A stretch of DNA of 64,000 nt, taken from NCBI GenBank assembly GCA_044356305.1, contig JBIKWM010000008.1, positions 33,947 through 97,946 of the forward strand. The letters are read 5' to 3'. Below, piece by piece: positions 1-64,000 of this stretch. The position numbers were made by a program, and so were the translations under genes. Every line of letters begins with the position of its first letter. Within the stretch, counting starts at the first letter, position 1. The notes beneath the pieces are model-generated. The model saw only the letters and a list, made by a program, of their open reading frames with translations, searched no databases and was not told where the DNA came from. This stretch comes from Flavobacteriales bacterium. GTDB taxonomy: Bacteria; Bacteroidota; Bacteroidia; UBA10329.

Positions 1-474
1 GATAGAGCGGGCCCATTCCGTCATCGTAATAGACATAGGCGCGCGACCCTTTGCCCGATACCGTCTCCAGCACCCTGCGCCCCAAGGCGTAGTCTATGGT
101 CACTGAACTGTCGAGCGCGGTGCCGCTGTAATGCATCACCGAGCGCAGGCTGTCAGTGGTGTCGTAGGCGAACACTGCCCGTTTCACACCATCCTCGGCA
201 TCCTGGGTTATGCTCAGCAGCCGGCCCGACTGGTACACTTCGGTGGTGGTTCTGGTCACATCGCCCGCTACGGTGCGGTACAGTCTCTCCACGGTGTTCG
301 ATGTGGGATAGCTCACCTCCACCTGCCCGATGGGCTCATCTCCCACACTGATCACCTCGCGGCACAGGCGGCCCCTGAGGTCGGCATCACCTGTACAGGG
401 CATGTGTTCGTCAACACTTTGGCACGCCCCCAGAACGAACAGTACAGACAAGGCAAATAGGCTGCGCGACATGG
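1..474 (-). CDS. hypothetical lipoprotein, 3'-partial (runs off window start)
   Basis: Manual minus-strand translation from ATG at 472-474: MSRSLFALSVLFVLGAC... (lipobox LGAC), open to nt 1 with no stop. It is absent from the ORF track, presumably because there is no stop within the window. The + ORFs 131..460 and 330..563 are its antisense artefacts. Confidence 0.45.
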
Positions 475-559
475 CCCACGAAATTAACCATAGGCTAACC
501 GTCATCGTCCACCTGTCCCTTAACCTGCGATCTACCTTCGTGGGGCAATTCATCGACCA

Positions 560-2236
560 GTGAAAACACTCCTCACCTTGGCCCTGCTGGGTGCTGCATC
601 ATGGGCCGTTCAGGCCCAGACCGTCACACGCGGGCCCTATCTCCAGTTCCCCACCCAGACCAGCATGAAGGTGAAGTGGCGCACCGATGTTGCCACACCA
701 TCGCGCGTTAATTGGGGCCCATCGCTCAGCGGAGTGATGGACAATGCGGTGGAAGACCTTACCCCGACCACCGACCACACCCTCAACATCACGGGTCTGC
801 AGCCCTACACCGAATACCACTATGCCATTGGCGATGGCACCACGGTGCTGGCCGGGGCCGATGCCGACCACCGTTTTCGCACCATGCCCGTGGCAGGCAC
901 CGTGCAGCCGGTCAATGTGTGGGCCATTGGCGATTTCGGCAAGGGCAACACCGAGCAGATGGCCGTGAAGAACGCCTACCTCAACCACGTGGGCGACAAC
1001 ATGCCCGACACATGGATATGGTTGGGCGACAATGCCTATGACGATGGCACCGATGATGAGTTCCAGACCAAGGTGTTCGGCACCGAGTTCGGCTATGCCG
1101 AGATGTTCCGCAGGGTGCCCTTCATGCCCTGCCCCGGCAACCACGACTACAATTCGGTGGCGCCCGTGCTCAGCAACATCAGCCCCACACAGCACTCGGG
1201 GCCGTACTACGACATTGTCGATGTGCCCACCAATGGCGAGTTAGGGGGTGTGCCTTCGGGCCTCGAGGCGTTCTACAGCTACGATATCGGCAACGTGCAC
1301 TTCATGTCGCTCAACTCCGAGATAGGGGCCGTGTTCGGTGGGGCCAACGACTGGACCGGGGTGAGCCCGTTCTCCAGCTTCAGCGGGTCGCCATTCACCA
1401 ATTGGCTGCATGCCGACCTCCAGGCCAACACGCAGCCCTGGGTGGTGGCCTATTTCCATCAGCCCCCGCACACCGATGGCAGCCACGACAGCGATGCCTT
1501 CTGGGAAGTGTATATGCAGGCCATGCGCGAGAACATCATCCCCATCCTCGAAGAGTACGGGGTCGACCTCGTCATCACCGGCCACAGCCACGTATATGAG
1601 CGGTCCATGCTCATTCACGGTCTGTATGACACCCCCGATGCGTTCGATGCCGCACAGCACGTGGTGGACGGCAGCAGCGGCCGCATGGCCGATGGCACCC
1701 CTTACCGCAAATACACCGATGGGCCGCAGCCCAACCGCGGCACCGTGTATGTGGTGCAGGGCAACTCGGGCAGCAAGGACGATGGCGCCCCCTTGCAGCA
1801 CCCCGTCATGTACTTCAGCCACGGATGCGCCACCTGTGTCGGGTCGAGCCACATACGTGTGAACGGTGACACCCTCAACCTGCGCTATCTCACGGCCGAG
1901 GGCACGGTGATGGACGATTTCAGCATCATAAAAGGGGAATATCCTGAAGGGGTGAATGTGCAGCGCGACCCCGTGGCAGCGTTCAGCGTCAGCCCTAACC
2001 CGGTGCGCGGACTGGCCCATATTGACCTGGACCTGAGGCAGGACATTGATGCCACCATCGAACTGATCGACCTCAACGGCCGATTGCTCAAAGGGGTGCA
2101 TAGCGGCAGGTTGAAGGCAGGCCAGCAGCGTCTGCAATTCGATGCCGATGCACTCAACCTCGCCAACGGGGCCTTCCTTGTGCGGTTGATGAGCGATCAG
2201 GTACGCACCGTGTCACGCCTTATCCGTACCCGCTGA
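560..2236 (+). CDS. secreted calcineurin-like metallophosphoesterase (purple-acid-phosphatase-like) with T9SS C-terminal sorting domain
   Basis: GTG start followed by signal peptide MKTLLTLALLGAASWAVQAQ. Phosphoesterase motifs GDFG, GDNAYDDG, GNHDY, HQPPH, GHSHVYER. C-terminal ~90 aa match the Por/T9SS type-A tail (FSVSPNPVRG...FLVRLMSDQ). Confidence 0.85.
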   Translation: MKTLLTLALLGAASWAVQAQTVTRGPYLQFPTQTSMKVKWRTDVATPSRVNWGPSLSGVMDNAVEDLTPTTDHTLNITGLQPYTEYHYAIGDGTTVLAGADADHRFRTMPVAGTVQPVNVWAIGDFGKGNTEQMAVKNAYLNHVGDNMPDTWIWLGDNAYDDGTDDEFQTKVFGTEFGYAEMFRRVPFMPCPGNHDYNSVAPVLSNISPTQHSGPYYDIVDVPTNGELGGVPSGLEAFYSYDIGNVHFMSLNSEIGAVFGGANDWTGVSPFSSFSGSPFTNWLHADLQANTQPWVVAYFHQPPHTDGSHDSDAFWEVYMQAMRENIIPILEEYGVDLVITGHSHVYERSMLIHGLYDTPDAFDAAQHVVDGSSGRMADGTPYRKYTDGPQPNRGTVYVVQGNSGSKDDGAPLQHPVMYFSHGCATCVGSSHIRVNGDTLNLRYLTAEGTVMDDFSIIKGEYPEGVNVQRDPVAAFSVSPNPVRGLAHIDLDLRQDIDATIELIDLNGRLLKGVHSGRLKAGQQRLQFDADALNLANGAFLVRLMSDQVRTVSRLIRTR

Positions 2237-3657
2237 TGCGCGCCCTGCTGCTCTGCTGCCTGCTGCTTCCGCTCGGTGCCCTTGCACAGGGCGAAAGTGT
2301 GCTGCACTTCCGTATCAACGGACCGAAAGACGAGCGCCTCTCGCTCAAGGTGATCAACACCCTGCTTGGCGATACCACCACGCTCGATATCGACCCTGTC
2401 AGACAGGACGAGGTGCGCCTGCCTGTCGGGCCTTTGGCGCCAGTCATCCTCCGCTACAAGGATAAGGATGCGCGTTTCCGCACCTGTGCCGGCTGCGAGG
2501 CCACGGTGGCGTTCGATGCCGAATTCCTCACCGAGACCTTCAAGGTCGAGGGCGGGCCCGAGGTGCAGTTCCTCGCCCGGCTGGACAGCACCTTCGGCAA
2601 CCGCAACATGTTTGTGTGGCTCATGGAGCAGACAGCCGCGGCCACCAATGTGGACGGGCTCGAGATGGACCTGTTCCGCCTGCGCAGGCAGACCATGGAC
2701 CTGTTGGGCAAGAGCGCGGCCAACGATGCGTTCAAGGTCTGGTTCCGCAAGCACGTGAGTGCATACTACCACTACGGCCTGTTGGCCTTTGCAAGCCAGC
2801 GCACCGAGCGCGACAAGCCCGAGAAGGCCATCAGCCTGCCGCCTGTGATGGCCGATGAGATAACGTGGCCCATGGTGCAGGACCGCCAGATGCTCACCGA
2901 CCGTTTCCACACCGCCCTGCTCGTGGAGTATGTGCGCTACAGGGCATTGCAGGAGCGCGACTTCTACCGTTTCAAGACAGCCGAGGAAGAGGTGGACGCG
3001 GTGGTCGATGTGGCACGGGCCAACCTGACCGACAACGAGGTGCTCCGCCATTTCTGGTACCACTACGCGCTCATGAGGCGCGAGTCCCTGCCTGCCTCCG
3101 ACCTGAGGCGACTCATCAAGCTGCATGGCACCGAGGGCTCTGACCTTGAGCAGCGGCTGGCCAGGCTGGTGGGCCCGCGGCTCTACGATGCCGAGCCTGC
3201 AAAGGGCAAGACCGAGGCCGATGCCTCCTACGCAGGGCCCGACATCGCCTTCAACAAGGTGGGGGGCGGCACCTTCAAACTGGCCGACCTCAAGGGCAAG
3301 GTGGTCTACCTCGATGTGTGGGCCAGCTGGTGCGGCCCCTGCCGCAAGGAGTTCCCCTACAGCAAGGAGCTGATGGCCCGTTTCAGCAAAAAGGACCTCA
3401 AAAAGATCGCCTTCGTGTTCATCAGCATCGACAATACCGAGGATGCATGGATGAAGGCCCTCGATCAGTTGCAGCTCGGTGGCACCCACGGGTTCAGCCC
3501 GGGCGGGTGGCAGAGCGAGATATGCAAGAAGTTCGGGGTCAACAGCATTCCGCGCTACATGCTCTTCGGGCCCGATGGCCGCCCCATTGAACTCAACGCC
3601 CCGCGCCCCAGCGACCCCGCCCTATACGACCTGCTCCGCAAGGTGGCAGGGCTCTGA
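2236..3657 (+). CDS. TlpA-like thiol-disulfide oxidoreductase (thioredoxin/redoxin fold) with large N-terminal domain
   Basis: Signal peptide MRALLLCCLLLPLGALAQ. C-terminal WASWCGPCRKEFP (CxxC redoxin motif). TGATG overlap with the upstream stop. Confidence 0.8.
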   Translation: MRALLLCCLLLPLGALAQGESVLHFRINGPKDERLSLKVINTLLGDTTTLDIDPVRQDEVRLPVGPLAPVILRYKDKDARFRTCAGCEATVAFDAEFLTETFKVEGGPEVQFLARLDSTFGNRNMFVWLMEQTAAATNVDGLEMDLFRLRRQTMDLLGKSAANDAFKVWFRKHVSAYYHYGLLAFASQRTERDKPEKAISLPPVMADEITWPMVQDRQMLTDRFHTALLVEYVRYRALQERDFYRFKTAEEEVDAVVDVARANLTDNEVLRHFWYHYALMRRESLPASDLRRLIKLHGTEGSDLEQRLARLVGPRLYDAEPAKGKTEADASYAGPDIAFNKVGGGTFKLADLKGKVVYLDVWASWCGPCRKEFPYSKELMARFSKKDLKKIAFVFISIDNTEDAWMKALDQLQLGGTHGFSPGGWQSEICKKFGVNSIPRYMLFGPDGRPIELNAPRPSDPALYDLLRKVAGL

Positions 3658-3670
3658 GGCCATCCCTCTC

Positions 3671-3735
3671 GTCATCGCGATGGGTCTTCCCTGAACACTC
3701 CGTCCTCTCGTCATGGTGAGGAACGAAGCAATCTC
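3671..3735. repeat. short dispersed intergenic repeat family (GTCATnnnGAG..GAAG..ATC-like), copy 1
   Basis: gtcatcgcgatgggtcttccct ... gtcatggtgaggaacgaagcaatctc. Related units at 4615-4646 and 4766-4830. Confidence 0.35.
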
Positions 3736-3843
3736 ATACTTGTCCTTACCATCCGTGGGTCACTAAGGGCCCTCCGTGAAATACCCTTTGGCATTGACCC
3801 AATGGTTCAATGGATGGAGGACATATAGCGGCAATACTTTGGA

Positions 3844-4161
3844 CTACTCCAATTCAAACTGCTTACCTATCTCCATGCGTCCGTTAATCACCGCCAGGAC
3901 CGTGATACCGTTCGCCCCATCCGGGTCATATATGATGCGGTAGCCCCGATAGACGATCTCCCGTAGCGTGTGCAAGGGCGTTCCGACAAACTCAGGTACT
4001 GCGCGCCCCATGTGGCGGTTGTTCGGAAGGTGCTCTTCCGTTGACTGCACCAGACGCTGTACAAAGCGCCATGCATATACCTCCGAGTCATGCGCAATGA
4101 ACTCATAGATGGCCCGGAGATTGGCCTCCGCCCTGTGCGACCAGATCACACCTTGCGCCAC
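3844..4161 (-). CDS. type II toxin, RelE/ParE family
   Basis: 105 aa, ...IYDPDGANGITVLAVINGRMEIGK typical ParE/RelE fold signature. Overlaps the upstream small ORF by 16 nt. Confidence 0.75.
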   Translation of the reverse strand: MAQGVIWSHRAEANLRAIYEFIAHDSEVYAWRFVQRLVQSTEEHLPNNRHMGRAVPEFVGTPLHTLREIVYRGYRIIYDPDGANGITVLAVINGRMEIGKQFELE

Positions 4162-4340
4162 GCGTTCATCCGCTCCAGAAGTTCCCCTGTGCTGGCCACC
4201 TTGCCCATTTCCGCATCACTCATCCCCTGAAGCACCTGGTCGATAAGGTGCAGCTCGTTCATGATGTCCTCCATCTTGCTCTCAGGGGGCATCTTTTTCA
4301 GAACCTCAATGCTCGTATCTACTAAGGGTGTGGTTGCCAT
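4146..4340 (-). CDS. putative antitoxin partner of the RelE/ParE toxin
   Basis: 64-aa ORF immediately upstream of and overlapping the toxin gene (operon position). Confidence 0.55.
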   Translation of the reverse strand: MATTPLVDTSIEVLKKMPPESKMEDIMNELHLIDQVLQGMSDAEMGKVASTGELLERMNAWRKV

Positions 4341-4614
4341 GGTCTGAGAATTTCAACCGAAGGTAAGTACCTGTATGGATTTAGGAACTTGGGGTAAGTG
4401 ATTCCCCGCAGTCTTACCAATAGACGTATTTATATGAGGGTGATTTAGGGGCAGTTCGCTGGGTGGCCTTGGACATTTCACGTTGCGAAACCGGGGTAAG
4501 GGAGCGTGCGCAGGCCCGAGGAAGCGTTCCGTAGAGTGAGGTCTTCCGAAAGGCCCGGAACGCGCGGAAAGCGACCGTCCCCGAGTTTCGCAGGGAAATG
4601 TCCACTAGCCTGTT

Positions 4615-4646
4615 GTCATCCTGAGCATGTCGAAGGGTTTTGATCC
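4615..4646. repeat. short dispersed intergenic repeat family, copy 2
   Basis: gtcatcctgagcatgtcgaagggttttgatcc. Confidence 0.35.
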
Positions 4647-4765
4647 TGGAGTTTATCCCGCCCTTGCGGGATATCAAGACAAAAGGATGAAAAGGAATAC
4701 TCCGAAGCGAGCATAAGGATAACTGGTACAATTGAGGGCAATCACATGGGGTAATGTTGCGCCCC

Positions 4766-4830
4766 GTCATTGCAAAGGGTCTTCCCTTCAGCGGTCCGCT
4801 CCAGTCCTGCATCGCAAAGGGCAGGTACCC
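4766..4830. repeat. short dispersed intergenic repeat family, copies 3-4
   Basis: gtcattgcaaagggtcttccct and gcatcgcaaagggcaggtaccc. They share the core with copy 1. Confidence 0.35.
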
Positions 4831-4875
4831 ACGCTAAGCCTGCATGGACGCGACCGGTCCTGTCAATATCTCACC

Positions 4876-5328
4876 TCAGTCCTTCACCGTCACGGTGCCG
4901 GCCGTGAAGTCGCGGCCCACGATCAGGCCATACTGCTCGGCTGTGCGGTCCATCAGCACCACGGGCACCTTCTTCCATATCATCTCAGTGCCCTGGTTGA
5001 GGCCCAGCTCCAGCATGGCCGTGTAATACGGCTTGCCGCCTATGGTCACCACGCCTTCGGCACGGCTGTTCACCGTGCGGCCCTCCCCGGCCTTGTTCAC
5101 CAGTTTGAAGGTCATCGGGTTGCCCACGTTCTTCTCCATGCTCGGACCCCCGTTGCTCACCGCTATGCGCTCGGCATGTATCAGGCTGTGCGCCTGTGTG
5201 GTGTCTATGTCGGCATCCCATCGGGTGTTGCTCTCGCGCACCTCCACCTTACGGTGGCGCTCGGTGGTCTGTTGGGCAACGGCATCAACGGCACAGCATA
5301 GCAGCAGGGCGAACATCAGGTGGCGCAT
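4876..5328 (-). CDS. secreted hypothetical protein, possibly retropepsin-like (DUF785-type) domain
   Basis: Signal peptide MRHLMFALLLCCAVDAVAQ. C-terminal ...VVLMDRTAEQYGLIVGRDFTAG resembles DUF785 / putative zinc-protease family endings. The family assignment is tentative. Confidence 0.55.
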   Translation of the reverse strand: MRHLMFALLLCCAVDAVAQQTTERHRKVEVRESNTRWDADIDTTQAHSLIHAERIAVSNGGPSMEKNVGNPMTFKLVNKAGEGRTVNSRAEGVVTIGGKPYYTAMLELGLNQGTEMIWKKVPVVLMDRTAEQYGLIVGRDFTAGTVTVKD

Positions 5329-5594
5329 GGTGGGTGTGTTTAGGTGTCACGAAACTAATGCACGCCCCCTTAGGCCCGCTGCATGCACCCATGCACCAAA
5401 AGGACTGCAACCCACACATACCGGTTCAGGCAACCCTACGTGGGGCACCCGTCTATCAACGTACCACTCTTTCCCTCCGAACCCGCTCAGGCCACTCCCC
5501 CTCGGCCAAGCGGGTTCGGTACTTTCTGGGGGTGCCATGTAGGAGCATCTTCCCCGGCCCTTTGCTCCACAGACGGCCCTGCCGCCCACCCCCC

Positions 5595-6326
5595 TCAGTT
5601 CAGCCCCACCTGCACCGCGCCTGCCAGCTTCTGGCTCAGCAGATCTATCACCTTCAGCCGCTCGCAATACTCCCCGAACACCTCTTGGTGCCCCGCTATC
5701 CGCTCATGCAGCTGGTCGTGCTCGGCTGCCACATCCAGCATGTACTGCAGCATGTCCTTTTGGTGGTCGGCATGTACACTCAGTATGCCCAGCAGGTCCT
5801 GATGCGCCTGGTCAAAGCTCACCGCATCGGTCGCTATGCCATCGGTCTTGCACGCCTTCACTATCAGGTCGTGTATATGCGCGTCCCATTCCTCGCCCTC
5901 GCTGTCCATCCTATCCAAAAAGGCCTTGTGGTCCTCTATCACAGCGCAGTACGCCTCATATTGGTCCGTGAAGCGGTCGTGCTGATCATGTATGGCATCG
6001 TTGGCCGCGTTCACGGCCTCGGCAAAGGCATCGGCCGTGTCCGTTCGGCCCAGTTGCAGGGCGGCCACATAGTCGGTGGCAGCAGTCTGGGCCGCGCGCA
6101 GCACCTCGCGCACCGCTGTGGTCTGTTCGGCCACGGCCTTCAGCTCCTTATCCACCGCCCCGGCCCGTTCCATGGCGGCCTTCACATCCCGCTCCAGAGC
6201 CGCCTCCCGTTCCGCCAGCCCGAACAGCGCATCCGCCAGTTGCTGGTCCAGTTCTGTCCAGGTTGCGTGCTCATTGTAGGTGTAACTCACCTTCCTTCCC
6301 TCATACATCAACTCTTTGGTGGCCAT
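5595..6326 (-). CDS. hypothetical protein (acidic, helical)
   Basis: 243-aa ORF with normal composition. Its antisense ORF 5196..6353 is G/H/V-rich junk. Confidence 0.6.
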   Translation of the reverse strand: MATKELMYEGRKVSYTYNEHATWTELDQQLADALFGLAEREAALERDVKAAMERAGAVDKELKAVAEQTTAVREVLRAAQTAATDYVAALQLGRTDTADAFAEAVNAANDAIHDQHDRFTDQYEAYCAVIEDHKAFLDRMDSEGEEWDAHIHDLIVKACKTDGIATDAVSFDQAHQDLLGILSVHADHQKDMLQYMLDVAAEHDQLHERIAGHQEVFGEYCERLKVIDLLSQKLAGAVQVGLN

Positions 6327-6700
6327 GTCCTTTGGTTTTGCTTACACTGCTGATACAAAACTATAGAAAGGAGCCTGTGCGCGAAAGGATATCGACAGAC
6401 GGCCCGCGCATCACCCCCTTTACGCAACTGATCGTCCTTTTAGGCGCAGAGCTGAAAGGATGGTGGAGCGGTGCGACAGCGAGAAGATTCCCTCCAGCGG
6501 GTTCGGAAGGAGTATGTAAGGAGAGACCCTTCCAAGTATTGATATTTCTTTCCGATGATGCGCTCACCGTAAATAGGTTACGGTGTGGGTGGGGAGGTTT
6601 GCGGGCGTTTTGAAAACCTGTTAGTTCTTTTTCTCAGACTCAATCTTGAGAAAAAACGTGTCCGTAGATTTGTCCGTGTCCGTAAAACAGTCCGCAACAG

Positions 6701-8911
6701 ATGGCAAGCTATAATTTTTACCTCGATAAGGCCGATAAGAAGGGCTATTCGCCTATCCACCTACGGATCAATTGCGATGGAGAGCAAGTGAAGATTGCCA
6801 CCAAAGAGAAGGTGAACCCGGAAGACTTTGACAAGAAGAAACAAAGGGTCAGAACTGGCAGAGACCGTGCTGAGGCTATCAACCATTATTTGGAACAACT
6901 CCAACAATCGGCAGAGGAGGTGTTCTCAAAGTCAAGCAAAGGAAGAGTGACCTTTGATGAAGTTAAGAAACGGCTGACTGATGTAGTCGATTCCTATAGG
7001 TCTTACAGCAATGTGTCGATGGTAAAGGAGCAATTAGGGCTCTACCGAACTTCTTTCACATTCATAGATCTTTTTGCCGGTGCTGGGGGATTCAGCGAGG
7101 GCTTCCTTCAAGCTGAATACAACAACAAGGTTTTTGATTTCATTGCCGCCAGCGATATCAATGAGAACTGCGAACTGACCCATGAGGTGCGTTACAATCA
7201 TCAGCTCGGGTTAGATATGAAGTTTCTGCGGCAGGATATTACAGCACCTGATTTCCTCGATAATCTACTTGCTGCCGTTGGAAAGAGAAAGATTGATGTG
7301 GTTTGTGGAGGCCCTCCTTGTCAGAGCTTCAGTTTGGCAGGTAAGAGGCGGAAGTACGATAAGAAGGATGACCTGTTCGCGCATTACTTAGAGGTGATCC
7401 GTGCCCTGCGCCCCAAGTATTTTGTGATGGAGAATGTAAAGGGGATATTGACTAAGGAACAGGGTAAGATCGCTGAAGAGATCCTCAAGGAAATGCAGTC
7501 AATCATTGATCTTGAGGGGTTGCCAAAGCTGACTGCATTTATAAGGGTAATCAAGGGGAGGGCGTCAGAAAGGGATATATTGTTGGATAGCATTGCCAAT
7601 CGGCTTAAGCAGGAAGGCCTCAAGGATCAAGAACTAGAAAAAGCGAGGGAAGAGTACATTGGTGTCCTTGATACTTTCTTCAAACAGCTCACCCCGTTGA
7701 TCGCTGACTACAAGACGAGCAAGACCGATGGTAGGATAAGCACAATAAGGCATGGGCTCAACCTTTTACAGCGTAGGACACGCCTCATGCGACTGCGTCA
7801 GGAAGTGATCAAGGAGAAGGACCTGAATTATCTGGATAACGATGCATTTGAGGCTGATTTCAATGCATTCATCCATGCTTTGGAACCCGAGACAATCGTA
7901 GAAAGGATATCATCGGCTTTCGATGCCCTTGTTGTTCCAAAGGCCCATCAGGCCGCGATAGATGGTTTCAAAGAGGCGCTAAGAATTTACACCGCCACAT
8001 TTGATGATTGCATTGAGCGGTTGCGTGCCCTTTGTAATAGTCAAGAGAAAGAAAAGCTCGAGATTATTTTGGAGGAAATCAAGCTGTACCGGATCAATTC
8101 ACCACTTGTTGTCAACTCGTCTGATTATGGTGTGCCTCAGAACAGGGAGCGGGTTCTGTTCATAGGATGCAGAAAGGATCAGAAACTTATCGGCTCGGTG
8201 CCCGCTACGGTCGGGCCCAATGAGAAAGTGTCGGTATTCGAGGCACTTTATGACCTTGATTTTCTTGGCAATAATGAAACCGCCACCCATTACCGGGAAA
8301 TTGACCTCAAGGCCCGATACAATGGATCAACAGCCCGCATGTTGGGATTGATCAAGAAACGCTCTGTGGATGGTGTGCCACAAGATCAGGAAGGCATGAC
8401 CTACGCTCAATGGAGCAGAGAAGGAAGATTACTGTCAGATTATGAGGTCAGGAAACCCGTGTATGTTCGAAATGATGAGGATCTTAAGAAAGGGCGGTTC
8501 GTTCACGAGCCCCTGCCTAATCATCAGACCAGTAACCAGAGCGATAAAGTCGTTCAGCGATTAGAGATTATCCGGAAATCCGGAGATTATAAGCTTGCGC
8601 AATCTGCCCTGTCAGAGGTAGGGCTCAGTTCAGAAAAACGCAACTACTCAGTGCTGCACCCTGAGAAGCAGAGCCCCACTGTGATGACCATTGCCGATGA
8701 CTATGTGCACTACCGGGTGCCCCGTGCCCTGACCGTGCGAGAAATGGCCAGACTACAATCGTTCGATGATTCGTTCGTATTTCAAGGTAAGCGATCCACA
8801 GGCGGCAATGGCCGGAAGTTTGAAATCCCTCAGTTCACGCTTGTGGGGAATGCAGTGCCGCCATTGATGGCGAGAGCAGTGGCGATGGAGATTTTGAGGA
8901 ATATCCGTTAA
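6701..8911 (+). CDS. DNA (cytosine-5)-methyltransferase, Type II R-M; N-terminal 106 aa resemble an integrase arm-type DNA-binding domain
   Basis: Motif I FIDLFAGAGGFSEGF, motif IV GGPPCQSFSLAGKRR, motif VI ENVKG, motif VIII QNRERVLFIGC, motif X GNAVPPLMARAVAMEI. Alternative internal start ATG at 7019 (MVKEQLGLYRTSFTFIDLF...). The region is AT-richer than the flanks. Confidence 0.9.
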   Translation: MASYNFYLDKADKKGYSPIHLRINCDGEQVKIATKEKVNPEDFDKKKQRVRTGRDRAEAINHYLEQLQQSAEEVFSKSSKGRVTFDEVKKRLTDVVDSYRSYSNVSMVKEQLGLYRTSFTFIDLFAGAGGFSEGFLQAEYNNKVFDFIAASDINENCELTHEVRYNHQLGLDMKFLRQDITAPDFLDNLLAAVGKRKIDVVCGGPPCQSFSLAGKRRKYDKKDDLFAHYLEVIRALRPKYFVMENVKGILTKEQGKIAEEILKEMQSIIDLEGLPKLTAFIRVIKGRASERDILLDSIANRLKQEGLKDQELEKAREEYIGVLDTFFKQLTPLIADYKTSKTDGRISTIRHGLNLLQRRTRLMRLRQEVIKEKDLNYLDNDAFEADFNAFIHALEPETIVERISSAFDALVVPKAHQAAIDGFKEALRIYTATFDDCIERLRALCNSQEKEKLEIILEEIKLYRINSPLVVNSSDYGVPQNRERVLFIGCRKDQKLIGSVPATVGPNEKVSVFEALYDLDFLGNNETATHYREIDLKARYNGSTARMLGLIKKRSVDGVPQDQEGMTYAQWSREGRLLSDYEVRKPVYVRNDEDLKKGRFVHEPLPNHQTSNQSDKVVQRLEIIRKSGDYKLAQSALSEVGLSSEKRNYSVLHPEKQSPTVMTIADDYVHYRVPRALTVREMARLQSFDDSFVFQGKRSTGGNGRKFEIPQFTLVGNAVPPLMARAVAMEILRNIR

Positions 8912-9819
8912 CGAAATCGAAAGTATTCAAATCTTCCCCCAGCCCTGAACTCTTCAAGGTTCTCAGACATGTCCTGAAGGATGGAGCGGCTATAGCCGGG
9001 CATATAATTGTTTGCGAAAATCTCCTTGATGGAGCGGGCCACATTCTCTTTTGTCTCTTTACCCCAATAGTTGCCGCCTGAAAGATTGGTGACACGCTTC
9101 ACGGCCACAGAATCAGATTTGTATTGCGCCCTAACATTAGAAGGGACGGTTATGAAGGCGTAAGTGAACGAGGCACACATCTGGATGCTGAACGAGTTGC
9201 GCCCGATGGTGATGTTGCGTCCTCGGAAACCGCCCGCAGAGTAGATCATGTCCCATAGCATAGGAATCTGGGCATTGTCATTCCAATTGGTCTTGCATTG
9301 GATGATGCCGATGCTGAAATCTGAGAACTGATCTGCGACCGCGCGGTCGAGGGCTGCGTAATTGATCTGTCCATTGCTATTGAGGAAACCGCTCTCTGCG
9401 GCATCGGCAGTGAACAATGGCATATCGGGGAAAATGATGACGGTGATATCAGATTCCGTGTTGCACGAGAAATTGCCGTAATTCACGGTAATGGCGTCTT
9501 GAATTGGCTTGGGCACAAGGCTCATTTTCTTGATGGCGACCACCCTAGTACCAGCGGTGCAGAGGTTAACATACCAAGCTACGAGCGATTCCCATGCCGT
9601 TCCGCCAGCGGATACCTCGCCCTGTCCGCGCCCTGTTCCGCCCGTACTCGTGAAGATCTCCGAAAGGTGATTGCCCAGATTCAAAAGATCCTCTGCACGT
9701 GGATTGGCACCAATTCTCCGCTGTATCTGTTCACTCCAAACAGGCCAGCACGATTGAACCGTATCCGTAGAGAAAACCGACTCTACAGCTTTCTTTCTTA
9801 TAACCTCGACAATGTTCAT
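8908..9819 (-). CDS. putative Type II restriction endonuclease (cognate of the C5-MTase)
   Basis: 303 aa from ATG at 9819 (MNIVEVIRKK...); the track ORF extends to 9927 with a G-rich, unlikely N-terminus. Convergent with the MTase and overlaps it by 4 nt. Possible PD-(D/E)xK-like signature ...VIIFPD...(x)...DFSIGIIQCK. No recognisable family beyond context. Confidence 0.5.
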   Translation of the reverse strand: MNIVEVIRKKAVESVFSTDTVQSCWPVWSEQIQRRIGANPRAEDLLNLGNHLSEIFTSTGGTGRGQGEVSAGGTAWESLVAWYVNLCTAGTRVVAIKKMSLVPKPIQDAITVNYGNFSCNTESDITVIIFPDMPLFTADAAESGFLNSNGQINYAALDRAVADQFSDFSIGIIQCKTNWNDNAQIPMLWDMIYSAGGFRGRNITIGRNSFSIQMCASFTYAFITVPSNVRAQYKSDSVAVKRVTNLSGGNYWGKETKENVARSIKEIFANNYMPGYSRSILQDMSENLEEFRAGGRFEYFRFR

Positions 9820-9956
9820 GGGGCCAAAGGAACGGCATTTGATGGAATGAGGCTGTTTGAGTAACCCCACGCCCCCCCGTCCCACACGTCCCCCCTGTCC
9901 CACATCAACGCCTCCCTTCCCGCACACACTTTCATTGCGGGGAGGTTATGCCCCCA

Positions 9957-10313
9957 CTATTTCCTGTTCTTGATGATTTCCTCTATCAGCGCCCTCACCG
10001 CCTTCCACAGAGCAGTCGTCTCAGACGTGCTCAGGTGCTGCAGCAAAGCCGCCAGGTCCACTCCCTTCACAGGCTCCACCTTGGTCATCGGGTGGTTCTC
10101 GGCCGTCCCCGTATAAATGAACAGCTCGTTCATCGTACAGTCGAATAGCTCACAGAGCCGAACCAGATGCTTCCCCTTATAGTTGTCCACCTTCAGGTCA
10201 AGCAGCGTCCGCACCTCACTCCTCGTAAATCCGTTATTCCTCAAGTGCGAGCTCAGATCTTTCACTTGCTTGTTCTTGGCCAGTTCCTTCAGGTTCAGCT
10301 GCAGCTCTTTCAT
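9957..10313 (-). CDS. HTH (XRE-like) DNA-binding protein, candidate R-M controller (C) protein
   Basis: 118 aa. HTH segment LRNNGFTRSEVRTLLDLKVDNYKGKHLVRLCELFDCTMNELF. Lies directly upstream of and co-oriented with the REase candidate, the classical C-protein position. Confidence 0.6.
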   Translation of the reverse strand: MKELQLNLKELAKNKQVKDLSSHLRNNGFTRSEVRTLLDLKVDNYKGKHLVRLCELFDCTMNELFIYTGTAENHPMTKVEPVKGVDLAALLQHLSTSETTALWKAVRALIEEIIKNRK

Positions 10314-10436
10314 GGTATTGGGGTGTTATGGGCCAATGCGCATGGCCCTGTTCATGGTGTTTAGTGCGTTTCTCCATGTGAAATTCAGAAGCTTCACGCA
10401 CAGTTCAGGCGCCATAACGCAACTCCCCACAGTTTA

Positions 10437-10700
10437 TTGCCTCCGCCACCGCCACGTGTGGTGCCGCCCCCACCACATCAGGCACCCTCACCGCCATGTG
10501 TGGTGCCGCCACAGCCACTTATGGCGCCCCCACCGCCATGTGTGGTGCCGCCACAACCACATCAGGCAGCGCCACAGCCACGCATGGCAACGCCACCACC
10601 ACGTGAGGTGCCGCCACCACCACGTGCGGTGCCGCGGCCACCGCAACAGCGCCCGCCCCGACACATAATTCCATCGCCCCCCTCGCTTCCACCACAGCCA
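10437..10700. repeat. degenerate tandem repeat (~21-nt units in ~42-nt higher-order periodicity) rich in CACGTG/CATGTG cores
   Basis: Units ccaccgccacgtgtggtgccgcc / ccgccatgtgtggtgccgcc / accaccacgtgaggtgccgcc, at least 6 copies, in a divergent intergenic region. In one frame it encodes a proline-rich ORF (10437..10766) ending with an ATGA overlap onto the next gene. Confidence 0.7.
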
Positions 10701-10762
10701 CACGGTATTACCCTTCAATTTAGCTGCTGCTCACAAAAACCAACACCAAAAAAACTCCTCCC

Positions 10763-11665
10763 ATGACCGACCGCCAGTCCAACACCCTCGACATGTACGT
10801 GGTAGTACTCGAGCACTATGCCGCCAACCAGACCACCATCGATGCCGTTGTCGCCCGCGCCACTGCCTATGCAGCACTCTCCACACGCGTCACAGGCATC
10901 CGCGCCCTCATAGCCGACCAGTCCGGCAACATCAGTGGCGTCACCCAGAACAAGGCCGCCCTTCGTGCCTCCCTCGACAACCTCGCCATCGGCATACTCG
11001 CCCCCGCCCTCGTCTGGGCCCGCGCAACAGATAACCTCATCCTCGCAGCCGAATTCAACTACCCATTGTCCGAGATCCAGAAGATCAAGGACGACACCAT
11101 CGCATCCTTCTGCAACCACCGCTACGCCTTGGTCAATGCCAACATCGCCACCATGGCCGACTACGGCATCACTCCCGCCATGCTCACCGCATGGAACTCC
11201 GCAATCAGCAACTACGAGGCCGTCACAGGCTCCCCACGCAGCGCCCGCGTCTCCAGATCCGTGTTCACCATCGCCCTCCGCACCCACTTCAAAGAGGCCA
11301 ACGCACTCCTCAAAAACACCCTCGACCCCCTCATGAACTCTTTCCGCACCTCCGATGCCGACCTCTACAACGGCTACCGCAGGGCACGCATCATCATCGA
11401 CCGCAGAGGCCAGAACACCGGATCCATCTCCGGCAAGGTCTCCTCCGCAGCCGACTCATCTCCCATCATCGGGGCCGAGCTATCCATCACTCCGCGCCCG
11501 TCCACCGTGCTCTCAGGCTCCGATGCCACCTACCGCTTCTCCTACCTGCCGGCCGGCATCTATACCGTCAAGTGCACCGCCCCCGGCTTCCTCCCGGCCG
11601 ACAAGACCATCGTCCTCACCTCCTCGCAGACCGCCACAGCCGACTTCGTCCTCATCCCCGCCTGA
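10763..11665 (+). CDS. hypothetical protein with C-terminal carboxypeptidase-regulatory-like beta-sandwich domain
   Basis: 300 aa. C-terminal GKVSSAADSSPIIGAELSI...YRFSYLPAGIYTVKCTAPGF...ADFVL typical CarbopepD_reg-like fold. Confidence 0.7.
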   Translation: MTDRQSNTLDMYVVVLEHYAANQTTIDAVVARATAYAALSTRVTGIRALIADQSGNISGVTQNKAALRASLDNLAIGILAPALVWARATDNLILAAEFNYPLSEIQKIKDDTIASFCNHRYALVNANIATMADYGITPAMLTAWNSAISNYEAVTGSPRSARVSRSVFTIALRTHFKEANALLKNTLDPLMNSFRTSDADLYNGYRRARIIIDRRGQNTGSISGKVSSAADSSPIIGAELSITPRPSTVLSGSDATYRFSYLPAGIYTVKCTAPGFLPADKTIVLTSSQTATADFVLIPA

Positions 11666-11738
11666 TACTACCGGCATATCCCGCCCTCCAAGGCCCTCCA
11701 TCTGCGGGGGGCTTTTTTCATGCTGCCCGGCACGGGTC

Positions 11739-11850
11739 CCCCAAACAGAAAGCGACCCTCGCGGGCCGCTTTTCTTAGGATATGTGCACAGACCTTACTC
11801 CCCCTTCGCGAAGCGTGTCCCGTGCGTGGTCCAATCCGCAAGAGTGAGGT
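11739..11850. repeat. orphan copy A of a T9SS-CTD gene 3' end plus hairpin (gene-remnant repeat)
   Basis: About 75 nt near-identical to 12553-12628. The reverse strand encodes ...VARFAKGE* followed by the hairpin AGAAAGCG/CGCTTTCT. It also resembles the real 3' end of the CTD gene at 13566. Confidence 0.6.
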
Positions 11851-12043
11851 GTTGAGACGCTTGTCCGTCCTGTTAGAATTGGAAAATTGAATTCACTTCT
11901 CGGTTGATGGATCGGTCGGGCTTTTCACTTTCACCGCTCTCCTTTTGAAGTAGGCCAGTATCTCCTTGGGAGTCCGGCCTTCTGTTTCGGTGGTGATCCG
12001 TTCGCGTTCCTTACGCACCATGGCCACACAATCAATGTGCTTA

Positions 12044-12508
12044 TTACTCTCCGTCTTCATAGTCAAAGGCTTCTCTCGGGTTTCGAATCTCCAGGATCTG
12101 GTATCCCTTCAACAGATTTATGGCGTTATAGCCATGAATTCTCTCAATGTTCACGATGTGTTTGAAATTCCAGCTCACCAATAGGTCAGCCCTGTAGAGG
12201 GTGGCCAAGGCAATATGATAGCAATCGGCCCGGCTTGATCTGCCCACCACATTCGCATTGAGGTAGGCCTCTGCGAGGAGAATGGCTTCTTCTGTGAGTT
12301 CCACTCTGATGAGGTTCTTTTCAGCAATCTGACCTACGAACTGTCGTACAGCCTCTGGTGCATTGACCAGTTCATCTTCAGCCACATCGGAAAAAATCAG
12401 TCGGATGTCGGTCTTATCAACCTTCCTGAAAAAGCGATCGGTCCACTCTGCGAATTCCCTATCAAACCTGCCTCCAAAGACCGAAGTGTCAACATATATC
12501 AATCGCAT
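12044..12508 (-). CDS. PIN-domain (VapC-like) ribonuclease toxin
   Basis: Start at ATG 12508 (MRLIYVDTSVFGG...). The track ORF extends upstream through repeat copy B, which is spurious. PIN acidic residues D6...E...D are present. Confidence 0.7.
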   Translation of the reverse strand: MRLIYVDTSVFGGRFDREFAEWTDRFFRKVDKTDIRLIFSDVAEDELVNAPEAVRQFVGQIAEKNLIRVELTEEAILLAEAYLNANVVGRSSRADCYHIALATLYRADLLVSWNFKHIVNIERIHGYNAINLLKGYQILEIRNPREAFDYEDGE

Positions 12509-12552
12509 GAAACAAATGTAGTGTTTCCGCAAATAGTTGATTCCCGCTTCCG

Positions 12553-12664
12553 GCCCAAACAGAAAGCGACCCACGCGGGCCGCTTTTCTTAGGATATGTG
12601 CACAGACCTTACTCCCCCTTCGCGAAACGCGCCACCTGCGTGGTGCCATCGGGCAGGGTTCAGG
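12553..12664. repeat. orphan copy B of a T9SS-CTD gene 3' end plus hairpin
   Basis: Shares cccaaacagaaagcgacccacgcgggccgcttttcttaggatatgtgcacagaccttactcccccttcgcgaa with copy A, then continues like the 13566-13620 coding 3' end. Confidence 0.6.
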
Positions 12665-13162
12665 TCAGAGTTCGTACAACGGCCTCTCACCATGACTTTC
12701 TAGCAACGTATTGAGTAAGGGTAGGGAATAGTAGCGCCCGCTGGTGATGAAGGCAGAGAAAAGTGGCCTGAGCTCAGTGATCAGACCTTTGTTTTTTGCT
12801 GCCACAAGAACGCCCAAGGTGCCAACGCATGAGATGCCGAGCGTTTCGGCTATGCGTCTGGCCTTTCTGTCATCAATCAACAGGAAGTCGGCCTCCATCT
12901 CCTTGCAGAGCATAACGGCCTCCGACTCGCCATCGTCCATCATGAAAGTGAGCTCATTGATGCCCTTCACCGCGCGCACCTTATCTTGGAAGAACGCATG
13001 AATGCGGTGATGGTGAGGGGTTGCGGGGTCAGATGTGACCTCGTGCCAAACGGCATCGGGGATCAGAATATGTGAGAATAGCGAAGGCAGAATATGTAGC
13101 CGGTCTATGATCGCCAATGAGAAAATGGGGCCAGAGTCTGCAACAACCTTCTGCCCACGCAT
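12665..13162 (-). CDS. DUF3368-type PIN-like toxin
   Basis: 165 aa. Partner of the upstream UPF0175 ORF, with a 1-nt spacing. Confidence 0.7.
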   Translation of the reverse strand: MRGQKVVADSGPIFSLAIIDRLHILPSLFSHILIPDAVWHEVTSDPATPHHHRIHAFFQDKVRAVKGINELTFMMDDGESEAVMLCKEMEADFLLIDDRKARRIAETLGISCVGTLGVLVAAKNKGLITELRPLFSAFITSGRYYSLPLLNTLLESHGERPLYEL

Positions 13163-13163
13163 G

Positions 13164-13433
13164 CTACTTCAGCTTTTTGACATCGGCCATCACCTCATCA
13201 ACAGAAAGGTGAGAGATAGCGACCGCGTTGTTCGATAGGAGCTTCTCGAACTGTAGGCGGGGCAGTCCTGCAAGCTGAGCGGCCTTGCCTATGGTGAGTT
13301 TCTGTAGGCCATAAAGCTGAACAGCCAAAGTGACCTTGACCCGCTGTGTGATTTCCTTCTCCGTCTCGTTGAGTGCCAGAAGGATATCGGTCGGAAGGTC
13401 GATGGAGATGGTGTGAACGGAATTAGAGGCCAT
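13164..13433 (-). CDS. UPF0175-family antitoxin
   Basis: 89 aa, ...LPTDILLALNETEKEITQRVKVTLAVQLYGLQKLTIGKAAQLAGL... Matches the known UPF0175/DUF3368 pairing. Confidence 0.7.
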   Translation of the reverse strand: MASNSVHTISIDLPTDILLALNETEKEITQRVKVTLAVQLYGLQKLTIGKAAQLAGLPRLQFEKLLSNNAVAISHLSVDEVMADVKKLK

Positions 13434-13518
13434 AGGTCAACTCTTTGAACCCAAAGGTAATGCAATCAGAACACCGGTGGCGGGTCCGACCCCATTGAGC
13501 CACGGGGTATAACAACAA

Positions 13519-13543
13519 GGGCGGTCCCGAGACAGGACCGCCC
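13519..13543 (-). terminator. rho-independent terminator of the SprB-repeat gene
   Basis: Perfect 9-bp stem GGGCGGTCC/GGACCGCCC with a 7-nt loop, followed on the minus strand by TTGTTGTT. Confidence 0.5.
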
Positions 13544-13565
13544 ACTGTTCATGTGCCGAAGTGAA

Positions 13566-15320
13566 TCATTCCCCCTTCGCGAAGCGCGCCACCTGCGTGG
13601 TGCCATCGGGCAGAGTGAGGCGCAGGGCGTAGGTGCCCGGGCGCAGATGGGCTGTGCTCAGTTGCAGTTGGCCGCCAGTGGTGCTGATGGTGCGCTGCAT
13701 GGCCGTGCGGCCCATCATGTCGGTGATGGTGACCAGCGCAGGGCCATCGGGCAGCGAGGCCATGCGCAGGGTGAGGGCATCGGTGGCCGGGTTGGGGAAC
13801 AGCGCCAGGGTGGGGGAGGTGGTGGCCGCATTCACGCCCACCAGATCGCTGATGGTGTTCAGCGTGGTGTTGGTGATCACCGGCTCGTTGAAGTCGAAGT
13901 AGATGTAGGCGGTGTTCTCAATCTCGGTGCCCTGTGGCGTGCCGCTCAGGGGCGAGATGGCATAGATCACATAGCCGTGGCTGCCGGGCTCATCGCTGGT
14001 GCTGTCGGGCAGGTTGATGTTGTCGAAGAAGAAATCGACCTCGTTGGTCGGGCTGATGCTCACCTGCATCAGGTGGCTCTGGCTCAGGACACGGAAGCTG
14101 AGCGGGTCGAGGTCGGCATCGAGCTGATCCTTGACATGGATGAAGGTGGCCGCAATGGTGCCCGTGTTCTGGAACCGTACGGTGTACATCAGCTCGGTAC
14201 CGCTGGGCACAAAGCCCTCGGGACCCATGCCCACGGGCGCCACCTGCTTGTCGTTGGGGTCGAAGGAGCACAGCACCGCCACGGGGTGCGCATCGGTGCC
14301 GGCCGAGGAGGTGAGGTCGATATCGACCATATCGCCACAGTTGACCGTGAGCGGCACACAGGCCACCACGGTGGCCGTAAAGGTGTTGCCGGCCGGTAGG
14401 TACACGCTGTTCCATGTGGCCGTGTTGCCGCTGATCAGGTCGGGGGTGGGGCTTACGCCCTGCAGATTGATGTCGCTATCGAGCGTGATGGAGAACGGCC
14501 CGTTGTAGATGGAGCACGAGTTGTTGACCAACTGTGCGCTCAGGCTGGAGCAGAACCCGCGGTTGAGCCACGATACCACATAGGTCTCGGGCTGCGCACC
14601 GATGGTGGGCATGTAGATGCTGGCCGATCCGCTGCACGCACCGTCACTCACTGTAACCTGCGCCACCGCGGTGTTGCTCACGGTAATGGTCTGGGTGGTC
14701 TCGCCCGTGCTCCACAGGTACGAGAAAGGCCCTGCGCTATTGGCTACATCGGCAGTCAGGTCGGTAGGCCCTGCGCAAGGGTTGCTGTTGCTCGATGTGA
14801 TGGTCACCTGTGGGCCTTCGGTCACATTGTAGGTCTCGGTGGTGGCACATCCGTTGGCATCGACCAACGTGAGGATGTAAGCACCTTGGCACAGCCCCGT
14901 GACCACCGGTGAGGTGTTGCCGTTGGGTGTCCAACTGTATGCATACGGGGAGTTGCCACCGGTCACAATAACCGAAATGGACCCATCGCACGCCCCGCAC
15001 GTTGGCGGGGTTATGACCTCGGACGTCAGCACCGGGGTAGAACTGACAATGGTCGCGGCCTGCGTCTGACTGGCCCCTTGGCCGTCAGTCACTGTGAGGA
15101 CGTACACGCCCGGACATAGGTTGAAGAGGTTCTGTTCCGTGGATCCATTGCTCCACATGTAGGTATAGTTGCCATCGCCTCCGAACACCACTACCTGCAC
15201 CGAGCCGTTGCACATGCCCTCACAAGTGGCCATGTTGGGTAACAGCGAAATAGTGAGCTGCGCCTGTGCGGCCATGGCGCTGACGACAAGGGCCGAGACA
15301 AGGGTAATGGTACGGAGCAT
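13566..15320 (-). CDS. SprB-repeat (Ig-like, CxxC) cell-surface protein with T9SS type-A C-terminal domain
   Basis: Signal peptide. Repeated ...C(E/G)xxCxGS(I/V)xV...GGxxxY.Y.W modules. C-terminal LALFPNPATDALTL...GTYALRLTLPDGTTQVARFAKGE. Confidence 0.85.
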   Translation of the reverse strand: MLRTITLVSALVVSAMAAQAQLTISLLPNMATCEGMCNGSVQVVVFGGDGNYTYMWSNGSTEQNLFNLCPGVYVLTVTDGQGASQTQAATIVSSTPVLTSEVITPPTCGACDGSISVIVTGGNSPYAYSWTPNGNTSPVVTGLCQGAYILTLVDANGCATTETYNVTEGPQVTITSSNSNPCAGPTDLTADVANSAGPFSYLWSTGETTQTITVSNTAVAQVTVSDGACSGSASIYMPTIGAQPETYVVSWLNRGFCSSLSAQLVNNSCSIYNGPFSITLDSDINLQGVSPTPDLISGNTATWNSVYLPAGNTFTATVVACVPLTVNCGDMVDIDLTSSAGTDAHPVAVLCSFDPNDKQVAPVGMGPEGFVPSGTELMYTVRFQNTGTIAATFIHVKDQLDADLDPLSFRVLSQSHLMQVSISPTNEVDFFFDNINLPDSTSDEPGSHGYVIYAISPLSGTPQGTEIENTAYIYFDFNEPVITNTTLNTISDLVGVNAATTSPTLALFPNPATDALTLRMASLPDGPALVTITDMMGRTAMQRTISTTGGQLQLSTAHLRPGTYALRLTLPDGTTQVARFAKGE

Positions 15321-15458
15321 GTTCGAGGGTTTTTTAGTGATACATGGATGTACGCATGATGAGACGAGTGCAATGCTTGAGGGTTGCGGCCATTAGTTGG
15401 CAAAATGGAGCAAGGAGGCCTGTGGATAAAGGATGATACTGGCGCAGCGATACGGCTG

Positions 15459-16247
15459 TCAGGGCAGGGCAGGGGCCGCCAAGCTGAGCCCGAACAGCGC
15501 GAAGTCATACTTCACCGGGTCAATGGGGTCGTAGATGCGTAGGGCGGCATCGAGCTCCTGCACGGCCTTCTGGTCGTCAGCGGTGCGATGCAGCAGGCCC
15601 AGTTGGCGGGCGGTGCGGCCGCTGTGCACATCGAGCGGGCAGCTCAGGTGCGAGGTGGGGATGCGGTTCCAGATGCCGAGGTCCACCCCACGCCCATCGT
15701 TGCGCACCATCCAGCGCAGAAACATGTTGATACGCTTTGCGGCCGAACCTGCCATGGGGTCAGCCACATGCTTCACTGAGCGTCTGTCGTGCGGCTCGCG
15801 CAGCATCAGCGCCCTGAAACGGCTGATGGCCTGCGCGGTGTCCGTCTGGCCCTCCATCCCATCGATAAAGACATCCTCCAAAGAATCTTTCTCCGCATAG
15901 ATGCGCCTCAGGGCCAGCACAAACCACTTGGCATCCTGTGCCATGAAGGTGCGGTGAACAAAACCGCTGAGGCTCTCAAGGTCGCGGGCCGATGCATTTA
16001 GCACATAGCTGTGCGGGGCCATGTCCATGCGCTGCATCAGGCTGTGCGCATTGCGCAGTATGGTGGGCCGTTGCCCCCAGGCCAATGTGGCAGCGAGCAG
16101 GCCCGCCACCTCCACATCGGGCCGATGGGTGAACAGGTGCGGGATGCTTATCGGGTCGTCCTCTATGAAAGAGGCGCGGCAGAAACGGTCGTAGCCTTCC
16201 TCAAGAATCTCGCGGGTGGCAGGGTCGGGGTGCCGCGTCCTGCTCAC
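15459..16247 (-). CDS. TIGR02757/DUF2400-family conserved hypothetical protein
   Basis: 262 aa. Family call is from memory of the conserved Bacteroidota protein, at moderate confidence. Confidence 0.6.
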   Translation of the reverse strand: MSRTRHPDPATREILEEGYDRFCRASFIEDDPISIPHLFTHRPDVEVAGLLAATLAWGQRPTILRNAHSLMQRMDMAPHSYVLNASARDLESLSGFVHRTFMAQDAKWFVLALRRIYAEKDSLEDVFIDGMEGQTDTAQAISRFRALMLREPHDRRSVKHVADPMAGSAAKRINMFLRWMVRNDGRGVDLGIWNRIPTSHLSCPLDVHSGRTARQLGLLHRTADDQKAVQELDAALRIYDPIDPVKYDFALFGLSLAAPALP

Positions 16248-17503
16248 TGCGCCTTGGCCCTGTAGTATTTTTCCTTTGATGTGAGGCCGAGGTTCTTGGC
16301 TATCTGTGCCAGGGCCGCCATCAGGCGCTTGTCGGTAGGGTTCAGGGCCTCGGCCTCCTGTAGCACGCTATATGCGGTGCGCATGTACCCGCTTATGGCA
16401 TTGCGGTCGGGTTCGGGTGCATCGCTGAGCCGGGCGGCCATGTTGCTGCACATCACACCATAATTGAACACCACATCGTATTCGCGTCTGTACCTGCGGT
16501 ACATGCCGGCATACTGCTCAAGGGCCGCGGCATGGTCGGTGCGGTCGAGCACCTTGGCGTATGCCATTATCAGGGGCAGGTTGGTGCTGTCTGTCGCGGC
16601 AGCCAAACGCATCTTCTCCTGCTCGTTGGGAGTCAGCTCAGGCTTAAGCATGTACAGGTCCATCAGTAGCATGTTCAGGTCGGTCTCGGTCTTGCTCAGC
16701 TTATCGAGCACCAGTTTGCGCCTCAGTTCGGTCATGCCCTTGTTGGCCTTCACCTTTTCCTTATCGGCCGCCATCATGGCCAGGCCGGCACCCAAGGTGG
16801 CCTCGGCCGCGGCAAGGTCTTTTTTGGTGTACATCAGAACCGTTGTGGCGCGGTACACCATGTTGCCGGCATAGGCATCGGGCTCTATCTGCGGTATGCG
16901 TGTGTAGCAGTCAATGCCTTTCTGAAGCACATCGAGCGCACGAAGGCTGTCGCCCTTGAGCATCAGCGCCTGCCCCAGATAGTCGTAGGCGAGGTAGAAG
17001 TTGCTGTCGAGCATGATCATGTAGCGGGTGGCGCGCTCGGCCCCGTTCACCAGCGCAATGGCCAGGGTGGGGTCGCCCGTGCCTTCCAGTTCCTTTATGT
17101 TGTCGAGGGTGCTGAGGGTGAGCTCGTGCTTGAGCTTGCGTACCTGCTCCTTTACCGGAGCGGTGAGCCCCGTGTTGGCTGCCAGCAGTTTGCGGGCCTC
17201 AAGGATATGGTCGCTGGCCTCGTAGATGTAGCCGCCATACGAGGGGGCCAGGTCGTTCTTCATCTCGGTGCGCTTGCGGTTCAGTTCGCGCATCAGGGCA
17301 TCGGTCAGGTTGTAGTGCGCTTTGGCCCTGAGGTCCTCGGGCAGTCTGTCGCGCTCTTTCAGCACACTGCGCAGCCGCTCTATGGCCGGGGCGTACTTGC
17401 CCGCCTCTATCATGGCCACGCACGAGTCGATGGCCGTGCTCTGCGCCATGGCCGCAGTGCCCACCGTCATCAACCCAAGGAATGCTATCAGTATCTTCTT
17501 CAT
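16244..17503 (-). CDS. secreted TPR-repeat protein
   Basis: Signal peptide MKKILIAFLGLMTVGTAAMAQ. TPR-like helical repeats. 4-nt overlap with the downstream gene. Confidence 0.7.
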   Translation of the reverse strand: MKKILIAFLGLMTVGTAAMAQSTAIDSCVAMIEAGKYAPAIERLRSVLKERDRLPEDLRAKAHYNLTDALMRELNRKRTEMKNDLAPSYGGYIYEASDHILEARKLLAANTGLTAPVKEQVRKLKHELTLSTLDNIKELEGTGDPTLAIALVNGAERATRYMIMLDSNFYLAYDYLGQALMLKGDSLRALDVLQKGIDCYTRIPQIEPDAYAGNMVYRATTVLMYTKKDLAAAEATLGAGLAMMAADKEKVKANKGMTELRRKLVLDKLSKTETDLNMLLMDLYMLKPELTPNEQEKMRLAAATDSTNLPLIMAYAKVLDRTDHAAALEQYAGMYRRYRREYDVVFNYGVMCSNMAARLSDAPEPDRNAISGYMRTAYSVLQEAEALNPTDKRLMAALAQIAKNLGLTSKEKYYRAKAQ

Positions 17504-17506
17504 CGT

Positions 17507-18010
17507 TCACTGAAATCTGACAAGTACCTGCCCTTTCTCCACCGCACGGCCTACTTCCACCTCAATGCTCTTAACGGTGCCATCGCCCGGGCTCTTTATC
17601 ACGTTCTCCATCTTCATGGCCTCGAGCACAAGCAGCGCATCGCCTTTCTTCACCACTTGCCCGGCATGAGCCTCGGTGCGCAGAACAAGGCCCGGCATGG
17701 GGGCCTTCACTTCGGTGAGTTTAGAGGTGCCGTTGGTGCTCATGCCCAGCGAGCGGAGCAGTTCGGTCATCGGGTCCTGCACCTCAAACGGATATACACG
17801 GCCGTTCACCTTCATCTCCCGGCCATCGCGCCCTTCGCTCATCTCCACATTGTATGACCGGTTGCCCACCAGCACATGCCATCGGCCGGGGCCCAGCTGT
17901 TTGACATCGGCATCCATGATGTTACCGTTCACCACGGTAGCCCCGTTGGCCGTTGCCACTTTGTAGGGGCGGCCGTTCACTGTCACTGTCTTTTCTCCTG
18001 TCATTGCCAA
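17507..18010 (-). CDS. biotin/lipoyl-attachment (BCCP-like) protein
   Basis: C-terminal biotinylation motif EAMKMEN in ...GDALLVLEAMKMENVIKSP... Confidence 0.75.
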   Translation of the reverse strand: MAMTGEKTVTVNGRPYKVATANGATVVNGNIMDADVKQLGPGRWHVLVGNRSYNVEMSEGRDGREMKVNGRVYPFEVQDPMTELLRSLGMSTNGTSKLTEVKAPMPGLVLRTEAHAGQVVKKGDALLVLEAMKMENVIKSPGDGTVKSIEVEVGRAVEKGQVLVRFQ

Positions 18011-18092
18011 ATTAACTAAATGGTCAGCCGCGCTTTGGGCCGCGGGCTACTTTTGCCGCGTTCCGAAGGGGACGAAGGTAAATTCACCTGAG

Positions 18093-20660
18093 ATGAATGT
18101 AAATGACTGGCGCATGGCGCCTGTGGCCCTTTTGGGGCTGCTGATGATAGGCTCGTGCAAGAGCACCAAGGACACGGCAAAAGGTACAGAGGCAGAGGCG
18201 GTCGCCACAGAAGAGGTGGCGATGGAACCCGAGGCGGTGTACCCATACCGTGCGGCACGCACACGGCAGTGGGACCTGCTGAATACCGACCTTGACGTGC
18301 GGTTCAACTGGGCCGATCAGACCATGCCGGGCAAGGCCCTGCTCACACTCACCCCTTACTTCTACACCATCGACACGCTGGTGCTCGATGCCAAGGGATT
18401 CAAGATCAATTCCGTTGGGATGAAGAAGAACGGGCAGATCGTGGGGCTGCCCTATGCCTATGCCGATGACCGGCTCACCATCCGTCTGGACCGTTTCTAT
18501 AAAAAGGGCGAAAAGGTTGATGTATGGGTCGATTACACATCGCAGCCCGAACTGCGTGAGGCGGGCGGCAGCGAGGCCATCACGAGCGATAAGGGCCTGT
18601 ATTTCATCAATCCTGATGGAAAGGAGAACAACAAGCCCAGGCAGATATGGACGCAGGGCGAGACAGAGGCCAGCTCGGTGTGGTTCCCCACCATCGACAG
18701 CCCGAATGAGAATATGACCCAGCAGATCAGCATAACGGTGGATAAGGGCTACCGCACCCTTTCGAACGGGCTGCTAAAGTCGAGCAAGGACAATGGCGAT
18801 GGCACCCGCACCGATGTTTGGAAACAGGAGAAGCCTCACGCTCCTTATCTGGCCATGATGGCCATCGGGGATTTCAGCGTGGTGAAGGACAAGTGGCGCA
18901 ACCTGGACGTGGACTATTATGTGGAGAAGGAGTACGAGCCACATGCCCGCAGGATATTCGGCCATACGCCCGAGATGATCGAGCATTTCTCGAAAGTGCT
19001 GGGATACACCTACCCGTGGGACAAGTATGCCCAGGTGGTGGTGCGCGACTATGTGAGCGGGGCGATGGAGAACACCACCGCGGTGATCCATGGCGAGTTC
19101 ATGCAACAGACCCCGCGCGAGATGGTGGACAAGGATTATGAGGATGTGATATCGCACGAGCTGTTTCACCACTGGTTCGGTGATGTGGTGACCTGCGAGA
19201 GCTGGGCCAACCTGCCCCTCAACGAGAGCTTCGCCACCTATGGCGAGTACATGTGGCGCGAATTCAAATACGGCCGCGAGAGTGCCGATGAGCACGGCCA
19301 GGAGCAGCTCGGTTCATATCTGGCCGAGTCGAAGTCCAAGCAGGTGGACCTTGTACGGTTCCACTATGACAGGCAGGAGGACATGTTCGACTCGCACAGC
19401 TACGCCAAGGGTGGCCGCGTGCTGCACATGCTGCGCAAGACCATCGGTGACTCGGCCTTCTATCAGGGTCTGAGCCTGTATCTGCGCACCCATCAGTTCA
19501 AGTCGGTTGAGATGCACCAGTTGCGTCTGGCCATGGAGGAGGTGAGCGGGCAGGATCTGAACTGGTTCTTCAACCAGTGGTTCTTCTCTAAGGGCCACCC
19601 GGTGCTGAGATTCGAGACAGGATACGATAGCGGCAAGGGCGAGGCCGTGGTGACCGTCACGCAGCAGCAGGACCTGGGCACCACACCGCTCTACACGCTC
19701 AAATTCGCCATCGACCTATATTATCTGGGCCAGTTGCACCGCAAACAGGTGGTGCTGACGGATGAGCAGCAGACCTTCCGCTTCAAGGTGCCCAAGCGGC
19801 CCGACCTGATCAATGTCGATGCCGAGAAGATGCTGCTCTGCGTAAAGAATGAGAAGAAGTCAGATGCCGAGTGGATGTTCCAGTTCCGCAATGCGCCACT
19901 GTTCCTTGACCGTTCTGAGGCACTCACCGCCCTGACCCAGAGCCGCGATTCGCTGGCTGCGGCCACTGTGCTCGCAGCGCTCGATGATCACAATCCGTCC
20001 ATCCGCACACAGGCCATCGAGGGCATCAAGGGGGCATTCAACTTCACCCCGAACAACGTGACGAACAAGCTGTCCAGCCTTGCTGTGAACGACCCGAAGG
20101 CCATGGTGCGCGGTGCCGCCCTCGATTTCCTGGCCAAGTACGCAGCCGACCGTGCCGACCTGCCACGCCTGTGCGAGAAGGCCCTCAAGGACAGTTCGTA
20201 TCAGGTGAACGGAATTGCCCTCACCGCCCTGGGCCGGATTGACGAGGCCAAGGCCCTGAGCCTTGCCACAGGCCTCGAGGCCGAAGCACGTGGTGCGCTG
20301 ATCTCGGCCATAGGTGGGCTCTATGCCCGCAAGGGCGGGGCCGACAAGCTCGACTTTTTCCGCACCGCATATGCACGGATAGCTGACCCGGGGCAGAAGT
20401 ACCTATTCATTCAACTGATGGGCAAATTCGTATTGAAACAGGACGATGCCGTGCGCACCCGCTCTTTGCCCACCCTGCGCGAACTGGCCCTCAATGAAAG
20501 TGCATGGTACCTGCGCCTCAGTACATTGCAGGTGCTGTCTGAGATGATGATGAATGCACAGGGCAATCAGGCCCTGTCAGAGGCCATCATGAAAATTGTG
20601 CAGGAGGTGAAGGCCACAGAGACAGACGAGAATATCCTGAATTTCCTTGGCGGGAAGTGA
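18093..20660 (+). CDS. M1-family zinc aminopeptidase (aminopeptidase N-like) lipoprotein with C-terminal HEAT/ARM repeats
   Basis: GAMEN exopeptidase motif. HELFHHWFGD...x18...NESFATY (HExxH-18-E). Lipoprotein signal LMIGSC. Confidence 0.9.
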   Translation: MNVNDWRMAPVALLGLLMIGSCKSTKDTAKGTEAEAVATEEVAMEPEAVYPYRAARTRQWDLLNTDLDVRFNWADQTMPGKALLTLTPYFYTIDTLVLDAKGFKINSVGMKKNGQIVGLPYAYADDRLTIRLDRFYKKGEKVDVWVDYTSQPELREAGGSEAITSDKGLYFINPDGKENNKPRQIWTQGETEASSVWFPTIDSPNENMTQQISITVDKGYRTLSNGLLKSSKDNGDGTRTDVWKQEKPHAPYLAMMAIGDFSVVKDKWRNLDVDYYVEKEYEPHARRIFGHTPEMIEHFSKVLGYTYPWDKYAQVVVRDYVSGAMENTTAVIHGEFMQQTPREMVDKDYEDVISHELFHHWFGDVVTCESWANLPLNESFATYGEYMWREFKYGRESADEHGQEQLGSYLAESKSKQVDLVRFHYDRQEDMFDSHSYAKGGRVLHMLRKTIGDSAFYQGLSLYLRTHQFKSVEMHQLRLAMEEVSGQDLNWFFNQWFFSKGHPVLRFETGYDSGKGEAVVTVTQQQDLGTTPLYTLKFAIDLYYLGQLHRKQVVLTDEQQTFRFKVPKRPDLINVDAEKMLLCVKNEKKSDAEWMFQFRNAPLFLDRSEALTALTQSRDSLAAATVLAALDDHNPSIRTQAIEGIKGAFNFTPNNVTNKLSSLAVNDPKAMVRGAALDFLAKYAADRADLPRLCEKALKDSSYQVNGIALTALGRIDEAKALSLATGLEAEARGALISAIGGLYARKGGADKLDFFRTAYARIADPGQKYLFIQLMGKFVLKQDDAVRTRSLPTLRELALNESAWYLRLSTLQVLSEMMMNAQGNQALSEAIMKIVQEVKATETDENILNFLGGK

Positions 20661-20696
20661 TCCTTTCAGTTCAGGTAATATTTCCGACACGTTGAG

Positions 20697-22130
20697 GTGT
20701 ACTTTCGCCCTGTCATGAGGGCTGTGTTCCGTATCCTGTTGGCGCTGTTCGTGTCGCTTGCCCTGGTGGCAGGGTATTTCACTTACACGCGCTATACTGA
20801 GCAGACAGAGAGCTGCCGTGACATACGTGCAGAATGGATACGCGGCATCGCATCTTCCATGAGCCTTATGATCGAGCCTTCGAGCATCGATCTGTTTGTC
20901 GATACCGATGCCAGCCTTAACAGCGTAAGGCGTACTTCAGAGAAGATTGCCGGCATGTTGCAGCGGGCCTCGGACATGAACGACCCGGACCTGAGCATGC
21001 AGGTGATCGTCCTGGCCGATGGACTTGCGCCCAACATTGTGGCCAAGGCCGGCAACAGCGATATCAGTGCCGGAATCAATGACCTTCCGCCCATCGGTTC
21101 GGCCCTCGAGCGTTCTGATGACGACTGGGTGTGGGCCACTTACCCCGTGCCGAGCAATACGCCCGGGGTATCGGCATTCATCCAGGCCGGGTATCCGCTC
21201 AGCATGTGCAAGGACAAGGTGTGGGGCGAACTGAAGTATTACATGTTACTGTCAGCCTTTGTGCTCTGCCTCACAGCAGCCGGATTCCTGTTGTTTGTCT
21301 ATCGCACCTTGGAAGTGGAGGAGAAGGTGAAAGCGCAGCTGCGTGCCTCGCGCGATGTGGTGGAGGCCCGCAACTCCGAGCTTCTTAGCAGCCTCAGATA
21401 TGCCGGCACCATTCAGGAGAGCATGCGCATGTCTGCCCAGGCCATGGAGCATATTCTGGGTAGCCACCTGTTGGTCAATAGACCGAAGGAGATAGTCAGT
21501 GGCGATTTCTTCTGGGTGATGAGTCTGGGCCCCGGGCGCTATGCGGCTGCCGTGGCCGATTGCACAGGTCATGGCGTGCCGGGTGCACTGTTGGCCACCG
21601 TTGCCCAGGGCATGCTCAACGATATTTTCAAGGGGTACATCGGTCAGACCCCTGATGCGCTTTTGGAGCGGTTCAACACCCGATTCATGGAGATGATGCA
21701 TGCCGACAGTGCGCATGGCGCCCAAGAGGGTATGGACATAGCCATGTGTATTGTGGACCGCGAACGCAATGAGGTGCTGCTGTCCAGCGCGCGCAGACCG
21801 GTAGTGACAGTGTCGGGCGCTGACCTTAAGATCATCAAAGGCACCAGGCGCAGCATTGGTCAGGGCACTGCGGGCGGTGCCGTTCCGTTCAACCTGGAGC
21901 GTTTTGCCATCAGGCCCGGAATGAGGCTCTTCCTTTTCTCTGATGGCATCACCGATCAGTTCGGGGGCAAGGCCGGCCGCAAATTGATGGTGAATAAATT
22001 TGGGGAATGGCTGGCTGCCATCGGTCCGCTCGGGACCGGAGCATCATCTAAACTCGAAGAACAGATGGTGGAATGGATGCAGGGACAGGAGCAGAGCGAT
22101 GATATCTGCGTACTGGGCATCCAGCTCTAA
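20697..22130 (+). CDS. SpoIIE/PP2C-family serine phosphatase with N-terminal membrane/sensor region
   Basis: IVSGDFFWVM...AVADCTGHGVPGALLATVAQGML signature of SpoIIE-type PP2C. Confidence 0.8.
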   Translation: MYFRPVMRAVFRILLALFVSLALVAGYFTYTRYTEQTESCRDIRAEWIRGIASSMSLMIEPSSIDLFVDTDASLNSVRRTSEKIAGMLQRASDMNDPDLSMQVIVLADGLAPNIVAKAGNSDISAGINDLPPIGSALERSDDDWVWATYPVPSNTPGVSAFIQAGYPLSMCKDKVWGELKYYMLLSAFVLCLTAAGFLLFVYRTLEVEEKVKAQLRASRDVVEARNSELLSSLRYAGTIQESMRMSAQAMEHILGSHLLVNRPKEIVSGDFFWVMSLGPGRYAAAVADCTGHGVPGALLATVAQGMLNDIFKGYIGQTPDALLERFNTRFMEMMHADSAHGAQEGMDIAMCIVDRERNEVLLSSARRPVVTVSGADLKIIKGTRRSIGQGTAGGAVPFNLERFAIRPGMRLFLFSDGITDQFGGKAGRKLMVNKFGEWLAAIGPLGTGASSKLEEQMVEWMQGQEQSDDICVLGIQL

Positions 22131-22870
22131 TTGAGCTGGGCCTGCCGTTGCTCCACTTCTTTATGAAGCGGGAAGAAGAGCTTGGCATTGAGCAGCATCT
22201 TGCGGGCCTCTTCCTTGCGGCCTGCGGCCATCAACTGATCAAATCTGCGTAGCACAGCAGTACGCAACACATTGTCTTCGGCCTCCGGCAGTTTGAAACT
22301 GAGGTCCTTGGCATACATGTCGCGTATCTCGGGCAATGTGCGCTCTATCACGGGCTCACCTTCTCCGGCATTGCCCGCATCGCAGTCGTACACCGCACGT
22401 ACAAAACTCAGGATCGGATCAGCCAGGAATACCTTGCCCAAACCGCGCAGCGTGATGTAGGTATGGCGCATATCGCCTACTGGCAACGACCTGTTCAGAT
22501 CCTCAATACAGGCAGTACGCAACTGACCCACAAATTCCTTCTCTTCGCCCATCACAGCCCCGTCCTTATCCTTGGCTATGGCCTTGTTGGCATATTTCAA
22601 TGATTCGATGAGGGCCTTGGGATATTTCTCTTTCAGTTTCTCATCGGTGCCTGTGGCAATGCTCAGGTACGCCTTTGAGGCCCAAAGAGACGGATACGCC
22701 TCTTTACGGTATTTATCATTTTCCATCATGGCCAAGGCGCGGTTCAGCACCTTCTCGACCTTGCCCTCCTCCAGGCTCGCACCCAGTTTCTCATACTCCT
22801 TATCCTGCGCCAGACCTGCCAAGGGCAGGAGCGCAACAAGCATGACCGATGCGAGCAGGCGTACCATCAC
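22127..22870 (-). CDS. secreted hypothetical protein (helical/TPR-like)
   Basis: Signal peptide MMVRLLASVMLVALLPLAGLAQ. Confidence 0.6.
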   Translation of the reverse strand: MMVRLLASVMLVALLPLAGLAQDKEYEKLGASLEEGKVEKVLNRALAMMENDKYRKEAYPSLWASKAYLSIATGTDEKLKEKYPKALIESLKYANKAIAKDKDGAVMGEEKEFVGQLRTACIEDLNRSLPVGDMRHTYITLRGLGKVFLADPILSFVRAVYDCDAGNAGEGEPVIERTLPEIRDMYAKDLSFKLPEAEDNVLRTAVLRRFDQLMAAGRKEEARKMLLNAKLFFPLHKEVEQRQAQLN

Positions 22871-24261
22871 CTGATCATGAAACGGGTTGACCTTCTTCCT
22901 GATTCACCGAAGGAACTGAAGACATACACACCGTTGACCAGACTGCTCACATCAACACTCTGACGGTTGCCGTCCAAAGTCCCTGAAACCATGGCACGTC
23001 CGGTCATGTCCAGTACCTGGAAACGATTTCCTTCCATTTCCATTGCAGAGCTGATGTTCAATTGACCCGAAGCCTGATCGAGCCTGATAGAGATTCGGGC
23101 CTCTTCGGCCGTGGCTACTCCGACAGGGCTGTAATTGGGGTTTTTCAGTTCGATTATCTCGTGGGTGAAGGGGTCGGTGTTGCTCCAATTGGCACCGTTG
23201 GTGGCAATGAACAGGCGGCCATCGGGCGACATGCACACATCCCTCAGTCGGCCCCAGAGATTGGTGAAAAGGTTCTCCTGGAATATGACCGTGGTGCCGT
23301 CCACATCATCCACCTTGAGGCGGATCAGGTGCTTGTTCTTTAGTACAGCTATGATAAGGTGGTCCTGAAATTCGGGAATGGCTTCGTGTGTATAATGAAG
23401 CAGGTCGCCAGGTGCTATGGTGGACCCTTCGTGCCAGATAGCGATGGGGTCCTGATAATTGTTCATAGCGGCACAGGCTGACAGTTCAGCGGTGGTGTTG
23501 CAGAATCCTTCTACAGTGGGCCAGCCGTAATTGCCGCCCGGAACGATGATATTGAGCTCATCGTTGGTCGTGGCCCCGTGCATGGAACTGTAGACGTGGC
23601 CAAAGGGACCAATGCACATGCCCTGCGAGTTGCGGTGGCCGGTGTTGTACACATAAGATCCCTGAATGGGGTTGTCGGCCGGCACACTGCCATCATCATT
23701 CAGGCGCAACATCTTTCCGTTAAGCGAACTTGTGCTCTGTGGCAGATTGGTCTGCTGCGCATCGCCAGTGGTCATCAGGATGGTCCCATCAGGCAGGAAC
23801 ATGAGGCGCGAACCATCATGCGTGGTACCGGCAATGATGCCATCAATCATGGTCTGAGGGTTCACCAGCCCCGTGCCGTTCCATTCGTAGCGAACCATTT
23901 TCTCTCTTCTTGTGGTGCCGCTCACGGTATATGTGTATACAAGGTACACGTATGGCGTGGTGCTGAAATCGGGGTGCAGCGCCATGCCCAAGAGGCCCGA
24001 CTCGCTCGATGCCCACACCGTATTGGTCAGGTCGGCTATTACTGTTCGTGCACCGGATTCCGGGTCCATGCGGCTCACAAGGCCATGCCGTTCAGTGAAC
24101 CAGATCATATCATCGGGGCCCCAGATCATCTCCCACGGCACATTGAGGCCTGTGATAACCTCCCTCACATCGAGGGTGGTGTTGCCAACGGTGACTGTCT
24201 GCTGGGCATTTGCCGCAAGCGATAGACCGAGTATGGATGCGAGGATGTAGAGTCTCTTCAT
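22867..24261 (-). CDS. PQQ-dependent sugar (glucose/sorbosone) dehydrogenase beta-propeller with T9SS C-terminal domain
   Basis: Signal peptide. N-terminal ...NVPWEMIWGPDDMIWFTERHG...GLLGMALHPDF... typical soluble GDH-B family. C-terminal Por secretion tail. Confidence 0.8.
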   Translation of the reverse strand: MKRLYILASILGLSLAANAQQTVTVGNTTLDVREVITGLNVPWEMIWGPDDMIWFTERHGLVSRMDPESGARTVIADLTNTVWASSESGLLGMALHPDFSTTPYVYLVYTYTVSGTTRREKMVRYEWNGTGLVNPQTMIDGIIAGTTHDGSRLMFLPDGTILMTTGDAQQTNLPQSTSSLNGKMLRLNDDGSVPADNPIQGSYVYNTGHRNSQGMCIGPFGHVYSSMHGATTNDELNIIVPGGNYGWPTVEGFCNTTAELSACAAMNNYQDPIAIWHEGSTIAPGDLLHYTHEAIPEFQDHLIIAVLKNKHLIRLKVDDVDGTTVIFQENLFTNLWGRLRDVCMSPDGRLFIATNGANWSNTDPFTHEIIELKNPNYSPVGVATAEEARISIRLDQASGQLNISSAMEMEGNRFQVLDMTGRAMVSGTLDGNRQSVDVSSLVNGVYVFSSFGESGRRSTRFMIR

Positions 24262-24312
24262 GCGAGTGCCAAATTACGTGTTTTACGTAGATAGTGGTTG
24301 ATCGGAAAAAAA

Positions 24313-24813
24313 TTATCGGACAAATTCTAATGTGCCGTCTGCTGTGCCTTTTCTGAGCAGTACCGACCGTGTCTGGTTGCCCACATGCACATTCACCATG
24401 TTGGTCTGGTCTGGAAAAACTTCAAGCAGTGAGGCATTCCGCACTTCGATGCGTGTGGCGCTCTGAACCCCCTTTGCTTCAAGGTAGCACCATACCGCAT
24501 CGGTCTGTAGCTCTTTGCCCAGAAACTGCAAAGTGGCAGTCTTTCCGTCCACTTTTATCCCGAGGTTCCTGCTCAGGTATGCACTGATGAGCCGCTCGGT
24601 GGCGGGAGTCTCCTGACCACTGACAAGTCCGGTACTCTGGCCTGTGCCGAGCACGATGGCCTTGTCAAGGTCATCGGTGAACAGACGCATAGACACCTCC
24701 AGAGTCTGCTCCTTGGCATTGTGGCGCACCTCGGTGAGCGACACATGAAAATCGTGCGCGCCCAATGCCCATGGGAACATGAACGCCAAAGTGGCCAGTG
24801 CTCTGATCAACAT
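24313..24813 (-). CDS. secreted hypothetical protein
   Basis: Signal peptide MLIRALATLAFMFPWALGA. Confidence 0.55.
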   Translation of the reverse strand: MLIRALATLAFMFPWALGAHDFHVSLTEVRHNAKEQTLEVSMRLFTDDLDKAIVLGTGQSTGLVSGQETPATERLISAYLSRNLGIKVDGKTATLQFLGKELQTDAVWCYLEAKGVQSATRIEVRNASLLEVFPDQTNMVNVHVGNQTRSVLLRKGTADGTLEFVR

Positions 24814-24890
24814 GGCCGAAAAGTAACCATGCTGTTCACTGATTCGGTGATGTGCGTCAGTGGTGGCGAAGTTGGATATTCGCCACCCGA

Positions 24891-25226
24891 ATGAGCCAAC
24901 TACCAGCCTGCCCCTCGTGCCAGTCGCCTTACACCTACGAGATGGGCGAGAAACTCGTGTGCCCCGAATGCGCCTTTGAGTGGGTGCCTGAGGCTGAGCC
25001 TGTTGATGAAGGCCTGGTGGTCAAAGATGCCAATGGCAACCGCCTATCGGATGGCGATTCGGTGGTTGTGATCAAGAATCTGCCTGTCAAAGGCTCGCCT
25101 CAGCCCATCAAGGCAGGGACTAAGGTCAAGAACATCCGCCTCACCGAAGGCGATCACAACATCGACTGCCGCATCGATGGCTTTGGACAGATGGCCCTCA
25201 AATCAGAGTTTGTGAAGAAAGCGTGA
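24891..25226 (+). CDS. PhnA/YjdC-family zinc-ribbon protein
   Basis: [27 protein letters not shown]... then [24 protein letters not shown]...[25 protein letters not shown] at 24891 chosen over the track start. Confidence 0.8.
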
Positions 25227-25238
25227 GGGCACGGTAAT

Positions 25239-26837
25239 TCAATCGGCCATACGTTCCTCCAGCGTCCGTACCTCAACGCCCGCCTTGTTGGGCACAAGGC
25301 TCATGGCATATTCGCTTAGGGCGGTGATGGTGAGGCTGGGGTTCACACCGAGGTTGCAGGGCATTATGCTGCCATCGAGGATGCGCATGTTGGGATAGCC
25401 GTGCACCTCGAAGCGGTCGTTCACCACCCCCTGTGCGGCATCGCGGCCCATAGGGCAGCCACCGAGTATGTGGGCCGTGCTGCTCATGTTCAGGAACACT
25501 TCGCCCATGTTGTTCATGGCCACCCCGCCCGATCTGGCGGCATAGCGGTGCATCACATCCTGCCCCACGGGAATGAATGCCGGGGCACGTTGCCCGCTGC
25601 CATCCTTCACTCGCAGCCCTTTGCCGAAAAGCCCCCTTTTCCATTCCACCTTAAGGGCGTTGTCGAGGCTCTGCATCACAAGTAGTATGATGGAATACTT
25701 GGCAAAATCGCGATGCAGCACCCGGTAAGCCTGCCGCGGGCTGGTGATGAAGGTCCAGAACGACCGAACGGTGCGCAGCGGTGCGGGACCATTGCCTGTG
25801 GCCATCACTGCCAACAGGCCCATGAGGCCGGAGTGGTCCGGGTATTTCACCAGTTCAATGTGCGTGTGGGGGTCGGGGTTGAACACGCGGCTAATGGCCA
25901 CCCCGTGGTTCATTTTCTGCGGTATGCCCGCAATGCCGCATAGGCTCTCTGAGTTGGTGCGCAGGTTCGCCCCGAGCTGGTCACTGATATCGGTGAGTGT
26001 CTTGAGGTCGTATTTCTGCTTGAATAGGAGTCTGAGCGTACCGAGGACTCCTGCGCTGAATACGATGCCCTTGGCCTTGAAAGTCTTTTCCTGCTTGCCG
26101 AAGAAGGAGGTGGACGAGACAGTGGTCACGTGATAAAGGCCGTCTCTGAATTCGACCCGAGTGACCTCACGCTCCGCCTCAATTTTAACGCCCCACTGCT
26201 CTGCGAACCACAGGTAGTTCTTGTCGAGGGTGTTTTTGGCATTGTGGCGGCAGCCCACCATACAGCCAGCGCACTCGGTGCAGCCCTTGCGCAGTGGCCC
26301 GAGGCCGTTGAAATAGGGGTCGGTCTCCTTCTTTGGGTCGCCCAGATACACGCCAATATGGTCAACAGGTGCATAGGTGTCGGCCTTGCCCATGTCGCGG
26401 GCTATGTCTTTCAGGATGCGGTCTTCGGGCCCTTCTTTTTCATATCGGCTGCTGCCCAACATGAAGCGCGCCTTGGCATAGAAGGGTTCCAAGGTCTTTT
26501 TCCAATCGCGGATGCCGCTCCACACCGGATTATCGAAGAACGCATCGGGCGGGTACATGTGGGTGTTGGCATACACAAGGCTGCCACCGCCCACCCCGTT
26601 GCCACTGAAAATGAGGATGCGGTTGAGCAGGTCAATGCGCATGAACCCGAAACACCGCAGCAGCGGCAGCCATAGGAACTTGCGCATGTTCCAGTTGGTC
26701 TTGGGGAAATCTGAATTTTTCCAGCGTTTGCCCTTTTCAATCACCAGCACCGAGTAGCCCTTTTCAGTCAGGCGCATGGCACTCACGCTGCCCCCGAAAC
26801 CTGAGCCGATGACAATGTGGTCGTAGATTTTTTCCAT
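25239..26837 (-). CDS. GMC-family FAD-dependent oxidoreductase
   Basis: N-terminal Rossmann motif DHIVIGSGFGGSVSAMRL...VLVIEKG. Confidence 0.8.
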   Translation of the reverse strand: MEKIYDHIVIGSGFGGSVSAMRLTEKGYSVLVIEKGKRWKNSDFPKTNWNMRKFLWLPLLRCFGFMRIDLLNRILIFSGNGVGGGSLVYANTHMYPPDAFFDNPVWSGIRDWKKTLEPFYAKARFMLGSSRYEKEGPEDRILKDIARDMGKADTYAPVDHIGVYLGDPKKETDPYFNGLGPLRKGCTECAGCMVGCRHNAKNTLDKNYLWFAEQWGVKIEAEREVTRVEFRDGLYHVTTVSSTSFFGKQEKTFKAKGIVFSAGVLGTLRLLFKQKYDLKTLTDISDQLGANLRTNSESLCGIAGIPQKMNHGVAISRVFNPDPHTHIELVKYPDHSGLMGLLAVMATGNGPAPLRTVRSFWTFITSPRQAYRVLHRDFAKYSIILLVMQSLDNALKVEWKRGLFGKGLRVKDGSGQRAPAFIPVGQDVMHRYAARSGGVAMNNMGEVFLNMSSTAHILGGCPMGRDAAQGVVNDRFEVHGYPNMRILDGSIMPCNLGVNPSLTITALSEYAMSLVPNKAGVEVRTLEERMAD

Positions 26838-26981
26838 GGGAATGGGTTGTTCAGGGTTTCAGCACTTCAGGATGTTAGTGTCACCGAGAGGCGGTTGGTC
26901 TGCCATTCCCAAGATCATATTGGCCATTTTATTGGGATAATCTGGCCATTCTTTATCTGATTAATCCAACATTGTCCGAAT

Positions 26982-27428
26982 TCAGAACGACCTTCTTATT
27001 CTCATTTCCAGCGATACGGTATCCGTCTCGATAAAATTGATGATGTTCTGATCTGTGGAGAGCAAGAAGGTGTTCTTGTCCAACTTCTCCATGTGGAAAG
27101 TGCCGTTCACGTATTCATCGAGGTGTATGAAAAGTGTTTCGTCATCAATCAAACGCCATTCGCCTTCCACTGAATAGTTGAGGGTGTCGGCAGCGTAATA
27201 GTCGCCTGTGCACACATCATTGTCAAGGAAATGGACCATGTACCGGTAAGCCGGATCGTGGCTAACGTAGCCTGGCAGCACCACCTCCATCAGAACAAAA
27301 CTCAGTCCTTCTATGCGGGTGTCATACAGTTCGTAGTTGGCATTGCGCAGCCCGAAATCGACCATGGTGGCGCATGCACCTAGAATGAGCATGGATGCGA
27401 GAAATACCCAGATTCGTGCTGTTGCCAT
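26982..27428 (-). CDS. hypothetical lipoprotein
   Basis: Start ATG 27428 (MATARIWVFLASMLILGAC, lipobox). Confidence 0.5.
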   Translation of the reverse strand: MATARIWVFLASMLILGACATMVDFGLRNANYELYDTRIEGLSFVLMEVVLPGYVSHDPAYRYMVHFLDNDVCTGDYYAADTLNYSVEGEWRLIDDETLFIHLDEYVNGTFHMEKLDKNTFLLSTDQNIINFIETDTVSLEMRIRRSF

Positions 27429-27614
27429 GAGAAGCCGAAAATGCGGAAAAAACTCAAGGTCCAGTGCCTCTGCTCTTGGTTCATTCAAGTGAAGCGGTCG
27501 GTGGATGTGTTATTTCTGAGTTCAAATGGCTTATTCGTTCCTCCGCCCAAGCTAGCCTGACGTGCTCAACACGCATCGCCCTCATGCACCACCTTTGCCG
27601 CACCCTACGCAGCC

Positions 27615-29582
27615 ATGGACATTTCCATAGTGATTGTCAATTACAATGTGCGCCATTTCCTGGAGCAGTGCCTGCTTTCGGTAAGTGAGGCAGTAAAGGG
27701 GCTGGAGGCCGAGGTGTTTGTGGTCGACAATTGTTCTACCGATGGCTCTGTGGCCATGGTGCGCGACCGGTTCGCCTGGGTCATCTTAATGGCCAACGGG
27801 GAGAATGTGGGTTTTTCGCGGGCCAATAATCAGGCCATGCAGGTGGCCAAGGGCCGGTATGTGGTGCTGCTGAACCCCGATACCATTGTGGAGGCCGATA
27901 CATTCCGCTCGTGCATCGCATTCATGGACAGCCATACCGATGCCGGAGGCATGGGTGTGCGCATGGTTGATGGCAGCGGTTGTTTCCTGCCCGAGAGCAA
28001 ACGCAGCCTCCCTACCCCGGAGGTGGCATTCTACAAGATATTCGGCCTAAGTGCGCTGTTCCCGCGTTCGGCCCGGTTCGGCAGGTACCATCTCACCTTC
28101 CTGAAGGAGGATGAGACACACAAGGTAGAAGTACTTAGCGGAGCTTTCATGCTCATGCGCAAGGAGGTGCTAGATGGCATTGGGCTGCTCGATGAGCAGT
28201 TTTTCATGTATGGCGAGGATATCGACCTGTCATACCGCATCACTCAGGCCGGATACGCGAATTACTACTATCCCGAAGCCCGTATCGTCCATTATAAAGG
28301 GGAGAGCACCAAGAAGGGCAGTCTTAACTATGTGTACGTTTTCTATAACGCCATGGCCATTTTTGCCCGTAAGCACTTCTCGCGCGGACGGGCACGGCTG
28401 TTCTCAGTACTGATCAACTTCGCCATTGTGTTCAGGGCTGCGCTGGCAGTGGCCAACCGATTTGCCGGACAGGCGGCAGTGCCCATGCTCGATCTGCTCA
28501 GTGTCTTTATCGGACTTGTTGCGGCCGCTGTGGTGTGGGAAAGCCGTGTCAAGGCAAGCGAAGGGGTGCATTATCCCAACGAATACTATGCATACGTGCT
28601 GCCAGCATATGCCCTGGTGTGGGTGCTTGCCATGTTCATAGCCGGTGGATATGACCGGCCGCTGCGGGCCAGTCGACTGTGGCGCGGTGCATTGGGCGGT
28701 TCGGTCGCTTTGCTGGTCATATATGCCCTGATGGGCGAGGATGTCCGTTTCAGCCGGGCCGTGGTGCTATTAGGGGCTGCATGGGCCATTGCCTATTTTC
28801 CTCTGAGCAGGTGGGTGTTGAATCGTGCCGGATTTGAAGGATTTGACCTTAAACCTGGCCGAGGCAGGCGCTTCATCATCATTGCCGATCCCGAAGAACT
28901 TCCCCGCATCGACCGTCTGCTTCGGGCCGCTGTGCCCAACCCCGACTTTGTGGGTCATCTGTGCACAGGCCGGCCCCAACGCGCCATGCGTGGCATCAAC
29001 ATATTGGGCGATGTGAAGGACTGGATACAATTGGCCCAGCGGCACCAGGTGGCCGAAGTGGTTTTTTGTGGCCGCAGCCTCTCATCGGCCCAGATAATTG
29101 ATCTGATGGAAGGGGGTAGGGGCTGCGGGTTGGAATTCCGCATTGCACCTCGCGATGCCATGTTCATCATCGGCACCAACACGGTCGATACGGCCGATAA
29201 TGTGCGTGTGGCCGGTGCTGACAACATAGCATCGGCATCGGAATGGCGCATGAAAAGGCTGTTCGATGTTGCCTTTTCCATCGTTTCTATTCTGTTGTTT
29301 CCGGTGCTCGCGTTTGTGGTCAATCGGCCCTTTGGTATGGTCTCTAACGCCCTGTCGGTATTGGCCGGGTGGCGCTCATGGGTGGGTTATTCAAGTAATA
29401 GTGGTAGCCCTACAGGTCTGCCCGATCTGCCCGAAGCGGTGGTGCACCCGTTGGTCGGTTCGGTGGCCATCGGTCTGCCAGAGGATTTCGTGGGCCGTTG
29501 TGACCTACGGTATGCCGAAGGATTCAGTTTGCGCAGCGAGCTTGATGCACTGGTGCGGGGGTTGGCCCATTTGGGCGACTGA
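27615..29582 (+). CDS. family-2 glycosyltransferase with multi-pass membrane region and C-terminal segment resembling the N-terminus of polyprenyl glycosylphosphotransferases
   Basis: ISIVIVNYN...VVDNCSTDGS (GT2 DxD region). C-terminal MKRLFDVAFSIVSILLFPVLAFVV is like Bac_transf N-terminal helices. Confidence 0.75.
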   Translation: MDISIVIVNYNVRHFLEQCLLSVSEAVKGLEAEVFVVDNCSTDGSVAMVRDRFAWVILMANGENVGFSRANNQAMQVAKGRYVVLLNPDTIVEADTFRSCIAFMDSHTDAGGMGVRMVDGSGCFLPESKRSLPTPEVAFYKIFGLSALFPRSARFGRYHLTFLKEDETHKVEVLSGAFMLMRKEVLDGIGLLDEQFFMYGEDIDLSYRITQAGYANYYYPEARIVHYKGESTKKGSLNYVYVFYNAMAIFARKHFSRGRARLFSVLINFAIVFRAALAVANRFAGQAAVPMLDLLSVFIGLVAAAVVWESRVKASEGVHYPNEYYAYVLPAYALVWVLAMFIAGGYDRPLRASRLWRGALGGSVALLVIYALMGEDVRFSRAVVLLGAAWAIAYFPLSRWVLNRAGFEGFDLKPGRGRRFIIIADPEELPRIDRLLRAAVPNPDFVGHLCTGRPQRAMRGINILGDVKDWIQLAQRHQVAEVVFCGRSLSSAQIIDLMEGGRGCGLEFRIAPRDAMFIIGTNTVDTADNVRVAGADNIASASEWRMKRLFDVAFSIVSILLFPVLAFVVNRPFGMVSNALSVLAGWRSWVGYSSNSGSPTGLPDLPEAVVHPLVGSVAIGLPEDFVGRCDLRYAEGFSLRSELDALVRGLAHLGD

Positions 29583-29650
29583 CCCCACACGCGGTGGCAT
29601 ATCTTTGCCGCCCCTCAATTCAGAAAAGGGAATCCTACACAGGCGTTGAT

Positions 29651-30991
29651 ATGGCTCGTACCGAGGTGCTGATGCCCAAGATGGGCGAGAGTGTGGCTGA
29701 GGCCACCGTGATCAAATGGCTCAAGAATGTGGGCGATTCCGTTGCCCTCGATGAACCGATAATGGAGATTGCGACCGATAAGGTCGATTCAGAGATCCCA
29801 TCGCCTGTGGCTGGTATTTTGGCCGAGCAGTGCTGTAAAGAGAACGATGTGGTGCAGGTGGGCAGGCCCGTTGCTGTTCTGACCACTGATGCGGCTGAGG
29901 CCGCCCCTTCAGCTCCTGCTACACCTATTTCAGTTGCTGCGGTCACCACACCAACGGCTTCTGCGGCACCTGTTGTCTCTGCCGGTGGCACCGAGGTGGG
30001 TCGCACCGGGCCATCAGGTCGCTTCTACTCTCCGTTGGTGCGCAACATTGCCAAAGAAGAAGGCATAAGCCTCGAAGAGCTTGAGCTTGTGCCGGGTACT
30101 GGGCAGGACGGCCGTGTCACCAAACATGATATGCTGAGCTATATGGTCAACCGGGGCGCTGTGGCGCCTGTTGCGGCCCCTATAGCTGCTGCTTCGGCCC
30201 CTGTGGTCGCTGCTCCTATTGCGACTGCTCCTGTATCTGCCGCACCGGCCGTTGTCTACAAGGCGAACATCACGCTGATGGATGGCGATGAGGTGGTGGA
30301 GATGGACCGCATGCGGAAGATGATAGCAGAGCACATGACCATGTCGAAGCACACATCGGCCCACGTGACCAGTTTTGTAGAGGCCGATGTGACCAACATT
30401 GTGCTATGGCGCGACCGTAATAAGGCGGCATTTGAGAAGCGCGAGGGCGAGAAACTCACCTTTACGCCCATCTTCATCGAGGCCGTGGCGCGTGCCATCA
30501 AGGAATTCCCTGGGGTGAATGTCTCAGTTGATGGCGACCGGATAATCAGGCGCAAACAGATCAACATCGGCATGGCTGCTGCGCTGCCAACAGGCAACCT
30601 GATTGTTCCCGTGATCCGCAATGCTGACCAGAAAAACCTCATTGGCCTTTCCAAGGAGGTGAATGACCTTGCCGGCCGGGCGCGTGCAGGCAAGCTGAAA
30701 CCAGAGGAGATCCAAGGTGGAACATACACCCTTTCGAATGTGGGCACCTTCGGCAATGTGATGGGCACACCGGTCATCAATCAGCCCCAAGTGGCTATTC
30801 TGGCTGTCGGTGCCATCCGAAAGAAACCGGCTGTGATTGAGACACCTCAGGGCGATCTGATCGGCATCCGGCACATGATGTTCCTCTCGCACAGTTATGA
30901 CCATCGTGTGGTCGATGGTTCGTTGGGTGGGATGTTCGTGCGGAGGGTGGCCGACCTTCTCGAATCATGGGATCCGGAACGAACCATCTGA
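29651..30991 (+). CDS. 2-oxoacid dehydrogenase complex E2 (dihydrolipoamide acyltransferase)
   Basis: Lipoyl domain IMEIATDKVDSEIPSPVAG. E3-binding PSGRFYSPLVRNIAKEEGI. Catalytic SHSYDHRVVDG. ATG at 29651. Confidence 0.85.
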   Translation: MARTEVLMPKMGESVAEATVIKWLKNVGDSVALDEPIMEIATDKVDSEIPSPVAGILAEQCCKENDVVQVGRPVAVLTTDAAEAAPSAPATPISVAAVTTPTASAAPVVSAGGTEVGRTGPSGRFYSPLVRNIAKEEGISLEELELVPGTGQDGRVTKHDMLSYMVNRGAVAPVAAPIAAASAPVVAAPIATAPVSAAPAVVYKANITLMDGDEVVEMDRMRKMIAEHMTMSKHTSAHVTSFVEADVTNIVLWRDRNKAAFEKREGEKLTFTPIFIEAVARAIKEFPGVNVSVDGDRIIRRKQINIGMAAALPTGNLIVPVIRNADQKNLIGLSKEVNDLAGRARAGKLKPEEIQGGTYTLSNVGTFGNVMGTPVINQPQVAILAVGAIRKKPAVIETPQGDLIGIRHMMFLSHSYDHRVVDGSLGGMFVRRVADLLESWDPERTI

Positions 30992-31072
30992 TGTGCATTT
31001 CGCATCAAAACATCCCTTCACATTTTCAGGGTTAATGTCATACTTTGGCCCCGATTCACCCACAGGTCGGCA

Positions 31073-32701
31073 ATGACGCTACGAACCGGATCAGCGATCA
31101 TACTCCTCACTCTAGCGGCTATCGGTGCTCAGGCACAGGGCAACGCTGCATCTGAGGTGCTGGTACGCAAGTTCTACCCCACTGCTAACGAGCAGCTCAA
31201 GAACGGGCGCTACCCTGCTGCCGCTCAGAATTTTGCTCAGATGGTCGAATCGGACCCGAAGAATGCCAACCTGAACTATAAGGCCGGTATGAGTTATCTG
31301 GGCCTTCCAGGACAGAAAGATAAATCTGTTCCATATCTGGAATTTGCGGTCACCGACATCAACGAGAAGTACAAGGACTCGCCCAATGAGCGCAAGGCCC
31401 CGGTAGATGCCATTTACCAATTGGCCCGCGCTTATCACATCACATTCCAGTTCGATAAGGCCATTGAGCACTACCGTAAGTTTGCCAATGTGGCCAAAGT
31501 GACCGATCAGGCCCAGTTGGATGAGCTGAACCGTCAGCTCGAGATGTGTGAGAACGGCAAACTGATTGCCGAGACGCCCGTGAGCGCCACCATCAGAAAC
31601 CTCGGGATCAAGCTCAACACTAAGTTTGATGAGTATGCACCTGTGGTGGATGTGACCGAGAGCGTTATGATCTTCACTTCGCGTAGGCCCACAGGCACAG
31701 GCGGTTTTCAGGACCCGGACGGGGAGTATTACGAGGACATTTTCATCTCTGTGAAAGAAGATACGCTATGGGGCCTGCCCAAAAGCATCGGAGGCAAAGT
31801 GAACACTGACGGGCACGAGGCCAGCATAGGCCTGAGCCCTGATGGACAGGAGCTTTTCATATACAGGGATGATTATGGCGATGGGAATATCTACGCCAGT
31901 CAACTCATCAGTGGCGAGTGGCGGGTGCCCGTGCGCCTCGGAGAGGCTGTTAACAGCACCTACCGCGAGACTCACGCGTCCGTTTCGGCCGATGGTCAGA
32001 CCCTTTATTTCACCAGCGACCGCCCGGGCGGGCAGGGTGGCATGGACATTTGGCGGGCGCGCAGATTGCCCACGGGTGATTGGGCCAGAGCAGAGAATCT
32101 CGGGCCACGTGTGAATACCAGATTTGATGAGGAGGCCCCGTTCATCCACCCGGATGGAAAGACGCTCTTCTTTAGTTCGAAGGGACATACGAGCATGGGT
32201 GGATTCGACCTGATGTTCACCATTTCGGATGATGGTGGTGCTTGGTCGAGCCCAATGAACATGGGCGTGCCCCTCAATTCGGCCGATGACGACTACTTCT
32301 TTGTCATGTCTCCCGATGGTAAGCGCGCCTATTATTCCTCGAGCATGAAAGGTGGGCAAGGAGGCAAGGACCTCTACATGATTTACCTCGAACGCGAAGA
32401 GACTCCGCTCACTGTTTACAAAGGTGTTTTCAGTCCTGATGCAAGCGGGAATCTGCCACAGAACGCCTCGATATCTGTGACCGATAACAACACAGGAGAG
32501 CTGTATGGAACCTATCGGCCACGTGCCGATAACGGGCGCTTCATACTGGTGCTGAATCCGGGTAAGGACTACATGATCACATACGAGGCCGATGGATTTG
32601 CTTCGCGGTCGGAGAAGCTGTTCGTGCCTGAGAACACGGCCTATTTCGAGATAAACAGGGCCATTCAGATGAATCCGATCACCCTCGAGGGCGGGCGTTG
32701 A
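31073..32701 (+). CDS. secreted TPR + TolB-like PD40 beta-propeller protein (cluster paralogue 1, no OmpA domain)
   Basis: Signal peptide. TPR-like N-terminus. PD40 repeats (DGQELFIY, DGQTLYFTSDRPGGQGGMDIW, DGKTLFFSS). C-terminal beta-sandwich. Confidence 0.8.
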   Translation: MTLRTGSAIILLTLAAIGAQAQGNAASEVLVRKFYPTANEQLKNGRYPAAAQNFAQMVESDPKNANLNYKAGMSYLGLPGQKDKSVPYLEFAVTDINEKYKDSPNERKAPVDAIYQLARAYHITFQFDKAIEHYRKFANVAKVTDQAQLDELNRQLEMCENGKLIAETPVSATIRNLGIKLNTKFDEYAPVVDVTESVMIFTSRRPTGTGGFQDPDGEYYEDIFISVKEDTLWGLPKSIGGKVNTDGHEASIGLSPDGQELFIYRDDYGDGNIYASQLISGEWRVPVRLGEAVNSTYRETHASVSADGQTLYFTSDRPGGQGGMDIWRARRLPTGDWARAENLGPRVNTRFDEEAPFIHPDGKTLFFSSKGHTSMGGFDLMFTISDDGGAWSSPMNMGVPLNSADDDYFFVMSPDGKRAYYSSSMKGGQGGKDLYMIYLEREETPLTVYKGVFSPDASGNLPQNASISVTDNNTGELYGTYRPRADNGRFILVLNPGKDYMITYEADGFASRSEKLFVPENTAYFEINRAIQMNPITLEGGR

Positions 32702-32796
32702 TAACTGGGGGAAATTACCTTACCCCGTATCCTTAAAATAATATCTTTGGCGCGCTCCTAAAAAGGGGCCTCATCTTTTTTTCACCTGCGCGACCT

Positions 32797-35700
32797 ATGG
32801 AATTGACCTTGGGCAAGAATCTGAACGGCATGCGCTGCATACTTAGCCTTTCTTGCCTGATTATCGGCTTGCCTCTCTGGGTGTCTGGTCAGCCCTTCGG
32901 TTCCGGAGAGTTCAAGACCAAGTTCATGAAGGCCGATGCCATGATCTATGACGGCCGGCATGAACAGGCGTTGCCATTGGTGATGGATCTGATAGCCACC
33001 GATTCTTCCAATGCCAATCTGAGTTTCATGCTCGGATCCTGTTATCTGTTCACGAAGCAGTATTCAAAGGCACTTTATTATCTCGACAAGGCGGTGCGCG
33101 ATGTCTCCATCTCGCATCAGGAAGCCAACCCAAAGGAGCGGAAGGCGCCAGGCATGGCGTATTTCTACCTAGGCAAGGCGCACCATTTCATCAACGAGTT
33201 CGATCAGGCCATATCAAATCTGTACAATTACCGTTCGTTCATCGATATGAACGATTACGCTGCATACACTGAGGTAAAGCGTCATATTGAGTATTCTGAG
33301 AACGCTAAGGAATTGGTGGAGAATCCGGTCAAGACCGATATCAAGAATATTGGCCCGACACTTAATACCAACTATCCGGAGTTCTCGCCAGTCATTTCGG
33401 CCGATGGGCAGACCCTCATATTCACTTCTAGGCGCGAAGGGAGTACAGGTGGTAAGCTCGACCAGAACGGGAAGTTCTATGAGGACATCTATGTGAGCAA
33501 AAGAGAGGGCGAAGATTGGAGCAAGCCTCAGAGCATTGGTCGCAATATCAATACTGATGGTCATGAGGCGAGTATAGGACTTTCTCCAGATGGACAGACC
33601 CTTTTCATCTACAAGGACGACAATGGCGATGGCAACATCTATGAGAGTTCGCTGATCAATAACGAATGGTCAACCCCTCGTAAAGTGGGAGGAGATGTGA
33701 ATACAAAATCGTGGGAGACACACGCCACCATTTCGGCCCGTGGCGATATGATTGTTTTTACATCGAATCGCGATGGCGGACAGGGTAAGCGCGACATATG
33801 GTTCTGCAAGTTGTTGCCCAATGGTCAATGGGGAGTGGCCCAAAATATGGGGCCGCTGATCAACACCCTTTATGACGAAGATGCACCTTCGCTATCGGCC
33901 GATGGAAACACATTGGTCTTCAGCTCGCAAGGGCACAATTCGATGGGCGGATTTGATATTTTCCGTACAGAGTTCGTTGATGGTGCATGGACAGCCCCTG
34001 AGAATCTTGGCTACCCGATAAATACTGCCGAGGACGACATCTTTATGGTCACAACCCCTGATGGGCGGTATGCTTACTACAGCTCCCAGCGCGAAGGAGG
34101 GGCAGGTGAGACAGATCTGTATCGGGTGAAACTCGATGTAAAGCGTCCTTCACTGCTAACAGTTTTCCGTGGCCTTGTCATAGTGCCAAACATGGATTTT
34201 GCTGGCACCAAGGTGGTTATGGATGTGCAGGATCAGGCATCGGGCCTCAGCATGGGGCAATTCAGGCCGAACGCCACTACAGGAGCCTATGTGTTGATTC
34301 TTGAACCGGGCATGAGCTACCGGGTGACCTACAGTGCGAGTGGGTATGGACCTGTGCAGAAGACAATCATGTCTGATGACATGAGTGCCTATGAGGAGAT
34401 AATGAAGGCGGTCGATCTGGAGCCAGTGGTATTTGGAGGCGAGCTTGAGGCACAGCTGAAAATGAAGCAGGATCTGGAACGCGAAAGGGCCGCGAACGAG
34501 CGCCTTTTGGCAGAGGAGAATGCGCGTCTGCAGGCTGCGTTTGAGGCAGCACAGGCCCAGGCAAAGGCGAAAGAGGAGGAAGAAGCGCGCATCAAGGCCG
34601 ATGAGCAGGCAAGCGCTGAGGCTCTTGCCGCTGAGGAGGCCAGAAAGGCTGAGGAGGCCCTGAGAGCCACAGAGGCCAAGCAGCAGCAAGAGCAGGCGGC
34701 AGAAACAGAGCAGCCCCAGCAGACCGAACCCCAGCCTGAGATTCAGCCTGAGCCGATAGCCGAACAACCTGTTGCGGTGGCGCCTCAAGAGAATGATGCC
34801 TTAGCCAAGAAGCGTGCGGCTATTGAGGAGATGCGCAAGCGGATGGCTCAGCAGGCAGAGGACAATGCCCATAACGAGCCTACGGAGGTAACTACCAAGG
34901 AGATTACGCCTACAGAGCAGCCAGAGCCTCAAAAGTCAGAGCCTGTTGCTGCGGAGGAGCCAGTTGTCGTGCAAGAAGCTGCAGCGGAGCCTGAGAAACA
35001 GCCTGAGAAACAGCCTGAGTCGGCAGTAGTGAGCGAGCCGGTTGAACAACCAGAGCCAGAATCTACGCAGGTTTCTCAACAGGAGGAGGCACGGGTTACG
35101 GAGCCGGTTATGGAACAGCAGCCAGAAGAAGTGGCTGTGGCCGAACCTGTGCAGAACCAGAAGTCTGATGCAGAGCGTCAGTTGGAGGAGAAGCGAATCA
35201 AGCTTCAGAGGCAGATTGACGATCTGAGGCAGAAACAACTGGGCAAGTCGCAGGAGCTCCAGAACGCAGCCGATGAGGCCGCACGACTCAAAGCGGAATC
35301 GGATGCCAAGGCACGTGAAGTGGAGGAGGCTAAGGCAAAGGCTGCAGAGGCCGAGCGTCAAAGGCTAGCCATTGAAGCAGAGACCAAGAAAGAGGCAGAG
35401 GCTATAGCCAAGGCTGAACGTGAAGCTCAGGAAATAGTCAAGTTGGAGCAGAAAGCGCATGCCGAAGCAGAGGCTAAACGTCTAGCAGACGAGAAGGCAC
35501 GGGAAGAAGCCGAGGCCAGGAAGATTGCCGAAGAGGAAGCCCGCATCAAGGCTGAAATGGAGGCTCAGCGCAAGGCTGAAGAAGCTGCACGTAAGAAGGC
35601 TGAGGCTGAGGAGAAGGCCCGGATTGAACGCGAGCGGATGGAGCAGGTGCTTGCTGAGCAGAGAATCAAGAAAGAGGAGGAGGAGAAGAGGAAGGCTGTT

Positions 35701-36438
35701 CTTGCTGAAGAGCGCAAGAAAGCCGAGGCCGAACGTCAGGAGACCATCAGAATTGAAAAGGAGCAGGCTCGGATAAAGGCGGAGGCAGCAAAAGCAGAGG
35801 CCGAGGCGGAGGCAATTGCGAGGCGGAATTCAGCGATAGAGGCAGGCACCATAGCTGAACTCAGGAAGATCAATCAGAAGTTGATCGATGAGAATCGGGA
35901 TATCAAGAAGCAACTGGCTGACATCAACGCGAAGTTGGATATGATCATCAATATACTCTCAGCAGGCAAAGGGGATGAGACATTCAGTGAGGCGGACCTC
36001 ACCGAGCTCAGCAAAAAAGGGAAGTTGGTACTCAATAATATCTTCTTCGATTACAATCAGGCCAGTTTGCGCCCCGAATCAAAAAAGGAACTCAATAAGC
36101 TTGTCTCGTTCTTGAAAGGCAATCCGGATGTGGCCATTGTGATAGGTGGGCACACGGATTCGCGTGGTAACGATGAATACAACATGAACCTGTCCCAGGA
36201 GCGTTCTGAATCAGTGAGCTCTTATTTGGTGAGTAGCGGAATTGATGCAAGTAGGCTCTCTGCCCGTGGATATGGCGAATCGAAACCGATAGCAAGGAAC
36301 GAGAATGTTGATGGGACGGATAATCCAAAAGGTCGCCAGCTGAACAGGCGCATTGAAATAAGTATAGTGGGTGCCGGCATGGATGATGTGGAGGTGAAGA
36401 AGATCAAAGTCCCTTCAGAACTTAAAGTAGTTGATTGA
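32797..36438 (+). CDS. TPR + PD40 propeller + ~550-aa E/A/K/Q/P-rich spacer + C-terminal OmpA peptidoglycan-binding domain (paralogue 2)
   Basis: Same N-terminal module as 31073. OmpA-C signature ...GGHTDSRGNDEYNMNLSQERSESV...NRRIEI. Confidence 0.85.
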   Translation: MELTLGKNLNGMRCILSLSCLIIGLPLWVSGQPFGSGEFKTKFMKADAMIYDGRHEQALPLVMDLIATDSSNANLSFMLGSCYLFTKQYSKALYYLDKAVRDVSISHQEANPKERKAPGMAYFYLGKAHHFINEFDQAISNLYNYRSFIDMNDYAAYTEVKRHIEYSENAKELVENPVKTDIKNIGPTLNTNYPEFSPVISADGQTLIFTSRREGSTGGKLDQNGKFYEDIYVSKREGEDWSKPQSIGRNINTDGHEASIGLSPDGQTLFIYKDDNGDGNIYESSLINNEWSTPRKVGGDVNTKSWETHATISARGDMIVFTSNRDGGQGKRDIWFCKLLPNGQWGVAQNMGPLINTLYDEDAPSLSADGNTLVFSSQGHNSMGGFDIFRTEFVDGAWTAPENLGYPINTAEDDIFMVTTPDGRYAYYSSQREGGAGETDLYRVKLDVKRPSLLTVFRGLVIVPNMDFAGTKVVMDVQDQASGLSMGQFRPNATTGAYVLILEPGMSYRVTYSASGYGPVQKTIMSDDMSAYEEIMKAVDLEPVVFGGELEAQLKMKQDLERERAANERLLAEENARLQAAFEAAQAQAKAKEEEEARIKADEQASAEALAAEEARKAEEALRATEAKQQQEQAAETEQPQQTEPQPEIQPEPIAEQPVAVAPQENDALAKKRAAIEEMRKRMAQQAEDNAHNEPTEVTTKEITPTEQPEPQKSEPVAAEEPVVVQEAAAEPEKQPEKQPESAVVSEPVEQPEPESTQVSQQEEARVTEPVMEQQPEEVAVAEPVQNQKSDAERQLEEKRIKLQRQIDDLRQKQLGKSQELQNAADEAARLKAESDAKAREVEEAKAKAAEAERQRLAIEAETKKEAEAIAKAEREAQEIVKLEQKAHAEAEAKRLADEKAREEAEARKIAEEEARIKAEMEAQRKAEEAARKKAEAEEKARIERERMEQVLAEQRIKKEEEEKRKAVLAEERKKAEAERQETIRIEKEQARIKAEAAKAEAEAEAIARRNSAIEAGTIAELRKINQKLIDENRDIKKQLADINAKLDMIINILSAGKGDETFSEADLTELSKKGKLVLNNIFFDYNQASLRPESKKELNKLVSFLKGNPDVAIVIGGHTDSRGNDEYNMNLSQERSESVSSYLVSSGIDASRLSARGYGESKPIARNENVDGTDNPKGRQLNRRIEISIVGAGMDDVEVKKIKVPSELKVVD

Positions 36439-36457
36439 TAGGTCTTAAAGGGTCACA

Positions 36458-39400
36458 ATGATGATGAATCTACGTGTTTCCCTTATCGGCCCCATTTTTA
36501 ATCTATTTTCATCCGCTTTTTCAGGATCGATGAAAGACCGTACCGGACGGTCAGAATCAATGCTTCAACCTCGACTGACGTTTAGCTTTTTCGTATTGAC
36601 CGCCCTCATGCTTGCCATGACCGGGCAGGGGTATGCGCAATCGCGGGATATCCGTCAGACCACTGAGGAGGAGATGAACCGCGAGATTAACCAGACCCCT
36701 GAGGAACGCGCAAAGGCACGTATCAGAGTCACCCCTAAAACCGCACAGGAGCTATACTATAACGGCAATTTCAGAGCAGCACTTGATGAGTTTCTGATCC
36801 TTTTGGCTAAGAATCCCACCGACCCCGACCTCAATTTCTTTATCGGTGCATGTTATCTGGAGAGCAACATTGATAAGAAAAAGGCCGTCCAATATCTTGA
36901 GTTCTCTGTATCACAGCCTAAGTATCCGAAAGAAGCCATCTATCAATTGGGTAGAGCTTACATGTTCTCTCATCGCTTTGATGAGGCCATCACAACTTTC
37001 AACAAGTACAAGGACATTCAACGCGGGAAGGAGGACAATATAATAACCGGGACACGGATGATTGAGATGTGCTTCACAGCCAAAGAACTTGTGAAGTACC
37101 CACGTGATGTGACGTTTGAGAACCTTGGCATAAACATCAATTCAGCCTATCCTGAGTACAATCCATTTATTCCGGAGGATGAGTCTTTCATTGTATTCAC
37201 AACTAAACGTCCGGATTGTTTGGGTCTACAATTGGATTATGATGGTTATAAGACTCCTGATATTTATCGTGCAAGAACTACTCGTGGTAGATTTTCCGAG
37301 GCGCGGAACATAGGTTCCTCGGTCAATACGGAATGGTATGAGGAGTGCGTTGGTCTATCAGCTGATGGTCAGGAACTGCTTGTTTACATCGACAATTTCG
37401 ATGGGTACGATGATATCTACAACTCGCCCCGCAAGGGCCGATTCTTTGATGAGTACTATTCTCTCGGGCCGAACATCAACACCGATGAAATAGAGACCAC
37501 AGCGAGTATGAGCACAGATGGTCAGCTGCTATTCCTGACCCGCGAAGTGGGTAAGGGAGTAACAGGGACTGATATTTATATGTCGCGCAAGCTGCCCAAT
37601 GGTACCTGGGCCATTCCGACACGTTTGCCAGATGTGATCAATACCAAGTACAATGAGGCGTTCCCGCACCTTGCCGATGACGGTAAGACACTGTACTTCG
37701 CATCTGAAGGCCACATGAGCATGGGTGGCTTCGATATTTTCACCACCGAGTATGATGAACTGACCGGCACTTGGTCAGTACCACGTAATGTCGGTTATCC
37801 GATCAATACGGTGGATGATGATTTTAATATCTCAATGTCCACCACTGGGCGCTATGGCTATGTCTCTCAGTTCAGGGAAGAGGGGTATGGCGAGCGGGAT
37901 ATCTATATGGTGACTTTTAAGGACACCGACCCGGTAGAGACCATTGTTCGAGGTTCAATCACCAATATAAGAGATTCGCTTAAGAATGATCCGAGATATG
38001 AGGTAGGCAATTTCCTTATGACCGTGCGTAACATGGACACCGATGAGTTCATCGGTTATTACCGACCTAATAAAGGCAGCAGCAATTATGCTCAAGTACT
38101 TGATCCCGGTGAATATTGCGTTTACGTTGAAGGGGAGTCTTTCTTTGACACATCTGCCGTTATTGAGGTTCTTGGGCGTGATGCACAGGTACGTGAACAG
38201 ATTTTTGACTACACACTGAGACCTGATCCTAATGCCAAGCGCAAGGGTAAGGAAAGCAAATGCCAGATTTATGCATTGAGTGGAAGTGTTGATGGCATGG
38301 CCAAACTGTGGGAAGTACCGAGTGGCCGACTTATCCTTAATCTGGATAACCGGAAGGAGGTTTCATCGGTTCAATTCTCGCCCAATGGGAAATATGCTGC
38401 AGCCAGTTGCAATGATGGTAGCATCAACCTATGGAACCTACCTGATGGCACGCCTAGCAAGACATTGTATGGTCACAAAGGACGTGTGAACCGGGTCGTA
38501 TTCACACCGAACAGCCGCTACATCCTGTCATGCGGAGCCGATTCCACGGTGCGCTCTTTCGATATCGCGACAGGTAAGCAGACGAATCTTTACATTGGCC
38601 ATGTGGGCAATGTGAACGATGTGACTGTTTCGTCTGACGGCAATTACCTCATTACGGTATCAGACGATGGGAACGTATTGATGTGGGACTTCAAGTCCAC
38701 TGAACTTGTCGGGGTTTATGATGGGCATTCAGGACCGGTTCGTAGCGCCATGTACTCGCCCTGTGGCAATTTCATCGTAACCGGTGGCAGCGATGGAAAA
38801 GCAATAGTGTGGAACATCACCACTGCCAAACCCGAGACCATCTTCTCATTACATGGCACAGATGTTACTTCGGTTCGAGTGTCGCCCGACTGTAGCACCA
38901 TTGTGTCAACCGACCGCAAGGGATTCACCTATTCCTGGGACAGGAAGCTGGGTAGTGTAAAGAACGCCATGCCGAGCAATCAGGCCGTGGCATCGTCATT
39001 TATCAGCAAAGACTCGCGCTACATTATCACCGGAGGCAAGGAGCGGGACCCGCGCGTGTGGGCTTTCGGCAATGGTGATCAGGTAACCACCCTGTTCGGC
39101 CATAAGGGTTATGTCAATGATGTGGCATTCTCTCCTTGCATCAAGTTCCCCGAAAAGGAAATTCCCGACATCAAACCTGCCGACCCAAAGGAGGTACAGG
39201 CACTCGAGGCGGAGGTTCAGAAGCTTGAGGAGGAACTGGCCAAGATGGAACAACTCAAAAAGCTCGGTTACGACCCCAGCCTCTTGGATGTTGACATCAA
39301 GAACACGAAGAAATTCAAGGTGGGCGATAAGATCATTCTTGAACGTATCTACTTTGATTTCGATAAGTTCAATATCCGCGATGAGTCTGTTGTGCAGCTC

Positions 39401-39718
39401 AATCAGTTGCTGCTGTTCCTTACCAACCAGCCGACTGTGATTGTAGAGATATCGGGCCACACCGATTCGCGCGGCACTGACGACTATAATGAAAAGCTCT
39501 CCCGCAACCGTGCAAAGAGTGTCGTTGCATGGTTGGGCGAACGGGGAATCCCGAGCAAAAGAACTGTGGCCAAGGGATATGGAGAACGAAAGCATATTGC
39601 ACCTAACGAAAATCCAGATGGGTCGGATAATCCTGAAGGCCGTCAGATGAACCGAAGGATAGAACTCACCATCATTGGGGTCGCGGGCGAGAAGATCATC
39701 ACAACCGAAAACAACTGA
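36458..39718 (+). CDS. TPR + PD40 propeller + 7-blade WD40 propeller + coiled coil + OmpA domain (paralogue 3)
   Basis: Likely true start ATG 36560 (MLQPRLTFSFFVLTALMLAMTGQGYAQ). WD40 repeats (LWNLPDG..., ...SCGADSTVRSFD, ...VSDDGNVLMWDF). OmpA-C ...SGHTDSRGTDDYNEKLSRNRAKSV...NRRIEL. Confidence 0.85.
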   Translation: MMMNLRVSLIGPIFNLFSSAFSGSMKDRTGRSESMLQPRLTFSFFVLTALMLAMTGQGYAQSRDIRQTTEEEMNREINQTPEERAKARIRVTPKTAQELYYNGNFRAALDEFLILLAKNPTDPDLNFFIGACYLESNIDKKKAVQYLEFSVSQPKYPKEAIYQLGRAYMFSHRFDEAITTFNKYKDIQRGKEDNIITGTRMIEMCFTAKELVKYPRDVTFENLGININSAYPEYNPFIPEDESFIVFTTKRPDCLGLQLDYDGYKTPDIYRARTTRGRFSEARNIGSSVNTEWYEECVGLSADGQELLVYIDNFDGYDDIYNSPRKGRFFDEYYSLGPNINTDEIETTASMSTDGQLLFLTREVGKGVTGTDIYMSRKLPNGTWAIPTRLPDVINTKYNEAFPHLADDGKTLYFASEGHMSMGGFDIFTTEYDELTGTWSVPRNVGYPINTVDDDFNISMSTTGRYGYVSQFREEGYGERDIYMVTFKDTDPVETIVRGSITNIRDSLKNDPRYEVGNFLMTVRNMDTDEFIGYYRPNKGSSNYAQVLDPGEYCVYVEGESFFDTSAVIEVLGRDAQVREQIFDYTLRPDPNAKRKGKESKCQIYALSGSVDGMAKLWEVPSGRLILNLDNRKEVSSVQFSPNGKYAAASCNDGSINLWNLPDGTPSKTLYGHKGRVNRVVFTPNSRYILSCGADSTVRSFDIATGKQTNLYIGHVGNVNDVTVSSDGNYLITVSDDGNVLMWDFKSTELVGVYDGHSGPVRSAMYSPCGNFIVTGGSDGKAIVWNITTAKPETIFSLHGTDVTSVRVSPDCSTIVSTDRKGFTYSWDRKLGSVKNAMPSNQAVASSFISKDSRYIITGGKERDPRVWAFGNGDQVTTLFGHKGYVNDVAFSPCIKFPEKEIPDIKPADPKEVQALEAEVQKLEEELAKMEQLKKLGYDPSLLDVDIKNTKKFKVGDKIILERIYFDFDKFNIRDESVVQLNQLLLFLTNQPTVIVEISGHTDSRGTDDYNEKLSRNRAKSVVAWLGERGIPSKRTVAKGYGERKHIAPNENPDGSDNPEGRQMNRRIELTIIGVAGEKIITTENN

Positions 39719-39723
39719 CAACC

Positions 39724-42700
39724 ATGCGCAGCACCGGCATAGGGCGAGTGTCAGCACATTTATTGGGCATAGCACTCCTTGGCTTCATTTCGTTTATTGC
39801 CCCACAAGTAGCATCAGCCCAGCCTGTTGTAGGAGAGGAGCGGCAGAGTGTGTCGAATATTCAAGGCCCCATTGAGATCAAGTGCTTCGTTAAGGAGCTC
39901 ATGAACACTATGAAAGGGGTGATTGTCACCATTTATGAAGATGCTGATGGATCGCGTACCAAACTGAATGAACTCCAGAAAATAGTCACCCCAGGCAATG
40001 GCCAGTTCACATTCAAGTTGAACATCAACAGGCTGTACATGATAGAGTACAGCAAACCGGGCTACACTTCGAAGAAGGTGGACTTTGATACCGATGTGAA
40101 GATGGCACGGCCTGAACATACCAAAGTGCCAACATTTGAATTTGAGGTGCAGATGGTAAAAGATCTTGATGGTCTGGCTTTTAAGAGTTCGGTGGCCAAG
40201 GTCTTCTATCACATCAAGCGAAATGAACTGGACTATGAGCTTGATTACTCCAAAGAGGAAATGTTGGAGGAAGAGCGCAAGATCAAGGAGTTAGAAGAGA
40301 AAAGGCGATTGGCTGAAATAGCTGCCCAGAAGAAGCTGGAGGTGGAGAATCAGGCCCTCTCAGCACGTGAAAAGGACCGGTTGGCGGCTGAGTCAAAGAT
40401 TAAGGCGGCCGTGCTGATGGGCTCAGACGAAAAGAAGGTGAAGGAGCAGTTGGTGAAAGTTTTCTCTGATGTCGATTCGCTGCGCTACAAAAAGGCCGAT
40501 GCCATGTATTTGGAGCTGCAGAAGGAGCGCCAGCGCACCGGTGGCAACAACGCAGCCATTAACTATGGCAGCATTTTCGATGCGGCTGTAAGGCTAGAGG
40601 ATAAGGTTGTGGCTGATAAGGCCGCAGCCGATGCCAAGAAGCAGGAGGAACTCAGGAAAGTAAAGACCGATGTGGTGCAGAAACAGCAGGAGGCTATCCA
40701 AAAGGAACAAGAGGCCCAGAAGCTGATAATGCAGAACAAGCTGGCACAGGCCACTGCTGCCGAGGATGCAAGGAGGGCGGCTGAGGAAAAGGCCAAGCGC
40801 GAAAGCGTGTACAATGCATTGCTCAATTCAAGCGGGAGCAAGGAAAAAGCCATTGCCAACCTGATGACGGTGTTCGCCAAGGGCGATGAATACAAGGAAG
40901 AGAAGGCCGAGGCCATGTACATGGCCTATGAGAAGGCCAGGCAAGGGGGCAAGACCTTGGCGAACATGAACTACAGCGACCTTTTCTCGGCAGCGCGTCA
41001 GGCCGAGGATGCGGCTGTAGAGAAAAAGTTGGAAGAGGAGCGCAGAAAGGGCAATGACAAGACCAACGAGATAATCAAATCGTTGGATGAGAAGAAATTA
41101 AAGGAGGAATCTGCCCAGAAAACAAAGATTGAGGCCGCACTTGCCATAGCCAAGAACGAGACCGAAAGAAAACAGGCCTTTATTGAGGCATTGCCAAAGA
41201 ACGACCCTTACCGTCAGCAGAAGGGCGAGGCCATGTATGCTGAATTCCAGAAGCAGCAGCAGGCTCTGAACACTGGTGGCTCGGCCAAAACGGGGATTGA
41301 CTTCGGTTCAATTTTCGGAGCAGCCGAGACTGCTGAGCTTACCATCAAGAACAAGGAAAAAGAGGAATTGGCCCAGGCAAAGCGCCAACAGCAGGATGCT
41401 ATAGAGTCAAAGCTCGAGACCGTGCGTTCCGAAAAGAGCAAGATGGCCCAGGAAGCCGCAACGGTTGCCCAGGATGTACAGAAACAGAAACTGGGCGAGG
41501 CTGCAAACGCCAAGGAGAAGAAGTTGGCTGATGCAATAGGTAAGGCTGAGGGCGACCGATCAAAGGCCATTCAGTCCATCATGTCGACATTTGAGAAAGG
41601 GACTGAGTACAAGCAGGAACGTGCCGAAGCCATCTATGACGCCTATCTTGCTGAAATAGTGCGGATAAAGAACTCAGGGAACACCACGACCAAAATCGAT
41701 TTCGGTAAGCTGTTCGGTGCAGCTGACAAAGCTGAACTGGAGGCAATAACCAAGCAGTATGAAGCCAAGAAGGCCGAAGAGGACCAGAGGTTGGCCAATT
41801 ACACGGCCCAGCGGACAGAGAAGGCCGTAGATCTGGCGCAGGTCAAGGCCAAGGAAGCTGAGGAGAAGGCCGCCACTGCCGCTGCGGATCTTGCCAAGAC
41901 CAAATCGGACCTTGAGAATGAACGCATCAAGCGCGATCTGGCGCTCATGAAGCAGAAGGAACAGGAGGAGAAGACCTTGGCGATGGAGGAAGCCAAGAGG
42001 GCTGCAGAACTGAGGGAACGCGAACAGGCCTCTATGTCTCAATCTGAAAAGGACAAATTAGCCGCTGCCGAGAAACTTAGAAAGGAGACCGAAGCTGCAA
42101 GGGCAAAGCTTGAGGCTGAAGAAAGACGCAAAGCGGAAATCGCACAGGCGGCAGAGGAGAAACAGCGACAGGCAGACCTTGCACTGCAATCGAAGGCCGA
42201 AAAGGAACGTCAGGCTGCTATGGACGCTCAGAAGAAGGAAGAGGAGAGACTACGTAAAGAGAAGGAACTGGCGGACGCCAAGGCCAAAGCGGAAGAGTCG
42301 AAGCGATTGGAGGCCGAGCGTGCTGAAGCTGAGAAGAAGCGTCAGGCAGAGATGGCTGCCGCAGAGCGAAAGAAGGCCGAGGAACTGGCCGCAGCCCAGA
42401 AGGCAGAACGCGAGAGGTTGCTTGCTGCCGAACAGGCTGAGAAGGACCGGTTGGCAGCTGAGAATGCTCAGCGCACAGCTGCTGAAAAGGCAGAAAAGGA
42501 CCGGATTGCAGCCGCGGAGCGCAAAAAGGCTGAGGAATTGGCCGCAGCCCAGAAGGCAGAACGCGAAAGGTTGCTTGCTGCCGAACTTGCCGAAAAGGAG
42601 AGGATTGCGGCTGAGAATGCGAAAAAGGCTGCTGAGGAGAAGGCTGAGAAAGACCGACTTGCTGCCGAGGCCGCCAAGAAAGCGGCAGACGAGAAGGCCG

Positions 42701-43890
42701 AACGTGACCGCATACTTGCGGCTGAAAAGGCTGAGAAGGACCGTATAGCAAAAGAAGCGGCTGACCAGAAGGAGCGTGAACGCCTTGCATTGGAGGAGAA
42801 GAAGAAGGCGGAGGCCGATCAGATTGCAAAGGCGGCCGAAGAGAAGCGCAGACTTGACGAACAGTTCCGTTCACTTATTCAGGCCGGTGACCTGGCTTTC
42901 ACGGCCAAGAACTATAGCAAGGCAAAGGACGATTATGCCAAGGCTGCGGCACTCAAACCCGATGACCGCGAACTGAAGAGCAAGATCGGCTCGACAGATG
43001 CCGAGTTGAACAAACTGGCCATTGCCGATGCAGCTGCCAAGGAGAAAGAGCAGAAATTTCAGAATCTGTTGAAAGAGGGTGATGAGCAGATGGCCGATGG
43101 CGAGTACCCATTCGCGCGCAACACCTATTTCAAGGCTCAAGAGATGAAGCCCAATGACCCTTCGGTGCGGGCAAAGATCAAACAGGCTGATGATGCCATT
43201 GCCGCGGCCACCAAGGCCCGCGAGGCAGAACAGGCCAAGGAACGTCAGTACATTGTGCTGATGCAGGACGGTGGAAAGGCCATGGACTCCCGAGACTATG
43301 TCACGGCCAAGAAGAAATACAACGATGCCCTGGCTCTGAAACCTGGATCGGCCGATGCGACCAAGAAGTTGAGCGACATCAAAGTCATAGAAGATCAGAT
43401 GGCTGCCGCGACCAAGGCAGAGGATGAGAAGAAGCGTCAGGCGCAGGAGGCATTTGCTCAGAAGCAGAAAGAGGAGGAGGAGCGTAAGGCTGCCATTGCC
43501 CTTGAACGTCAGAAGGCCCTTGGCGATATTACAAATGGCAATGCGCAGACCCAGCCTGCCGCAGGTGGTGCCCCGAGCTCGGCCGAGCAGGAGCGCCAGC
43601 GCAAGTTTGAGGCACTCAAGCTGCAGATTGAGGACATGAGCAGCAATGCTGATGAACGCAGGAGGATGTTCCTCTCAGAACTTGCCAAGCTTTATCCAGA
43701 GGGTGTCACCTATGAGGCGGTTCCCGGTTCGAACTACAAGTTGGACCGGTATGTGATAAACAACAAAGGCGTGGTGAACGTGTACGAGAAACGTACATGG
43801 GACTGGGGCGGTGTGTTCTACTTCAAGGACAACGGAGTGGCCATCACCGAGTCGCTCTACAACCTGGAGCTGAACCGATACAAGAAGTGA
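39724..43890 (+). CDS. giant secreted coiled-coil protein (E/K/A-rich, ~1000 aa helical) with N-terminal beta-sandwich and C-terminal TPR-like repeats
   Basis: Signal peptide. Four ~65-aa modules (...F.KG.EYK.EKAEAMY...). 51-aa tandem repeat AAERKKAEELAAAQKAERERLLAAE... x2. TPR-like KAKDDYAKAAALKPDD. Confidence 0.75.
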   Translation: MRSTGIGRVSAHLLGIALLGFISFIAPQVASAQPVVGEERQSVSNIQGPIEIKCFVKELMNTMKGVIVTIYEDADGSRTKLNELQKIVTPGNGQFTFKLNINRLYMIEYSKPGYTSKKVDFDTDVKMARPEHTKVPTFEFEVQMVKDLDGLAFKSSVAKVFYHIKRNELDYELDYSKEEMLEEERKIKELEEKRRLAEIAAQKKLEVENQALSAREKDRLAAESKIKAAVLMGSDEKKVKEQLVKVFSDVDSLRYKKADAMYLELQKERQRTGGNNAAINYGSIFDAAVRLEDKVVADKAAADAKKQEELRKVKTDVVQKQQEAIQKEQEAQKLIMQNKLAQATAAEDARRAAEEKAKRESVYNALLNSSGSKEKAIANLMTVFAKGDEYKEEKAEAMYMAYEKARQGGKTLANMNYSDLFSAARQAEDAAVEKKLEEERRKGNDKTNEIIKSLDEKKLKEESAQKTKIEAALAIAKNETERKQAFIEALPKNDPYRQQKGEAMYAEFQKQQQALNTGGSAKTGIDFGSIFGAAETAELTIKNKEKEELAQAKRQQQDAIESKLETVRSEKSKMAQEAATVAQDVQKQKLGEAANAKEKKLADAIGKAEGDRSKAIQSIMSTFEKGTEYKQERAEAIYDAYLAEIVRIKNSGNTTTKIDFGKLFGAADKAELEAITKQYEAKKAEEDQRLANYTAQRTEKAVDLAQVKAKEAEEKAATAAADLAKTKSDLENERIKRDLALMKQKEQEEKTLAMEEAKRAAELREREQASMSQSEKDKLAAAEKLRKETEAARAKLEAEERRKAEIAQAAEEKQRQADLALQSKAEKERQAAMDAQKKEEERLRKEKELADAKAKAEESKRLEAERAEAEKKRQAEMAAAERKKAEELAAAQKAERERLLAAEQAEKDRLAAENAQRTAAEKAEKDRIAAAERKKAEELAAAQKAERERLLAAELAEKERIAAENAKKAAEEKAEKDRLAAEAAKKAADEKAERDRILAAEKAEKDRIAKEAADQKERERLALEEKKKAEADQIAKAAEEKRRLDEQFRSLIQAGDLAFTAKNYSKAKDDYAKAAALKPDDRELKSKIGSTDAELNKLAIADAAAKEKEQKFQNLLKEGDEQMADGEYPFARNTYFKAQEMKPNDPSVRAKIKQADDAIAAATKAREAEQAKERQYIVLMQDGGKAMDSRDYVTAKKKYNDALALKPGSADATKKLSDIKVIEDQMAAATKAEDEKKRQAQEAFAQKQKEEEERKAAIALERQKALGDITNGNAQTQPAAGGAPSSAEQERQRKFEALKLQIEDMSSNADERRRMFLSELAKLYPEGVTYEAVPGSNYKLDRYVINNKGVVNVYEKRTWDWGGVFYFKDNGVAITESLYNLELNRYKK

Positions 43891-43916
43891 TTGCCACGTA
43901 CTGCTGACAACCTGCG

Positions 43917-45842
43917 ATGCATCTGAGGTCGATACCACTCCTTTTCGTTTTCCTCAACATCACTGCCATAGCTTTCGGTCAAGCAGCCGATGATGGTGTG
44001 AAGGGCGCCACGCCACAGGCATTGGCCAAGAACTATTTTGAGATAGGTGACTATCGCAATGCGCTGAAGGAGTATCAGAAGCTGGTGGCCGAGAAACCCG
44101 AGGACCTTTTCTACAACTACCGCGTAGGTCTGTGCCACCTCAACCAGAACATTGACAAGAGCTGGAGCCTGCCCTATCTCCGCAAAGTGGTGGCCGATGC
44201 CAACAGCGACCCGGAGGCATTGTATGATATGGGCCGTGCCTTCATGTACAACGAGCAGTTGGACAGCGCTATCCTATTCTTCAACAAGTACAAGGGAAAG
44301 GTGAAGGATGGTGCGCGCCTGGTGGAGGCCACACGCAACGTGGAGTTCTGCACCCAGGCCAAGAAGCTGATGGAGAAACCGCTCAATGTGAGTTTCTACA
44401 ATCTTGGCAAGGACATCAACAGTGAGGGGCCAGAGTTCAATGCCTTTATCCCTGACGATGAGAGTTTCATTGTCTATTCTACCAAGCGCGACAAAGGGGT
44501 GATGGGCAACAACCTCGACTTTGACGGTTATAAGCCGGCAGACGTGTTCTGGGCCAAAGCCAAGGGAGGTGAGTTTGACAAGGCCAAAAGTGTGGGTGCC
44601 ACCATCAACACCGAATGGGTGGAGGAGATCACCGGCCTATCGGCCAATGGCGAGTACATGTTTCTTGCCATCGATAATGCAGAGGCCTATGATGATGTGT
44701 GGGTGACGGAGTTCAACGGGCGGCAATGGAGCAAGACCATCCCTTTCGGGCCTACCATCAACACCCAGGACCCCGAACTGGCCGCTTCGAGCTCGCCCGA
44801 TGCGCAGGTGCTGTACTTCTCGCGCCAGAGCTCGGCTGTTGAGGGTTTCGGTGGGTTGGACATCTACATGGCCAAGAAGCTGCCCAATGGCCATTGGAGC
44901 ACGGCCGTGAACCTGGGCCCTACCGTTAACACGCAGTACGATGACTCGTACCCACAGGTGTCGGCCGATGGGCGCACCCTCTACTTCAGCAGCATGGGTC
45001 ACAACAGCATGGGTGGCTACGATGTGTTCAAGAGCGAGTGGGACGATAAGTATCAGCGCTGGGGAAGGGCCGACAACATCGGGTATCCGCTCAACAACAC
45101 GATGGACAATTTCACCTTCTCGCGCACCGGAAACATGCGCTACGCCTATGTGGCGCAGTTGCGCAAAGGCGGGCTCGGTGACCTCGACATCTATCGTGTC
45201 ACATTCAACGACATCCCGAAGGAGATGACCGTTCTGGTAGGCAATATTGAGCTGTACAACTCTCCCAACAAACGAACCATCAACCTGCATACCTATACCA
45301 AAGACGGTCAGGTGAAGGTTTTCACCGATGAGTATCAGCCCACCGATGACCCCACTTGGACCTACAAGGAGACCAAGAAGGAGGCCATTAAGGATGGCGA
45401 GAAATATGAGATAACCATCATCGGGTCGTACAAGGGGCAGGTGCAGAAATTCACCCCCGAGAATTTCCCGAAGGATGTGGCGAACTTCAAATGGGTGGAT
45501 ACGCGCATCAGCAAGGTGAAGGTGCCCGTGGTGCCCACCAAGATTGAACCGGTGCCCTACAAGGGCATGAAGGAGCCCATCATCAGCATTGTGATAAAGG
45601 ACTATGCGGGCAAGACGGTGGGCAAGTACACCGCCAATCGCAGGTTGGGCCGTTTTGTCGCCTCGCTCGAGCCATCGGACCACGGGCTGTACACCGTCAC
45701 GATGTCGGCACCGGGCTACGAGACCACCGAGGAGAAGGTGAGTGTGGTGGGCATGGGCCAGTATAAGACCGAGATAAAGAAGACTTTCAAGCTGGTAGAG
45801 AAGGGCCTAACACTGCCCGCACCGGCCACCGCCCCCAAATGA
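43917..45842 (+). CDS. secreted TPR + PD40 propeller protein with C-terminal beta-sandwich domains (paralogue 4)
   Basis: Signal peptide MHLRSIPLLFVFLNITAIAFGQ. Same module order as 31073. Confidence 0.8.
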   Translation: MHLRSIPLLFVFLNITAIAFGQAADDGVKGATPQALAKNYFEIGDYRNALKEYQKLVAEKPEDLFYNYRVGLCHLNQNIDKSWSLPYLRKVVADANSDPEALYDMGRAFMYNEQLDSAILFFNKYKGKVKDGARLVEATRNVEFCTQAKKLMEKPLNVSFYNLGKDINSEGPEFNAFIPDDESFIVYSTKRDKGVMGNNLDFDGYKPADVFWAKAKGGEFDKAKSVGATINTEWVEEITGLSANGEYMFLAIDNAEAYDDVWVTEFNGRQWSKTIPFGPTINTQDPELAASSSPDAQVLYFSRQSSAVEGFGGLDIYMAKKLPNGHWSTAVNLGPTVNTQYDDSYPQVSADGRTLYFSSMGHNSMGGYDVFKSEWDDKYQRWGRADNIGYPLNNTMDNFTFSRTGNMRYAYVAQLRKGGLGDLDIYRVTFNDIPKEMTVLVGNIELYNSPNKRTINLHTYTKDGQVKVFTDEYQPTDDPTWTYKETKKEAIKDGEKYEITIIGSYKGQVQKFTPENFPKDVANFKWVDTRISKVKVPVVPTKIEPVPYKGMKEPIISIVIKDYAGKTVGKYTANRRLGRFVASLEPSDHGLYTVTMSAPGYETTEEKVSVVGMGQYKTEIKKTFKLVEKGLTLPAPATAPK

Positions 45843-46612
45843 AGCTGAACCTGACGAGGCCGTTGGCCTTTTTTGATCTGGAGACCACTGGCACTCAGGT
45901 GGCTGAGGACCGTATAGTGGAGATTTCCATACTCAAGGTGCACCCCGATGGCCGCGAGGAGGTGCGCACGCATCTGGTCAACCCCACCGTTCCCATACCG
46001 AAAGGAGCTACTGAAGTGCATGGCATAACGGACGATAAGGTGGCCAATGCGCCCACGTTTGCCCAACTGGCCGCTGAGCTGAAACAGTTTCTGAGCGACT
46101 GCGACCTGGGCGGGTTCAATTCCAACCGCTTTGACATACCCCTGCTGGTAGAGGAGTTTTACCGTGCCGGGGTGGAGTTTGAAATGAAAGGCCGCAGGAC
46201 CGTGGATGCGCAGGTGATATTTCACCGCATGGAGGAGCGCACACTGGGTGCCGCCATGAAATTCTACTGCGGCCGCGAGCTGGAAGGGGCCCACAGTGCC
46301 GAGGCCGACATACGTGCCACCTACGAGGTGCTAAAGGCCCAACTGGACCGATATGCTGAACTTAGGAACGATGTGGCCGAGCTGCACGAGTTCTCATCGC
46401 GCGGCAACAAGTTTGTGGACTTTGCGGGCCATGTGGTTCGCGATGCCGAGGGCACCGAGGTGTTCAATTTCGGAAAGCACAAGGGCCGCGCTGTGGCCGA
46501 GGTGTTTGCCAAAGAACCCTCGTACTATGCATGGATGATGGACTCGCAGTTCCCGCATTACACCAAGAAAGTGATAACCGAGATACGGCTGCGCGCACAG
46601 CAACAGGCATGA
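45839..46612 (+). CDS. DEDDh 3'-5' exonuclease (DnaQ/epsilon-like)
   Basis: Exo I FFDLETTG; Exo II FNSNRFDIPLL; Exo III HSAEADIRATYEVL. ATGA overlaps at both ends. Confidence 0.85.
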   Translation: MKLNLTRPLAFFDLETTGTQVAEDRIVEISILKVHPDGREEVRTHLVNPTVPIPKGATEVHGITDDKVANAPTFAQLAAELKQFLSDCDLGGFNSNRFDIPLLVEEFYRAGVEFEMKGRRTVDAQVIFHRMEERTLGAAMKFYCGRELEGAHSAEADIRATYEVLKAQLDRYAELRNDVAELHEFSSRGNKFVDFAGHVVRDAEGTEVFNFGKHKGRAVAEVFAKEPSYYAWMMDSQFPHYTKKVITEIRLRAQQQA

Positions 46613-47220
46613 AGATCATCTGTATAGGTCGCAACTATGCCGACCACGCCAAAGAGCTGAACAACCCGGTGCCCGAGGAACCCATGTTCTTCATAAAGCC
46701 CGACACCGCCCTGCTGCGCAACAACGACCCCTTTGTGATACCCGCATTCACCAAAGACCTGCACTATGAGGTAGAGGTGTTTGTCAAGATAAGGAAGAAG
46801 GGCAAGAACATCAGCGTGAAATTTGCCCCGCAGTACTACTCAGAGGTGGGACTGGGCATCGACCTCACCGCCCGCGATGTGCAGGCCCGCTGCAAAGAGA
46901 AGGGCTGGCCGTGGGAGAAGGCCAAGGCCTTTGACGGCTCGGCACCCGTGAGCGAGACTGTGCCACTGGCCACCACCGGCAACATTGACGGCCTGAGCTT
47001 TGAACTGAAGAAGAACGGTGAGACCGTGCAGCGCGGCTACACGGGTGATATGATCTACTCCATGGACCAGATCATACACCACGCATCCAAGTTCTTTACC
47101 TTGCGCGTGGGCGACCTCATCTTTTCGGGCACCCCGGCCGGGGTGGGCAAACTCGAACCGGGCGACCGCCTCGAAGGCCACCTTGAGGGCCTGAAGATGT
47201 TCGACTTCAAAGTGCGTTGA
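46609..47220 (+). CDS. fumarylacetoacetate hydrolase (FAH) family protein
   Basis: MKIICIGRNYADHAKELNNPVPEEPMFFIKP... Confidence 0.8.
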   Translation: MKIICIGRNYADHAKELNNPVPEEPMFFIKPDTALLRNNDPFVIPAFTKDLHYEVEVFVKIRKKGKNISVKFAPQYYSEVGLGIDLTARDVQARCKEKGWPWEKAKAFDGSAPVSETVPLATTGNIDGLSFELKKNGETVQRGYTGDMIYSMDQIIHHASKFFTLRVGDLIFSGTPAGVGKLEPGDRLEGHLEGLKMFDFKVR

Positions 47221-47363
47221 GGGCCGAACTGGAGCCACAGTACACAAAGCCTTGGTGAATGACCACCGCATTTGCGCGGTCTGCTTCTCTTATGAAGGCA
47301 CAGAGACTTCGTGTGTCATGTTCCGCGTGGGTTATCCTGCGGAACGCAAGAGCGAGCGGGGGG

Positions 47364-48335
47364 CTACTCCCTTTGCACCACAAGTTTACGCACTGCCACG
47401 GCACCGTTCTCAAACTGTGCTCGCACCATGTACACCCCAATGTTAAGGCCACTTACATCTATCTCCCGCACCGCACCGCCATGGCTTTGCAGATCCCGCC
47501 CGCTCAGGTCATTTATGGCCACTGTGTTTATTCGCCTGTTGCTATTGTGGCTTATGGCCACAGTTGTTGTGGCGGGGTTGGGGTAGATATCAAAGCCATA
47601 CATTTCGCTGTCTTTGACACCGTTGGGTAGTTCTATACGCCTGACGGAAACATCGTCAATAAAGTAATATGCAATTCCAGAAATTATACTTGTGTCGTTG
47701 ATAACATCTGTATCCTCATCCGTACTAAAATTCCCGATGGTTAAAAAAGATTCAGCCCCACTGGCAACGTACAGTGCATCAAAATTATACCATAAACCAG
47801 ATTCCTGCATAAATTCAATTCCTGGCCCAATTATTTGAGGTGCCACAGGCAAGAGAGGAAAGCTGCCAGTATCGGAATAAACTGGTTGTGAAGAAAAATG
47901 CATACCGATGGATTTAATGGCAGGTGCAACGTTACATGACTTTGAAATATGCATTTTAACCCTATAAGTACATCCATAAATTAAGGTTTCCTTTAGTTTA
48001 TTCGAAACATATTCTCGGCCATTTCCTGACCGTGAATAAACAATGAGACCAATCATGCCATCACCTGAATTGGTCATGTTAACGTTACAATCCATTGCCG
48101 GAATACCCACATATGGATTCATTTCATTTGCACATAAATTAAAATAATCCGGAGTGCCAGTTGTTGGGTTGTACCAATGTAACAATTTATCCACTTCACT
48201 AGGTACAAAAGGAGGACTAATTTGAGTTGGACATTCATAATACTCCTCAAATCCACCATTAGGGACAAGATTGGGTTCTTGCGAAAACCCTTTATCCGCG
48301 GCCAACAATAGACCAATAATTATTATTGCTCTCAT
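47364..48335 (-). CDS. T9SS cargo protein, CBM4/9-like N-terminal domain, type-A CTD (duplicate copy 1)
   Basis: Signal peptide. QEPNLVPNGGFEEY start typical of CBM_4_9. C-terminal ...YPNPATTTVAISHNSNRRINTV...GVYMVRAQFENG. Confidence 0.75.
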   Translation of the reverse strand: MRAIIIIGLLLAADKGFSQEPNLVPNGGFEEYYECPTQISPPFVPSEVDKLLHWYNPTTGTPDYFNLCANEMNPYVGIPAMDCNVNMTNSGDGMIGLIVYSRSGNGREYVSNKLKETLIYGCTYRVKMHISKSCNVAPAIKSIGMHFSSQPVYSDTGSFPLLPVAPQIIGPGIEFMQESGLWYNFDALYVASGAESFLTIGNFSTDEDTDVINDTSIISGIAYYFIDDVSVRRIELPNGVKDSEMYGFDIYPNPATTTVAISHNSNRRINTVAINDLSGRDLQSHGGAVREIDVSGLNIGVYMVRAQFENGAVAVRKLVVQRE

Positions 48336-48820
48336 GGTGCCAAAATAAACTTACTCGTGATTCCTGAGATTTGAATAAAGTAAACCCCACCAGCAAAGCC
48401 GTTAAGTTCTAACTTAGTTTGGCCACAATTTAGAATATTACGCTCTATAACGTGACCTAAGGGATTAGTGATCACATATTCAAACTTCTCTTCTGATACG
48501 CAACCTTCAACTCCGACCCATACGTGACGAGTAGTTGGGTTAGGATATACTATGACCTTAATGGACGATTCATCATCGTCAGTCACAGGAACTAAGTCGT
48601 CTTGTCCTCTTCTTTCAGAAGGTGGTTCTGTCAATAACTCACATTCATTGATCCATTCCCTATGCACCAATGTATCACGAGCAGAAAGTACTGCCCTTGC
48701 CAGATAAACTGAACTTCCTGAATCAAGCGGGCAAGCCGATGCCAAGGATTCGAGCCATGGCAGATCGACACTGTCGGGCATGGTGTTCTCTGACCAATGT
48801 GTGATGTTATAGGCCATCAT
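48332..48820 (-). CDS. CTD-only ORF (T9SS sorting domain without signal peptide); possible gene fragment
   Basis: C-terminal ...VIVYPNPTTRHVWV...GGVYFIQI. No N-terminal signal. 4-nt overlap with the downstream cargo gene. Confidence 0.5.
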   Translation of the reverse strand: MMAYNITHWSENTMPDSVDLPWLESLASACPLDSGSSVYLARAVLSARDTLVHREWINECELLTEPPSERRGQDDLVPVTDDDESSIKVIVYPNPTTRHVWVGVEGCVSEEKFEYVITNPLGHVIERNILNCGQTKLELNGFAGGVYFIQISGITSKFILAP

Positions 48821-48859
48821 CCTGGTTAAGGTACGTTCAGCATCATAAACTACAGGTTG

Positions 48860-49804
48860 CTACTCCCTCTGCACCACAAGTTTACGCACCGCCACGGCAC
48901 CGTTCTCAAACTGTGCTCGCGCCATGTACACCCCATTGTTAAGGCCACTCACATCTATCTCCCGCACCGCACCGCCATGGCTTTGCAGATCCCGCCCACT
49001 CAGGTCAGTTATGGTTACAGTACTTATTCGCCTGTTGCTTTTGTGGCTTATGGCCACAGTTGTTGTGGTGGGGTTGGGGTAAAGTTCAAAGTTCAGTTGC
49101 TCATAATCTTTTATTCTATTGGGTGGATCTACACGTTTGACTGAGACATCGTCTATGAAGTAATAGGCCATTTGCAATCCACCGGGCAATAACTGAAATG
49201 GCGTTTCACTATCCAATAAAAAATTGCCTATTGTCAGGAACAACTCCCCTCCATTTGCAAGCAGGGTATCAATATACTCAAACCAATGGTGGACATCACT
49301 GAGTATAACAGAAGGATCATGATTTAGAGATGGTGTTAAACTCAATGTTGAATGATCAACATTCATTTCTGAAATTGAATCAATTGAAAAGTGAGTTCCA
49401 AATGAACCAATATATCCGATACAACATGTAGATATTGGTCTCAATTGGACTGAAGTTTCATAGTACTGGTTGTAAAGCAAAGGCTCAGTTAATTTAGTAG
49501 ATAAATATTCTTTAACGCCATATAAGCCAAGGCCAATCATTCCATTTCCCTCATATGGATAAACTGAATTACTCCCGAAATTGCAAGGGACTCCGTAATC
49601 GGAAATTATTTCATTTGCACAGATATGAAATAATTCAGGTGTACAATTCGAAGGAATAAACCAACTTGCAGCAAAGGCCCCTTGGCCTCCTTGAGAAGGA
49701 CATTGTATATATTCTTCAAACCCACCATTTGGCACTAAATTGGGTTCTTGTGCGGTACAGAACCCAAAAAAAGAAGAAAAGCACATTAAGGACACCTTTC
49801 TCAT
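48860..49804 (-). CDS. T9SS cargo protein paralogue (duplicate copy 2)
   Basis: Start ATG 49804 (MRKVSLMCFSSFFGFCTAQEPNLVPNGGFEEY). The 3' 230 nt are ~95% identical to 47364-47640. Confidence 0.75.
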   Translation of the reverse strand: MRKVSLMCFSSFFGFCTAQEPNLVPNGGFEEYIQCPSQGGQGAFAASWFIPSNCTPELFHICANEIISDYGVPCNFGSNSVYPYEGNGMIGLGLYGVKEYLSTKLTEPLLYNQYYETSVQLRPISTCCIGYIGSFGTHFSIDSISEMNVDHSTLSLTPSLNHDPSVILSDVHHWFEYIDTLLANGGELFLTIGNFLLDSETPFQLLPGGLQMAYYFIDDVSVKRVDPPNRIKDYEQLNFELYPNPTTTTVAISHKSNRRISTVTITDLSGRDLQSHGGAVREIDVSGLNNGVYMARAQFENGAVAVRKLVVQRE

Positions 49805-49945
49805 GGCACCAAAATAATTTTGTTGGTGACCCCTGAGATTTGAATAAAATACAATCCCCCCGGCCCGCGCGAGTGTTCCGTAGGACCACTCGTGTGGTGT
49901 GGAACACGATCGGTCTGTGACCGATCTAACAACTAGGCATTCCAT
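49805..49945 (-). pseudogene. degraded remnant of a second CTD-only ORF
   Basis: Reverse strand encodes ...GGIVFYSNL.., aligning with the GGVYFIQISGITSKF tail of 48332..48820. Flanking nt similarity exists (tgagatttgaataaa). Confidence 0.4.
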
Positions 49946-50171
49946 ACATCCATTGTTTCAGTAGGTGAGCAGTACATCAAGCAGGCCCGGAAGGTCGGCA
50001 TAATTCCCTGCGCTGCGGTAGAGGCAGTGTTCGGGCTGTTGTAGTATTCCCTCTTTCACCGGGTTGTTGTGCATGTGGTCCAACTTCTGTTGAATGACCT
50101 CTGAACTGAACACCTCGATCCCTCACACCGCCCAGCGTGAAATCCTCGTTGCGGGTGGTGCCGGGGCATGG

Positions 50172-51125
50172 CTACACCGTAAGGCTCAGCCGCGTTGTTG
50201 CCCCGCTCTCGTTCACAACTGTGATGTGGCGGTGGGTGGTGTAGTCGGTTATACCGAATGCGGCTGCGGCAAAGCGCAGGTCGGCATCGGTGTTAACCAC
50301 CACCGGGGTGCTGTCTACCCCGCCCGGTGTGGAGGCCAGGAAGATGTGTACACGGCCTGGGCCGGTGAGTTTGGCGCGCAGCTCGTCATCGGCCAGCAGG
50401 GTGCGTGTGGCCACATCGTGCCGCTCGGCCACGTCAAGGCTCATGGTGAAGGTCTGCTGCTCGGGGTTGCGGAGGGTCTCGAGGTCGAAGATGGCGTTGC
50501 AGAGCATCTCGCGGTCATCGAAGTAGGCGTCAATCACCACGCCCATGTTGCGGTACTGCATGTTCATGGCGGCCAGGCGGGCGGCCTCCACGGCTCCGCT
50601 GTTAACCAGTTTTCCACCCTTGGCACCCTCCTGGGCGGTGCGGGCGGCCACCAGGGCCGAGTGGGTGCTGTCCACCGCAGTCTTCACTGCGGCCAGGGCC
50701 ACATCGGTGCCAATGGCATTGCTCAGGTCTTGGAATGCATCGATGCGAAGTTCCAGCCCGCCCTGGCGGAAGGGCTTGCGACCGTTGGGGAAAATGCCCC
50801 TGTAGCGGGCGGTGGTCTTGGGGTACACCACCTGCACCTGCACATCCCACCCATCGAGGTCGAGCATGGCCTGGTCCATAAGCTGGCGCACCGTGAGGGT
50901 CTCTTCCTCCTGGGTGCCGCCTGCTGTGCGCCATGCACTGTAGCCGTTCATGAGCGCCAGGTGCAGCGGGTGGTAGCGGGTGTAAAGCGGGGCCAGCAGC
51001 GGGTAGGTGGTCTGGGCCGAGAGCAGCCGTGCATCGTGAAAGTGGCTCAGCTTGACGGCCTTCTTGTAGCTGGTCTCGGTTTCGGAATCGAACTGATTGC
51101 CGATGTATTTCCAGGGTTGTTCCAT
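50172..51125 (-). CDS. hypothetical protein
   Basis: 317-aa ORF with ordinary composition. The overlapping + ORF 50094..51155 is G/H/V/A-rich antisense artefact. Confidence 0.6.
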   Translation of the reverse strand: MEQPWKYIGNQFDSETETSYKKAVKLSHFHDARLLSAQTTYPLLAPLYTRYHPLHLALMNGYSAWRTAGGTQEEETLTVRQLMDQAMLDLDGWDVQVQVVYPKTTARYRGIFPNGRKPFRQGGLELRIDAFQDLSNAIGTDVALAAVKTAVDSTHSALVAARTAQEGAKGGKLVNSGAVEAARLAAMNMQYRNMGVVIDAYFDDREMLCNAIFDLETLRNPEQQTFTMSLDVAERHDVATRTLLADDELRAKLTGPGRVHIFLASTPGGVDSTPVVVNTDADLRFAAAAFGITDYTTHRHITVVNESGATTRLSLTV

Positions 51126-51227
51126 GGCTTGATGGTCTTTAGTGATGAGTTATGATGGTCAGGTATTGATACAGCAGTAAAAAGCGGTGTCTGCGCCCGG
51201 GCCGTGTCCGAGCGGTTGTGCCTCGGC

Positions 51228-51521
51228 CGTGGCAGTGCCAATGGAGTTCTCCCTTAGGGGTGAAACGGTCGTGGCAGTGCCAATGGAGTTCTCCCTTACC
51301 AGTGAAACGGCTGTGGCAGTGCCAATGGAGTTCTCCCTTACCAGTGAAACGGTCGTGGCAGTGCCAATGGAGTTCTCCCTACCAGTGAAACGGTCGTGGC
51401 AGTGCCAATGGAGTTCTCCCTTACCATTGAAACGGTCGTGGCAGTGCCAATGGAGTTCTCCCTTACCAGTGAAACGGTTGTGGCAGTGCCAATGGAGTTC
51501 TCCCTTACCAGTGAAACGGCT
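51228..51521. repeat. 42-nt tandem minisatellite, about 7 copies
   Basis: Unit gtggcagtgccaatggagttctcccttaccagtgaaacggtc. One unit has a 1-nt deletion that breaks any reading frame. Confidence 0.85.
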
Positions 51522-51590
51522 GTGAAGGTGCCTGAGCCAAAAGGTGCGGCCAGTGTAAGGCCTGCATAGAAGGAATGGTTGTTCAGAGAA

Positions 51591-51611
51591 TCTCTCTCTC
51601 TCTCTCTCTCT
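51591..51611. repeat. (TC)10 dinucleotide microsatellite
   Basis: aatctctctctctctctctctcttt, directly 3' of the minisatellite. Confidence 0.85.
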
Positions 51612-51777
51612 TTACGGCCACGCGGGTTTCAGCGCGTTGGGCTGATCTGTGAAGGCCCTTAGCTTCAATATGATATGAGAATGAAGCGGCCATTTCTGTG
51701 GGGCGAAATGTATGGGTTTTTCAAACATCTGCAACAAAATGGAAATATTTTTTCAGCACTGTGCCCACTTGGCCCTT

Positions 51778-52227
51778 TCACCCCCTGCGCATGGCCACGA
51801 GGCGGTGGCCCATCAGCGGGCCGAGCCAGGTATTGAAAAGGTCTCTCCGCCTGATGATGGTGGGGTGGCAGGCCCCGCACAGGGCGAATCCTATCCGACC
51901 ATAAAAACCCTCGAGTCCGGGCTTGCAGAGCAGGTACACATCGGTGTACTGGCCTAGCACCCCGTGCAGCAGGGTGGTGGAGAGGCCCTGGCCCCTGTGG
52001 GCGGGGTAGGTGTAAACGGTGCCCAGCTCGGTGATGCCGCCCATGCGCTTGATGGTGACGAATGTGGCCATGGAGCCATCGGGCGCGGTGAGGTAGTAGA
52101 GGTCGGAGTTGAGCAGGATGGCCAATGGGTCGAGGGTGGGGGTGTGGCGCACAATGGTGGCCACGGCCCGCGGGTGGCGCAGCACCTTGGAGCGGATGGG
52201 CCCCACCGCTGCCCGGCCGGCCGTCAT
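51778..52227 (-). CDS. GNAT-family N-acetyltransferase
   Basis: Start ATG 52227 (MTAGRAAV...). The track extends it with a TTG start through the upstream gene's 3' end. Motif A-like YPAHRGQGLSTTLL. Confidence 0.65.
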   Translation of the reverse strand: MTAGRAAVGPIRSKVLRHPRAVATIVRHTPTLDPLAILLNSDLYYLTAPDGSMATFVTIKRMGGITELGTVYTYPAHRGQGLSTTLLHGVLGQYTDVYLLCKPGLEGFYGRIGFALCGACHPTIIRRRDLFNTWLGPLMGHRLVAMRRG

Positions 52228-54608
52228 GGCCTGATGAGCACCACCTTGCCGCTGCGGGTGGCCCCAGCGCCTGTGAGCGTCACGCGGTAGAGGCCCGCAG
52301 CCCCGGCACAGAGGTCGATGGTCAGGGAGCGCTGATCGGGACGGATGGGATGCACGCTCACTGTGCGGCCGTTCAGATCGGTGAGGGTAAGCCTGTCTGC
52401 GGGGCCAGACCAATGCACACTCACGGGCCCGGTGGTGGGGTTGGGCCCCAGGCGCAGCCCTTCGGTGGCGGCCATGCCGATGGTGCTCGAATAGTCGCGC
52501 TGCGCCAGTGCGTATTGGCCCAATCTGACCGAATCGACCTCGACCTCGCCCCGTTTGTTGGTGGTGCTGGTGCCGGGTATGAGGGTCTGGTGGGGTGCCA
52601 GGGCCCAGTGGTGGCCCGGCCCGGGGCGGTAGATTATCACGAGGCTGTCCTCATCGAACGTGATCAGGTCGTTGTCCATATACCCGCTGGTGGTGCTGGT
52701 GGTGCCATCGTACTTGAACTTGGCGCGGCCCACCAGGGTGGGGTCCATCTCGCCCTCTATGGTCCAGTAATGGTAGGGGTTGATGGTGTGGCCGAATATT
52801 GGCCCGCTGATGGGGTCGGGGCTTACAAAGTGGTCGCTCACGCGCAGGGTGCTGGGGCCTGCGGGCACCGAATCGACCCGGATGCTCACATTGGTGTTCT
52901 CGAAGGTGGTGATGCCGGTGGTGCCGATCACCTTTTCGCGGTCGGCCACGGCATCGCTCAGTTTCTCATCGCGGTCAATGGTGACCCACGTGGGGTTGAA
53001 AGCTGTGACCACCTGATGCACGGCCGTGGGCGCACTGATGGGCAGCCAGAAGGTCTGCTGCTGAGTGCCGCTAACGAGCTGCACGGGCACCAGCGCATCG
53101 TACACGTGGCTGTTGCCACGGCTCTTCTGCCGCAGGTGCAGGGTGACGAGGTACGAGCCGGGCACCTCATCATCGACCGAGAAACTGTCCACCTCAAAAT
53201 GCGGGAAACCGGGCTGAAACACCCATCCATCGAAGAAACCGTGCAGGTCGGTGCCGGTGGCCACCTCCATCACATCGCGCAGGTCGTAGCTGGTGGCATT
53301 GCCAAAGGCGAGGCTGTCCATGTACCTGCGGCACCCGATAAAGTAGAGCGAGTCGCCCAGGTGGCCGCGCAGGGTGTGGGCCACGCCCGGGCCTTTCTCA
53401 TACACCGTGCTGCCGTAGGTCACCGCGTGCGGCACGGCATTCATGGCATAGTAGGCCCCGTCACTGATATGGGTGAACTGGAGCACCTTGCGGTGGTTGT
53501 TGCGGATAAAGCTCCTGTAGGCATCGGTGCCATATACGGCCTCGGTGAACAGGGCCTCGGCATACACCGCAAACCCCTCGTTGAGCCACATGTCCTCGGC
53601 TGTCTGGCACGTGACCAGGTCGCCCCACCACATGTGCGAGAGCTCGTGGGCCCAGAGGGTCTCAAAGTCGAGGCTGCCATTGACAAACGGCTTGCCGATG
53701 TGGATGCTGCTGGCGTGCTCCATGGCGCCCGAGTTGAACGGAACGAGCGAGTAGCCTATGCGCGGCCAGCGGTAGGGCCCGAAGCGGTCGGTGAAGGTCT
53801 GCACCGCCTCGGGCATGTGCTGGAAAGTGCTGAGCACGGCATTGGTGTCGGTGGGCAGGCAGGCCCAAACGGTGGGTATGCCATCGTACTGCCGCTCGAG
53901 CCAGTGGTAGGGTGCCACGGCCATGCAGGCCAGGTAGGTGGGCATGGTCTGGTCTATGTGCCAATGGTGCACTGATGCGCCCCAGGGCAGGGTCTGCACA
54001 CTGTCGCGCAGGCCGTTGCAGAAGGCCGAGCTGCCCGCAGGGGCCTTGATGTGAAAGGCGTAGGTGGAGCGGTCGGTGAACACATCGTTGCACGGGAACC
54101 ACGCCCGGCCGAACACGTGGGGGTCCACATCGAACCCGACCCCGAGGTTGAAGGCATAGGCCCCGTTCCAATAGAACCCGCCCCAGCCGCTGGGGTCCTG
54201 TGCGGGCTGGCCGCGGTAGTGCACATGCAGCGTGTCGGTCTGGCCCATGCTCATGGCCGCGGGCAGGTCTATGCTCAGCACGTTGCCGGTGTGGTTGTAC
54301 ACCAGGGGGCCCGTGCTGTGGGTGACGCTGTCGGTCAGCGGACCCTCGAGGCTGAGCACCAGTTGCGTGAGGCCGGGGGCCGCAGCGCTGAACACGATGC
54401 TGGTGTGCCCACCCAGCAGGTGTGTGGTGAAGTTGAGCGTGTCAACGGTGATGTCGTAATGCAGCACATCCACCTGTGCTGTGCCGCCCCCGCCCATGCG
54501 GCACTGCGCAGATCGGCCATGCCTGCACGACCCCGGTCCCTGATACGATTGTGCGTGTGCACTGAGGCCGACCGCCATCAGCCCCATCAGAATGTAAAAT
54601 GACTTCAT
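52224..54608 (-). CDS. secreted M1-family zinc metallopeptidase with T9SS C-terminal sorting domain
   Basis: Start ATG 54608 with signal peptide MKSFYILMGLMAVGLSAHAQ. GAMEH. HELSHMWWGD...x18...NEGFAVY. CTD-like C-terminus. Confidence 0.85.
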   Translation of the reverse strand: MKSFYILMGLMAVGLSAHAQSYQGPGSCRHGRSAQCRMGGGGTAQVDVLHYDITVDTLNFTTHLLGGHTSIVFSAAAPGLTQLVLSLEGPLTDSVTHSTGPLVYNHTGNVLSIDLPAAMSMGQTDTLHVHYRGQPAQDPSGWGGFYWNGAYAFNLGVGFDVDPHVFGRAWFPCNDVFTDRSTYAFHIKAPAGSSAFCNGLRDSVQTLPWGASVHHWHIDQTMPTYLACMAVAPYHWLERQYDGIPTVWACLPTDTNAVLSTFQHMPEAVQTFTDRFGPYRWPRIGYSLVPFNSGAMEHASSIHIGKPFVNGSLDFETLWAHELSHMWWGDLVTCQTAEDMWLNEGFAVYAEALFTEAVYGTDAYRSFIRNNHRKVLQFTHISDGAYYAMNAVPHAVTYGSTVYEKGPGVAHTLRGHLGDSLYFIGCRRYMDSLAFGNATSYDLRDVMEVATGTDLHGFFDGWVFQPGFPHFEVDSFSVDDEVPGSYLVTLHLRQKSRGNSHVYDALVPVQLVSGTQQQTFWLPISAPTAVHQVVTAFNPTWVTIDRDEKLSDAVADREKVIGTTGITTFENTNVSIRVDSVPAGPSTLRVSDHFVSPDPISGPIFGHTINPYHYWTIEGEMDPTLVGRAKFKYDGTTSTTSGYMDNDLITFDEDSLVIIYRPGPGHHWALAPHQTLIPGTSTTNKRGEVEVDSVRLGQYALAQRDYSSTIGMAATEGLRLGPNPTTGPVSVHWSGPADRLTLTDLNGRTVSVHPIRPDQRSLTIDLCAGAAGLYRVTLTGAGATRSGKVVLIRP

Positions 54609-54734
54609 GTACAGATGCTTGATGGGGCCAAGGTAGCAGTGTATAGCCACGCAACCGCACAGATTCGCCCTGCCCATTACACCAGACCGTGACCTTCCGA
54701 TTAACTTTGTTCAACCTATCCTATTCACCAGCAC

Positions 54735-54968
54735 ATGAACGCACGAGAAGAACTGCACCGGGTCATTGACTCAATTGAAGATGAAAAGACCGTGGAAGGA
54801 TATCTCGAGCTTATCAGGTCAATCATTCGCGAACAGCGCGGAGGGCTCATATCGTCACTTTCTGCTGCACAGCGATCTGAGCTTTATGCGAGTTGGGCCG
54901 AGAGTGAGACGGATATGGTGGAAAGGACCACTGCCATGGTCATGGCAAGGTTCGAATCGTTGAGATGA
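54735..54968 (+). CDS. putative antitoxin of the ParE/RelE pair
   Basis: 77 aa; 4-nt overlap with the toxin gene. Confidence 0.55.
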   Translation: MNAREELHRVIDSIEDEKTVEGYLELIRSIIREQRGGLISSLSAAQRSELYASWAESETDMVERTTAMVMARFESLR

Positions 54969-55249
54969 AGGTAATCTGGACCCCGAAGGCCGAGAAGAGC
55001 TTGGTCGAGGTGGTGGAATTCCTTACAGAGCATTGGGGCATAAAGGCAGCGCGCTCCTTTGTCCTTCTGACTGAGGACCTCACAGATAAGCTATCCAGAT
55101 TCCCCGAACTCGGTCCGGTTGAAGATGAGGAAAAGGGTATAAGGGGAATACTTCTGACCCCGCACAACAGGCTGTTCTATCGTATCAAAGGAGAGGCCGT
55201 TGTGATTCTATCGGTGTTCGACACACGGTCCGAAAGGCCGAAGTTCTGA
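54965..55249 (+). CDS. type II toxin, ParE/RelE family
   Basis: 94 aa, MKVIWTPKAEKSL...LFYRIKGEAVVILSVFDTR typical ParE/RelE. Confidence 0.75.
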   Translation: MKVIWTPKAEKSLVEVVEFLTEHWGIKAARSFVLLTEDLTDKLSRFPELGPVEDEEKGIRGILLTPHNRLFYRIKGEAVVILSVFDTRSERPKF

Positions 55250-55360
55250 AGTACCGAATACTATAAAGGAGAAGCCATTGTCCGCGCAATTGTTTGCACG
55301 GGCCCATCGCTCTTCACGCCCCTCGAACATAATAGTCGGAGAAAGGCCTTTGCCTGATGA

Positions 55361-58300
55361 TCACACCACCTCTTCCATCACCAGCGGCCCCAGTGCCTGC
55401 TCGGCCCTGCGCACGGTGCGTATGCCCTCAATGCTGAGCGAGAGGCGGTCGTTCTTCTGCTTGAGGGTCACCTCGGTGGGGTTCATCTGCACATATTCCA
55501 GCACCCTGCCGAACTGCGCACTCTGGAAATAGCCGTTCTGCTCATCGGGCAGAAAGTGGCCCACCAGCCGGCCGTTCTTCAATATCAGCTTTTCGAACCC
55601 GATATGCTTGGCCAACCTGCGCAGGCGCACGGCATGTATCAGTTCCTCGGCCTGGGGCGGCAGCGGCCCGAAACGGTCGCGCAGCTTGTTGGCAAACCCC
55701 TCTAGGGCCTCGTCATCCTCCAGGTCGTCCAGTTCCTTGTACAGGCGCAGGCGCTCGGCTATGCTGTTCACATAGCTGTCGGGCAGCAGTATCTCCAGGT
55801 CGGTATCAATCTGGCAGTCGTCCACAAAATCGCCCTGGGGCTGGTCGGCAAACAGGTGCTTGAACTCATCGGTGTGGCGCAGCTCCTGCATGGCCTCGTC
55901 CAGGATCTTCTGGTACATCTCGTACCCGATGTCGCTGATAAAGCCGCTCTGCTCGCCCCCCAGCAGGTTGCCCGCCCCGCGTATGTCGAGGTCGCGCATG
56001 GCAATGTTGAACCCGCTGCCCAGCTCGCTGTACTCGCTTATGGCCTGCATGCGCTTGCGCCCCTCGGTGGTGAGCGATGAGATGGGCGGGGCAATGAGGT
56101 AGCAGAACGCCTTGCGGTTGCTGCGCCCCACGCGGCCGCGCATCTGGTGCAGGTCGCTGAGGCCGAAGTGCTGCGCGTTGTTGATGATGATGGTGTTGGC
56201 ATTGGGGATGTCGAGCCCGCTCTCAATGATGGTGGTGGCCACCAGCACATCGTATTCGCCCTCTATGAAGCGCAGCATCACCTCCTCCAGCTTGTGGGGC
56301 TCCATCTGGCCATGTCCGGTGCACACGCGCACATCGGGGCACAGGCGGCCTATCATGCCGGCCACTTCTTTAATGGAATCGACCCGGTTGTGCACAAAGA
56401 ACACCTGCCCGCCCCGCTGCACCTCGTACATGATGGCATCGCGGATGGTCTCCTCGCTGAAGGTGACCACCTCTGTGATGATGGGATGGCGGTTGGGCGG
56501 AGGCGTGTTGATCACGCTCAGGTCGCGGGCACCCATCAGCGAGAACTGGAGGGTGCGGGGAATGGGTGTGGCCGTGAGGGTGAGGGTATCGACATTCACC
56601 TTGAACTGCTTGAGGCGGTCCTTCACCGCCACCCCGAATTTCTGCTCCTCGTCAATGATCAGCAGCCCGAGGTCGTGGAATTTGACACCCTTGCCCACAA
56701 TGGCGTGGGTGCCGATGATGATGTCAATCTCACCGTTCTCCAACTTCTCCAAAGTCTCTTTCTGCTCCTTGGCCGATTTGAAACGGTTCAGGTAATCGAC
56801 CCGCGCGGGGAAGTCCTTGAGCCGGTCGCGGAAGGTCTTGTAATGCTGCAATGCCAAGATGGTGGTGGGCACCAGCACGGCCACCTGCTTGCCATCGCAT
56901 ACGGCCTTGAATGCCGCGCGCACGGCCACCTCGGTCTTTCCGAAACCCACATCGCCACACACCAGGCGGTCCATGGGCCAGTCGCGCTTCATGTCGGCCT
57001 TCACCGCCTCGGTGGCCTTTTCCTGATCGGGCGTGTCGATGTAGATGAACGAGGCCTCCAGCTCAGCCTGCAGATAGCTGTCGGGGGTGAATGAGAATCC
57101 CTTCTGGGCCTTGCGTTGAGCATAGAGGCGTATCAGGTCCTTGGCTATGTCCTTTACCTTTCCTTTGGTCTTGGCCTTCAGGGTCTTCCACGCCTGTGTG
57201 CCCAGTTTGTTGATGCGCGGCTCGGCCCCCTCCTTGCCGCTGTACTTGGCTATACGGTGCAGGCTGTGGATGCTCACATAGAGGATGTCGCCATCCTGAT
57301 ACACCAGCCGCACGGCCTCCTGCATCTTCCCGTTCACATCAATCTTCTCCAGACCAGCGAAACGCCCCACTCCGTGATCGATGTGAGTGACGAAATCGCC
57401 CGGCATCAGTCCGGTCAGCTCCTTGATGGTGAGGCTCTCCTTGCCCCGCTTGTAGGCATTGCGCAGCTTGTAGCGATGGAACCGCTCGAATATCTGGTGG
57501 TCGGTATAGCACACCAGTTTCAGGTCGTGGTCAATAAACCCTTCGTGTATGCTCAGAACAATGGGCGTGAAAAGGCCCCCTCCGGTGCCACCTGCACCTG
57601 ATTGGATAAGGTCTTCGAAAATCTGATGGAGCCGCTCGCTCTGCTGTGGGTTGTCGGTGAGCAGCACCGTGGTGTAGCCCTTGTCGCGCCACCCCTCCAG
57701 ATTGGACTGCAGCAGTTTGAAGTCCTTGTTGAAGGCCGGCTGCGGGCTCTGTTCAAGGGCCACTTCCACCTCATCGGCATACGCACTGCCGGTGCCGAAA
57801 CCCACCACCGTGCGGGCCCCGAGGGTGGTCATGAAATCCTCGGGCGAGGTGTATTTCTCGCTCGGAGGGCTCTGCCGCGTGTCGGTGTGCAGCTGGGCAA
57901 AGGCATCGAGGGCATCTTTCAGCTCTTTGCGCAATTGGGCGCGCAACGACTCCATGTCCTTCAGCCATACCACTGTGGTGCCGGGCAGGTAGTCAATCAG
58001 CGACACCCGCTCCTGCAGCATCATGTCGCTCTGCACGTTGGGCACTATGGTGGCCCGTTGCAGGCTGCGCACGCTGAGCTGCTCGGCCGGGTCGAAATAG
58101 CGGATGCTCTCCACATCATCTCCGAAAAGCTCAATACGCACAGGCATCTCGTGGGCGTAGGAGAAAATGTCGATGATGCCCCCGCGTATGGCGAACTGCC
58201 CGGGCTCGTACACCTGATCCACGCGGTCGAAACCGTATTCGTGCAGCATGTCGTTCACAAAATCTAGCTGCACGCTCTCGCCCACTGTCACGGTGAAACT

Positions 58301-58723
58301 GTGCTGCTTGAGCAGTCTGCGGCTCACCACCTTTTCGGCCAGTGCCGCACCATAGGTCACGATCAGCTGGCCCGTGGTGCCCGAAGAGATGCGGTTGAGC
58401 ACTTCCCCGCGCTGTATAACATTGGCATTGTCAGTCTCCTCTTCCTCGTAGGGTCTGCGGTAGCTCTGTGGGAAAAAGAGCACCTTCTTCCTTCCCACAA
58501 GCAGCTCCAGGTCGCTCAGGAAATACGATGCCGACTCCTTGTCGGGGAGAATGAAAAGATGGTCGCGCTGCGATTCCTTGGCCACGGCCGCGGCCACAAA
58601 AGCGGTTGCGCTGCCCGCACCGCCCCGCAGGCGCACTTTGCTGGCCGGCCGGGCTAGGGCCTCGGTGAGCGAAGGAACTGCCCCGTGGCGGGCAAAGTGG
58701 GCTATGAAATCGTCAGAGGTCAT
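55361..58723 (-). CDS. mfd: transcription-repair coupling factor
   Basis: 1120 aa. Walker A DVGFGKTEVA. DEEQKFGV. RecG-like helicase motifs. TRCF C-terminal domain. Confidence 0.95.
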   Translation of the reverse strand: MTSDDFIAHFARHGAVPSLTEALARPASKVRLRGGAGSATAFVAAAVAKESQRDHLFILPDKESASYFLSDLELLVGRKKVLFFPQSYRRPYEEEETDNANVIQRGEVLNRISSGTTGQLIVTYGAALAEKVVSRRLLKQHSFTVTVGESVQLDFVNDMLHEYGFDRVDQVYEPGQFAIRGGIIDIFSYAHEMPVRIELFGDDVESIRYFDPAEQLSVRSLQRATIVPNVQSDMMLQERVSLIDYLPGTTVVWLKDMESLRAQLRKELKDALDAFAQLHTDTRQSPPSEKYTSPEDFMTTLGARTVVGFGTGSAYADEVEVALEQSPQPAFNKDFKLLQSNLEGWRDKGYTTVLLTDNPQQSERLHQIFEDLIQSGAGGTGGGLFTPIVLSIHEGFIDHDLKLVCYTDHQIFERFHRYKLRNAYKRGKESLTIKELTGLMPGDFVTHIDHGVGRFAGLEKIDVNGKMQEAVRLVYQDGDILYVSIHSLHRIAKYSGKEGAEPRINKLGTQAWKTLKAKTKGKVKDIAKDLIRLYAQRKAQKGFSFTPDSYLQAELEASFIYIDTPDQEKATEAVKADMKRDWPMDRLVCGDVGFGKTEVAVRAAFKAVCDGKQVAVLVPTTILALQHYKTFRDRLKDFPARVDYLNRFKSAKEQKETLEKLENGEIDIIIGTHAIVGKGVKFHDLGLLIIDEEQKFGVAVKDRLKQFKVNVDTLTLTATPIPRTLQFSLMGARDLSVINTPPPNRHPIITEVVTFSEETIRDAIMYEVQRGGQVFFVHNRVDSIKEVAGMIGRLCPDVRVCTGHGQMEPHKLEEVMLRFIEGEYDVLVATTIIESGLDIPNANTIIINNAQHFGLSDLHQMRGRVGRSNRKAFCYLIAPPISSLTTEGRKRMQAISEYSELGSGFNIAMRDLDIRGAGNLLGGEQSGFISDIGYEMYQKILDEAMQELRHTDEFKHLFADQPQGDFVDDCQIDTDLEILLPDSYVNSIAERLRLYKELDDLEDDEALEGFANKLRDRFGPLPPQAEELIHAVRLRRLAKHIGFEKLILKNGRLVGHFLPDEQNGYFQSAQFGRVLEYVQMNPTEVTLKQKNDRLSLSIEGIRTVRRAEQALGPLVMEEVV

Positions 58724-58796
58724 TAAAGAAGGGGCGCAAAGATGCGGGCCGACCTAAGTAGAACAGGGCCGTCAGTAGGAATAGGGCCGAGGGCAA

Positions 58797-59840
58797 TTAT
58801 TTACCCTCCGCCTCAGGCGAGTGCTCCTGCATCATCTGCATGGCCTGACGCACCATGTTCTCTGACCCGATGAAAAGTGGGGTGCGCTGGTGCAGGCTGG
58901 TGGGCTGCACCTCCAGTATCCGCCTGAAGCCGTCAGTGGCCAATCCACCGGCCTGCTCAAGGATGAACGCGAACGGATTGGCCTCGTACAGCAACCGCAG
59001 TTTGCCACGCGGGGCGCTCTCTGTGTTAGGGTAAATGAATATGCCGCCTTTGATCAGGTTGCGATGCAGGTCGGCCACGGCCGAGCCGATGTAACGCGAG
59101 GTATATGGCCTGCCGGTGGCCTTATCCTCCATCTGGCAATACTTGATGTAGCGCTTCACTCCCTCGGGGAATCGCACATAGTTGCCCTCATTGATCGAGT
59201 AGATCTTACCGTCCTTGGGCACCTTCATGTCCGGATGGCTGAGGCAGAACGCCCCGATGCCCGGATCGAGGGTGAACCCGTTCACCCCGTTGCCGGTGGT
59301 GAACACCAGCATGGTGCTGCTGCCATAGATAACATAGCCCGCTGCCACCTGCTCGGTCCCTTTCTGCATGAAATCGGCCATGGTGGCCGGCCCATCGGCC
59401 GATACCCTCCTGTAAATGGAGAATATGGTGCCGATGCTCACATTCACATCAATGTTTGAGGAACCATCGAGCGGGTCAATCGCCACCACGTACTTGCCAT
59501 GCTGAGCGTAGCCCGAGTTGAACTGTATCACACCCTCGTCCTCTTCGCTGGCCAGCCCGCACACCTCGCCACGGTCGCGCAGGGCGCGTATGAACTGCTC
59601 GTTGGCATACACATCCAACTTCTTCACCTCCTCGCCCTGCACATTGGTGCTGCCATGTTCGCCAAGTATGTCTGCCAGGCCGGCCTTGTTCACCTCGCGG
59701 TTCACTATACGTGCCGCAAGGCTTATGGCGCTGAGCAGGCGAGACAGTTCGCCCTTTGCGTATTTGAAATCGTTCTGACGCTCAATGATGAATTCACCGA
59801 GCGATGTCACTCCTTTCACGGGTCCTTCAATGACAGCCAT
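58797..59840 (-). CDS. fbp: fructose-1,6-bisphosphatase class 1
   Basis: 347 aa with typical FBPase I motifs (...GEFII..., [21 protein letters not shown]...). Confidence 0.9.
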
Positions 59841-59877
59841 TTGATATTTATTGTGATGGGTTGGGTTGAAAAAGAAA

Positions 59878-59897
59878 GACCCGCCACAGGGCGGGTC
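59878..59897 (-). terminator. rho-independent terminator
   Basis: GACCCGCC-acag-GGCGGGTC hairpin followed on the minus strand by CUUUCUUUU. Lies 3' of gene 59920..60525. Confidence 0.6.
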
Positions 59898-59919
59898 TCT
59901 AAGAGGGTAGTTGCAGCAG

Positions 59920-60525
59920 TCACTGCTTCATTATGTACGCCAGTTTGTAGTACCTGCGTTCGGGGGCGGTGGGGGTGCCCACACTCACGTTCACATACTC
60001 GCCTGCGGCAAAACCGGGGTTCTCGGCACTGCTCGCCACCGATACGATGAACTTGTCTGTCAGGTCGGGGGTGCCATTGGCGCCATCGCACAGCACCCAT
60101 CCTGCGGGGATCGAGGCAATGGTGCCGCTCCACATGATGATGCCCCCTTGCGGAGTGCCCTGCCCCGGGGCATTGGCCACCTCAAGTTTCACCCACGAGC
60201 CGAATGGAGCAACAGGGGAGGGCGGGTCGAAATGGCGGTAGTACCAGAAGTAGCCGCTGTCGGTCTCGTATATGAGCAGGCCATCGGGCAGGGTGTCGTT
60301 GTAAAAGCTCTGCATCAGGTCGCGCTGAAGGATGTTCAGCCTCGGCACCAGGATGCCCTTGGGCCGTGTGATGGGCACTGTGAGCGGATTGTACGGGTTG
60401 GCCGCATCAAGTATGGCGCGCGGGTCGGGCGAGGCGGTGCCTATGCCGACATTGTTGGTGTTCACCTGCGCCATGGCGGGGCTCAGGGCCATCAGAGAGA
60501 GTACGAGCGTAAGAATCCTTCTCAT
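59920..60525 (-). CDS. secreted protein with phage-tail-collar (tail-fibre-like) domain
   Basis: Start ATG 60525 ([20 protein letters not shown]). ...[32 protein letters not shown] matches the collar domain consensus. Confidence 0.65.
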
Positions 60526-60675
60526 CCGTTCCGGGGTAAGGGAAGGGCGCAACCCTTCTTTTTTTGCGGGGCGAAAGATATGCAGAGAAACCTTGAGCCG
60601 CCCATGTCGGGGCCTGAATATCACTGCGCTGTGGCTAGTTGCCTCGGCTGTCAGTAACGGTACATTTGGCACATC

Positions 60676-61152
60676 ATGTTTTCACCCTTTGAGATAGGTA
60701 CCGCCACCGTGGCCGATATGGCCCAGGTACATGCGCTCATCTGCGAGCTGGCGGCTTTTGAGCGTATGCCTGGTGCAGTCAGCATCAGTGCCACAGATCT
60801 GGCCCGCGACCATTTTGGTGCGGCCCCCGCCTTCAGGCTGTTGGTGGCACGGGCAGATAGTCAGGTGGTGGGCATGGCGATCTACTATCCGGTCTATTCC
60901 ACATGGGAGGGCAAGAGCCTCTACCTCGAGGACCTGATTGTGGCCGAGGCGCACCGTGGCAAGGGCATCGGTACTGCACTGTTCAGGGCCGTGGCGCACG
61001 AGGCCGCCACCACCGGCATGGCCCGCCTGCAGTGGCAGGCTCTGCACTGGAACGAGGGGGCGCTCAGGTTTTACGCCCGGGCCGGTGCCACCACCGATGG
61101 CGAATGGGTCAACTGTCGCCTCAGTGGCGAGGCACTCAGGGCCTTCATGTGA
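60676..61152 (+). CDS. GNAT-family N-acetyltransferase
   Basis: ...LIVAEAHRGKGIGTALF... acetyl-CoA binding motif. Confidence 0.8.
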   Translation: MFSPFEIGTATVADMAQVHALICELAAFERMPGAVSISATDLARDHFGAAPAFRLLVARADSQVVGMAIYYPVYSTWEGKSLYLEDLIVAEAHRGKGIGTALFRAVAHEAATTGMARLQWQALHWNEGALRFYARAGATTDGEWVNCRLSGEALRAFM

Positions 61153-61242
61153 ATGGCCATTGTCTCCCCTCAACCGCTCATGAGCCCGGACGGGCCAAGT
61201 TGTCCCTGACACTTCTCACTAATTCCATTCCTTTGCCTGTGA

Positions 61243-62262
61243 ATGAAAGCGGGCTGCGGTAGTAGAAACTCAGGCACAGCTGGCACCTTTGCCGAGAAGG
61301 AACGCGCCCTCAATTGGAACCTCTTTGACCTCCGCACTTACGATGGCCGCACCGGCCGCTTCCACAACCCTGACCCCATGTGGCAGTATGCCAGCCCCTA
61401 CATGGCCATGGGCAACAACCCGTTGAGTGTGGTGGACCCTACGGGGGGAGAGGGCAGCGAAGGAGGCTCCTGTCCACATAGTCTGGTCGGTACATGTTGC
61501 GAATGTGAAGGAACTTGCCCCACGGGCAATTCATCCAGTAACTCAAATGGATTGACATGGAGCTGGGGTGACGGGCAAGGGACCTCAGGTGGAACAGGTG
61601 CACCGAAACTTGGTGCTGCCGACCTTCAGGATTTAATTTTCAAATCAAATAACGAAGAGGAGATCCATGCCCTGTATCTCGCACTGTCAACTGTTGATAA
61701 TTGGATATATGAGGCGCGAGCAAGTAATATTCGTGAACAAGGGCTCGCCAATGGAACTGTTGGAAATCTAACAGCGAGTCAGGATGGGCCCGGTGATGGG
61801 CATGGTCAGTCAAGGCTTGTCAATTCAGATTCAGGCCCAAGACCATTTTCCTCCAATCCATATATTCATGGAGCAAAATCCTTTATGGATTATGTTTATG
61901 GAACCTTCTATGATATTGGAACCCTTATTGAGCATATAACTTATACCAATCCGAATGTAATAACAGGAATGCCACCTGACGGCATTATTGGAGGACCATT
62001 GAAAAATGGAGATAAGGCGATTCGACTAGGCAAAATATTATTGAACAGAAATGCTTGGCACACCGTAAAAGATACTTTTTTGAAAAGTGCTGGAGGGGGT
62101 CGAGGTAAGTGGGCACATATTGTGGGGACTAATCCGGATATTGATTATATTGGGGGAAGGATTGTTCTTGCCGGTAGGGATGCATTTCGTGGTAAAACAC
62201 ACCCAACGGAGTACACTCTTGACATGTTTATAGATTTTCTTTTAAAAAATGGGTTGAAATAA
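61243..62262 (+). CDS. orphan RHS C-terminal toxin tip (conserved RHS-core end followed by unknown ~290-aa toxin domain)
   Basis: Starts FAEKERALNWNLFDLRTYDGRTGRFHNPDPMW...DPTG (RHS core terminal motif). There is no upstream RHS core (stops and a GNAT gene). Lower GC. Confidence 0.7.
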   Translation: MKAGCGSRNSGTAGTFAEKERALNWNLFDLRTYDGRTGRFHNPDPMWQYASPYMAMGNNPLSVVDPTGGEGSEGGSCPHSLVGTCCECEGTCPTGNSSSNSNGLTWSWGDGQGTSGGTGAPKLGAADLQDLIFKSNNEEEIHALYLALSTVDNWIYEARASNIREQGLANGTVGNLTASQDGPGDGHGQSRLVNSDSGPRPFSSNPYIHGAKSFMDYVYGTFYDIGTLIEHITYTNPNVITGMPPDGIIGGPLKNGDKAIRLGKILLNRNAWHTVKDTFLKSAGGGRGKWAHIVGTNPDIDYIGGRIVLAGRDAFRGKTHPTEYTLDMFIDFLLKNGLK

Positions 62263-62269
62263 TTAAGGA

Positions 62270-62626
62270 ATGGCAAACGCAAAGTTGCTCATTTGGACTC
62301 AATCACAAGAGCCAACAGATTGGATTACTGGATTGTTGCAAATTCCAACAGAACTGAAAGACTGGGAGCAAGTTATATCGGAGAATGGCCAATGGTGCTA
62401 TTATATAAATCTTGATTTGATGGATGAATATCTTGATTACATGGCCCATTATATGGATATTCTTGAGCCTAAATTGAAAGAACTTAACGCCTTAGGGATT
62501 AAGAGTAACCAGATTACAATATGGTTTGAAGATAAAAACAAATCGCAAAATAATTATGAATTTTATTCTTATAATTTACTTCGAATGGGTCGGTCTGAAA
62601 TCAATTTCTGCTTGTCCATTTATTAA
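62270..62626 (+). CDS. putative cognate immunity protein
   Basis: 118-aa AT-rich ORF 7 nt downstream of the toxin tip. Confidence 0.5.
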   Translation: MANAKLLIWTQSQEPTDWITGLLQIPTELKDWEQVISENGQWCYYINLDLMDEYLDYMAHYMDILEPKLKELNALGIKSNQITIWFEDKNKSQNNYEFYSYNLLRMGRSEINFCLSIY

Positions 62627-62762
62627 TAGCATCGCTTACAAGCTACCTCCAGCAGTTTCAAAGAAATCGCCCTCCAGCCCGATCAAGTGTTCCGAGGGGT
62701 CACTTGGTCGGTAATAAGTTCTCACTGTTTGCAACAGTGATGAAACAAAAAATATCCATATT

Positions 62763-62990
62763 TTGGCCTTGCAAATGCGAGCGGCCACCAATAGCAGAAC
62801 TTCCAACGCAGGCGGCACCGTAACCAACAGCTACCAAAGCCCCTTTGCCGAGAAGGAACGCGCCCTCAACTGGAGCCTCTTTGACCTCCGCACCTACGAT
62901 GGCCGCACCGGCCGCTTCCATAGCCCCGACCCCATGCCATGCAGGCCTGTGGAGAGCTTTTGCTTTCTATCTTTGTGTAATAGATGGTGA
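62763..62990 (+). pseudogene. second orphan RHS tip, truncated ~13 aa after the DPxx motif
   Basis: ...FAEKERALNWSLFDLRTYDGRTGRFHSPDPMPCRPV...*. Confidence 0.55.
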
Positions 62991-63250
62991 TCATGGAAAC
63001 AAGTCTAAGGATACGAATGTCGGACCTTGATATGGGGCTCATTGAATCCATCAGGGCGCTTTTCGGCCCAGACAGGGAACTGACACTTACCATAGAAGCT
63101 GCATCCGATTTCGGCCTCAATGCCACCGAGACCAAGAAGCAATACCTGATGCGCTTGACCAAGGCTGTGGCTAACCTGGAAAAAGGAGAGAAAGTGGTAC
63201 TCTCGGAGTCGGATCTTGACGAGATGGTGCTCGATAGGCTGAAAAGATGA
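62984..63250 (+). CDS. putative antitoxin of the YoeB-type toxin (not YefM-like)
   Basis: 88-aa ORF (alternative start ATG 63017) overlapping the toxin gene by 4 nt. Confidence 0.45.
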   Translation: MVIMETSLRIRMSDLDMGLIESIRALFGPDRELTLTIEAASDFGLNATETKKQYLMRLTKAVANLEKGEKVVLSESDLDEMVLDRLKR

Positions 63251-63516
63251 GGAGGATTGTCTTTGAACAGTCGGCCTATGACGACTTCTTTGACTGGGGC
63301 GTGTATGACAAACGGATCTTCATTAAGATCCACGACCTGTTGAAAGCCGCTATGCGTGACCCGTTCAAGGGGCCAGGCAAGCCAGAACCGCTAAAAGGCG
63401 ACCTGAAAGGATTCTGGTCGCGAAGGATCGATGACAAACACAGACTGGTGTATCGTGTGAACTCAGATGGCGATCTAGAGGTGATCAGTTGCAAGGGGCA
63501 CTATGGCGACCGTTGA
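63247..63516 (+). CDS. type II toxin, YoeB/Txe family
   Basis: ...YDDFFDWGVYDKRIFIKIHDLLKAAMRDPFKGPGKPEPLKGDLKGFWSRRIDDKHRLVYRV... closely matches YoeB. Confidence 0.85.
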   Translation: MRRIVFEQSAYDDFFDWGVYDKRIFIKIHDLLKAAMRDPFKGPGKPEPLKGDLKGFWSRRIDDKHRLVYRVNSDGDLEVISCKGHYGDR

Positions 63517-63757
63517 CCAAAGCATGGTTTTCAGCCACTTAAGCTCTTTTGCCAAGAACGAATGCGCCCTCAACTGGAGCCTCTTTGATCTCCGCACCTA
63601 TGATGGCCGCACCGGCCGATTCCACAACCCCGACCCCATGTGGCGGTATGCCAGCCCCTTAATAACGAGTGATTTTGCTCTGTCTGCCACCTTTGCACCT
63701 GTAGATGAAGATGGACTTGCTTCATGTTTTGAATCTGCTCTGCAGCGCAAGGATTAG
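63503..63757 (+). pseudogene. third orphan RHS tip with short (~38-aa) C-terminal extension
   Basis: ...FAKNECALNWSLFDLRTYDGRTGRFHNPDPMWRYASP... Confidence 0.55.
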
Positions 63758-63790
63758 TTTTGTTGCCAAGCGCTAAGTTGATTTACTGTT

Positions 63791-64000
63791 GTGGAGGAGA
63801 AAGAGATAGACCCGGATCGGATTGCTGATTTTTGGCTGGAATCAGCTGAGCGTGATTTTGACACGATGCAGAATCTCATGCGGTCGGGCGACAGAAGCTG
63901 GGCTTTATTTCTAGGGCATCTTGTTCTTGAGAAGCTGTTGAAGGCCCATTTTGTCAAGAAAAACAGGATGCACGCCATCCATAGCCACGACCTCCTTCGC
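63791..64000 (+). CDS. HEPN-domain protein, 3'-partial (runs off window end)
   Basis: GTG start after an in-frame TGA at 63779. ...SWALFLGHLVLEKLLKAHFVKK..HAIHSHDLL is HEPN-like. Confidence 0.45.
   Translation, partial: MEEKEIDPDRIADFWLESAERDFDTMQNLMRSGDRSWALFLGHLVLEKLLKAHFVKKNRMHAIHSHDLLR

Follow-up and report, generated by a model that had tools for sequence, protein, structure and literature searches.

An integrase-type arm domain fused to a C5-cytosine methyltransferase and its putative promoter-overlapping operator in Flavobacteriales

The N-terminus of a C5-cytosine methyltransferase (MTase) encoded by a Flavobacteriales bacterium is homologous to the arm-type DNA-binding domain of Bacteroidota tyrosine integrases. 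The fusion is conserved among many relatives, the domain and a set of repeats in front of its gene co-occur strictly in both directions, and the same layout of repeats is found at the genes of the closest integrases. Taken together, the sequence comparisons suggest that promoter, arm-type operator and arm domain were probably captured as one integrase module, and that the methylase now represses its own promoter. The analysed stretch of 64,000 nt (contig JBIKWM010000008.1, positions 33,947 to 97,946) is referred to as the window, and the coordinates below are those of the window. The gene and its parts are the following:

6701..8911, forward strand: arm-domain/C5-cytosine methyltransferase fusion gene (ORF; PF17293 and PF00145; TIGR00675 dcm; PADLOC MTase_II)
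6701..7018, forward strand: N-terminal module, aa 1-106, apparently integrase-derived (Pfam match, BLASTP, AF2, starts of arm-less relatives)
7055..8908, forward strand: C5-MTase core (motif I at aa 123-130, PCQ at 206-208, ENV at 244-246, QNRER at 480-484, GNAVPP at 716-721)

The ORF encodes 736 aa, and 6701 is the earliest start possible after the preceding stop codon. Residues 119-736 constitute the C5-MTase (PF00145, E 4.6e-56; TIGR00675 dcm, 166.7 bits vs. the cut-off of 100.65), and the matches to PF00145, NCBIfam dcm and PADLOC MTase_II all start at aa 118-121. Motifs I (FxGxG), IV (PCQ), VI (ENV), VIII (QxRxR) and X (GN) are all invariant in the homolog alignment, and the core is interrupted at aa 247-460 by a helical insertion of ~210 aa. 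The gene product would be catalytically active and serve as the C5-cytosine methyltransferase in a type II restriction-modification (R-M) pair. As the original prediction had it, motif I (DLFAGAGG, aa 123-130) begins only after an in-frame ATG at 7019, which is Met107.

The same prediction saw an integrase arm-type module in the first ~106 residues, and here it holds well. The Pfam scan of residues 1-110 returned PF17293 (Arm-DNA-bind_5) with E 6.9e-11 and 43.0 bits vs. the gathering cut-off of 22.6, aligning aa 9-77 to model positions 6-74 of 87; besides it there was just a sub-threshold CmlS_C match and no helix-turn-helix (HTH) family. In BLASTP the methylase N-terminus is 44% identical over 86 aa to the tyrosine integrase P0158, colinear from Met1 (E 3e-14), and in an exhaustive search its profile, with roughly 1000 hits, reaches integrases of 400-450 aa with E values from 1e-12 to 1e-8. 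These closest integrases have three domains, Arm-DNA-bind_5, Phage_int_SAM_5 and Phage_integrase. A word-indexed protein search with the N-terminus alone yielded 10 short fragments and no integrases, and a PDB sequence search with aa 1-120 gave chance ankyrin-like matches only. Two independent AF2 runs modelled the arm domain with pLDDT of 82-92 (82-90 for aa 1-70) as strands 3-8, 17-25 and 28-38 followed by a helix from 57 (E-E-E-H), a topology that matches the three-stranded antiparallel sheet and helix described for arm-binding domains (PMC8138268). The helices of the module span aa 57-80 and 85-113, and residues 101-117 form a flexible linker to the MTase (pLDDT <50). The model of the full-length protein was poor (pLDDT 61), and nothing beyond the arm domain, the linker and the helical insertion was taken from it. 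Phage_int_SAM and Phage_integrase domains, and hence any integrase catalytic domain, are absent from the ORF in the Pfam scan; lacking the core-binding and catalytic domains, the product of 6701-8911 is not a tyrosine recombinase.

Across many Bacteroidota families, the full-length architecture recurs in no fewer than 120 proteins and 67 genome loci, with the same start Met throughout and no frame disruptions in the N-terminus, which supports the suspected fusion of a genuine DNA-binding domain to an MTase. PF17293 is a precomputed match in 119 of 120 homologs. Alignment of the homologs revealed a conserved N-terminus: 27 positions are invariant among 26 homologs of 59-80% identity. The fusion is under purifying selection, its N-terminal module being conserved to the same degree as the catalytic core. 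These comparisons also bear on the proposal that the upstream frame is a non-functional fossil of an integrase and that translation starts from Met107 at 7019. The in-frame ATG fits this proposal, as do the arm-less relatives, which begin at the equivalent of aa ~106. However, Met107 is not conserved, being replaced by I or L in 24 of the 26 aligned homologs, and the invariant residues, the intact frames and the start Met with its upstream element (conserved in 68/68 loci) make a passive remnant extremely unlikely.

Immediately upstream of the gene lie the four direct GTCCGY repeats that had been pointed out in the original prediction, all of them confirmed at their positions:

6659..6697, forward strand: conserved cis element of two 18-nt units, tGTCCGT-AGATTT-GTCCGT, then GTCCGT-AAAACA-GTCCGC-aa
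6660..6665, forward strand: repeat R1, GTCCGT, predicted at -17..-12 (GTCCGT in 47/50 non-redundant loci)
6672..6677, forward strand: repeat R2, GTCCGT, predicted at -5..+1 (GTCCGT in 46/50 non-redundant loci)
6678..6683, forward strand: repeat R3, GTCCGT, predicted at +2..+7 (GTACGT in many relatives)
6690..6695, forward strand: repeat R4, GTCCGC, predicted at +14..+19 (from the sequence)

A T precedes three of the four copies, and the 18-nt duplication inside the element constitutes repeat family D9. GTCCGY is depleted in the whole window (26 occurrences on both strands vs. 59.9 +/- 7.6 expected), and by a Poisson estimate from these counts the window-wide chance of four copies on one strand in 36 nt is ~1e-5. 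An element of ~37 nt is located just 5' of the ATG in all 68 arm-bearing loci (67 genome loci and the window). Its mean pairwise identity is 95% in a 19-nt core and 89% over 37 nt; the corresponding values are 36% for the sequence further upstream, 62-64% for the initial coding bases and 42% for third codon positions. Short two-repeat versions of the element are missing R3 and keep R2. Part of the conservation (TAAATTTG and the TAAAA after R3) could reflect promoter or translation-initiation signals rather than protein binding (PMC2483708).

The repeats and the domain travel together. Among the fetched matches of a 27-mer search of metagenomes, 80 of 80 copies precede an arm-MTase, and the element is absent from 10 arm-less relatives that have the same MvaI/BcnI partner. 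In an eleventh arm-less relative (L064) the domain has been lost secondarily, and only R1 and the -7 box are retained. In viral contigs a 17-mer matched 12 times, a number near the chance expectation for this length, and none of the matches adjoined a methylase. The earlier view of the repeats as arm-type or operator sites is supported by this co-occurrence without exception in both directions, and the arm domain, as part of the interpretation favoured here, probably recognises the GTCCGT repeats.

The original prediction suggested a DNA-targeting domain. With its flexible linker to the DNA-modifying enzyme, the sequence-specific DNA-binding domain could direct or enhance methylation by tethering the enzyme to GTCCGT DNA, or it could extend the recognition sequence. 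The DNA-binding fusion in that suggestion stands; the targeting role does not fare as well. Since the same MvaI/BcnI-type endonuclease is also the partner of arm-less relatives, the domain is dispensable for protective specificity. The element contains neither a palindrome or other inverted symmetry nor a CCNGG-like site, GTCCGY is depleted rather than enriched in the window, and in the loci examined the tandem sites are confined to the enzyme's own promoter. A targeting module thus appears very unlikely, and regulation of the gene is the more likely role of the arm domain.

The position of the repeats relative to the predicted promoter is consistent with such regulation. The local features are as follows:

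6665..6672, forward strand: predicted sigma-A -7 box TAGATTTG (consensus TAnnTTTG; the first base belongs to R1 and the last to R2)
6621..6653, forward strand: ~33-nt insertion, private to the window, forming a hairpin (alignment with the three closest loci)

The R1-R2 spacer, extended by one base of either repeat, spells TAnnTTTG, which is the Bacteroidota -7 consensus located at -12..-5 (PMC9723704, PMC2483708), and the two 'nn' are the only relaxed positions of the element core. Placed from the -7 box, transcription is predicted to start at ~6677, giving a 5'UTR of ~24 nt (PMC9723704). In Flavobacterium the median 5'UTR is 24 nt long (PMC9723704), in agreement with the implied 22-27 nt. In relatives TTG or TTTG is found 19 nt upstream of the -7 box, and in many loci the -33 element is weak or variable. 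A sigma-70 promoter scan, the model of which is not applicable to Bacteroidota, found nothing near 6660.

In the window itself, the insertion parts the ancestral -33 TTTG (6609-6612) from the -7 box and contributes a TTG at 6646-6648, 16 nt ahead of the box. With the ancestral -33 displaced, the promoter here may have lost strength or taken on a different organisation. The imperfect hairpin noticed earlier is present at 6628-6655 as an 11-bp A+T-rich stem (DNA free energy -6.5 kcal/mol, z -2.0 vs. shuffles) and is unique within the window; as the insertion is private to the window, the hairpin was rejected as a part of the conserved regulatory element.

If transcription starts near 6677, R3, R4 and part of R2 are transcribed, and the repeats might act in the 5'UTR as a protein-bound translational operator or an RNA structure. 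However, R1 and the short two-repeat forms would lie mostly outside the transcript, and the repeats have no complementary partner. Between element and ATG there are 20 to 55 nt, depending on the locus, while the register to the -7 box is fixed. RNA structure in the leader was ruled out, the predicted UTR being unstructured (z +1.15). Arm domains are binders of double-stranded DNA, and control at the RNA level is in our opinion highly improbable.

The closest integrases for which the upstream DNA could be read display the same arrangement. In all six, two direct repeats 12 nt apart are located just 5' of the gene, and in five of them the repeats bracket a -7-like box. Five layouts read GTCCGT-ATATTT-GTCCGT, GTCCGC-TATATT-GTCCGT, GTCCGT-AAAATA-GACCGT, GACCGT-AATATT-GACTGT and GTCAGT-GTATTT-GTCAGT, and the sixth integrase has ACATTCCCCT twice. 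More distant integrases carry GTATAT or GTGTGT hexamers in an unchanged layout, so that the hexamers vary among integrases (GTCCGT, GACCGT, GTCAGT in P0183, GTATAT in L231, GTGTGT). Altogether, in 13 of 21 integrase upstream regions a stretch of 7 nt or more recurs exactly at offset 12. The N-terminal module apparently derives from the 5' end of an integrase gene, promoter and arm sites included, which would have been joined to the front of an arm-less methylase. The integrase ancestry proposed in the original prediction is thereby retained as a 5' module; a remnant of the element that delivered the cassette is not, given the missing catalytic domain and a window with no tRNA, no convincing flanking direct or inverted repeats and no att-like repeats.

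Two of the integrases, P0167 and P0176, share the GTCCGT/GTCCGY hexamers and the spacing with the methylase element. A portable, self-contained autoregulatory module could have jumped from an integrase gene to the R-M methylase while keeping this specificity, which would wire R-M expression to the excision and integration of mobile elements. If the methylase has retained the GTCCGT specificity found in living integrases, both protein classes could bind each other's sites. We regard this extended scenario as unlikely. Cross-talk of the cassette with resident integrases of the same arm specificity, either the methylase acting on att arms and int promoters or integrases acting on the methylase operator, could tie the expression of the R-M genes to the excision of elements or promote movement of the cassette. 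The shared hexamers are in line with such interaction, as are the varied genomic contexts of the cassette, including defence or toxin-antitoxin islands. However, each locus has a single copy of the element, the far end of the cassette lacking one, no integrase is conserved near the arm-MTase loci, the window is devoid of tRNA and flanking repeats, and local regulation alone explains the fixed register with the -7 box. Cross-talk is consequently quite improbable.

Two neighbouring genes in the window are on the opposite strand:

8908..9819, reverse strand: convergent partner gene, candidate restriction endonuclease (REase), 303 aa (from Met37 of ORF 8908..9927)
9957..10313, reverse strand: HTH_26 protein, 118 aa, upstream of the partner gene (PF13443, E 9e-6)

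The 3' end of the partner gene overlaps the MTase gene by 4 nt, and its homologs are tail-to-tail with an MTase in eight genome loci as well as in L206 and L207. No match for the 303-aa protein was found in Pfam, NCBIfam, PADLOC or PDB, and its 1844 relatives are all annotated as 'hypothetical'; as a candidate restriction endonuclease it would represent an uncharacterised family. A REase of the MvaI_BcnI family (PF15515, E 3e-72) fills the partner position in about 56-68 other loci, often overlapping the stop codon of the M gene, and in most relatives the endonuclease gene is located downstream in the same operon. The HTH_26 protein is possibly controller-like. Its homologs are missing from all related loci, and it was rejected as a conserved controller of the system and does not belong to the conserved cassette.

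We infer the promoter and start site, the binding of the arm domain and the direction of control. The repeats would interlock with the promoter: R1 would abut the -7 box TAGATTTG, R2 would overlap the last base of the box and the predicted start site, and R3 and R4 would lie within the first ~20 transcribed bases. When the methylase is scarce, the promoter would fire; as it accumulates, the arm domains of two to four molecules would fill the tandem sites, which are 12 bp apart and would lie on one face of the helix. Isolated integrase arm domains are often weak binders without cooperative partners. Occupancy by the arm domains would exclude RNA polymerase, and the enzyme would therefore repress its own transcription. 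Most likely the methylase switches its own gene off when sufficient enzyme has accumulated. Where the endonuclease gene is in the same operon, as in most relatives, the loop would therefore set the levels of both enzymes. In the window, with its convergent candidate endonuclease, less methylase transcription would also free the endonuclease gene from antisense interference. For the operon arrangement, how methylation precedes restriction upon entry into a new host is not explained by autorepression alone. A literature search returned nothing relevant on binding, footprint, start site or expression of any member of the family.

Repression rather than activation is assumed, taken from the position of the sites only. 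Positive or mixed control would have the arm domain at R1, in place of a good -33 element, recruit or stabilise RNA polymerase, possibly activating at low occupancy and repressing at high occupancy in the manner of controller proteins. R1 at -17..-12 is within reach of sigma for an activator, the -33 element is weak in many loci and displaced in the window, and C proteins indeed activate and then repress at tandem sites (PMC2175313). R2 and R3, however, cover -5..+7, a classic position for occlusion, the minimal two-repeat versions retain R2, and a gene needing its own product to start could not establish in a new host. Positive control is for these reasons rather unlikely, and autorepression remains the preferred interpretation.

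The arm-MTase family is widespread, occurring in hundreds of species genomes, many of them of marine and freshwater Flavobacteriia, Cytophagia and Chitinophagia, and it is therefore a frequent obstacle to genetic manipulation. Carriers include Tenacibaculum xiamenense (L005), Maribacter ulvicola (L026) and Flavobacterium sp. JP2137 (L039). The comparison also yields testable DNA specificities for a family of Bacteroidota integrases, each in the form of a hexamer pair 12 bp apart, which could aid in locating att arms and int promoters. The element of ~45 bp and the 106-aa domain could serve as a compact feedback module in Bacteroidota synthetic biology.

To our knowledge, self-regulating methyltransferases have been known only with helix-turn-helix domains and palindromic operators. 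The same regulatory logic has apparently been built here a second time from an unrelated part, the integrase arm-binding domain, which was seemingly exapted along with its own sites and promoter. A close parallel in logic is given by the SsoII-type enzymes (M.SsoII, M.Ecl18kI and relatives), C5-MTases of type II R-M systems that, as here, have an N-terminal extension and a flexible linker (PMC6100179, PMC3978073). In M.SsoII, the N-terminal DNA-binding domain binds at +7..+21 and so represses the enzyme's own gene (PMC6100179). In both cases the site of the extension overlaps the promoter or early transcribed region of the own gene, the overlap here being predicted from the consensus, and the partner endonucleases of the relatives described here belong to the CC(N/W/S)GG-cutting MvaI/BcnI family. 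The SsoII domain, however, is helical and C-protein-like and binds a 15-bp palindrome as a dimer, and the R gene is divergent, whereas here a beta-sheet integrase arm domain is combined with two to four direct repeats interlocked with a Bacteroidota -7 box, and the R gene either follows in an operon or is convergent. Similarity to the SsoII domain was not detected in the Pfam scan of residues 1-110.

In the R-M systems with C proteins (C.PvuII, C.Kpn2I), a DNA-binding module and tandem operators likewise set the timing and level of R-M expression (PMC2175313, PMC6237814). There a stand-alone HTH protein, co-transcribed with R, acts as the regulator, whereas here a domain of M would do so, and the HTH gene beside the R gene of the window is not conserved in relatives. 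The AB domains of IntCTnDOT-like Bacteroidota integrases (Arm-DNA-bind_5) are homologous to the module, N-terminal from Met1 and composed of three strands and a helix (PMC8138268), and tandem direct-repeat sites adjoin their genes as well. Unlike in these integrases, a methyltransferase replaces the core-binding and catalytic domains, and since there is no recombination site, second arm or excisionase, the sites would be usable only for binding and regulation, not for synapsis.

Phage integrase genes provide a precedent for autoregulation through arm-type sites overlapping the promoter. Similarly, in the Bacteroidota integrase genes compared here, paired sites surround a -7-like box 5' of int; these integrases may be autoregulated in the same way, and the paired sites presumably represent the ancestral state of the module now found in front of the methylase.

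The methylase gene encodes Arm-MTase, a fusion of an integrase arm domain to a C5-cytosine methyltransferase.

6701-8911, plus strand: Arm-MTase open reading frame, 736 aa; no start codon lies between the preceding stop and 6701

The original prediction of an integrase arm-type module at the methylase N-terminus was borne out by a Pfam scan, in which Arm-DNA-bind_5 (PF17293) matched aa 9-77 (E 6.9e-11, 43 bits) above its gathering score of 22.6. Structure searches gave no independent confirmation of the arm-domain fold. The methyltransferase occupies aa 119-736 (PF00145, E 4.6e-56; TIGR00675; PADLOC MTase_II), all three models starting at aa 118-121. Between its motifs VI (ENV) and VIII (QNRER) lies an all-helical insertion of ~210 aa (aa 247-460, window 7439-8080), which is modelled confidently (pLDDT 76-92); related methylases without the arm domain (arm-less, 620-627 aa) are long enough to hold it too.

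The best 120 database matches to Arm-MTase (732-781 aa) cover 100% of the query at 59-100% identity, and PF17293 and PF00145 were already annotated in 119 of them. When one genome per GTDB species was scanned, 568 relatives were confirmed and the best 80 retained: 67 are arm-bearing, matching from residue 1-6, 11 are arm-less (620-627 aa, starting ~15 residues before motif I) and two are cut by contig ends. The arm-bearing enzymes belong to Flavobacteriales, Cytophagales, Chitinophagales, Sphingobacteriales, Bacteroidales, Saprospiraceae and Balneolaceae, the arm-less ones mostly to gut Bacteroidales, Akkermansia and Gastranaerophilales. Conservation of the N-terminus in other methylases of 700+ aa was checked in 26 aligned homologs: the module matches the catalytic core in conservation, 27 positions of aa 1-67 are invariant, and the homologs share a Met-Ala start, whereas 24 of them have I or L in place of Met107 (the in-frame ATG at 7019). 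As an alternative, it had been proposed that the N-terminus is the in-frame remnant of an integrase; a translation start at 7019 had also been considered. Because the fusion is full-length, its N-terminus conserved and Met107 not, a dead remnant or an untranslated upstream frame is excluded, with hardly any probability left to it. As judged by these alignments, the fusion arose long ago, occurs widely and is under selection.

The direct repeats predicted upstream of the reading frame are present as four GTCCGY hexamers (R1-R4):

6660, 6672 and 6678, plus strand: GTCCGT
6690, plus strand: GTCCGC

Such a cluster is far beyond chance, since the whole window holds just 26 GTCCGY vs 59.9 +/- 7.6 expected from dinucleotide shuffles (~2.3-fold depletion). 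Away from the putative operator, 128 kb of strand contain only 22 copies. Every arm-bearing locus has tGTCCGT-AAATTT-GTCCGT-GT(C/A)CGT-AAAAay-GTCCGy-aa in the ~40 nt that precede the ATG; an anchored search found this element in 68 of 68 such loci, the window counted, and the DNA upstream of it is unrelated from locus to locus.

Mean pairwise nucleotide identity among 50 non-redundant loci
19-nt core: 95%
37-nt element: 89%
60 nt upstream: 36%
First 75-135 coding nt: 62-64%
Third codon positions: 42%

Metagenome contigs contain 111 exact matches to a 27-mer taken from the element, and in all 80 that were fetched an Arm-MTase reading frame with an M[AI][TN]x[NK]FYLDK start lies 28-55 nt downstream. 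The repeat cluster is absent from ten of ten arm-less loci (L071-L080), and L064, an arm-less enzyme nested among arm-bearing ones (57% identity), retains just 'GTCCGTAAATTTG', that is, R1 and the -7 box. The element consists of an 18-nt unit present twice (repeat family D9), each unit holding two hexamers at a distance of 12 nt; five loci have a single unit only. On this comparative evidence the repeats form a cis element that is conserved together with the arm domain.

Read from the final T of R1 through the spacer to the initial G of R2, the sequence is TA(A/G)ATTTG, and TAnnTTTG is the Bacteroidota sigma-A -7 box (PMC2483708, PMC9723704). Information content of the core is 1.9-2.0 bits, and 1.3-1.4 bits at the two 'n' positions; in the element consensus and the closest relatives, TTG or TTTG is found 19 nt upstream. 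In Flavobacterium the box spans -12..-5 and 5'UTRs have a median length of 24 nt (PMC9723704), so that for the window a start site at ~6677 and a 24-nt leader are predicted.

Predicted positions of the repeats relative to the start site
R1: -17..-12
R2: -5..+1
R3: +2..+7
R4: +14..+19

The register of repeats and -7 box is invariant, the distance to the ATG ranges from 20 to 55 nt, and the predicted leader is unstructured. These features point to an element built round a predicted promoter, with control at the DNA and transcription level; control at the RNA level, against which they speak, is very improbable. The imperfect hairpin predicted upstream of the repeats is real but weak (stem 6628-6655, DNA free energy -6.5 kcal/mol, z -2.0). 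Its sequence occurs once in the window and, in alignment with the three closest relatives (74-75% protein identity), makes up ~33 extra nt (~6621-6653) between the ancestral -33 TTTG (6609-6612) and R1. With this insertion the 19-nt spacing is lost and a TTG stands 16 nt from the -7 box instead, so that the predicted promoter of the window copy may differ in behaviour from what is usual in the family.

When 1.84 billion representative proteins were searched with a profile of the N-terminus, 996 matches were obtained. Below the methylase-family fragments, the top-ranking matches were 400-450-aa proteins aligned at their N-termini (E 1e-12 to 1e-8), and six of six tested carry Arm-DNA-bind_5, Phage_int_SAM_5 and Phage_integrase. 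Window aa 1-86 are 44% identical to aa 1-85 of one such integrase, P0158 (E 3e-14). The DNA directly 5' of the closest integrase genes has the same construction as the Arm-MTase element.

Sequences 5' of the closest integrase genes
P0167: GTCCGT-ATATTT-GTCCGT, ~18 nt before the ATG
P0176: GTCCGC-TATATT-GTCCGT
P0158: GTCCGT-AAAATA-GACCGT-AAAA
P0164: GACCGT-AATATT-GACTGT-AAAA
P0183: GTCAGT-GTATTT-GTCAGT
P0188: two ACATTCCCCT pairs, 12 nt apart

The comparison covers these six close loci and about fifteen distant ones; distant integrases on viral contigs have GTATAT-ATATTT-GTATAT or GTGTGT-ATATTT-GTGTGT. At offset 12, an exact self-match of 7 nt or longer is present upstream of the integrase gene in 13 of 21 regions (shuffle p 0.05 down to below 0.0005). 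The layout is unchanged across integrases and the hexamer varies with the protein, which is the signature expected if the hexamers are cognate sites of the arm domain encoded just downstream. Upstream of closest integrases there are also a 4 x CTGACACCG direct-repeat array (L208, ~95-140) and two ACATTCCCCT pairs (L295, ~150-250), which may be additional arm or accessory-protein sites. The simplest history suggested by these sequences would be a single capture, in which an arm-less methylase gained the 5' end of an integrase gene at its start. The captured piece would comprise the integrase promoter, arm-type sites, arm domain and linker helices, with the junction at ~aa 106, where arm-less relatives begin. 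Cross-talk with integrases of the same specificity is an alternative role, and a distinctly unlikely one.

The cassette (~6400-9900; 45-52% G+C vs a 60-65% background) sits among toxin-antitoxin genes, and its context is a defence and addiction island. It is flanked by toxin-antitoxin-type genes at 3844-4340 and 12044-13433 (both minus strand), whose products are a ParE toxin, a PIN-domain protein and a DUF3368 + UPF0175 pair; relatives have AbiEii (L205) or another R-M system, containing an HNH_2 nuclease (L207), as neighbours. A co-directional gene for a MvaI/BcnI-family endonuclease (PF15515, E 3e-72) comes directly after the methylase in 48 arm-bearing and 8 arm-less loci by strict counting, or in 68 by cluster membership; in 36 of these loci it starts within -4..+11 nt of the methylase stop, a spacing indicative of an operon. 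That arm-less enzymes serve the same endonuclease family weakens the proposal that the arm domain targets methylation, which is quite improbable. In L003, L008, L020, L047, L048, L060 and L205 the methylase and endonuclease genes are separated by a two-gene insert, which encodes a GmrSD_N-like protein (~381 aa) and an unknown protein (~358 aa). Downstream, an HhH-GPD/endonuclease III-like glycosylase (~230 aa, Fe-S motif) adjoins the R-M genes in L035, L055, L060, L064 and L066, and by analogy with Vsr may be a T:G mismatch repair partner of the C5-methylase.

In the window (8908-9819, minus strand), eight genome loci and the close relatives L206 and L207 the partner is a convergent protein of 303-314 aa, not of MvaI/BcnI type; the gene for it shares 4 nt at its 3' end with the methylase gene. 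All 1844 relatives of this protein are ~303-314 aa and annotated 'hypothetical', and searches of Pfam, NCBIfam, PADLOC and PDB found no match. Its position makes it a candidate for an uncharacterised family of restriction endonucleases that substitutes for MvaI/BcnI-type enzymes. Directly upstream of it lies a gene for an HTH_26 protein (9957-10313, minus strand), controller-like by position, which may be a recent local acquisition because it is absent from all related loci and private to the window. Just beyond, at 10438-10668, are eight tandem copies of a 21-nt G+C-rich unit, with open frames on both strands and a heptad period if translated.

We consider it probable, on sequence grounds, that the methylase's own arm domain autorepresses methylase transcription; activation or mixed control by the same domain is unlikely. 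The favoured autorepression would be a functional analogue of the M.SsoII system, in which the N-terminal domain occupies a 15-bp palindrome at +7..+21 and represses the gene for the enzyme itself (PMC6100179); M.SsoII has a flexible linker (PMC3978073). Although the two binding domains are unrelated, the word ATTGTCC is common to the M.SsoII operator AGGACAAATTGTCCT (PMC6100179) and to (A/G)ATTTGTCC at 6666-6676 in the window, which is probably a coincidence. A literature search found no paper linking an arm DNA-binding domain with a methyltransferase. The regulatory logic is already known; novelty appears to lie in the part used, in the direct-repeat operator interlocked with a -7 box, and in cis and trans components having apparently been captured together.

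Follow-up and report, generated by a model that had tools for sequence, protein, structure and literature searches.

A probable Type IIP restriction-modification cassette in a strain-variable defence slot of an uncultured Bacteroidota lineage, with a predicted Arm-domain regulator on its methyltransferase

Our analysis suggests, with a probability of roughly 70%, that positions 6603-9871 of a 64-kb stretch of Flavobacteriales DNA (here, the window) are a horizontally acquired two-gene Type IIP restriction-modification (R-M) cassette that targets CCWGG and is controlled by an Arm domain on its C5 DNA methyltransferase (MTase), not by a helix-turn-helix (HTH) protein. The R-M system itself is ordinary. 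Its regulatory architecture, in which an Arm-domain MTase is combined with a direct-repeat array, appears to be undescribed, as does the family of its putative restriction endonuclease (REase). The gene layout is as first described from the letters alone (here, the sequence-only reading): an MTase gene on the forward strand, a convergent 303-aa open reading frame on the reverse strand, a 4-nt overlap between them, and a 118-aa HTH open reading frame. That reading also took the module for a complete Type II R-M system, which is supported by the C5 MTase motifs, the predicted nuclease, and the convergent linkage of the two genes across phyla.

The drop in GC content between about 6.3 and 10.4 kb, relative to GC-rich flanks, is confirmed by the GC profile, with values of 0.45 to 0.52 over 6251-9500 and 0.54 to 0.55 over 9500-10500, compared with about 0.61 on both sides. 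The cassette has a GC content of 48.3%, against 55.4% for the whole 64-kb window (z = -1.9 relative to the other 3.3-kb windows of this stretch), and the dip is not exceptional within the window. GC3 values are 0.54 for the MTase gene and 0.59 for the REase gene, compared with 0.76 to 0.84 for the flanking genes. Patches of still lower GC occur in the window at 36-39, 47-50, and 62-63 kb.

Homology to two sister contigs, L115 and L116, breaks off at about 6481 and 6402, respectively, on the left (apart from a 58-nt patch, 6545-6602) and at about 9871-9882 on the right. Together with GC and GC3, these breakpoints place the imported segment at about 6603-9871, where it would comprise the M promoter and operator, the M gene, the R gene, and the R promoter. 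Thus, the islet originally drawn at 6330-10400 stands as a compositional dip, but the imported part is narrower and excludes the HTH gene. The 58-nt patch (6545..6602) shows 88% blastn identity to positions 6435-6492 of L115 and contains a hairpin with an 8-bp stem (CACCGTAA-ATAGG-TTACGGTG, 6565-6585). Its counterpart in L115 lies directly 3' of a gene for a 156-aa protein, a gene that the window lacks, and the patch is probably the scar of an earlier cargo.

In sister genomes, flanks that are 92 to 95% identical to those of the window enclose different cargo: a different C5 MTase set, an AspBHI/Mrr-like gene with an HNH gene, a HATPase set, or a C-protein/HNH/MTase set. To the left of the cassette, on the reverse strand, are genes for proteins of 150 and 243 aa that belong to no family (4876..6326), and 95 to 98% identical proteins flank other cargos in L115 and L116. 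To the right, on the forward strand, is a gene for a 300-aa protein with a CarboxypepD_reg domain (10763..11665; PF13620, E = 3.7e-13), which is 97% identical in the same two contigs. The slot that the cassette fills, bounded by the 243-aa gene and the HTH/CarboxypepD_reg genes, is a defence slot whose content varies between strains. Horizontal acquisition, as the sequence-only reading had proposed, is shown directly by these sister genomes. The comparison covers only four or five alleles (L115, L116/L118, L117, the contig encoding P0271, and the window), in which the same flanks carry alternative defence cargo in close relatives. Core-gene-flanked defence hotspots such as those of the Escherichia coli pan-genome (PMC10121019) likewise keep the same flanks around varying defence cargo in close relatives and have no integrase; the slot in the window differs in belonging to an uncultured Bacteroidota lineage and in being uncatalogued.

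The 118-aa protein encoded at 9957..10313 (reverse strand) matches HTH_26 (E = 8.6e-6) and had been taken for a classical controller (C) protein. Because the gene encodes a Cro/C1-type HTH and precedes R on the same strand, as in the C-protein-controlled systems PvuII and Esp1396I, its product could be thought to activate the R gene and delay R expression. We give this little credence. Whereas a C gene belongs to the mobile unit and is conserved with it, this gene is part of the chromosomal right flank (92 to 93% identical in sister genomes) and has a host-like GC3 of 0.77. Its protein has only 2 homologues in 5.8 billion proteins, these being found beside different cargos, and one allele (P0272) adjoins three unrelated cargos. 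No homologue was found in 82 related R-M loci, and the gene is absent beside the two closest cassettes, L003 and L004. Moreover, C genes abut or overlap R and are cotranscribed with it, with C-box palindromes upstream of C, whereas here a gap of 137 nt separates the HTH gene from R, and a search by eye upstream of 10313 yielded only weak, imperfect palindromes. The protein also has a long C-terminal extension and exceeds the 70 to 100 aa of C proteins.

A candidate promoter of R itself is the -7-like element TTCCTTTG (9825..9832, reverse strand), 5 nt upstream of the R start codon. The element GTT(C/A)CTTTGG is also found upstream of R in L001 and L003, with a similar TTTTTCTTTGA in L004; all three loci lack the HTH gene, and the element may well act as a promoter. 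The REase family can be C-controlled, as in L014, L073, and L082 a small HTH gene ends right at the R start (the products in L014 and L073 match HTH_26 and HTH_3), but the HTH protein of the window has no similarity to that of L014. On the basis of its conserved flank, its GC3, and its unrelated neighbours, the 118-aa protein was rejected as the cassette controller. It may have a role in transcription reading into the slot.

The M gene (6701..8911, forward strand) encodes a 736-aa protein whose assignment as a C5 MTase was correct (PF00145, E = 4.6e-56; TIGR00675, E = 1e-48). In alignments to M.HaeIII and 3g7u, all catalytic C5 motifs are present in the order I, IV, VI, VIII, IX, X (F125-AGAGG, P206-C207-Q208, E244-N245-V246, Q480-NRER, RALTVRE, and G716-NAVP), the patterns sought being FxGxG for motif I, PCQ for IV, ENV for VI, QxRxR for VIII, and GNxVP for X, along with motif IX. 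The protein begins with an Arm-DNA-bind_5 domain (aa 9-77), followed by motifs I to VI (aa 119-267), a helical insert of about 190 aa (aa ~270-460), and a C-terminal part (aa 463-736) with motif VIII, a large target recognition domain (TRD), and motifs IX and X. The Arm domain (PF17293, E = 1e-9; 39.2 bits against a cut-off of 22.6) was found in 119 of the 120 best MTase homologues and is of the type seen at the N terminus of Bacteroidota tyrosine integrases. AlphaFold2 (AF2) modelled the full-length protein poorly (pLDDT 58.7) except for the insert and the Arm domain, both of which are confident; the latter has three strands and two helices (pLDDT 80 to 92). A sequence search for a solved homologue of the Arm domain found none.

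Four direct GTCCGT/GTCCGC half-sites lie upstream of the M gene (6660..6695, forward strand), starting at 6660, 6672, 6678, and 6690 with a 12/6/12 spacing; on the basis of conservation and co-occurrence, we propose them as an operator for the Arm domain. Half-sites 1 and 2 bracket a -7 promoter-like box, TAGATTTG (6665..6672, forward strand), which as read from the sequence matches TAnnTTTG. The latter is the Bacteroidetes -7 promoter consensus, on which the assignment of this candidate M promoter rests. The family consensus of the box is TAAATTTG, with a conserved upstream tTG. Each of the 45 distinct upstream regions has the motif TGTCCGTAAATTTGTCCGTgTCCGtAAAAAtGTCCGtAA some 30 nt ahead of the ATG, within sequence that is otherwise not conserved; the 12/6/12 spacing is kept in 37 of 41. 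Clusters of at least three half-sites precede most Arm-type MTase genes, and the non-Arm loci have neither such clusters nor the motif. A 27-nt pattern derived from the array has no second occurrence in the 64-kb window (0 expected) and is directly followed by an Arm-MTase gene in 120/120 metagenome loci among the matches listed. Within the REase-family loci, the number of linked MTases with the Arm domain is 47. The association of domain and operator is a perfect correlation, and DNA binding by the domain is predicted. The likely regulator is the MTase's own N-terminal Arm-DNA-bind_5 domain and not the HTH protein.

The usual role of Arm domains is in site-specific recombination, the array is located in the cassette about 55 nt from the left boundary, and the same M module occurs with different R partners at many genomic sites. 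These observations would also suit a role of the array and the Arm domain in cassette mobility or DNA targeting, either as arm-type sites of a recombination complex or as a tether by which the MTase is concentrated on DNA. We regard this as highly improbable, given that no recombinase gene exists in or beside the cassette, that the loci contain no second array, be it at the opposite end of the cassette or in another place, and that the array always precedes the M start codon by 25 to 50 nt and encloses the -7-like box, which is the geometry of an operator.

SsoII/Ecl18kI, EcoRII, and MspI are established cases of an MTase that represses its own gene by means of an N-terminal DNA-binding domain (PMC3874152, PMC2760811), and the cassette likewise has an extra N-terminal DNA-binding domain and a predicted operator that overlaps the M promoter. 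SsoII and Ecl18kI are similar to the predicted system in having a C5 MTase with an extra N-terminal DNA-binding module and an operator at its own promoter, no C protein, and, tentatively, an REase of the CCGG structural family (PMC2760811, PMC3978073). However, the SsoII module is a helix-turn-helix of about 70 aa that acts on an inverted repeat between divergent genes, whereas the window has convergent genes and a beta-sheet Arm-DNA-bind_5 domain with four direct repeats as its predicted sites. The EcoRII MTase also represses its own promoter (PMC3874152, refs 169-173), but the fold of its regulator domain is different.

Under autoregulation by the Arm domain, the -7 box of M, its probable start site, and its 5' leader would be enclosed by the four GTCCGT repeats. 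The M promoter would fire freely in a new host. Its transcripts would also continue through R in antisense, as the two genes converge, overlap at their stop codons, and are not separated by a terminator. Convergent R and M genes are also found in EcoRII. Once the MTase has accumulated, several monomers would fill the repeats and reduce M promoter activity to what maintenance requires, and this shutdown would release R. Class-B loci have both genes in the same direction; thus, the antisense part of the scheme cannot be general.

The R gene (8908..9819, reverse strand) encodes, from its ATG, a protein of 303 aa, and its stop codon overlaps that of M at 8908-8911. Pfam and other profile searches assigned the protein to no family, and comparison with solved REases gave no profile or sequence match. 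The AF2 model (pLDDT 95.5, pTM 0.94) nonetheless has a nuclease fold, with PfoI as the top Foldseek match (6eko_A; E = 9.9e-6, probability 1.00, TM 0.50 over 306 columns, 11% identity), which extends over the whole chain; a match to Cfr10I was also obtained (E = 0.1). The earlier statement that the endonuclease has no recognisable family is thus true of sequence profiles but not of the fold. The candidate catalytic residues are E77, E122-x-D124, Q174-x-K176, and D190, the last of which is at K+14, a Lys-to-Asp spacing shared with Cfr10I and NgoMIV. CCGG-family active sites are of the permuted type PD...K...(D/E) or, in PfoI, E...ExD...K, and for these the sequence has E77, E122xD124, K176, and D190 as candidates. 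D124, Q174, and K176 are nearly invariant across 62 sequences of the family. PfoI, a Type IIP enzyme that recognizes T^CCNGGA, has the same arrangement of an N-terminal helical subdomain and a C-terminal PD-(D/E)xK core, and its E113...E167xD169...K187 is paralleled by E77...E122xD124...K176 (PMC6344858). Besides the low identity and a TM score of only 0.5, differences are found in the D-to-K spacing (52 residues, compared with 18 in PfoI) and in the recognition residues, which are not alignable. The R-(D/E)R motif, by which the CCGG family reads its target from the helix after the catalytic lysine (PMC6344858), is missing, as the sequence that follows K176, TNWNDNAQIPMLWD (KTNWNDNAQ), has no Arg. 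We predict with high confidence that the protein is a PD-(D/E)xK nuclease; it would represent an uncharacterised family with a PfoI/CCGG-family-like fold, whose membership in the CCGG family is tentative.

This REase family comprises 1,844 homologues, which form 319 clusters at 50% identity and come from Bacteroidota, Bacillota, Proteobacteria, Fibrobacter, and one archaeon. A C5 MTase gene is nearby in 79 of 82 loci, and in 73 of these 79 it is adjacent to and convergent with the REase gene, mostly with an overlap of 4 to 8 nt. It is very unlikely that the protein is instead an m5C-linked nuclease with an accessory or repair role, or that it has become inactive and has left the MTase effectively solitary. 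This would be in line with its lack of a sequence family, with Q174 at a catalytic position that is usually D or E, and with an HhH-GPD glycosylase gene fused to the locus in some relatives, which implies that repair functions travel along. However, the full-length fold match is to a Type IIP REase, the linkage to the MTase through overlapping convergent ends is strict, D124, Q174, and K176 are strongly conserved, bona fide REases (MvaI_BcnI and EcoRII-C) substitute beside near-identical MTases in sister loci, and the cassettes avoid CCWGG. As a restriction enzyme, the 303-aa protein would be a Mg-dependent endonuclease that cuts the target site of the MTase, most likely CCWGG, when it is unmethylated.

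Different REase families, including that of the window, are found as partners of MTases whose identity reaches 94% over the whole protein and 96% in the TRD. One alternative partner is a co-directional REase of the MvaI_BcnI family (PF15515, E = 1e-71), found in 46 of the 77 loci that were selected by the operator and have a complete MTase; the other is an EcoRII-C-like REase (PF09019, E = 1e-11). In a set of 45 cassettes, CCWGG has the lowest observed-to-expected ratio of 92 palindromic motifs (19 sites, with 92.6 expected; O/E 0.21), and 33 of these cassettes have no site at all; in class-B cassettes 11 sites are observed and 79.7 expected (0.14). The cassette of the window has 0 sites, whereas the whole window has 103 (152 expected). 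The host flanks, too, have fewer CCWGG sites than expected (O/E 0.68), and therefore part of the cassette signal could be background. Because near-identical MTases pair with MvaI/BcnI or EcoRII-C-like nucleases and because CCWGG is depleted, CCWGG is the most likely target, and the MTase would methylate the cytosine C5 within it. As MvaI is not known to be blocked by Dcm-type m5C, the methylated position within the site is uncertain.

The same R-M system might instead read CCNGG or another CC(N)GG-type site, which we consider possible but unlikely. CCNGG cores are read by PfoI, Ecl18kI, and SsoII and CCSGG is read by BcnI (PMC6344858, PMC4081073), such that the family does not fix the central base. 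On the other hand, CCSGG is not depleted (O/E 0.93 in cassettes and 1.01 in flanks), in contrast to the 0.14 to 0.21 of CCWGG.

With CCWGG as the predicted target, the system resembles EcoRII, whose nuclease also has a relative among the alternative partners of this MTase family. Unlike EcoRII, the REase of the window has no EcoRII-C profile match, no R-(D/E)R motif, and no N-terminal effector domain. MvaI/BcnI-family enzymes, which are monomeric, belong to an unrelated fold family, are encoded co-directionally with M, and are absent from the window, would nevertheless be functionally interchangeable partners of near-identical Arm-MTases, as judged from their loci. One locus (L048) carries both an REase of the window's family and one of the MvaI_BcnI family.

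The window carries a genuine, horizontally acquired Type II restriction-modification (R-M) cassette. As such it is ordinary, a member of a very large family; beyond the ordinary are its uncharacterised PfoI-like nuclease family, a putative autoregulatory module of an Arm domain and direct repeats, the swapping of nucleases, and the hotspot in which it sits. ORF calling gave exactly the arrangement described in the sequence-only reading: a C5 methyltransferase (MTase) gene at 6701..8911 on the plus strand (736 aa), a convergent restriction endonuclease (REase) candidate at 8908..9819 on the minus strand (303 aa counted from an ATG backed by homologues beginning at the same position), stop codons of the two sharing 4 nt, and a 118-aa HTH gene at 9957..10313 on the minus strand. 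The low-GC islet proposed there is only partly as described. The dip is genuine but unexceptional: GC, about 0.61 outside, is 0.45-0.52 at 6.25-9.5 kb and 0.54-0.55 from there to 10.5 kb, and the cassette has 48.3% GC versus 55.4% for the whole window (z = -1.9), which holds patches of lower GC at 36-39, 47-50, and 62-63 kb. The genes are set apart more clearly by GC3 (MTase, 0.54; REase, 0.59; flanking genes, 0.76-0.84) than by overall GC, and the HTH end of the islet is host-like, the HTH gene (0.77) grouping with the host genes.

The borders of the cassette were located by blastn against sister contigs. Right-flank homology stops at 9871-9882, in the stretch between the HTH and REase genes, 52-63 nt ahead of the REase start codon; left-flank homology stops at 6402-6481, with an extra 58-nt patch at 6545-6602. 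Because flank homology stops there on either side, the cassette is placed at about 6603-9871. No tRNA genes and no flanking direct or inverted repeats of the integrative-element type were found, nor did any of the 30 window ORFs scanned give a Pfam match to an integrase or transposase. Horizontal acquisition is borne out by the foreign GC3 and by sister genomes that have the same neighbours and other cargo.

The HTH gene had been taken for the controller (C protein) of the system, and this reading is wrong: the gene belongs to the conserved flank and is missing from related R-M loci. No homologue of it was found in the 82 related R-M loci, and only two exist in 5.8 billion proteins. The two closest cassettes, L003 and L004, have REases 84% and 80% identical to that of the window (tblastn), with the L004 MTase at 74%, and both sit between unrelated housekeeping genes without an HTH gene. 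Contigs with HTH homologues keep the neighbours of the window, with a 300-aa CarboxypepD_reg gene and the HTH gene to one side of the slot and the genes for the 243-aa and 150-aa proteins to its other side, and the cargo in between differs contig by contig: another C5 MTase and four unknown genes in sister contig L115, an AspBHI_N/Mrr_cat protein and an HNH_2 protein in L116 and L118, a HATPase_c_3 set in L117, and a true C-protein/HNH/C5-MTase system in the contig of HTH homologue P0271. One HTH allele, P0272, adjoins three of the different cargos. In these contig comparisons, the slot behaves like the defence hotspots between core genes that are known from other genomes (PMC10121019). Searches for identical copies of the HTH and 243-aa proteins retrieved further assemblies of this same genome only; no empty slot turned up, and the relatives showed alternative cargos.

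Between alleles (window versus L115, 1454-1804), the HTH gene has a dS of 0.47-0.50, a dN of 0.24, and 66% amino acid identity; for the genes around it, close relatives show a dS of 0.04-0.15 and 95-98% identity. The first 40 HTH residues are nearly identical between alleles, and divergence is concentrated in the cargo-proximal half, a pattern that would fit recombination tracts ending within the gene. At three other loci of the REase family (L014, L073, and L082), a small HTH gene ends at the REase start (HTH_26/HTH_3 products in L014 and L073), and therefore C control exists in this family; the HTH proteins of L014 and of the window are not similar to each other. Genome annotators should note that a gene flanking a defence slot may encode an HTH protein and lie in the “C-protein position”. 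The HTH and CarboxypepD_reg genes diverge from a 449-nt gap, part of which is filled by about 11 imperfect 21-bp tandem repeats (10438-10668; 60-80% identity; units with CCAYGTGTGGTGCC). The array, which might serve the HTH protein as an operator or might be coding, also occurs in L115 and L116, and one of its frames would translate into Pro-rich heptads (ORF 10437..10766).

The MTase matches Pfam DNA_methylase (E = 4.6e-56) and TIGR00675 (E = 1e-48), both in two blocks, and alignment to M.HaeIII and the 3g7u MTase showed motifs I, IV, VI, VIII, IX, and X in order. It bears an N-terminal Arm-DNA-bind_5 domain (PF17293, aa 9-77; 39.2 bits versus a cut-off of 22.6), which otherwise forms the head of Bacteroidota tyrosine integrases, and the architecture of Arm plus DNA_methylase recurs in 119 of the best 120 MTase homologues. 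Between motifs VI and VIII lies a helical insert of about 190 aa (aa ~270-460; 7508-8080), for which no family match was found. An AF2 model built with 30 database homologues is poor as a whole (pLDDT 58.7) and confident only in the Arm domain (three strands and two helices; pLDDT 80-92) and the insert (about ten helices; pLDDT 75-92); a fold search with it returned C5 MTases only.

To define the linkage of MTase and REase, 82 loci encoding relatives of the 303-aa protein were fetched and their ORFs called. A C5 MTase lies nearby in 79 of them, convergent and directly adjacent in 73 of the 79, mostly with an overlap of 4-8 nt; two of the three loci without a nearby MTase stop at a contig edge. 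Judged from gene order, this conserved convergent pairing marks the two genes as a Type II R-M pair and, together with the predicted nuclease fold, upholds the earlier call of a complete system. Both the Arm domain and the insert are present in 47 linked MTases (about 737 aa, Bacteroidota) and neither in 24 (most about 446 aa, mainly from Bacillota/Clostridia; some are fragments), while three complete ones (L048, L067, and L073) have the insert without the Arm domain. The insert is conserved, occurs with or without the Arm domain, and is missing from the 446-aa Bacillota homologues. In seven loci (L005, L020, L039, L050, L054, L063, and L072), an HhH-GPD gene (PF00730, E = 2.7e-15 in L005) lies directly upstream of the REase gene. 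The gene ends at the REase start codon or runs past it. Its endonuclease III-like product, of about 220 aa and with a C-terminal Cys cluster, may be a T:G mismatch glycosylase that accompanies the m5C system, which fits repair of m5C deamination.

The statement that the endonuclease has no recognisable family holds for sequence profiles: the 303-aa protein gave no match in Pfam, NCBIfam, PADLOC, PHROGs, or PDB phmmer, nor did a PDB hmmsearch with a 62-sequence profile of its family. At least 1,844 homologues (319 clusters at 50% identity), annotated as hypothetical only, were found in Bacteroidota, Clostridia/Bacillota, Proteobacteria, Fibrobacter, and one Bathyarchaeota MAG. An AF2 model from the family alignment (pLDDT 95.5, pTM 0.94) has PfoI, a Type IIP member of the CCGG family, as its first Foldseek match in the PDB (E = 9.9e-6, probability 1.00, 306 aligned columns, TM 0.50), followed by Cfr10I (E = 0.1) and no other credible match. 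Because structure prediction calls the 8908..9819 product a PfoI-like nuclease, the proviso that it might be no nuclease at all is not borne out. D124, Q174, and K176 are near-invariant in the family, and D190 follows K176 by 14 residues, the spacing at which Cfr10I and NgoMIV carry their displaced acidic residue. The order E...ExD...K, established for PfoI through structure and mutagenesis (PMC6344858), is repeated by E77, E122, D124, and K176. The recognition motif of CCGG-family enzymes, R-(D/E)R, is absent. The protein thus probably works like these enzymes, yet it is not filed as a member of the CCGG family.

Every one of the 45 distinct regions upstream of Arm-type MTase genes contains the block TGTCCGTAAATTTGTCCGTgTCCGtAAAAAtGTCCGtAA. 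It typically begins about 30 nt ahead of the ATG, in otherwise unconserved surroundings, and is made up of four GTCCGT half-sites in direct orientation; their spacing is 12/6/12 in 37 of 41 cases, and in the window they lie at 6660, 6672, 6678, and 6690. Half-sites 1 and 2 enclose TAAATTTG (TAGATTTG in the window), a match to the Bacteroidetes -7 consensus TAnnTTTG, with a conserved tTG upstream. Most Arm-type MTase genes are preceded by a cluster of at least three half-sites, and the remaining complete ones keep two; no cluster was found in non-Arm loci, and there is one other in 878 kb. The association of array and Arm domain is strict both ways. The 27-nt operator pattern occurs once in the window (0 expected) and in at least 120 metagenomic loci, and all matches listed have an Arm-MTase start codon just downstream. 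In viral contigs, the 30 matches to a 17-mer operator core were all due to chance, in unrelated contexts without the full array or an Arm-MTase. GTCCC repeats upstream of the REase gene (9868-9905) were rejected as an operator, being part of the conserved flank and without a GTCCGT cluster.

In SsoII/Ecl18kI, EcoRII, and MspI, the MTase is established to repress its own gene through a DNA-binding region at its N-terminus (PMC3874152, PMC2760811). The logic here would be the same, but the fold differs and the repeats are direct rather than inverted, and in the literature searched we found no description of autoregulation by an Arm-domain MTase on direct repeats. We infer that the MTase, via its Arm domain, probably binds the array and regulates the cassette by repression. 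This would be a clear example of a recruited domain, and the proposed 40-bp operator is nearly invariant across hundreds of genomes. Just after transfer, the MTase promoter would be free of repression. A promoter/terminator scan (its sigma-70 promoter part not being applicable to Bacteroidota) found no terminator-like hairpin at the MTase/REase junction, and because the genes end tail to tail without one, MTase transcription should oppose the REase. As MTase builds up, several monomers would occupy the four half-sites and lower MTase transcription, and REase expression could then be driven by a -7-like element of its own, TTCCTTTG (9825-9832), also present in close relatives without the HTH gene. 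The antisense step is not general, since MTase and nuclease genes are co-directional in the class-B loci; the core shared across loci would be homeostatic autorepression of the MTase gene.

Partners were counted for the 77 complete MTases among the operator-selected metagenome matches listed. The 303-aa family, convergent, stands beside 19; a co-directional MvaI_BcnI-family nuclease of about 394 aa (PF15515, E ~ 1e-71; weak PDB match to R.BcnI) beside 46; and a convergent 251-aa EcoRII-C-like protein (PF09019, E = 1e-11) beside two (L142 and L158). MTases of the 303-aa and MvaI_BcnI classes are phylogenetically intermixed, with cross-class pairs up to 94% identical overall and 96% in the target-recognition region; because near-identical MTases serve both classes, the swapped nucleases must share specificity. 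A Bacteroidia MAG locus, L048, holds both nucleases together, with the MTase gene at 6187-8121 (minus strand), the MvaI_BcnI-like gene at 4905-6185 (minus strand), and a convergent 303-aa-family gene at 3996-4892 (plus strand), and is a possible intermediate of nuclease replacement. One MTase with exchanged nucleases is a natural experiment in which restriction partners are replaced and protection is kept. In L171 and L129, genes for a 211-225-aa protein and a DUF262-like protein (FQRKL motif) recur beside the Arm-MTase module, downstream of the MTase or REase gene. In L171 they come directly after the MTase, where a nuclease would otherwise be recognisable; L161 has an Mrr_cat protein following at 310 nt.

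CCWGG is cut by MvaI, EcoRII, and PspGI, CCNGG by Ecl18kI, and CCSGG by BcnI (PMC4081073, PMC6344858). In 45 cassettes of the class of the window, CCWGG was seen 19 times versus 92.6 expected; this ratio of 0.21 is the lowest of 92 palindromic motifs, and 33 of the 45 have no site. Class-B cassettes (11 versus 79.7 expected) and non-Arm cassettes (5 versus 36.6) gave similarly few, host flanks a ratio of 0.68, and CCSGG showed no depletion in the same counts. CCWGG does not occur in the cassette of the window, and in the window as a whole it is found 103 times versus 152 expected. These counts point to CCWGG as the predicted target. For a nuclease family that spans several phyla and has no entry in Pfam, NCBIfam, PADLOC, or the PDB, a fold, a partner, and a predicted target are thereby proposed, and the family would be the third or fourth protein type to have arrived independently at cutting CCWGG.

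The Arm-MTase and its array might also be a portable module whose arm-type sites help move the cassette or swap its nuclease partner, the MTase serving a tyrosine recombinase of the host as an accessory factor that binds the arm sites. This would explain why one MTase lineage occurs with three unrelated nucleases, at many chromosomal sites, and without a recombinase gene of its own, and the array lies about 55 nt from the cassette edge; we nevertheless regard it as very improbable.

Other features lie nearby. At 3844-4340, a 105-aa ParE toxin (PF05016, E = 1.6e-14) is encoded by a gene whose start overlaps an upstream 64-aa ORF, likely its antitoxin, and GC is locally lower around the pair (4.0-4.75 kb). 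A direct repeat of 106 nt (89% identity; 11740-11845 and 12554-12659) has a third, partial copy at 13570-13616, which is the 3' end of the T9SS-tail/SprB gene at 13566..15320; T9SS tails and SprB repeats in the window point to Bacteroidota. The copies bracket low-GC cassettes encoding a PIN protein (12044..12649) and a DUF3368 protein (12665..13162) and look like serial insertions, each duplicating the 3' end of that gene. With the R-M slot, the ParE pair and the PIN/DUF3368 genes make up a small stretch rich in defence and toxin-antitoxin genes at 3.8-13.2 kb. The low-GC patches at 47000-50000 and 62000-63000 (GC 0.41-0.49) lie below the R-M cassette, and the former encodes two T9SS-tail secreted proteins (47364..48335 and 48860..49945).

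Follow-up and report, generated by a model that had tools for sequence, protein, structure and literature searches.

Toxin-antitoxin cassettes bracketed by copies of a T9SS-CTD gene end in a Flavobacteriales genome

Most chromosomal toxin-antitoxin (TA) modules carry no mobility genes, which is why their movement is poorly understood. The systems closest to the locus analysed here are the rhs/CDI/maf C-terminal displacement arrays, with the circle-plus-single-crossover model of Jackson et al. 2009 for rhs C-terminal displacement (PMC2935791); the minimal mobile elements known from Neisseria (Saunders & Snyder 2002; Snyder 2007), here after the account in PMC3787668; the integrative elements targeting gene 3' ends, including recombinase-less cis-mobilizable elements (reviewed in PMC5704250); and integron cassettes, including chromosomal TA cassettes. 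The present locus, located in a stretch of 64,000 nucleotides (64 kb) referred to below as the window, displayed variable cassettes between fixed genes without mobility genes, as minimal mobile elements do. It displayed neither the fused core with alternative C-terminal tip of rhs arrays nor the att core that integrative elements have in common at every insertion, the repeats around the UPF0175/DUF3368 unit being unrelated in the window, L012, L095 and L096.

The site lay between a gene with a T9SS C-terminal sorting domain (CTD), called the host gene here, and a convergent CarboxypepD_reg-domain gene, which also adjoins the CTD gene in L012 and L013 (Table 1). In the host protein, domain Por_Secre_tail (PF18962) reached 39.6 bits (cutoff 27) over residues 507-571 of 584, and the repeated tail spans residues 568-584. 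Orthologs displayed 90%, 82% and 43-46% identity. The gene was a mosaic when compared to relative L014, its first ~800 nt being 47-82% identical and the remainder 95-100%; the nearest species-representative genome (L006, 43% at the amino acid level) was too distant to be informative. Exact look-ups found neither the 584-aa host protein nor the 154-aa PIN protein on record. Elsewhere in the window, two tandem CTD paralogs (47364-48335 and 48860-49945) displayed 3' ends 86-93% identical, the rest being ~78% identical.

The islet between the two flanking genes had a GC content of 48-55%, against 60-68% in the flanks. The first-pass annotation had reported a PIN gene and a DUF3368/UPF0175 pair of lower GC; these gene calls hold, and a 57-aa ORF of the PIN unit has to be added to its list. 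No recombinase was encoded between the flanking genes or within 1-10.5 kb (ORFs of at least 90 aa were considered there, and genes at 10.7-15.3 kb), and no recombinase family was represented among the called genes at ~15.3-26 kb (read through L005). An integron integrase adjoining the islet was likewise absent from the larger ORFs at 1-10.5 kb, the genes at 10.7-15.3 kb and the called genes at ~15.3-26 kb.

Table 1. Features of the insertion site and its surroundings (positions in the window)
Feature	Position	Strand	Evidence or remark
Convergent neighbour, CarboxypepD_reg-domain gene, 300 aa, with terminator 11694-11711	10763..11711	+	Pfam, terminator scan; fixed right-hand border of the site
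Copy A, putative scar on the distal side of the PIN insertion, continuing into native sequence downstream	11739..11850	-	Diverged tail 11798-11850, TAA 11795-11797, spacer, native hairpin 11746-11775
57-aa partner ORF, presumed antitoxin, overlapping the PIN 3' end by 23 nt	11893..12066	-	52% identical in L012
PIN-domain toxin, 154 aa	12044..12508	-	PF01850, 24.4 bits vs cutoff 23.6 (marginal)
TACATTTG, putative -7 promoter box located 5 nt before the start of PIN	12513..12520	-	L012 has TACCTTTG at the same place
Copy B, putative orphaned original 3' end of the host gene	12553..12664	-	Tail 12612-12659, TAA 12609-12611, spacer, native terminator hairpin 12560-12589
DUF3368 (COG2405) PIN-like toxin, 165 aa	12665..13162	-	PF11848, 41.8 bits
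UPF0175 antitoxin, 89 aa	13164..13433	-	PF03683, 78.2 bits
TACCTTTG, putative -7 promoter box of the Bacteroidetes type, located 19 nt before UPF0175	13452..13459	-
Terminator hairpin now ending the host gene, apparently arrived with the UPF0175/DUF3368 unit	13519..13543	-	Terminator scan; fold -35.8 kcal/mol, z = -3.75
Copy C, gene-attached tail (last 15 codons and TGA), upstream repeat of the UPF0175/DUF3368 unit	13566..13613	-	29-nt block identical to B
Intact host gene, SprB repeats, DUF7619 and T9SS C-terminal sorting domain, 584 aa	13566..15320	-	Pfam

The first-pass annotation had pointed to two near-identical segments which, on the reverse strand, read as the end of a CTD gene with a hairpin and resembled the gene end at 13566. 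Both points were borne out. Copies A and B displayed 89% identity over 106 nt (11740-11845 vs 12554-12659), with a longest exact block of 53 nt and a 67-nt core (11746-11812 / 12560-12626) whose single mismatch fell within the hairpin loop; this core found two matches in the 64 kb and none in 100 shuffles. Translated from the minus strand, copy A gives LTLADWTTHGTRFAKGE-TAA and copy B TLPDGTTQVARFAKGE-TAA, that is, 16-17 final codons of a T9SS C-terminal domain and a stop, followed in both by a 17-nt spacer and a terminator consisting of a 10-bp GC-rich hairpin and a U-rich tail. Over 47 nt, the true gene end (13566-13616, LTLPDGTTQVARFAKGE-TGA) displayed 96% identity with B and 77% with A; the hairpin that follows it (13519-13543) is a different one. 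The unit of tail and hairpin resembled no Rfam family (best matches of 16-20 bits vs thresholds of 50-75). The count of further copies proposed by the first-pass annotation was run in part: no other copy was present in the 64-kb window, and a 24-nt piece of the spacer had no exact match in species-representative genomes or in JGI metagenome contigs.

As short-read contigs break at these repeats, metagenome mis-assembly might be blamed for the repeats or their arrangement, which is extremely improbable given that independent assemblies (L001, L003 and L005 from Logan, L004 from ENA) displayed the arrangement with 100% identity and that JGI and NCBI records held the same genes. L004 spans copy A, and L001 spans copy C together with the whole UPF0175/DUF3368 unit, ending inside B. 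Furthermore, the copies differ from one another and are not a product of collapse, and the same architecture was encountered in a complete isolate genome (L096).

Three haplotypes were distinguished at the site, and the locus captures with them three stages of cassette gain. In L012 and L013 the site was empty, with the gene, a homologous hairpin and the convergent neighbour 144 nt away; the cassettes of L012 are located between DUF2400 and the CTD gene, and not at the site occupied in the window. In L014 the gene was joined straight to copy-B sequence, followed by PIN, and the UPF0175/DUF3368 unit was missing. The window displayed both units. The empty-site relative was ~80% identical to the window and the PIN-only relative ~98%. 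L014, a short-read contig of 2.2 kb, might conceivably result from a jump of the assembly over the shared tail; that native ends are present in A and B can be argued independently of it because L012 and L013 show the same.

The ancestral order shown by these relatives is gene, tail, TAA, spacer, terminator and neighbour. The A/B hairpin is homologous to the native terminator of L012, and copy B equals the end of the intact gene in L014 save for two bases in the hairpin loop. Copy B is, as judged from these alignments, the gene's original end, displaced by a 957-nt unit that brought a synonymous replacement tail and its own terminator. Beyond their identical block, C and B displayed only three differences, all synonymous (CGC/CGT, GAA/GAG and TGA/TAA), which argues that both versions evolved as working gene ends. 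The unit of PIN and the 57-aa ORF was placed behind the native terminator and followed by a second copy of tail and terminator, copy A, which on the same alignments is the scar that the PIN cassette left when it was inserted at an earlier stage. Copies A and B displayed 11 differences in the 47-nt tail part and one in the following 67 nt, with a sharp boundary at which identity shifted from 77% to ~99% within a few bases. The scars at this locus could be identified as a displaced host gene end with its terminator. The host protein is unchanged, and each unit keeps its own putative promoter box and is closed by a terminator.

The proposal of the first-pass annotation that addiction modules were inserted successively into the end of a CTD gene, tail and terminator remaining as scars, is supported by these haplotypes. 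Its alternative wording, a replacement of whole CTD-bearing genes, was neither needed nor supported, B being the displaced end of the same gene. A related history, in which an array of tandem CTD genes decayed, the bodies of the downstream copies being replaced by TA genes and the tails and terminators left behind, is very unlikely. Tandem CTD paralogs with homogenised ends do exist in the window (see above); however, B is the end of the very same gene in L014, and the empty site of L012 and L013 consists of a single gene abutting the neighbour. The remnants are moreover short, and B begins five nt past the stop codon of the DUF3368 toxin, which would be unlikely for two independent deletions.

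The UPF0175/DUF3368 unit was located inside the tail of the host gene. Both proteins scored above the Pfam thresholds and are encoded on one strand, antitoxin first, with a 1-nt gap (13164 / 13162); by family, order and adjacency they are predicted to form a type II TA pair. UPF0175 is described as the exclusive partner of COG2405/DUF3368 (PMC5499597). DUF3368 homologs numbered 215 at E <= 1e-30 and all organism-named matches came from Bacteroidota; no relatives were found in viral contigs, and those in plasmids displayed less than 37% identity. The hairpin that now ends the host gene was unrelated to the native hairpin of L012, L014 and copies A and B. Box TACCTTTG also precedes the UPF0175/DUF3368 homologs in L012 and L095. 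Since boxes of type TAnnTTTG were not enriched window-wide (16 found vs 16.9 expected), only the position of the box serves as an argument.

Relatives of the PIN protein were encoded by 579 metagenome stretches, from which 80 loci were kept (48-65% identical). The true start is an internal ATG, the 79% identical homolog of L012 beginning at the same residue; on these grounds a 201-aa ORF running back into copy B was rejected as an artefact. Orphan gene ends beside TA genes thus mislead gene callers, and they also break short-read assemblies. Partners of the 57-aa type were matched by tblastn in 17 of the 80 PIN loci, always at -13 to +3 nt from the PIN end. The 57-aa ORF of the window displayed no Pfam or NCBIfam match; it is presumed to be an antitoxin in toxin-first order, and PIN with its conserved small downstream partner would represent a type II (VapC-like) TA module.

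The gap that separates the CTD gene from its convergent neighbour is probably an insertion site for cassettes, which would enter it by recombination through the end of the gene. The final ~50-110 nt of the gene itself would act as the substrate, and each unit would have entered via homologous recombination through the tail, in the most economical form by a single crossover joining the chromosome to a small circle that contains the cassette and one tail copy. Recombination between the flanking repeats could again release such circles, and exchange between relatives would proceed by ordinary homologous recombination in the flanks. A single crossover predicts the chimeric structure of the copies: C joins a native 5' part to a 3' part and a terminator that are both foreign, B joins a cassette junction to a native 3' part, and A joins a diverged 5' part to a native 3' part that passes into the native DNA downstream of it. 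The differences between the window and L014 clustered beside the insertion (eight in ~105 nt vs ~1 in 280 nt just upstream), a signature of homologous exchange which indicates that flanking gene sequence was co-transferred. Variant site x was T in copy B of the window, while L002, which stems from a different sample, has C in its distal copy, and the inferred exchange intervals of the PIN and UPF0175/DUF3368 units overlapped by only two nt; both observations suggest a variable rather than a fixed crossover. Neither a circular form nor an excision junction was encountered, the L002 unitig being compatible with a circle and equally with an integrated copy. The bipartite pattern of copy A counts against the circle model, as it requires that the donor was itself a mosaic or that A and B underwent gene conversion with each other at a later time.

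The duplication would keep the CTD gene intact, so that insertion is tolerated by purifying selection, while addiction to the TA pair would penalise repeat-mediated deletion and stabilise the duplication; the two together would explain the persistence of TA cargo between direct repeats.

Both cassette families were encountered at other sites. Flanking direct repeats of at least 40 nt were found at 10 out of 29 PIN-cassette loci and in 2 out of 116 mock segments; repeats of any size were direct in 24 and inverted in two out of 73 PIN loci, and measured 24 to 281 nt. Clear duplications of a host gene end among them include that of L093, where the 3' end of a helicase gene is duplicated beside the PIN cassette and the orphan still scores as UvrD_C_2. 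PIN cassettes of the window's family also lay between attC-like repeats in three metagenome loci (L046, L058 and L022). Five of the six DUF3368 loci were flanked by repeats, which were local sequences. The UPF0175/DUF3368 pair occupied other sites in L012, L095 and L096 (a complete genome of Marivirga tractuosa, CP159478.1, with the unit at ~346.2-347.4 kb and repeats of 64 nt), each with local repeats of 56-64 nt, and repeat sizes at four independent loci were 48, 56, 62 and 64 nt. These repeats were unrelated from locus to locus and displayed no common motif beyond chance (one p = 0.015 in ~48 tests), and homology between the cassettes was limited to promoter box and genes, without conserved ends. 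A cassette between duplicated host sequence is consequently an arrangement that, as far as these comparisons reach, recurs for both families in unrelated bacteria. In L012, the upstream 56-nt repeat was considered as a decayed CTD tail with hairpin, as in an integron-like shuffling array, and rejected, local alignment scores lying inside the shuffle distribution; no third repeat copy was present upstream of the first cassette.

Elements driven by an integrase typically stack in tandem behind the 3' end of a gene and provide that gene with a replacement end. Both traits are displayed by the window, where the units might have accreted site-specifically, as recombinase-less integrative units moved in trans by a recombinase that recognises the CTD-tail site, the repeats being of attL/attR type. 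A perfect palindrome, TTCGCGAA, occurs in the tail where the two inferred exchange intervals meet, and a fixed crossover may have taken place there within a 6-8-bp overlap region. The newer unit is the gene-proximal one, the repeats of DUF3368 units are uniform in size (48-64 nt), and the loci with attC-like repeats point the same way. This explanation is nonetheless unlikely. The islet and its adjoining DNA lack a recombinase; a single TA pair has unrelated flanks at four sites, without common motif and without conserved cassette ends; and the window's unit displays no R''/R' pair, its hairpin being an ordinary host terminator already present at the empty site. The exchange intervals barely overlap, site x differs between populations, and ~100 nt of the flanking gene were co-transferred.

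The circle model accounts for spread among relatives that already share the target, and not for a first duplication at a non-homologous site. A duplicative insertion would account for such first arrivals: the repeats would be long target-site duplications, for example DNA captured between widely staggered nicks or breaks whose overhangs were filled, and later homologous exchange would only shuffle them. That repeats are always local target sequence, unrelated between loci, and of similar size at the four DUF3368 loci speaks for it. To our knowledge, however, no bacterial mechanism produces target duplications of 50-280 nt, PIN-cassette repeats vary in length from 24 to 281 nt, and the patterned differences between C and B (the foreign 3' part on the gene side), like bipartite copy A, resemble recombination products rather than decay. 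As a whole, duplicative insertion is improbable, to the same degree as site-specific accretion. The similar repeat size (48-64 nt) at the four UPF0175/DUF3368 loci is unpredicted by free homologous recombination and hints at a size-determining step or at selection.

Returning to recombination through the gene end, the repeat excess over controls in two unrelated TA families suggests a simple route, with homology carried on a small circle and retention ensured by addiction. If true, the rhs displacement model would extend to ordinary genes. It is conceivable, if rather doubtful, that two or more unrelated families of small type II TA operons (PIN with its partner and UPF0175/DUF3368) are in general recombinase-less mobile cassettes, whose insertion regularly creates or rides on a host duplication of 50-280 nt at a gene 3' end, 5' end or promoter region. 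The duplication would spare the neighbours and provide the cassette with homology that travels with it, by which it could be excised as a circle and re-inserted in relatives; addiction would stabilise the otherwise unstable repeat, and attC would be used in integron-bearing hosts.

Like integron cassettes, the units of the window are small, co-oriented and composed of one or two genes, a hairpin-containing repeat of ~50-140 nt comes after each of them, and their TA cargo is typical. In contrast to them, the repeat consists of a host gene coding tail and terminator without R''/R' boxes, the exchange of one unit falls within coding sequence and not in the hairpin, and no IntI is encoded nearby. 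A home-made regex-plus-fold scan, used without a covariance model, found no attC candidate (R'' RYYYAAC / R' GTTRRRY) in copies A and B or in the L012 repeats. An attC identity of the window's unit was rejected for want of an R''/R' pair, the structure being an ordinary terminator stem of 10 bp that is native at the empty site.

Integrative elements of gene 3' ends have in common with this locus the direct repeats flanking each unit and the tandem array behind a gene kept intact by a replacement end. They differ in that the present units, of 0.8-1.0 kb, have no integrase, conserved ends or common att, and in that the evidence here favours variable crossover points.

With rhs-type arrays the locus shares the order of an intact gene followed by fragments repeating a conserved gene piece (C, B and A), the lower GC of incoming modules (48-55% vs 60-68%), sequential insertion with the old end shunted downstream, and a content that varies between close relatives (L012/L013, L014 and the window). 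The proposed mechanism is also alike, from repeat recombination through a circle to single-crossover insertion (PMC2935791). Unlike in rhs arrays, what is repeated is the very 3' end of the gene (15-17 codons, stop and terminator) rather than a pre-toxin core; an autonomous TA operon makes up the cargo instead of a new C-terminal tip with immunity gene; and the host protein is unchanged, so that no polymorphic-toxin logic applies. A textbook rhs-type displacement array is present elsewhere in the window (61283-63659).

Minimal mobile elements as defined are not bracketed by duplicated target sequence, and their vehicle is natural transformation, which would have to be assumed for this lineage. 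In other respects they resemble the present site: whole-gene cassettes differ between fixed conserved genes in close relatives, recombinases and IS are absent, and spread proceeds by homologous recombination in the flanks, as is suggested here by the divergence cluster.

The two segments described in the first-pass annotation were indeed present, a repeat search of the window returning them as a 106-nt direct repeat of 89 % identity. Their common 67-nt core, with a one-base difference, occurred twice in the window (0 occurrences in 100 shuffles), and the longest exact block was 53 nt. On the minus strand, copies A and B both read as open-frame ends (...LTLADWTTHGTRFAKGE-TAA and TLPDGTTQVARFAKGE-TAA, respectively), followed by a 17-nt spacer and a 10-bp GC-rich hairpin with a U-rich tail; an Rfam search of this tail-plus-hairpin unit gave no family match. 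The real 3' end of the SprB/CTD gene (...LTLPDGTTQVARFAKGE-TGA) was 96 % identical to B and 77 % to A over 47 nt, and the hairpin behind it was stronger and different from that of A and B.

Features of the islet and of other regions of the window
Feature	Coordinates	Content	Basis
Copy A	11739-11850	CTD gene tail, minus strand
Copy B	12553-12664	CTD gene tail, minus strand
Copy C	13566-13613	CTD gene tail, minus strand
Direct repeat	11740-11845 / 12554-12659		Repeat search
Host gene	13566-15320	SprB repeats, DUF7619, T9SS sorting domain	Pfam
Hairpin after host gene	13519-13543
UPF0175	13164-13433		Pfam
DUF3368	12665-13162		Pfam
PIN domain	12044-12508		Pfam, barely over threshold
57-aa ORF	11893-12066	Conserved; overlaps PIN stop
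201-aa ORF	12044-12649
ParE-family pair	3844-4345	105-aa toxin (minus strand), small upstream partner ORF
Probable restriction-modification unit	6701-10313
21-nt tandem array	10438-10668
Tandem CTD paralogs	47364-49945
RHS/YD orphan-toxin array	61243-63760

GC content was 48-55 % in the islet vs 60-68 % in its flanks. Conserved and overlapping the PIN stop, the 57-aa ORF makes the PIN unit a module of two genes with the toxin first. The 201-aa ORF starts within orphan copy B and enters the PIN gene from another frame; one public gene call apparently begins 16 nt past the DUF3368 stop, the conserved PIN start being an internal ATG at 12508. This ORF illustrates how an orphan gene end can mislead gene prediction. 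No recombinase was found between the flanking genes, nor did the larger ORFs tested over 10 kb upstream or the genes called beyond the opposite border of the islet (viewed through an independent assembly, L005) include one.

The window was reproduced at 100 % identity by independent assemblies (L001, L003 and L005 from Logan, L004 from ENA), and the same genes were present in JGI and NCBI records. Two informative relatives were reached through orthologs of the host protein. In L012/L013 (80 % DNA identity), the CTD gene ended in ...RFAKGQ-TAA, followed by a hairpin homologous to, though diverged from, that of A and B, and the convergent CarboxypepD_reg gene of the window sat 144 nt past the stop; this arrangement is an empty site. 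In L014, the CTD gene was 95-100 % identical to that of the window across its 3' kilobase, and the intact gene continued into the exact copy-B sequence (tail, TAA, spacer and hairpin), directly followed by the PIN gene (96 % identical to window 12659-12297). Both arrangements identify the A/B hairpin as the native terminator of the host gene. L014 is a short contig, possibly an assembly jump over the shared tail; A and B still qualify as native-type ends because L012/L013 lend equal support. Copy B is the original end of the host gene, severed by the 957-nt insertion of the UPF0175/DUF3368 unit, and copy A a second copy past the PIN unit, its 3' part continuing into native downstream sequence. 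The proposal of serial insertions that left tail plus terminator behind as scars was supported by the empty site of L012/L013 and by the order gene, copy-B sequence, PIN in L014; the proposed replacement of whole CTD-bearing genes was unsupported.

The three copies are chimeras of the type expected from a single crossover. Copy C was native as far as a 29-nt block in common with B, then displayed three changes (CGT>CGC, GAG>GAA and TAA>TGA) and a foreign terminator; since all three are synonymous, that version evolved as a functional gene end. Copy B started 5 nt past the DUF3368 stop codon, contained the 29-nt block and was native thereafter, while copy A displayed 11 differences in the 47-nt tail part vs one in the next 67 nt. 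The SprB genes of the window and L014, otherwise near-identical over the 3' kilobase, differed at eight positions in ~105 nt by the insertion and at about one in 280 nt just upstream, a cluster indicating that flanking gene sequence arrived with the cassette. Relative to variant site x, the exchange interval of the UPF0175/DUF3368 unit lay to the left and that of the PIN unit at the site or to its right, and the distal copy in L002, from another sample, carried the other variant (C, vs T in copy B). Intervals and variation speak for homologous recombination whose crossovers vary in position rather than for a fixed-site recombinase; the latter is still conceivable because a palindrome, TTCGCGAA, lies at the meeting point of both exchange intervals.

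Compared with L014, the host gene was a mosaic, its first ~800 nt (N-terminal SprB-repeat region) being 47-82 % and the remaining ~1 kb 95-100 % identical, which suggests a recombining, hypervariable surface-exposed N-terminus. Elsewhere in the window, two paralogous T9SS-CTD genes lie in tandem on the minus strand (323 and 361 aa; GC 41-49 %), with an intervening 162-aa CTD-like ORF; their CTD-coding 3' ends were 86-93 % identical over 233-317 nt vs about 78 % for the rest. CTD ends were thus apparently homogenised by recombination in this genome.

Homologs of both units were found in L012 upstream of the CTD gene (72.5 % and 67.6 % DNA identity), its UPF0175/DUF3368 pair being flanked by a 56-nt repeat unrelated to that of the window. 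Four DUF3368 loci were additionally fetched. Flanking repeats measured 62 nt in L095 and 64 nt in L096 (complete genome of Marivirga tractuosa); L097 displayed none. In L099 (Tamlana sp. I1), the pair lay within long repeat-rich DNA (2783-3644 and 4582-5193) with units of 117-560 nt (80-92 % identity) on either side, including a TGACTAT tandem run; these are different in kind from the 50-64-nt repeats of the other DUF3368 loci. DUF3368 flanking repeats were unrelated from locus to locus, and outside a promoter box and the two genes the cassettes displayed no homology. Within the four DUF3368 repeat pairs, exact identity extended over no more than 26-37 nt; speculatively, the loci that survive may be ones where decay has turned the repeats into poor substrates for recombination.

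A metagenome scan for the PIN unit gave 80 loci, 73 of them testable for flanking repeats, which were on the same strand in 24 and inverted in two. Among the 29 PIN loci with full flanks, 10 had repeats of at least 40 nt around the cassette; for mock segments taken from those loci, the figure was two of 116. The repeats were locus-specific and of mixed kind. Four metagenome loci (L046, L058, L022 and L025) harbored PIN cassettes with a small partner between repeats with attC-type boxes, e.g. GCCTAAC...GTTAGGC and GCATAAC...GTTATGC (integron attC likeness of the first three assessed by eye and by a home-made scan), so this family apparently also moves as integron cassettes in other hosts. Gene 3' ends were duplicated in L093 (final 193 nt of the gene for a RecD/PIF1-type helicase, the orphan copy still scoring as UvrD_C_2) and L036 (last ~273 nt of a gene), and gene 5' ends in L079/L084 and L078; about half of the repeats fell in no assigned class. 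In L041, a hairpin-rich 280-nt direct repeat (3669-3948 and 4592-4871; 96 %; GC 54 % vs 37 % in the cassette) surrounded the PIN cassette; no ORF of at least 60 aa overlapped its downstream copy, and a structured RNA gene or some other element is conceivable.

In the rhs C-terminal displacement model of Jackson et al. (PMC2935791), repeated conserved fragments recombine into a circle with one fragment plus cargo, which enters an intact gene by a single crossover and pushes the old end downstream. The islet architecture fits this model, and such a circle is the best explanation for entry and movement among relatives: TA units would spread as circles of tail copy plus cargo, entering the gene by single crossover and displacing the old end. 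The duplication would be tolerated because the CTD gene stays intact, and repeat-mediated loss would be counter-selected by TA addiction. How a duplication first arises at a new site, and why the DUF3368 repeats vary so little in size (48-64 nt), is left unexplained by the circle, and for this reason a duplicative insertion step and a recombinase acting in trans stay live alternatives.

Three of the four TA pairs of the window displayed flanking repeats, the sole pair without direct ones being the ParE-family pair just downstream of a thioredoxin-like gene. The RHS/YD array (GC 42 % at 62-63 kb) contained a 117-nt segment, present as three direct copies (79-89 %), that encodes the conserved end of the core, ...YDGRTGRFHNPDPM...; a 339-aa ORF whose tip is variable harbored copy 1 and preceded a 118-aa immunity-like ORF, and a YefM-like/YoeB-like TA pair (62984-63516) separated core fragments 2 and 3. 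The probable restriction-modification unit (GC 47-52 %) comprised an unusual 736-aa fusion of an integrase-type Arm-DNA-bind_5 domain with a C5 cytosine methylase, a 339-aa ORF without family match (possible endonuclease) and an HTH_26 regulator. The C-rich 21-nt array (about 11 copies, 62-83 % identical, one frame proline-rich) lay directly upstream of the CarboxypepD_reg gene, with a homologous array in L012.

The window locus is a clear, well-explained example; possibly new is the wider pattern, the habit of two TA families of lying between repeats derived from their target, which merits a systematic survey. The islet failed the attC test for integron cassettes and the common-att test for integrase-driven accretion. 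It parallels the RHS/YD array, itself of textbook architecture, and works like rhs-type displacement arrays, of which it is no member because it is without an alternative protein tip; it likewise works like a Neisseria minimal mobile element, from which it differs by having target duplications.
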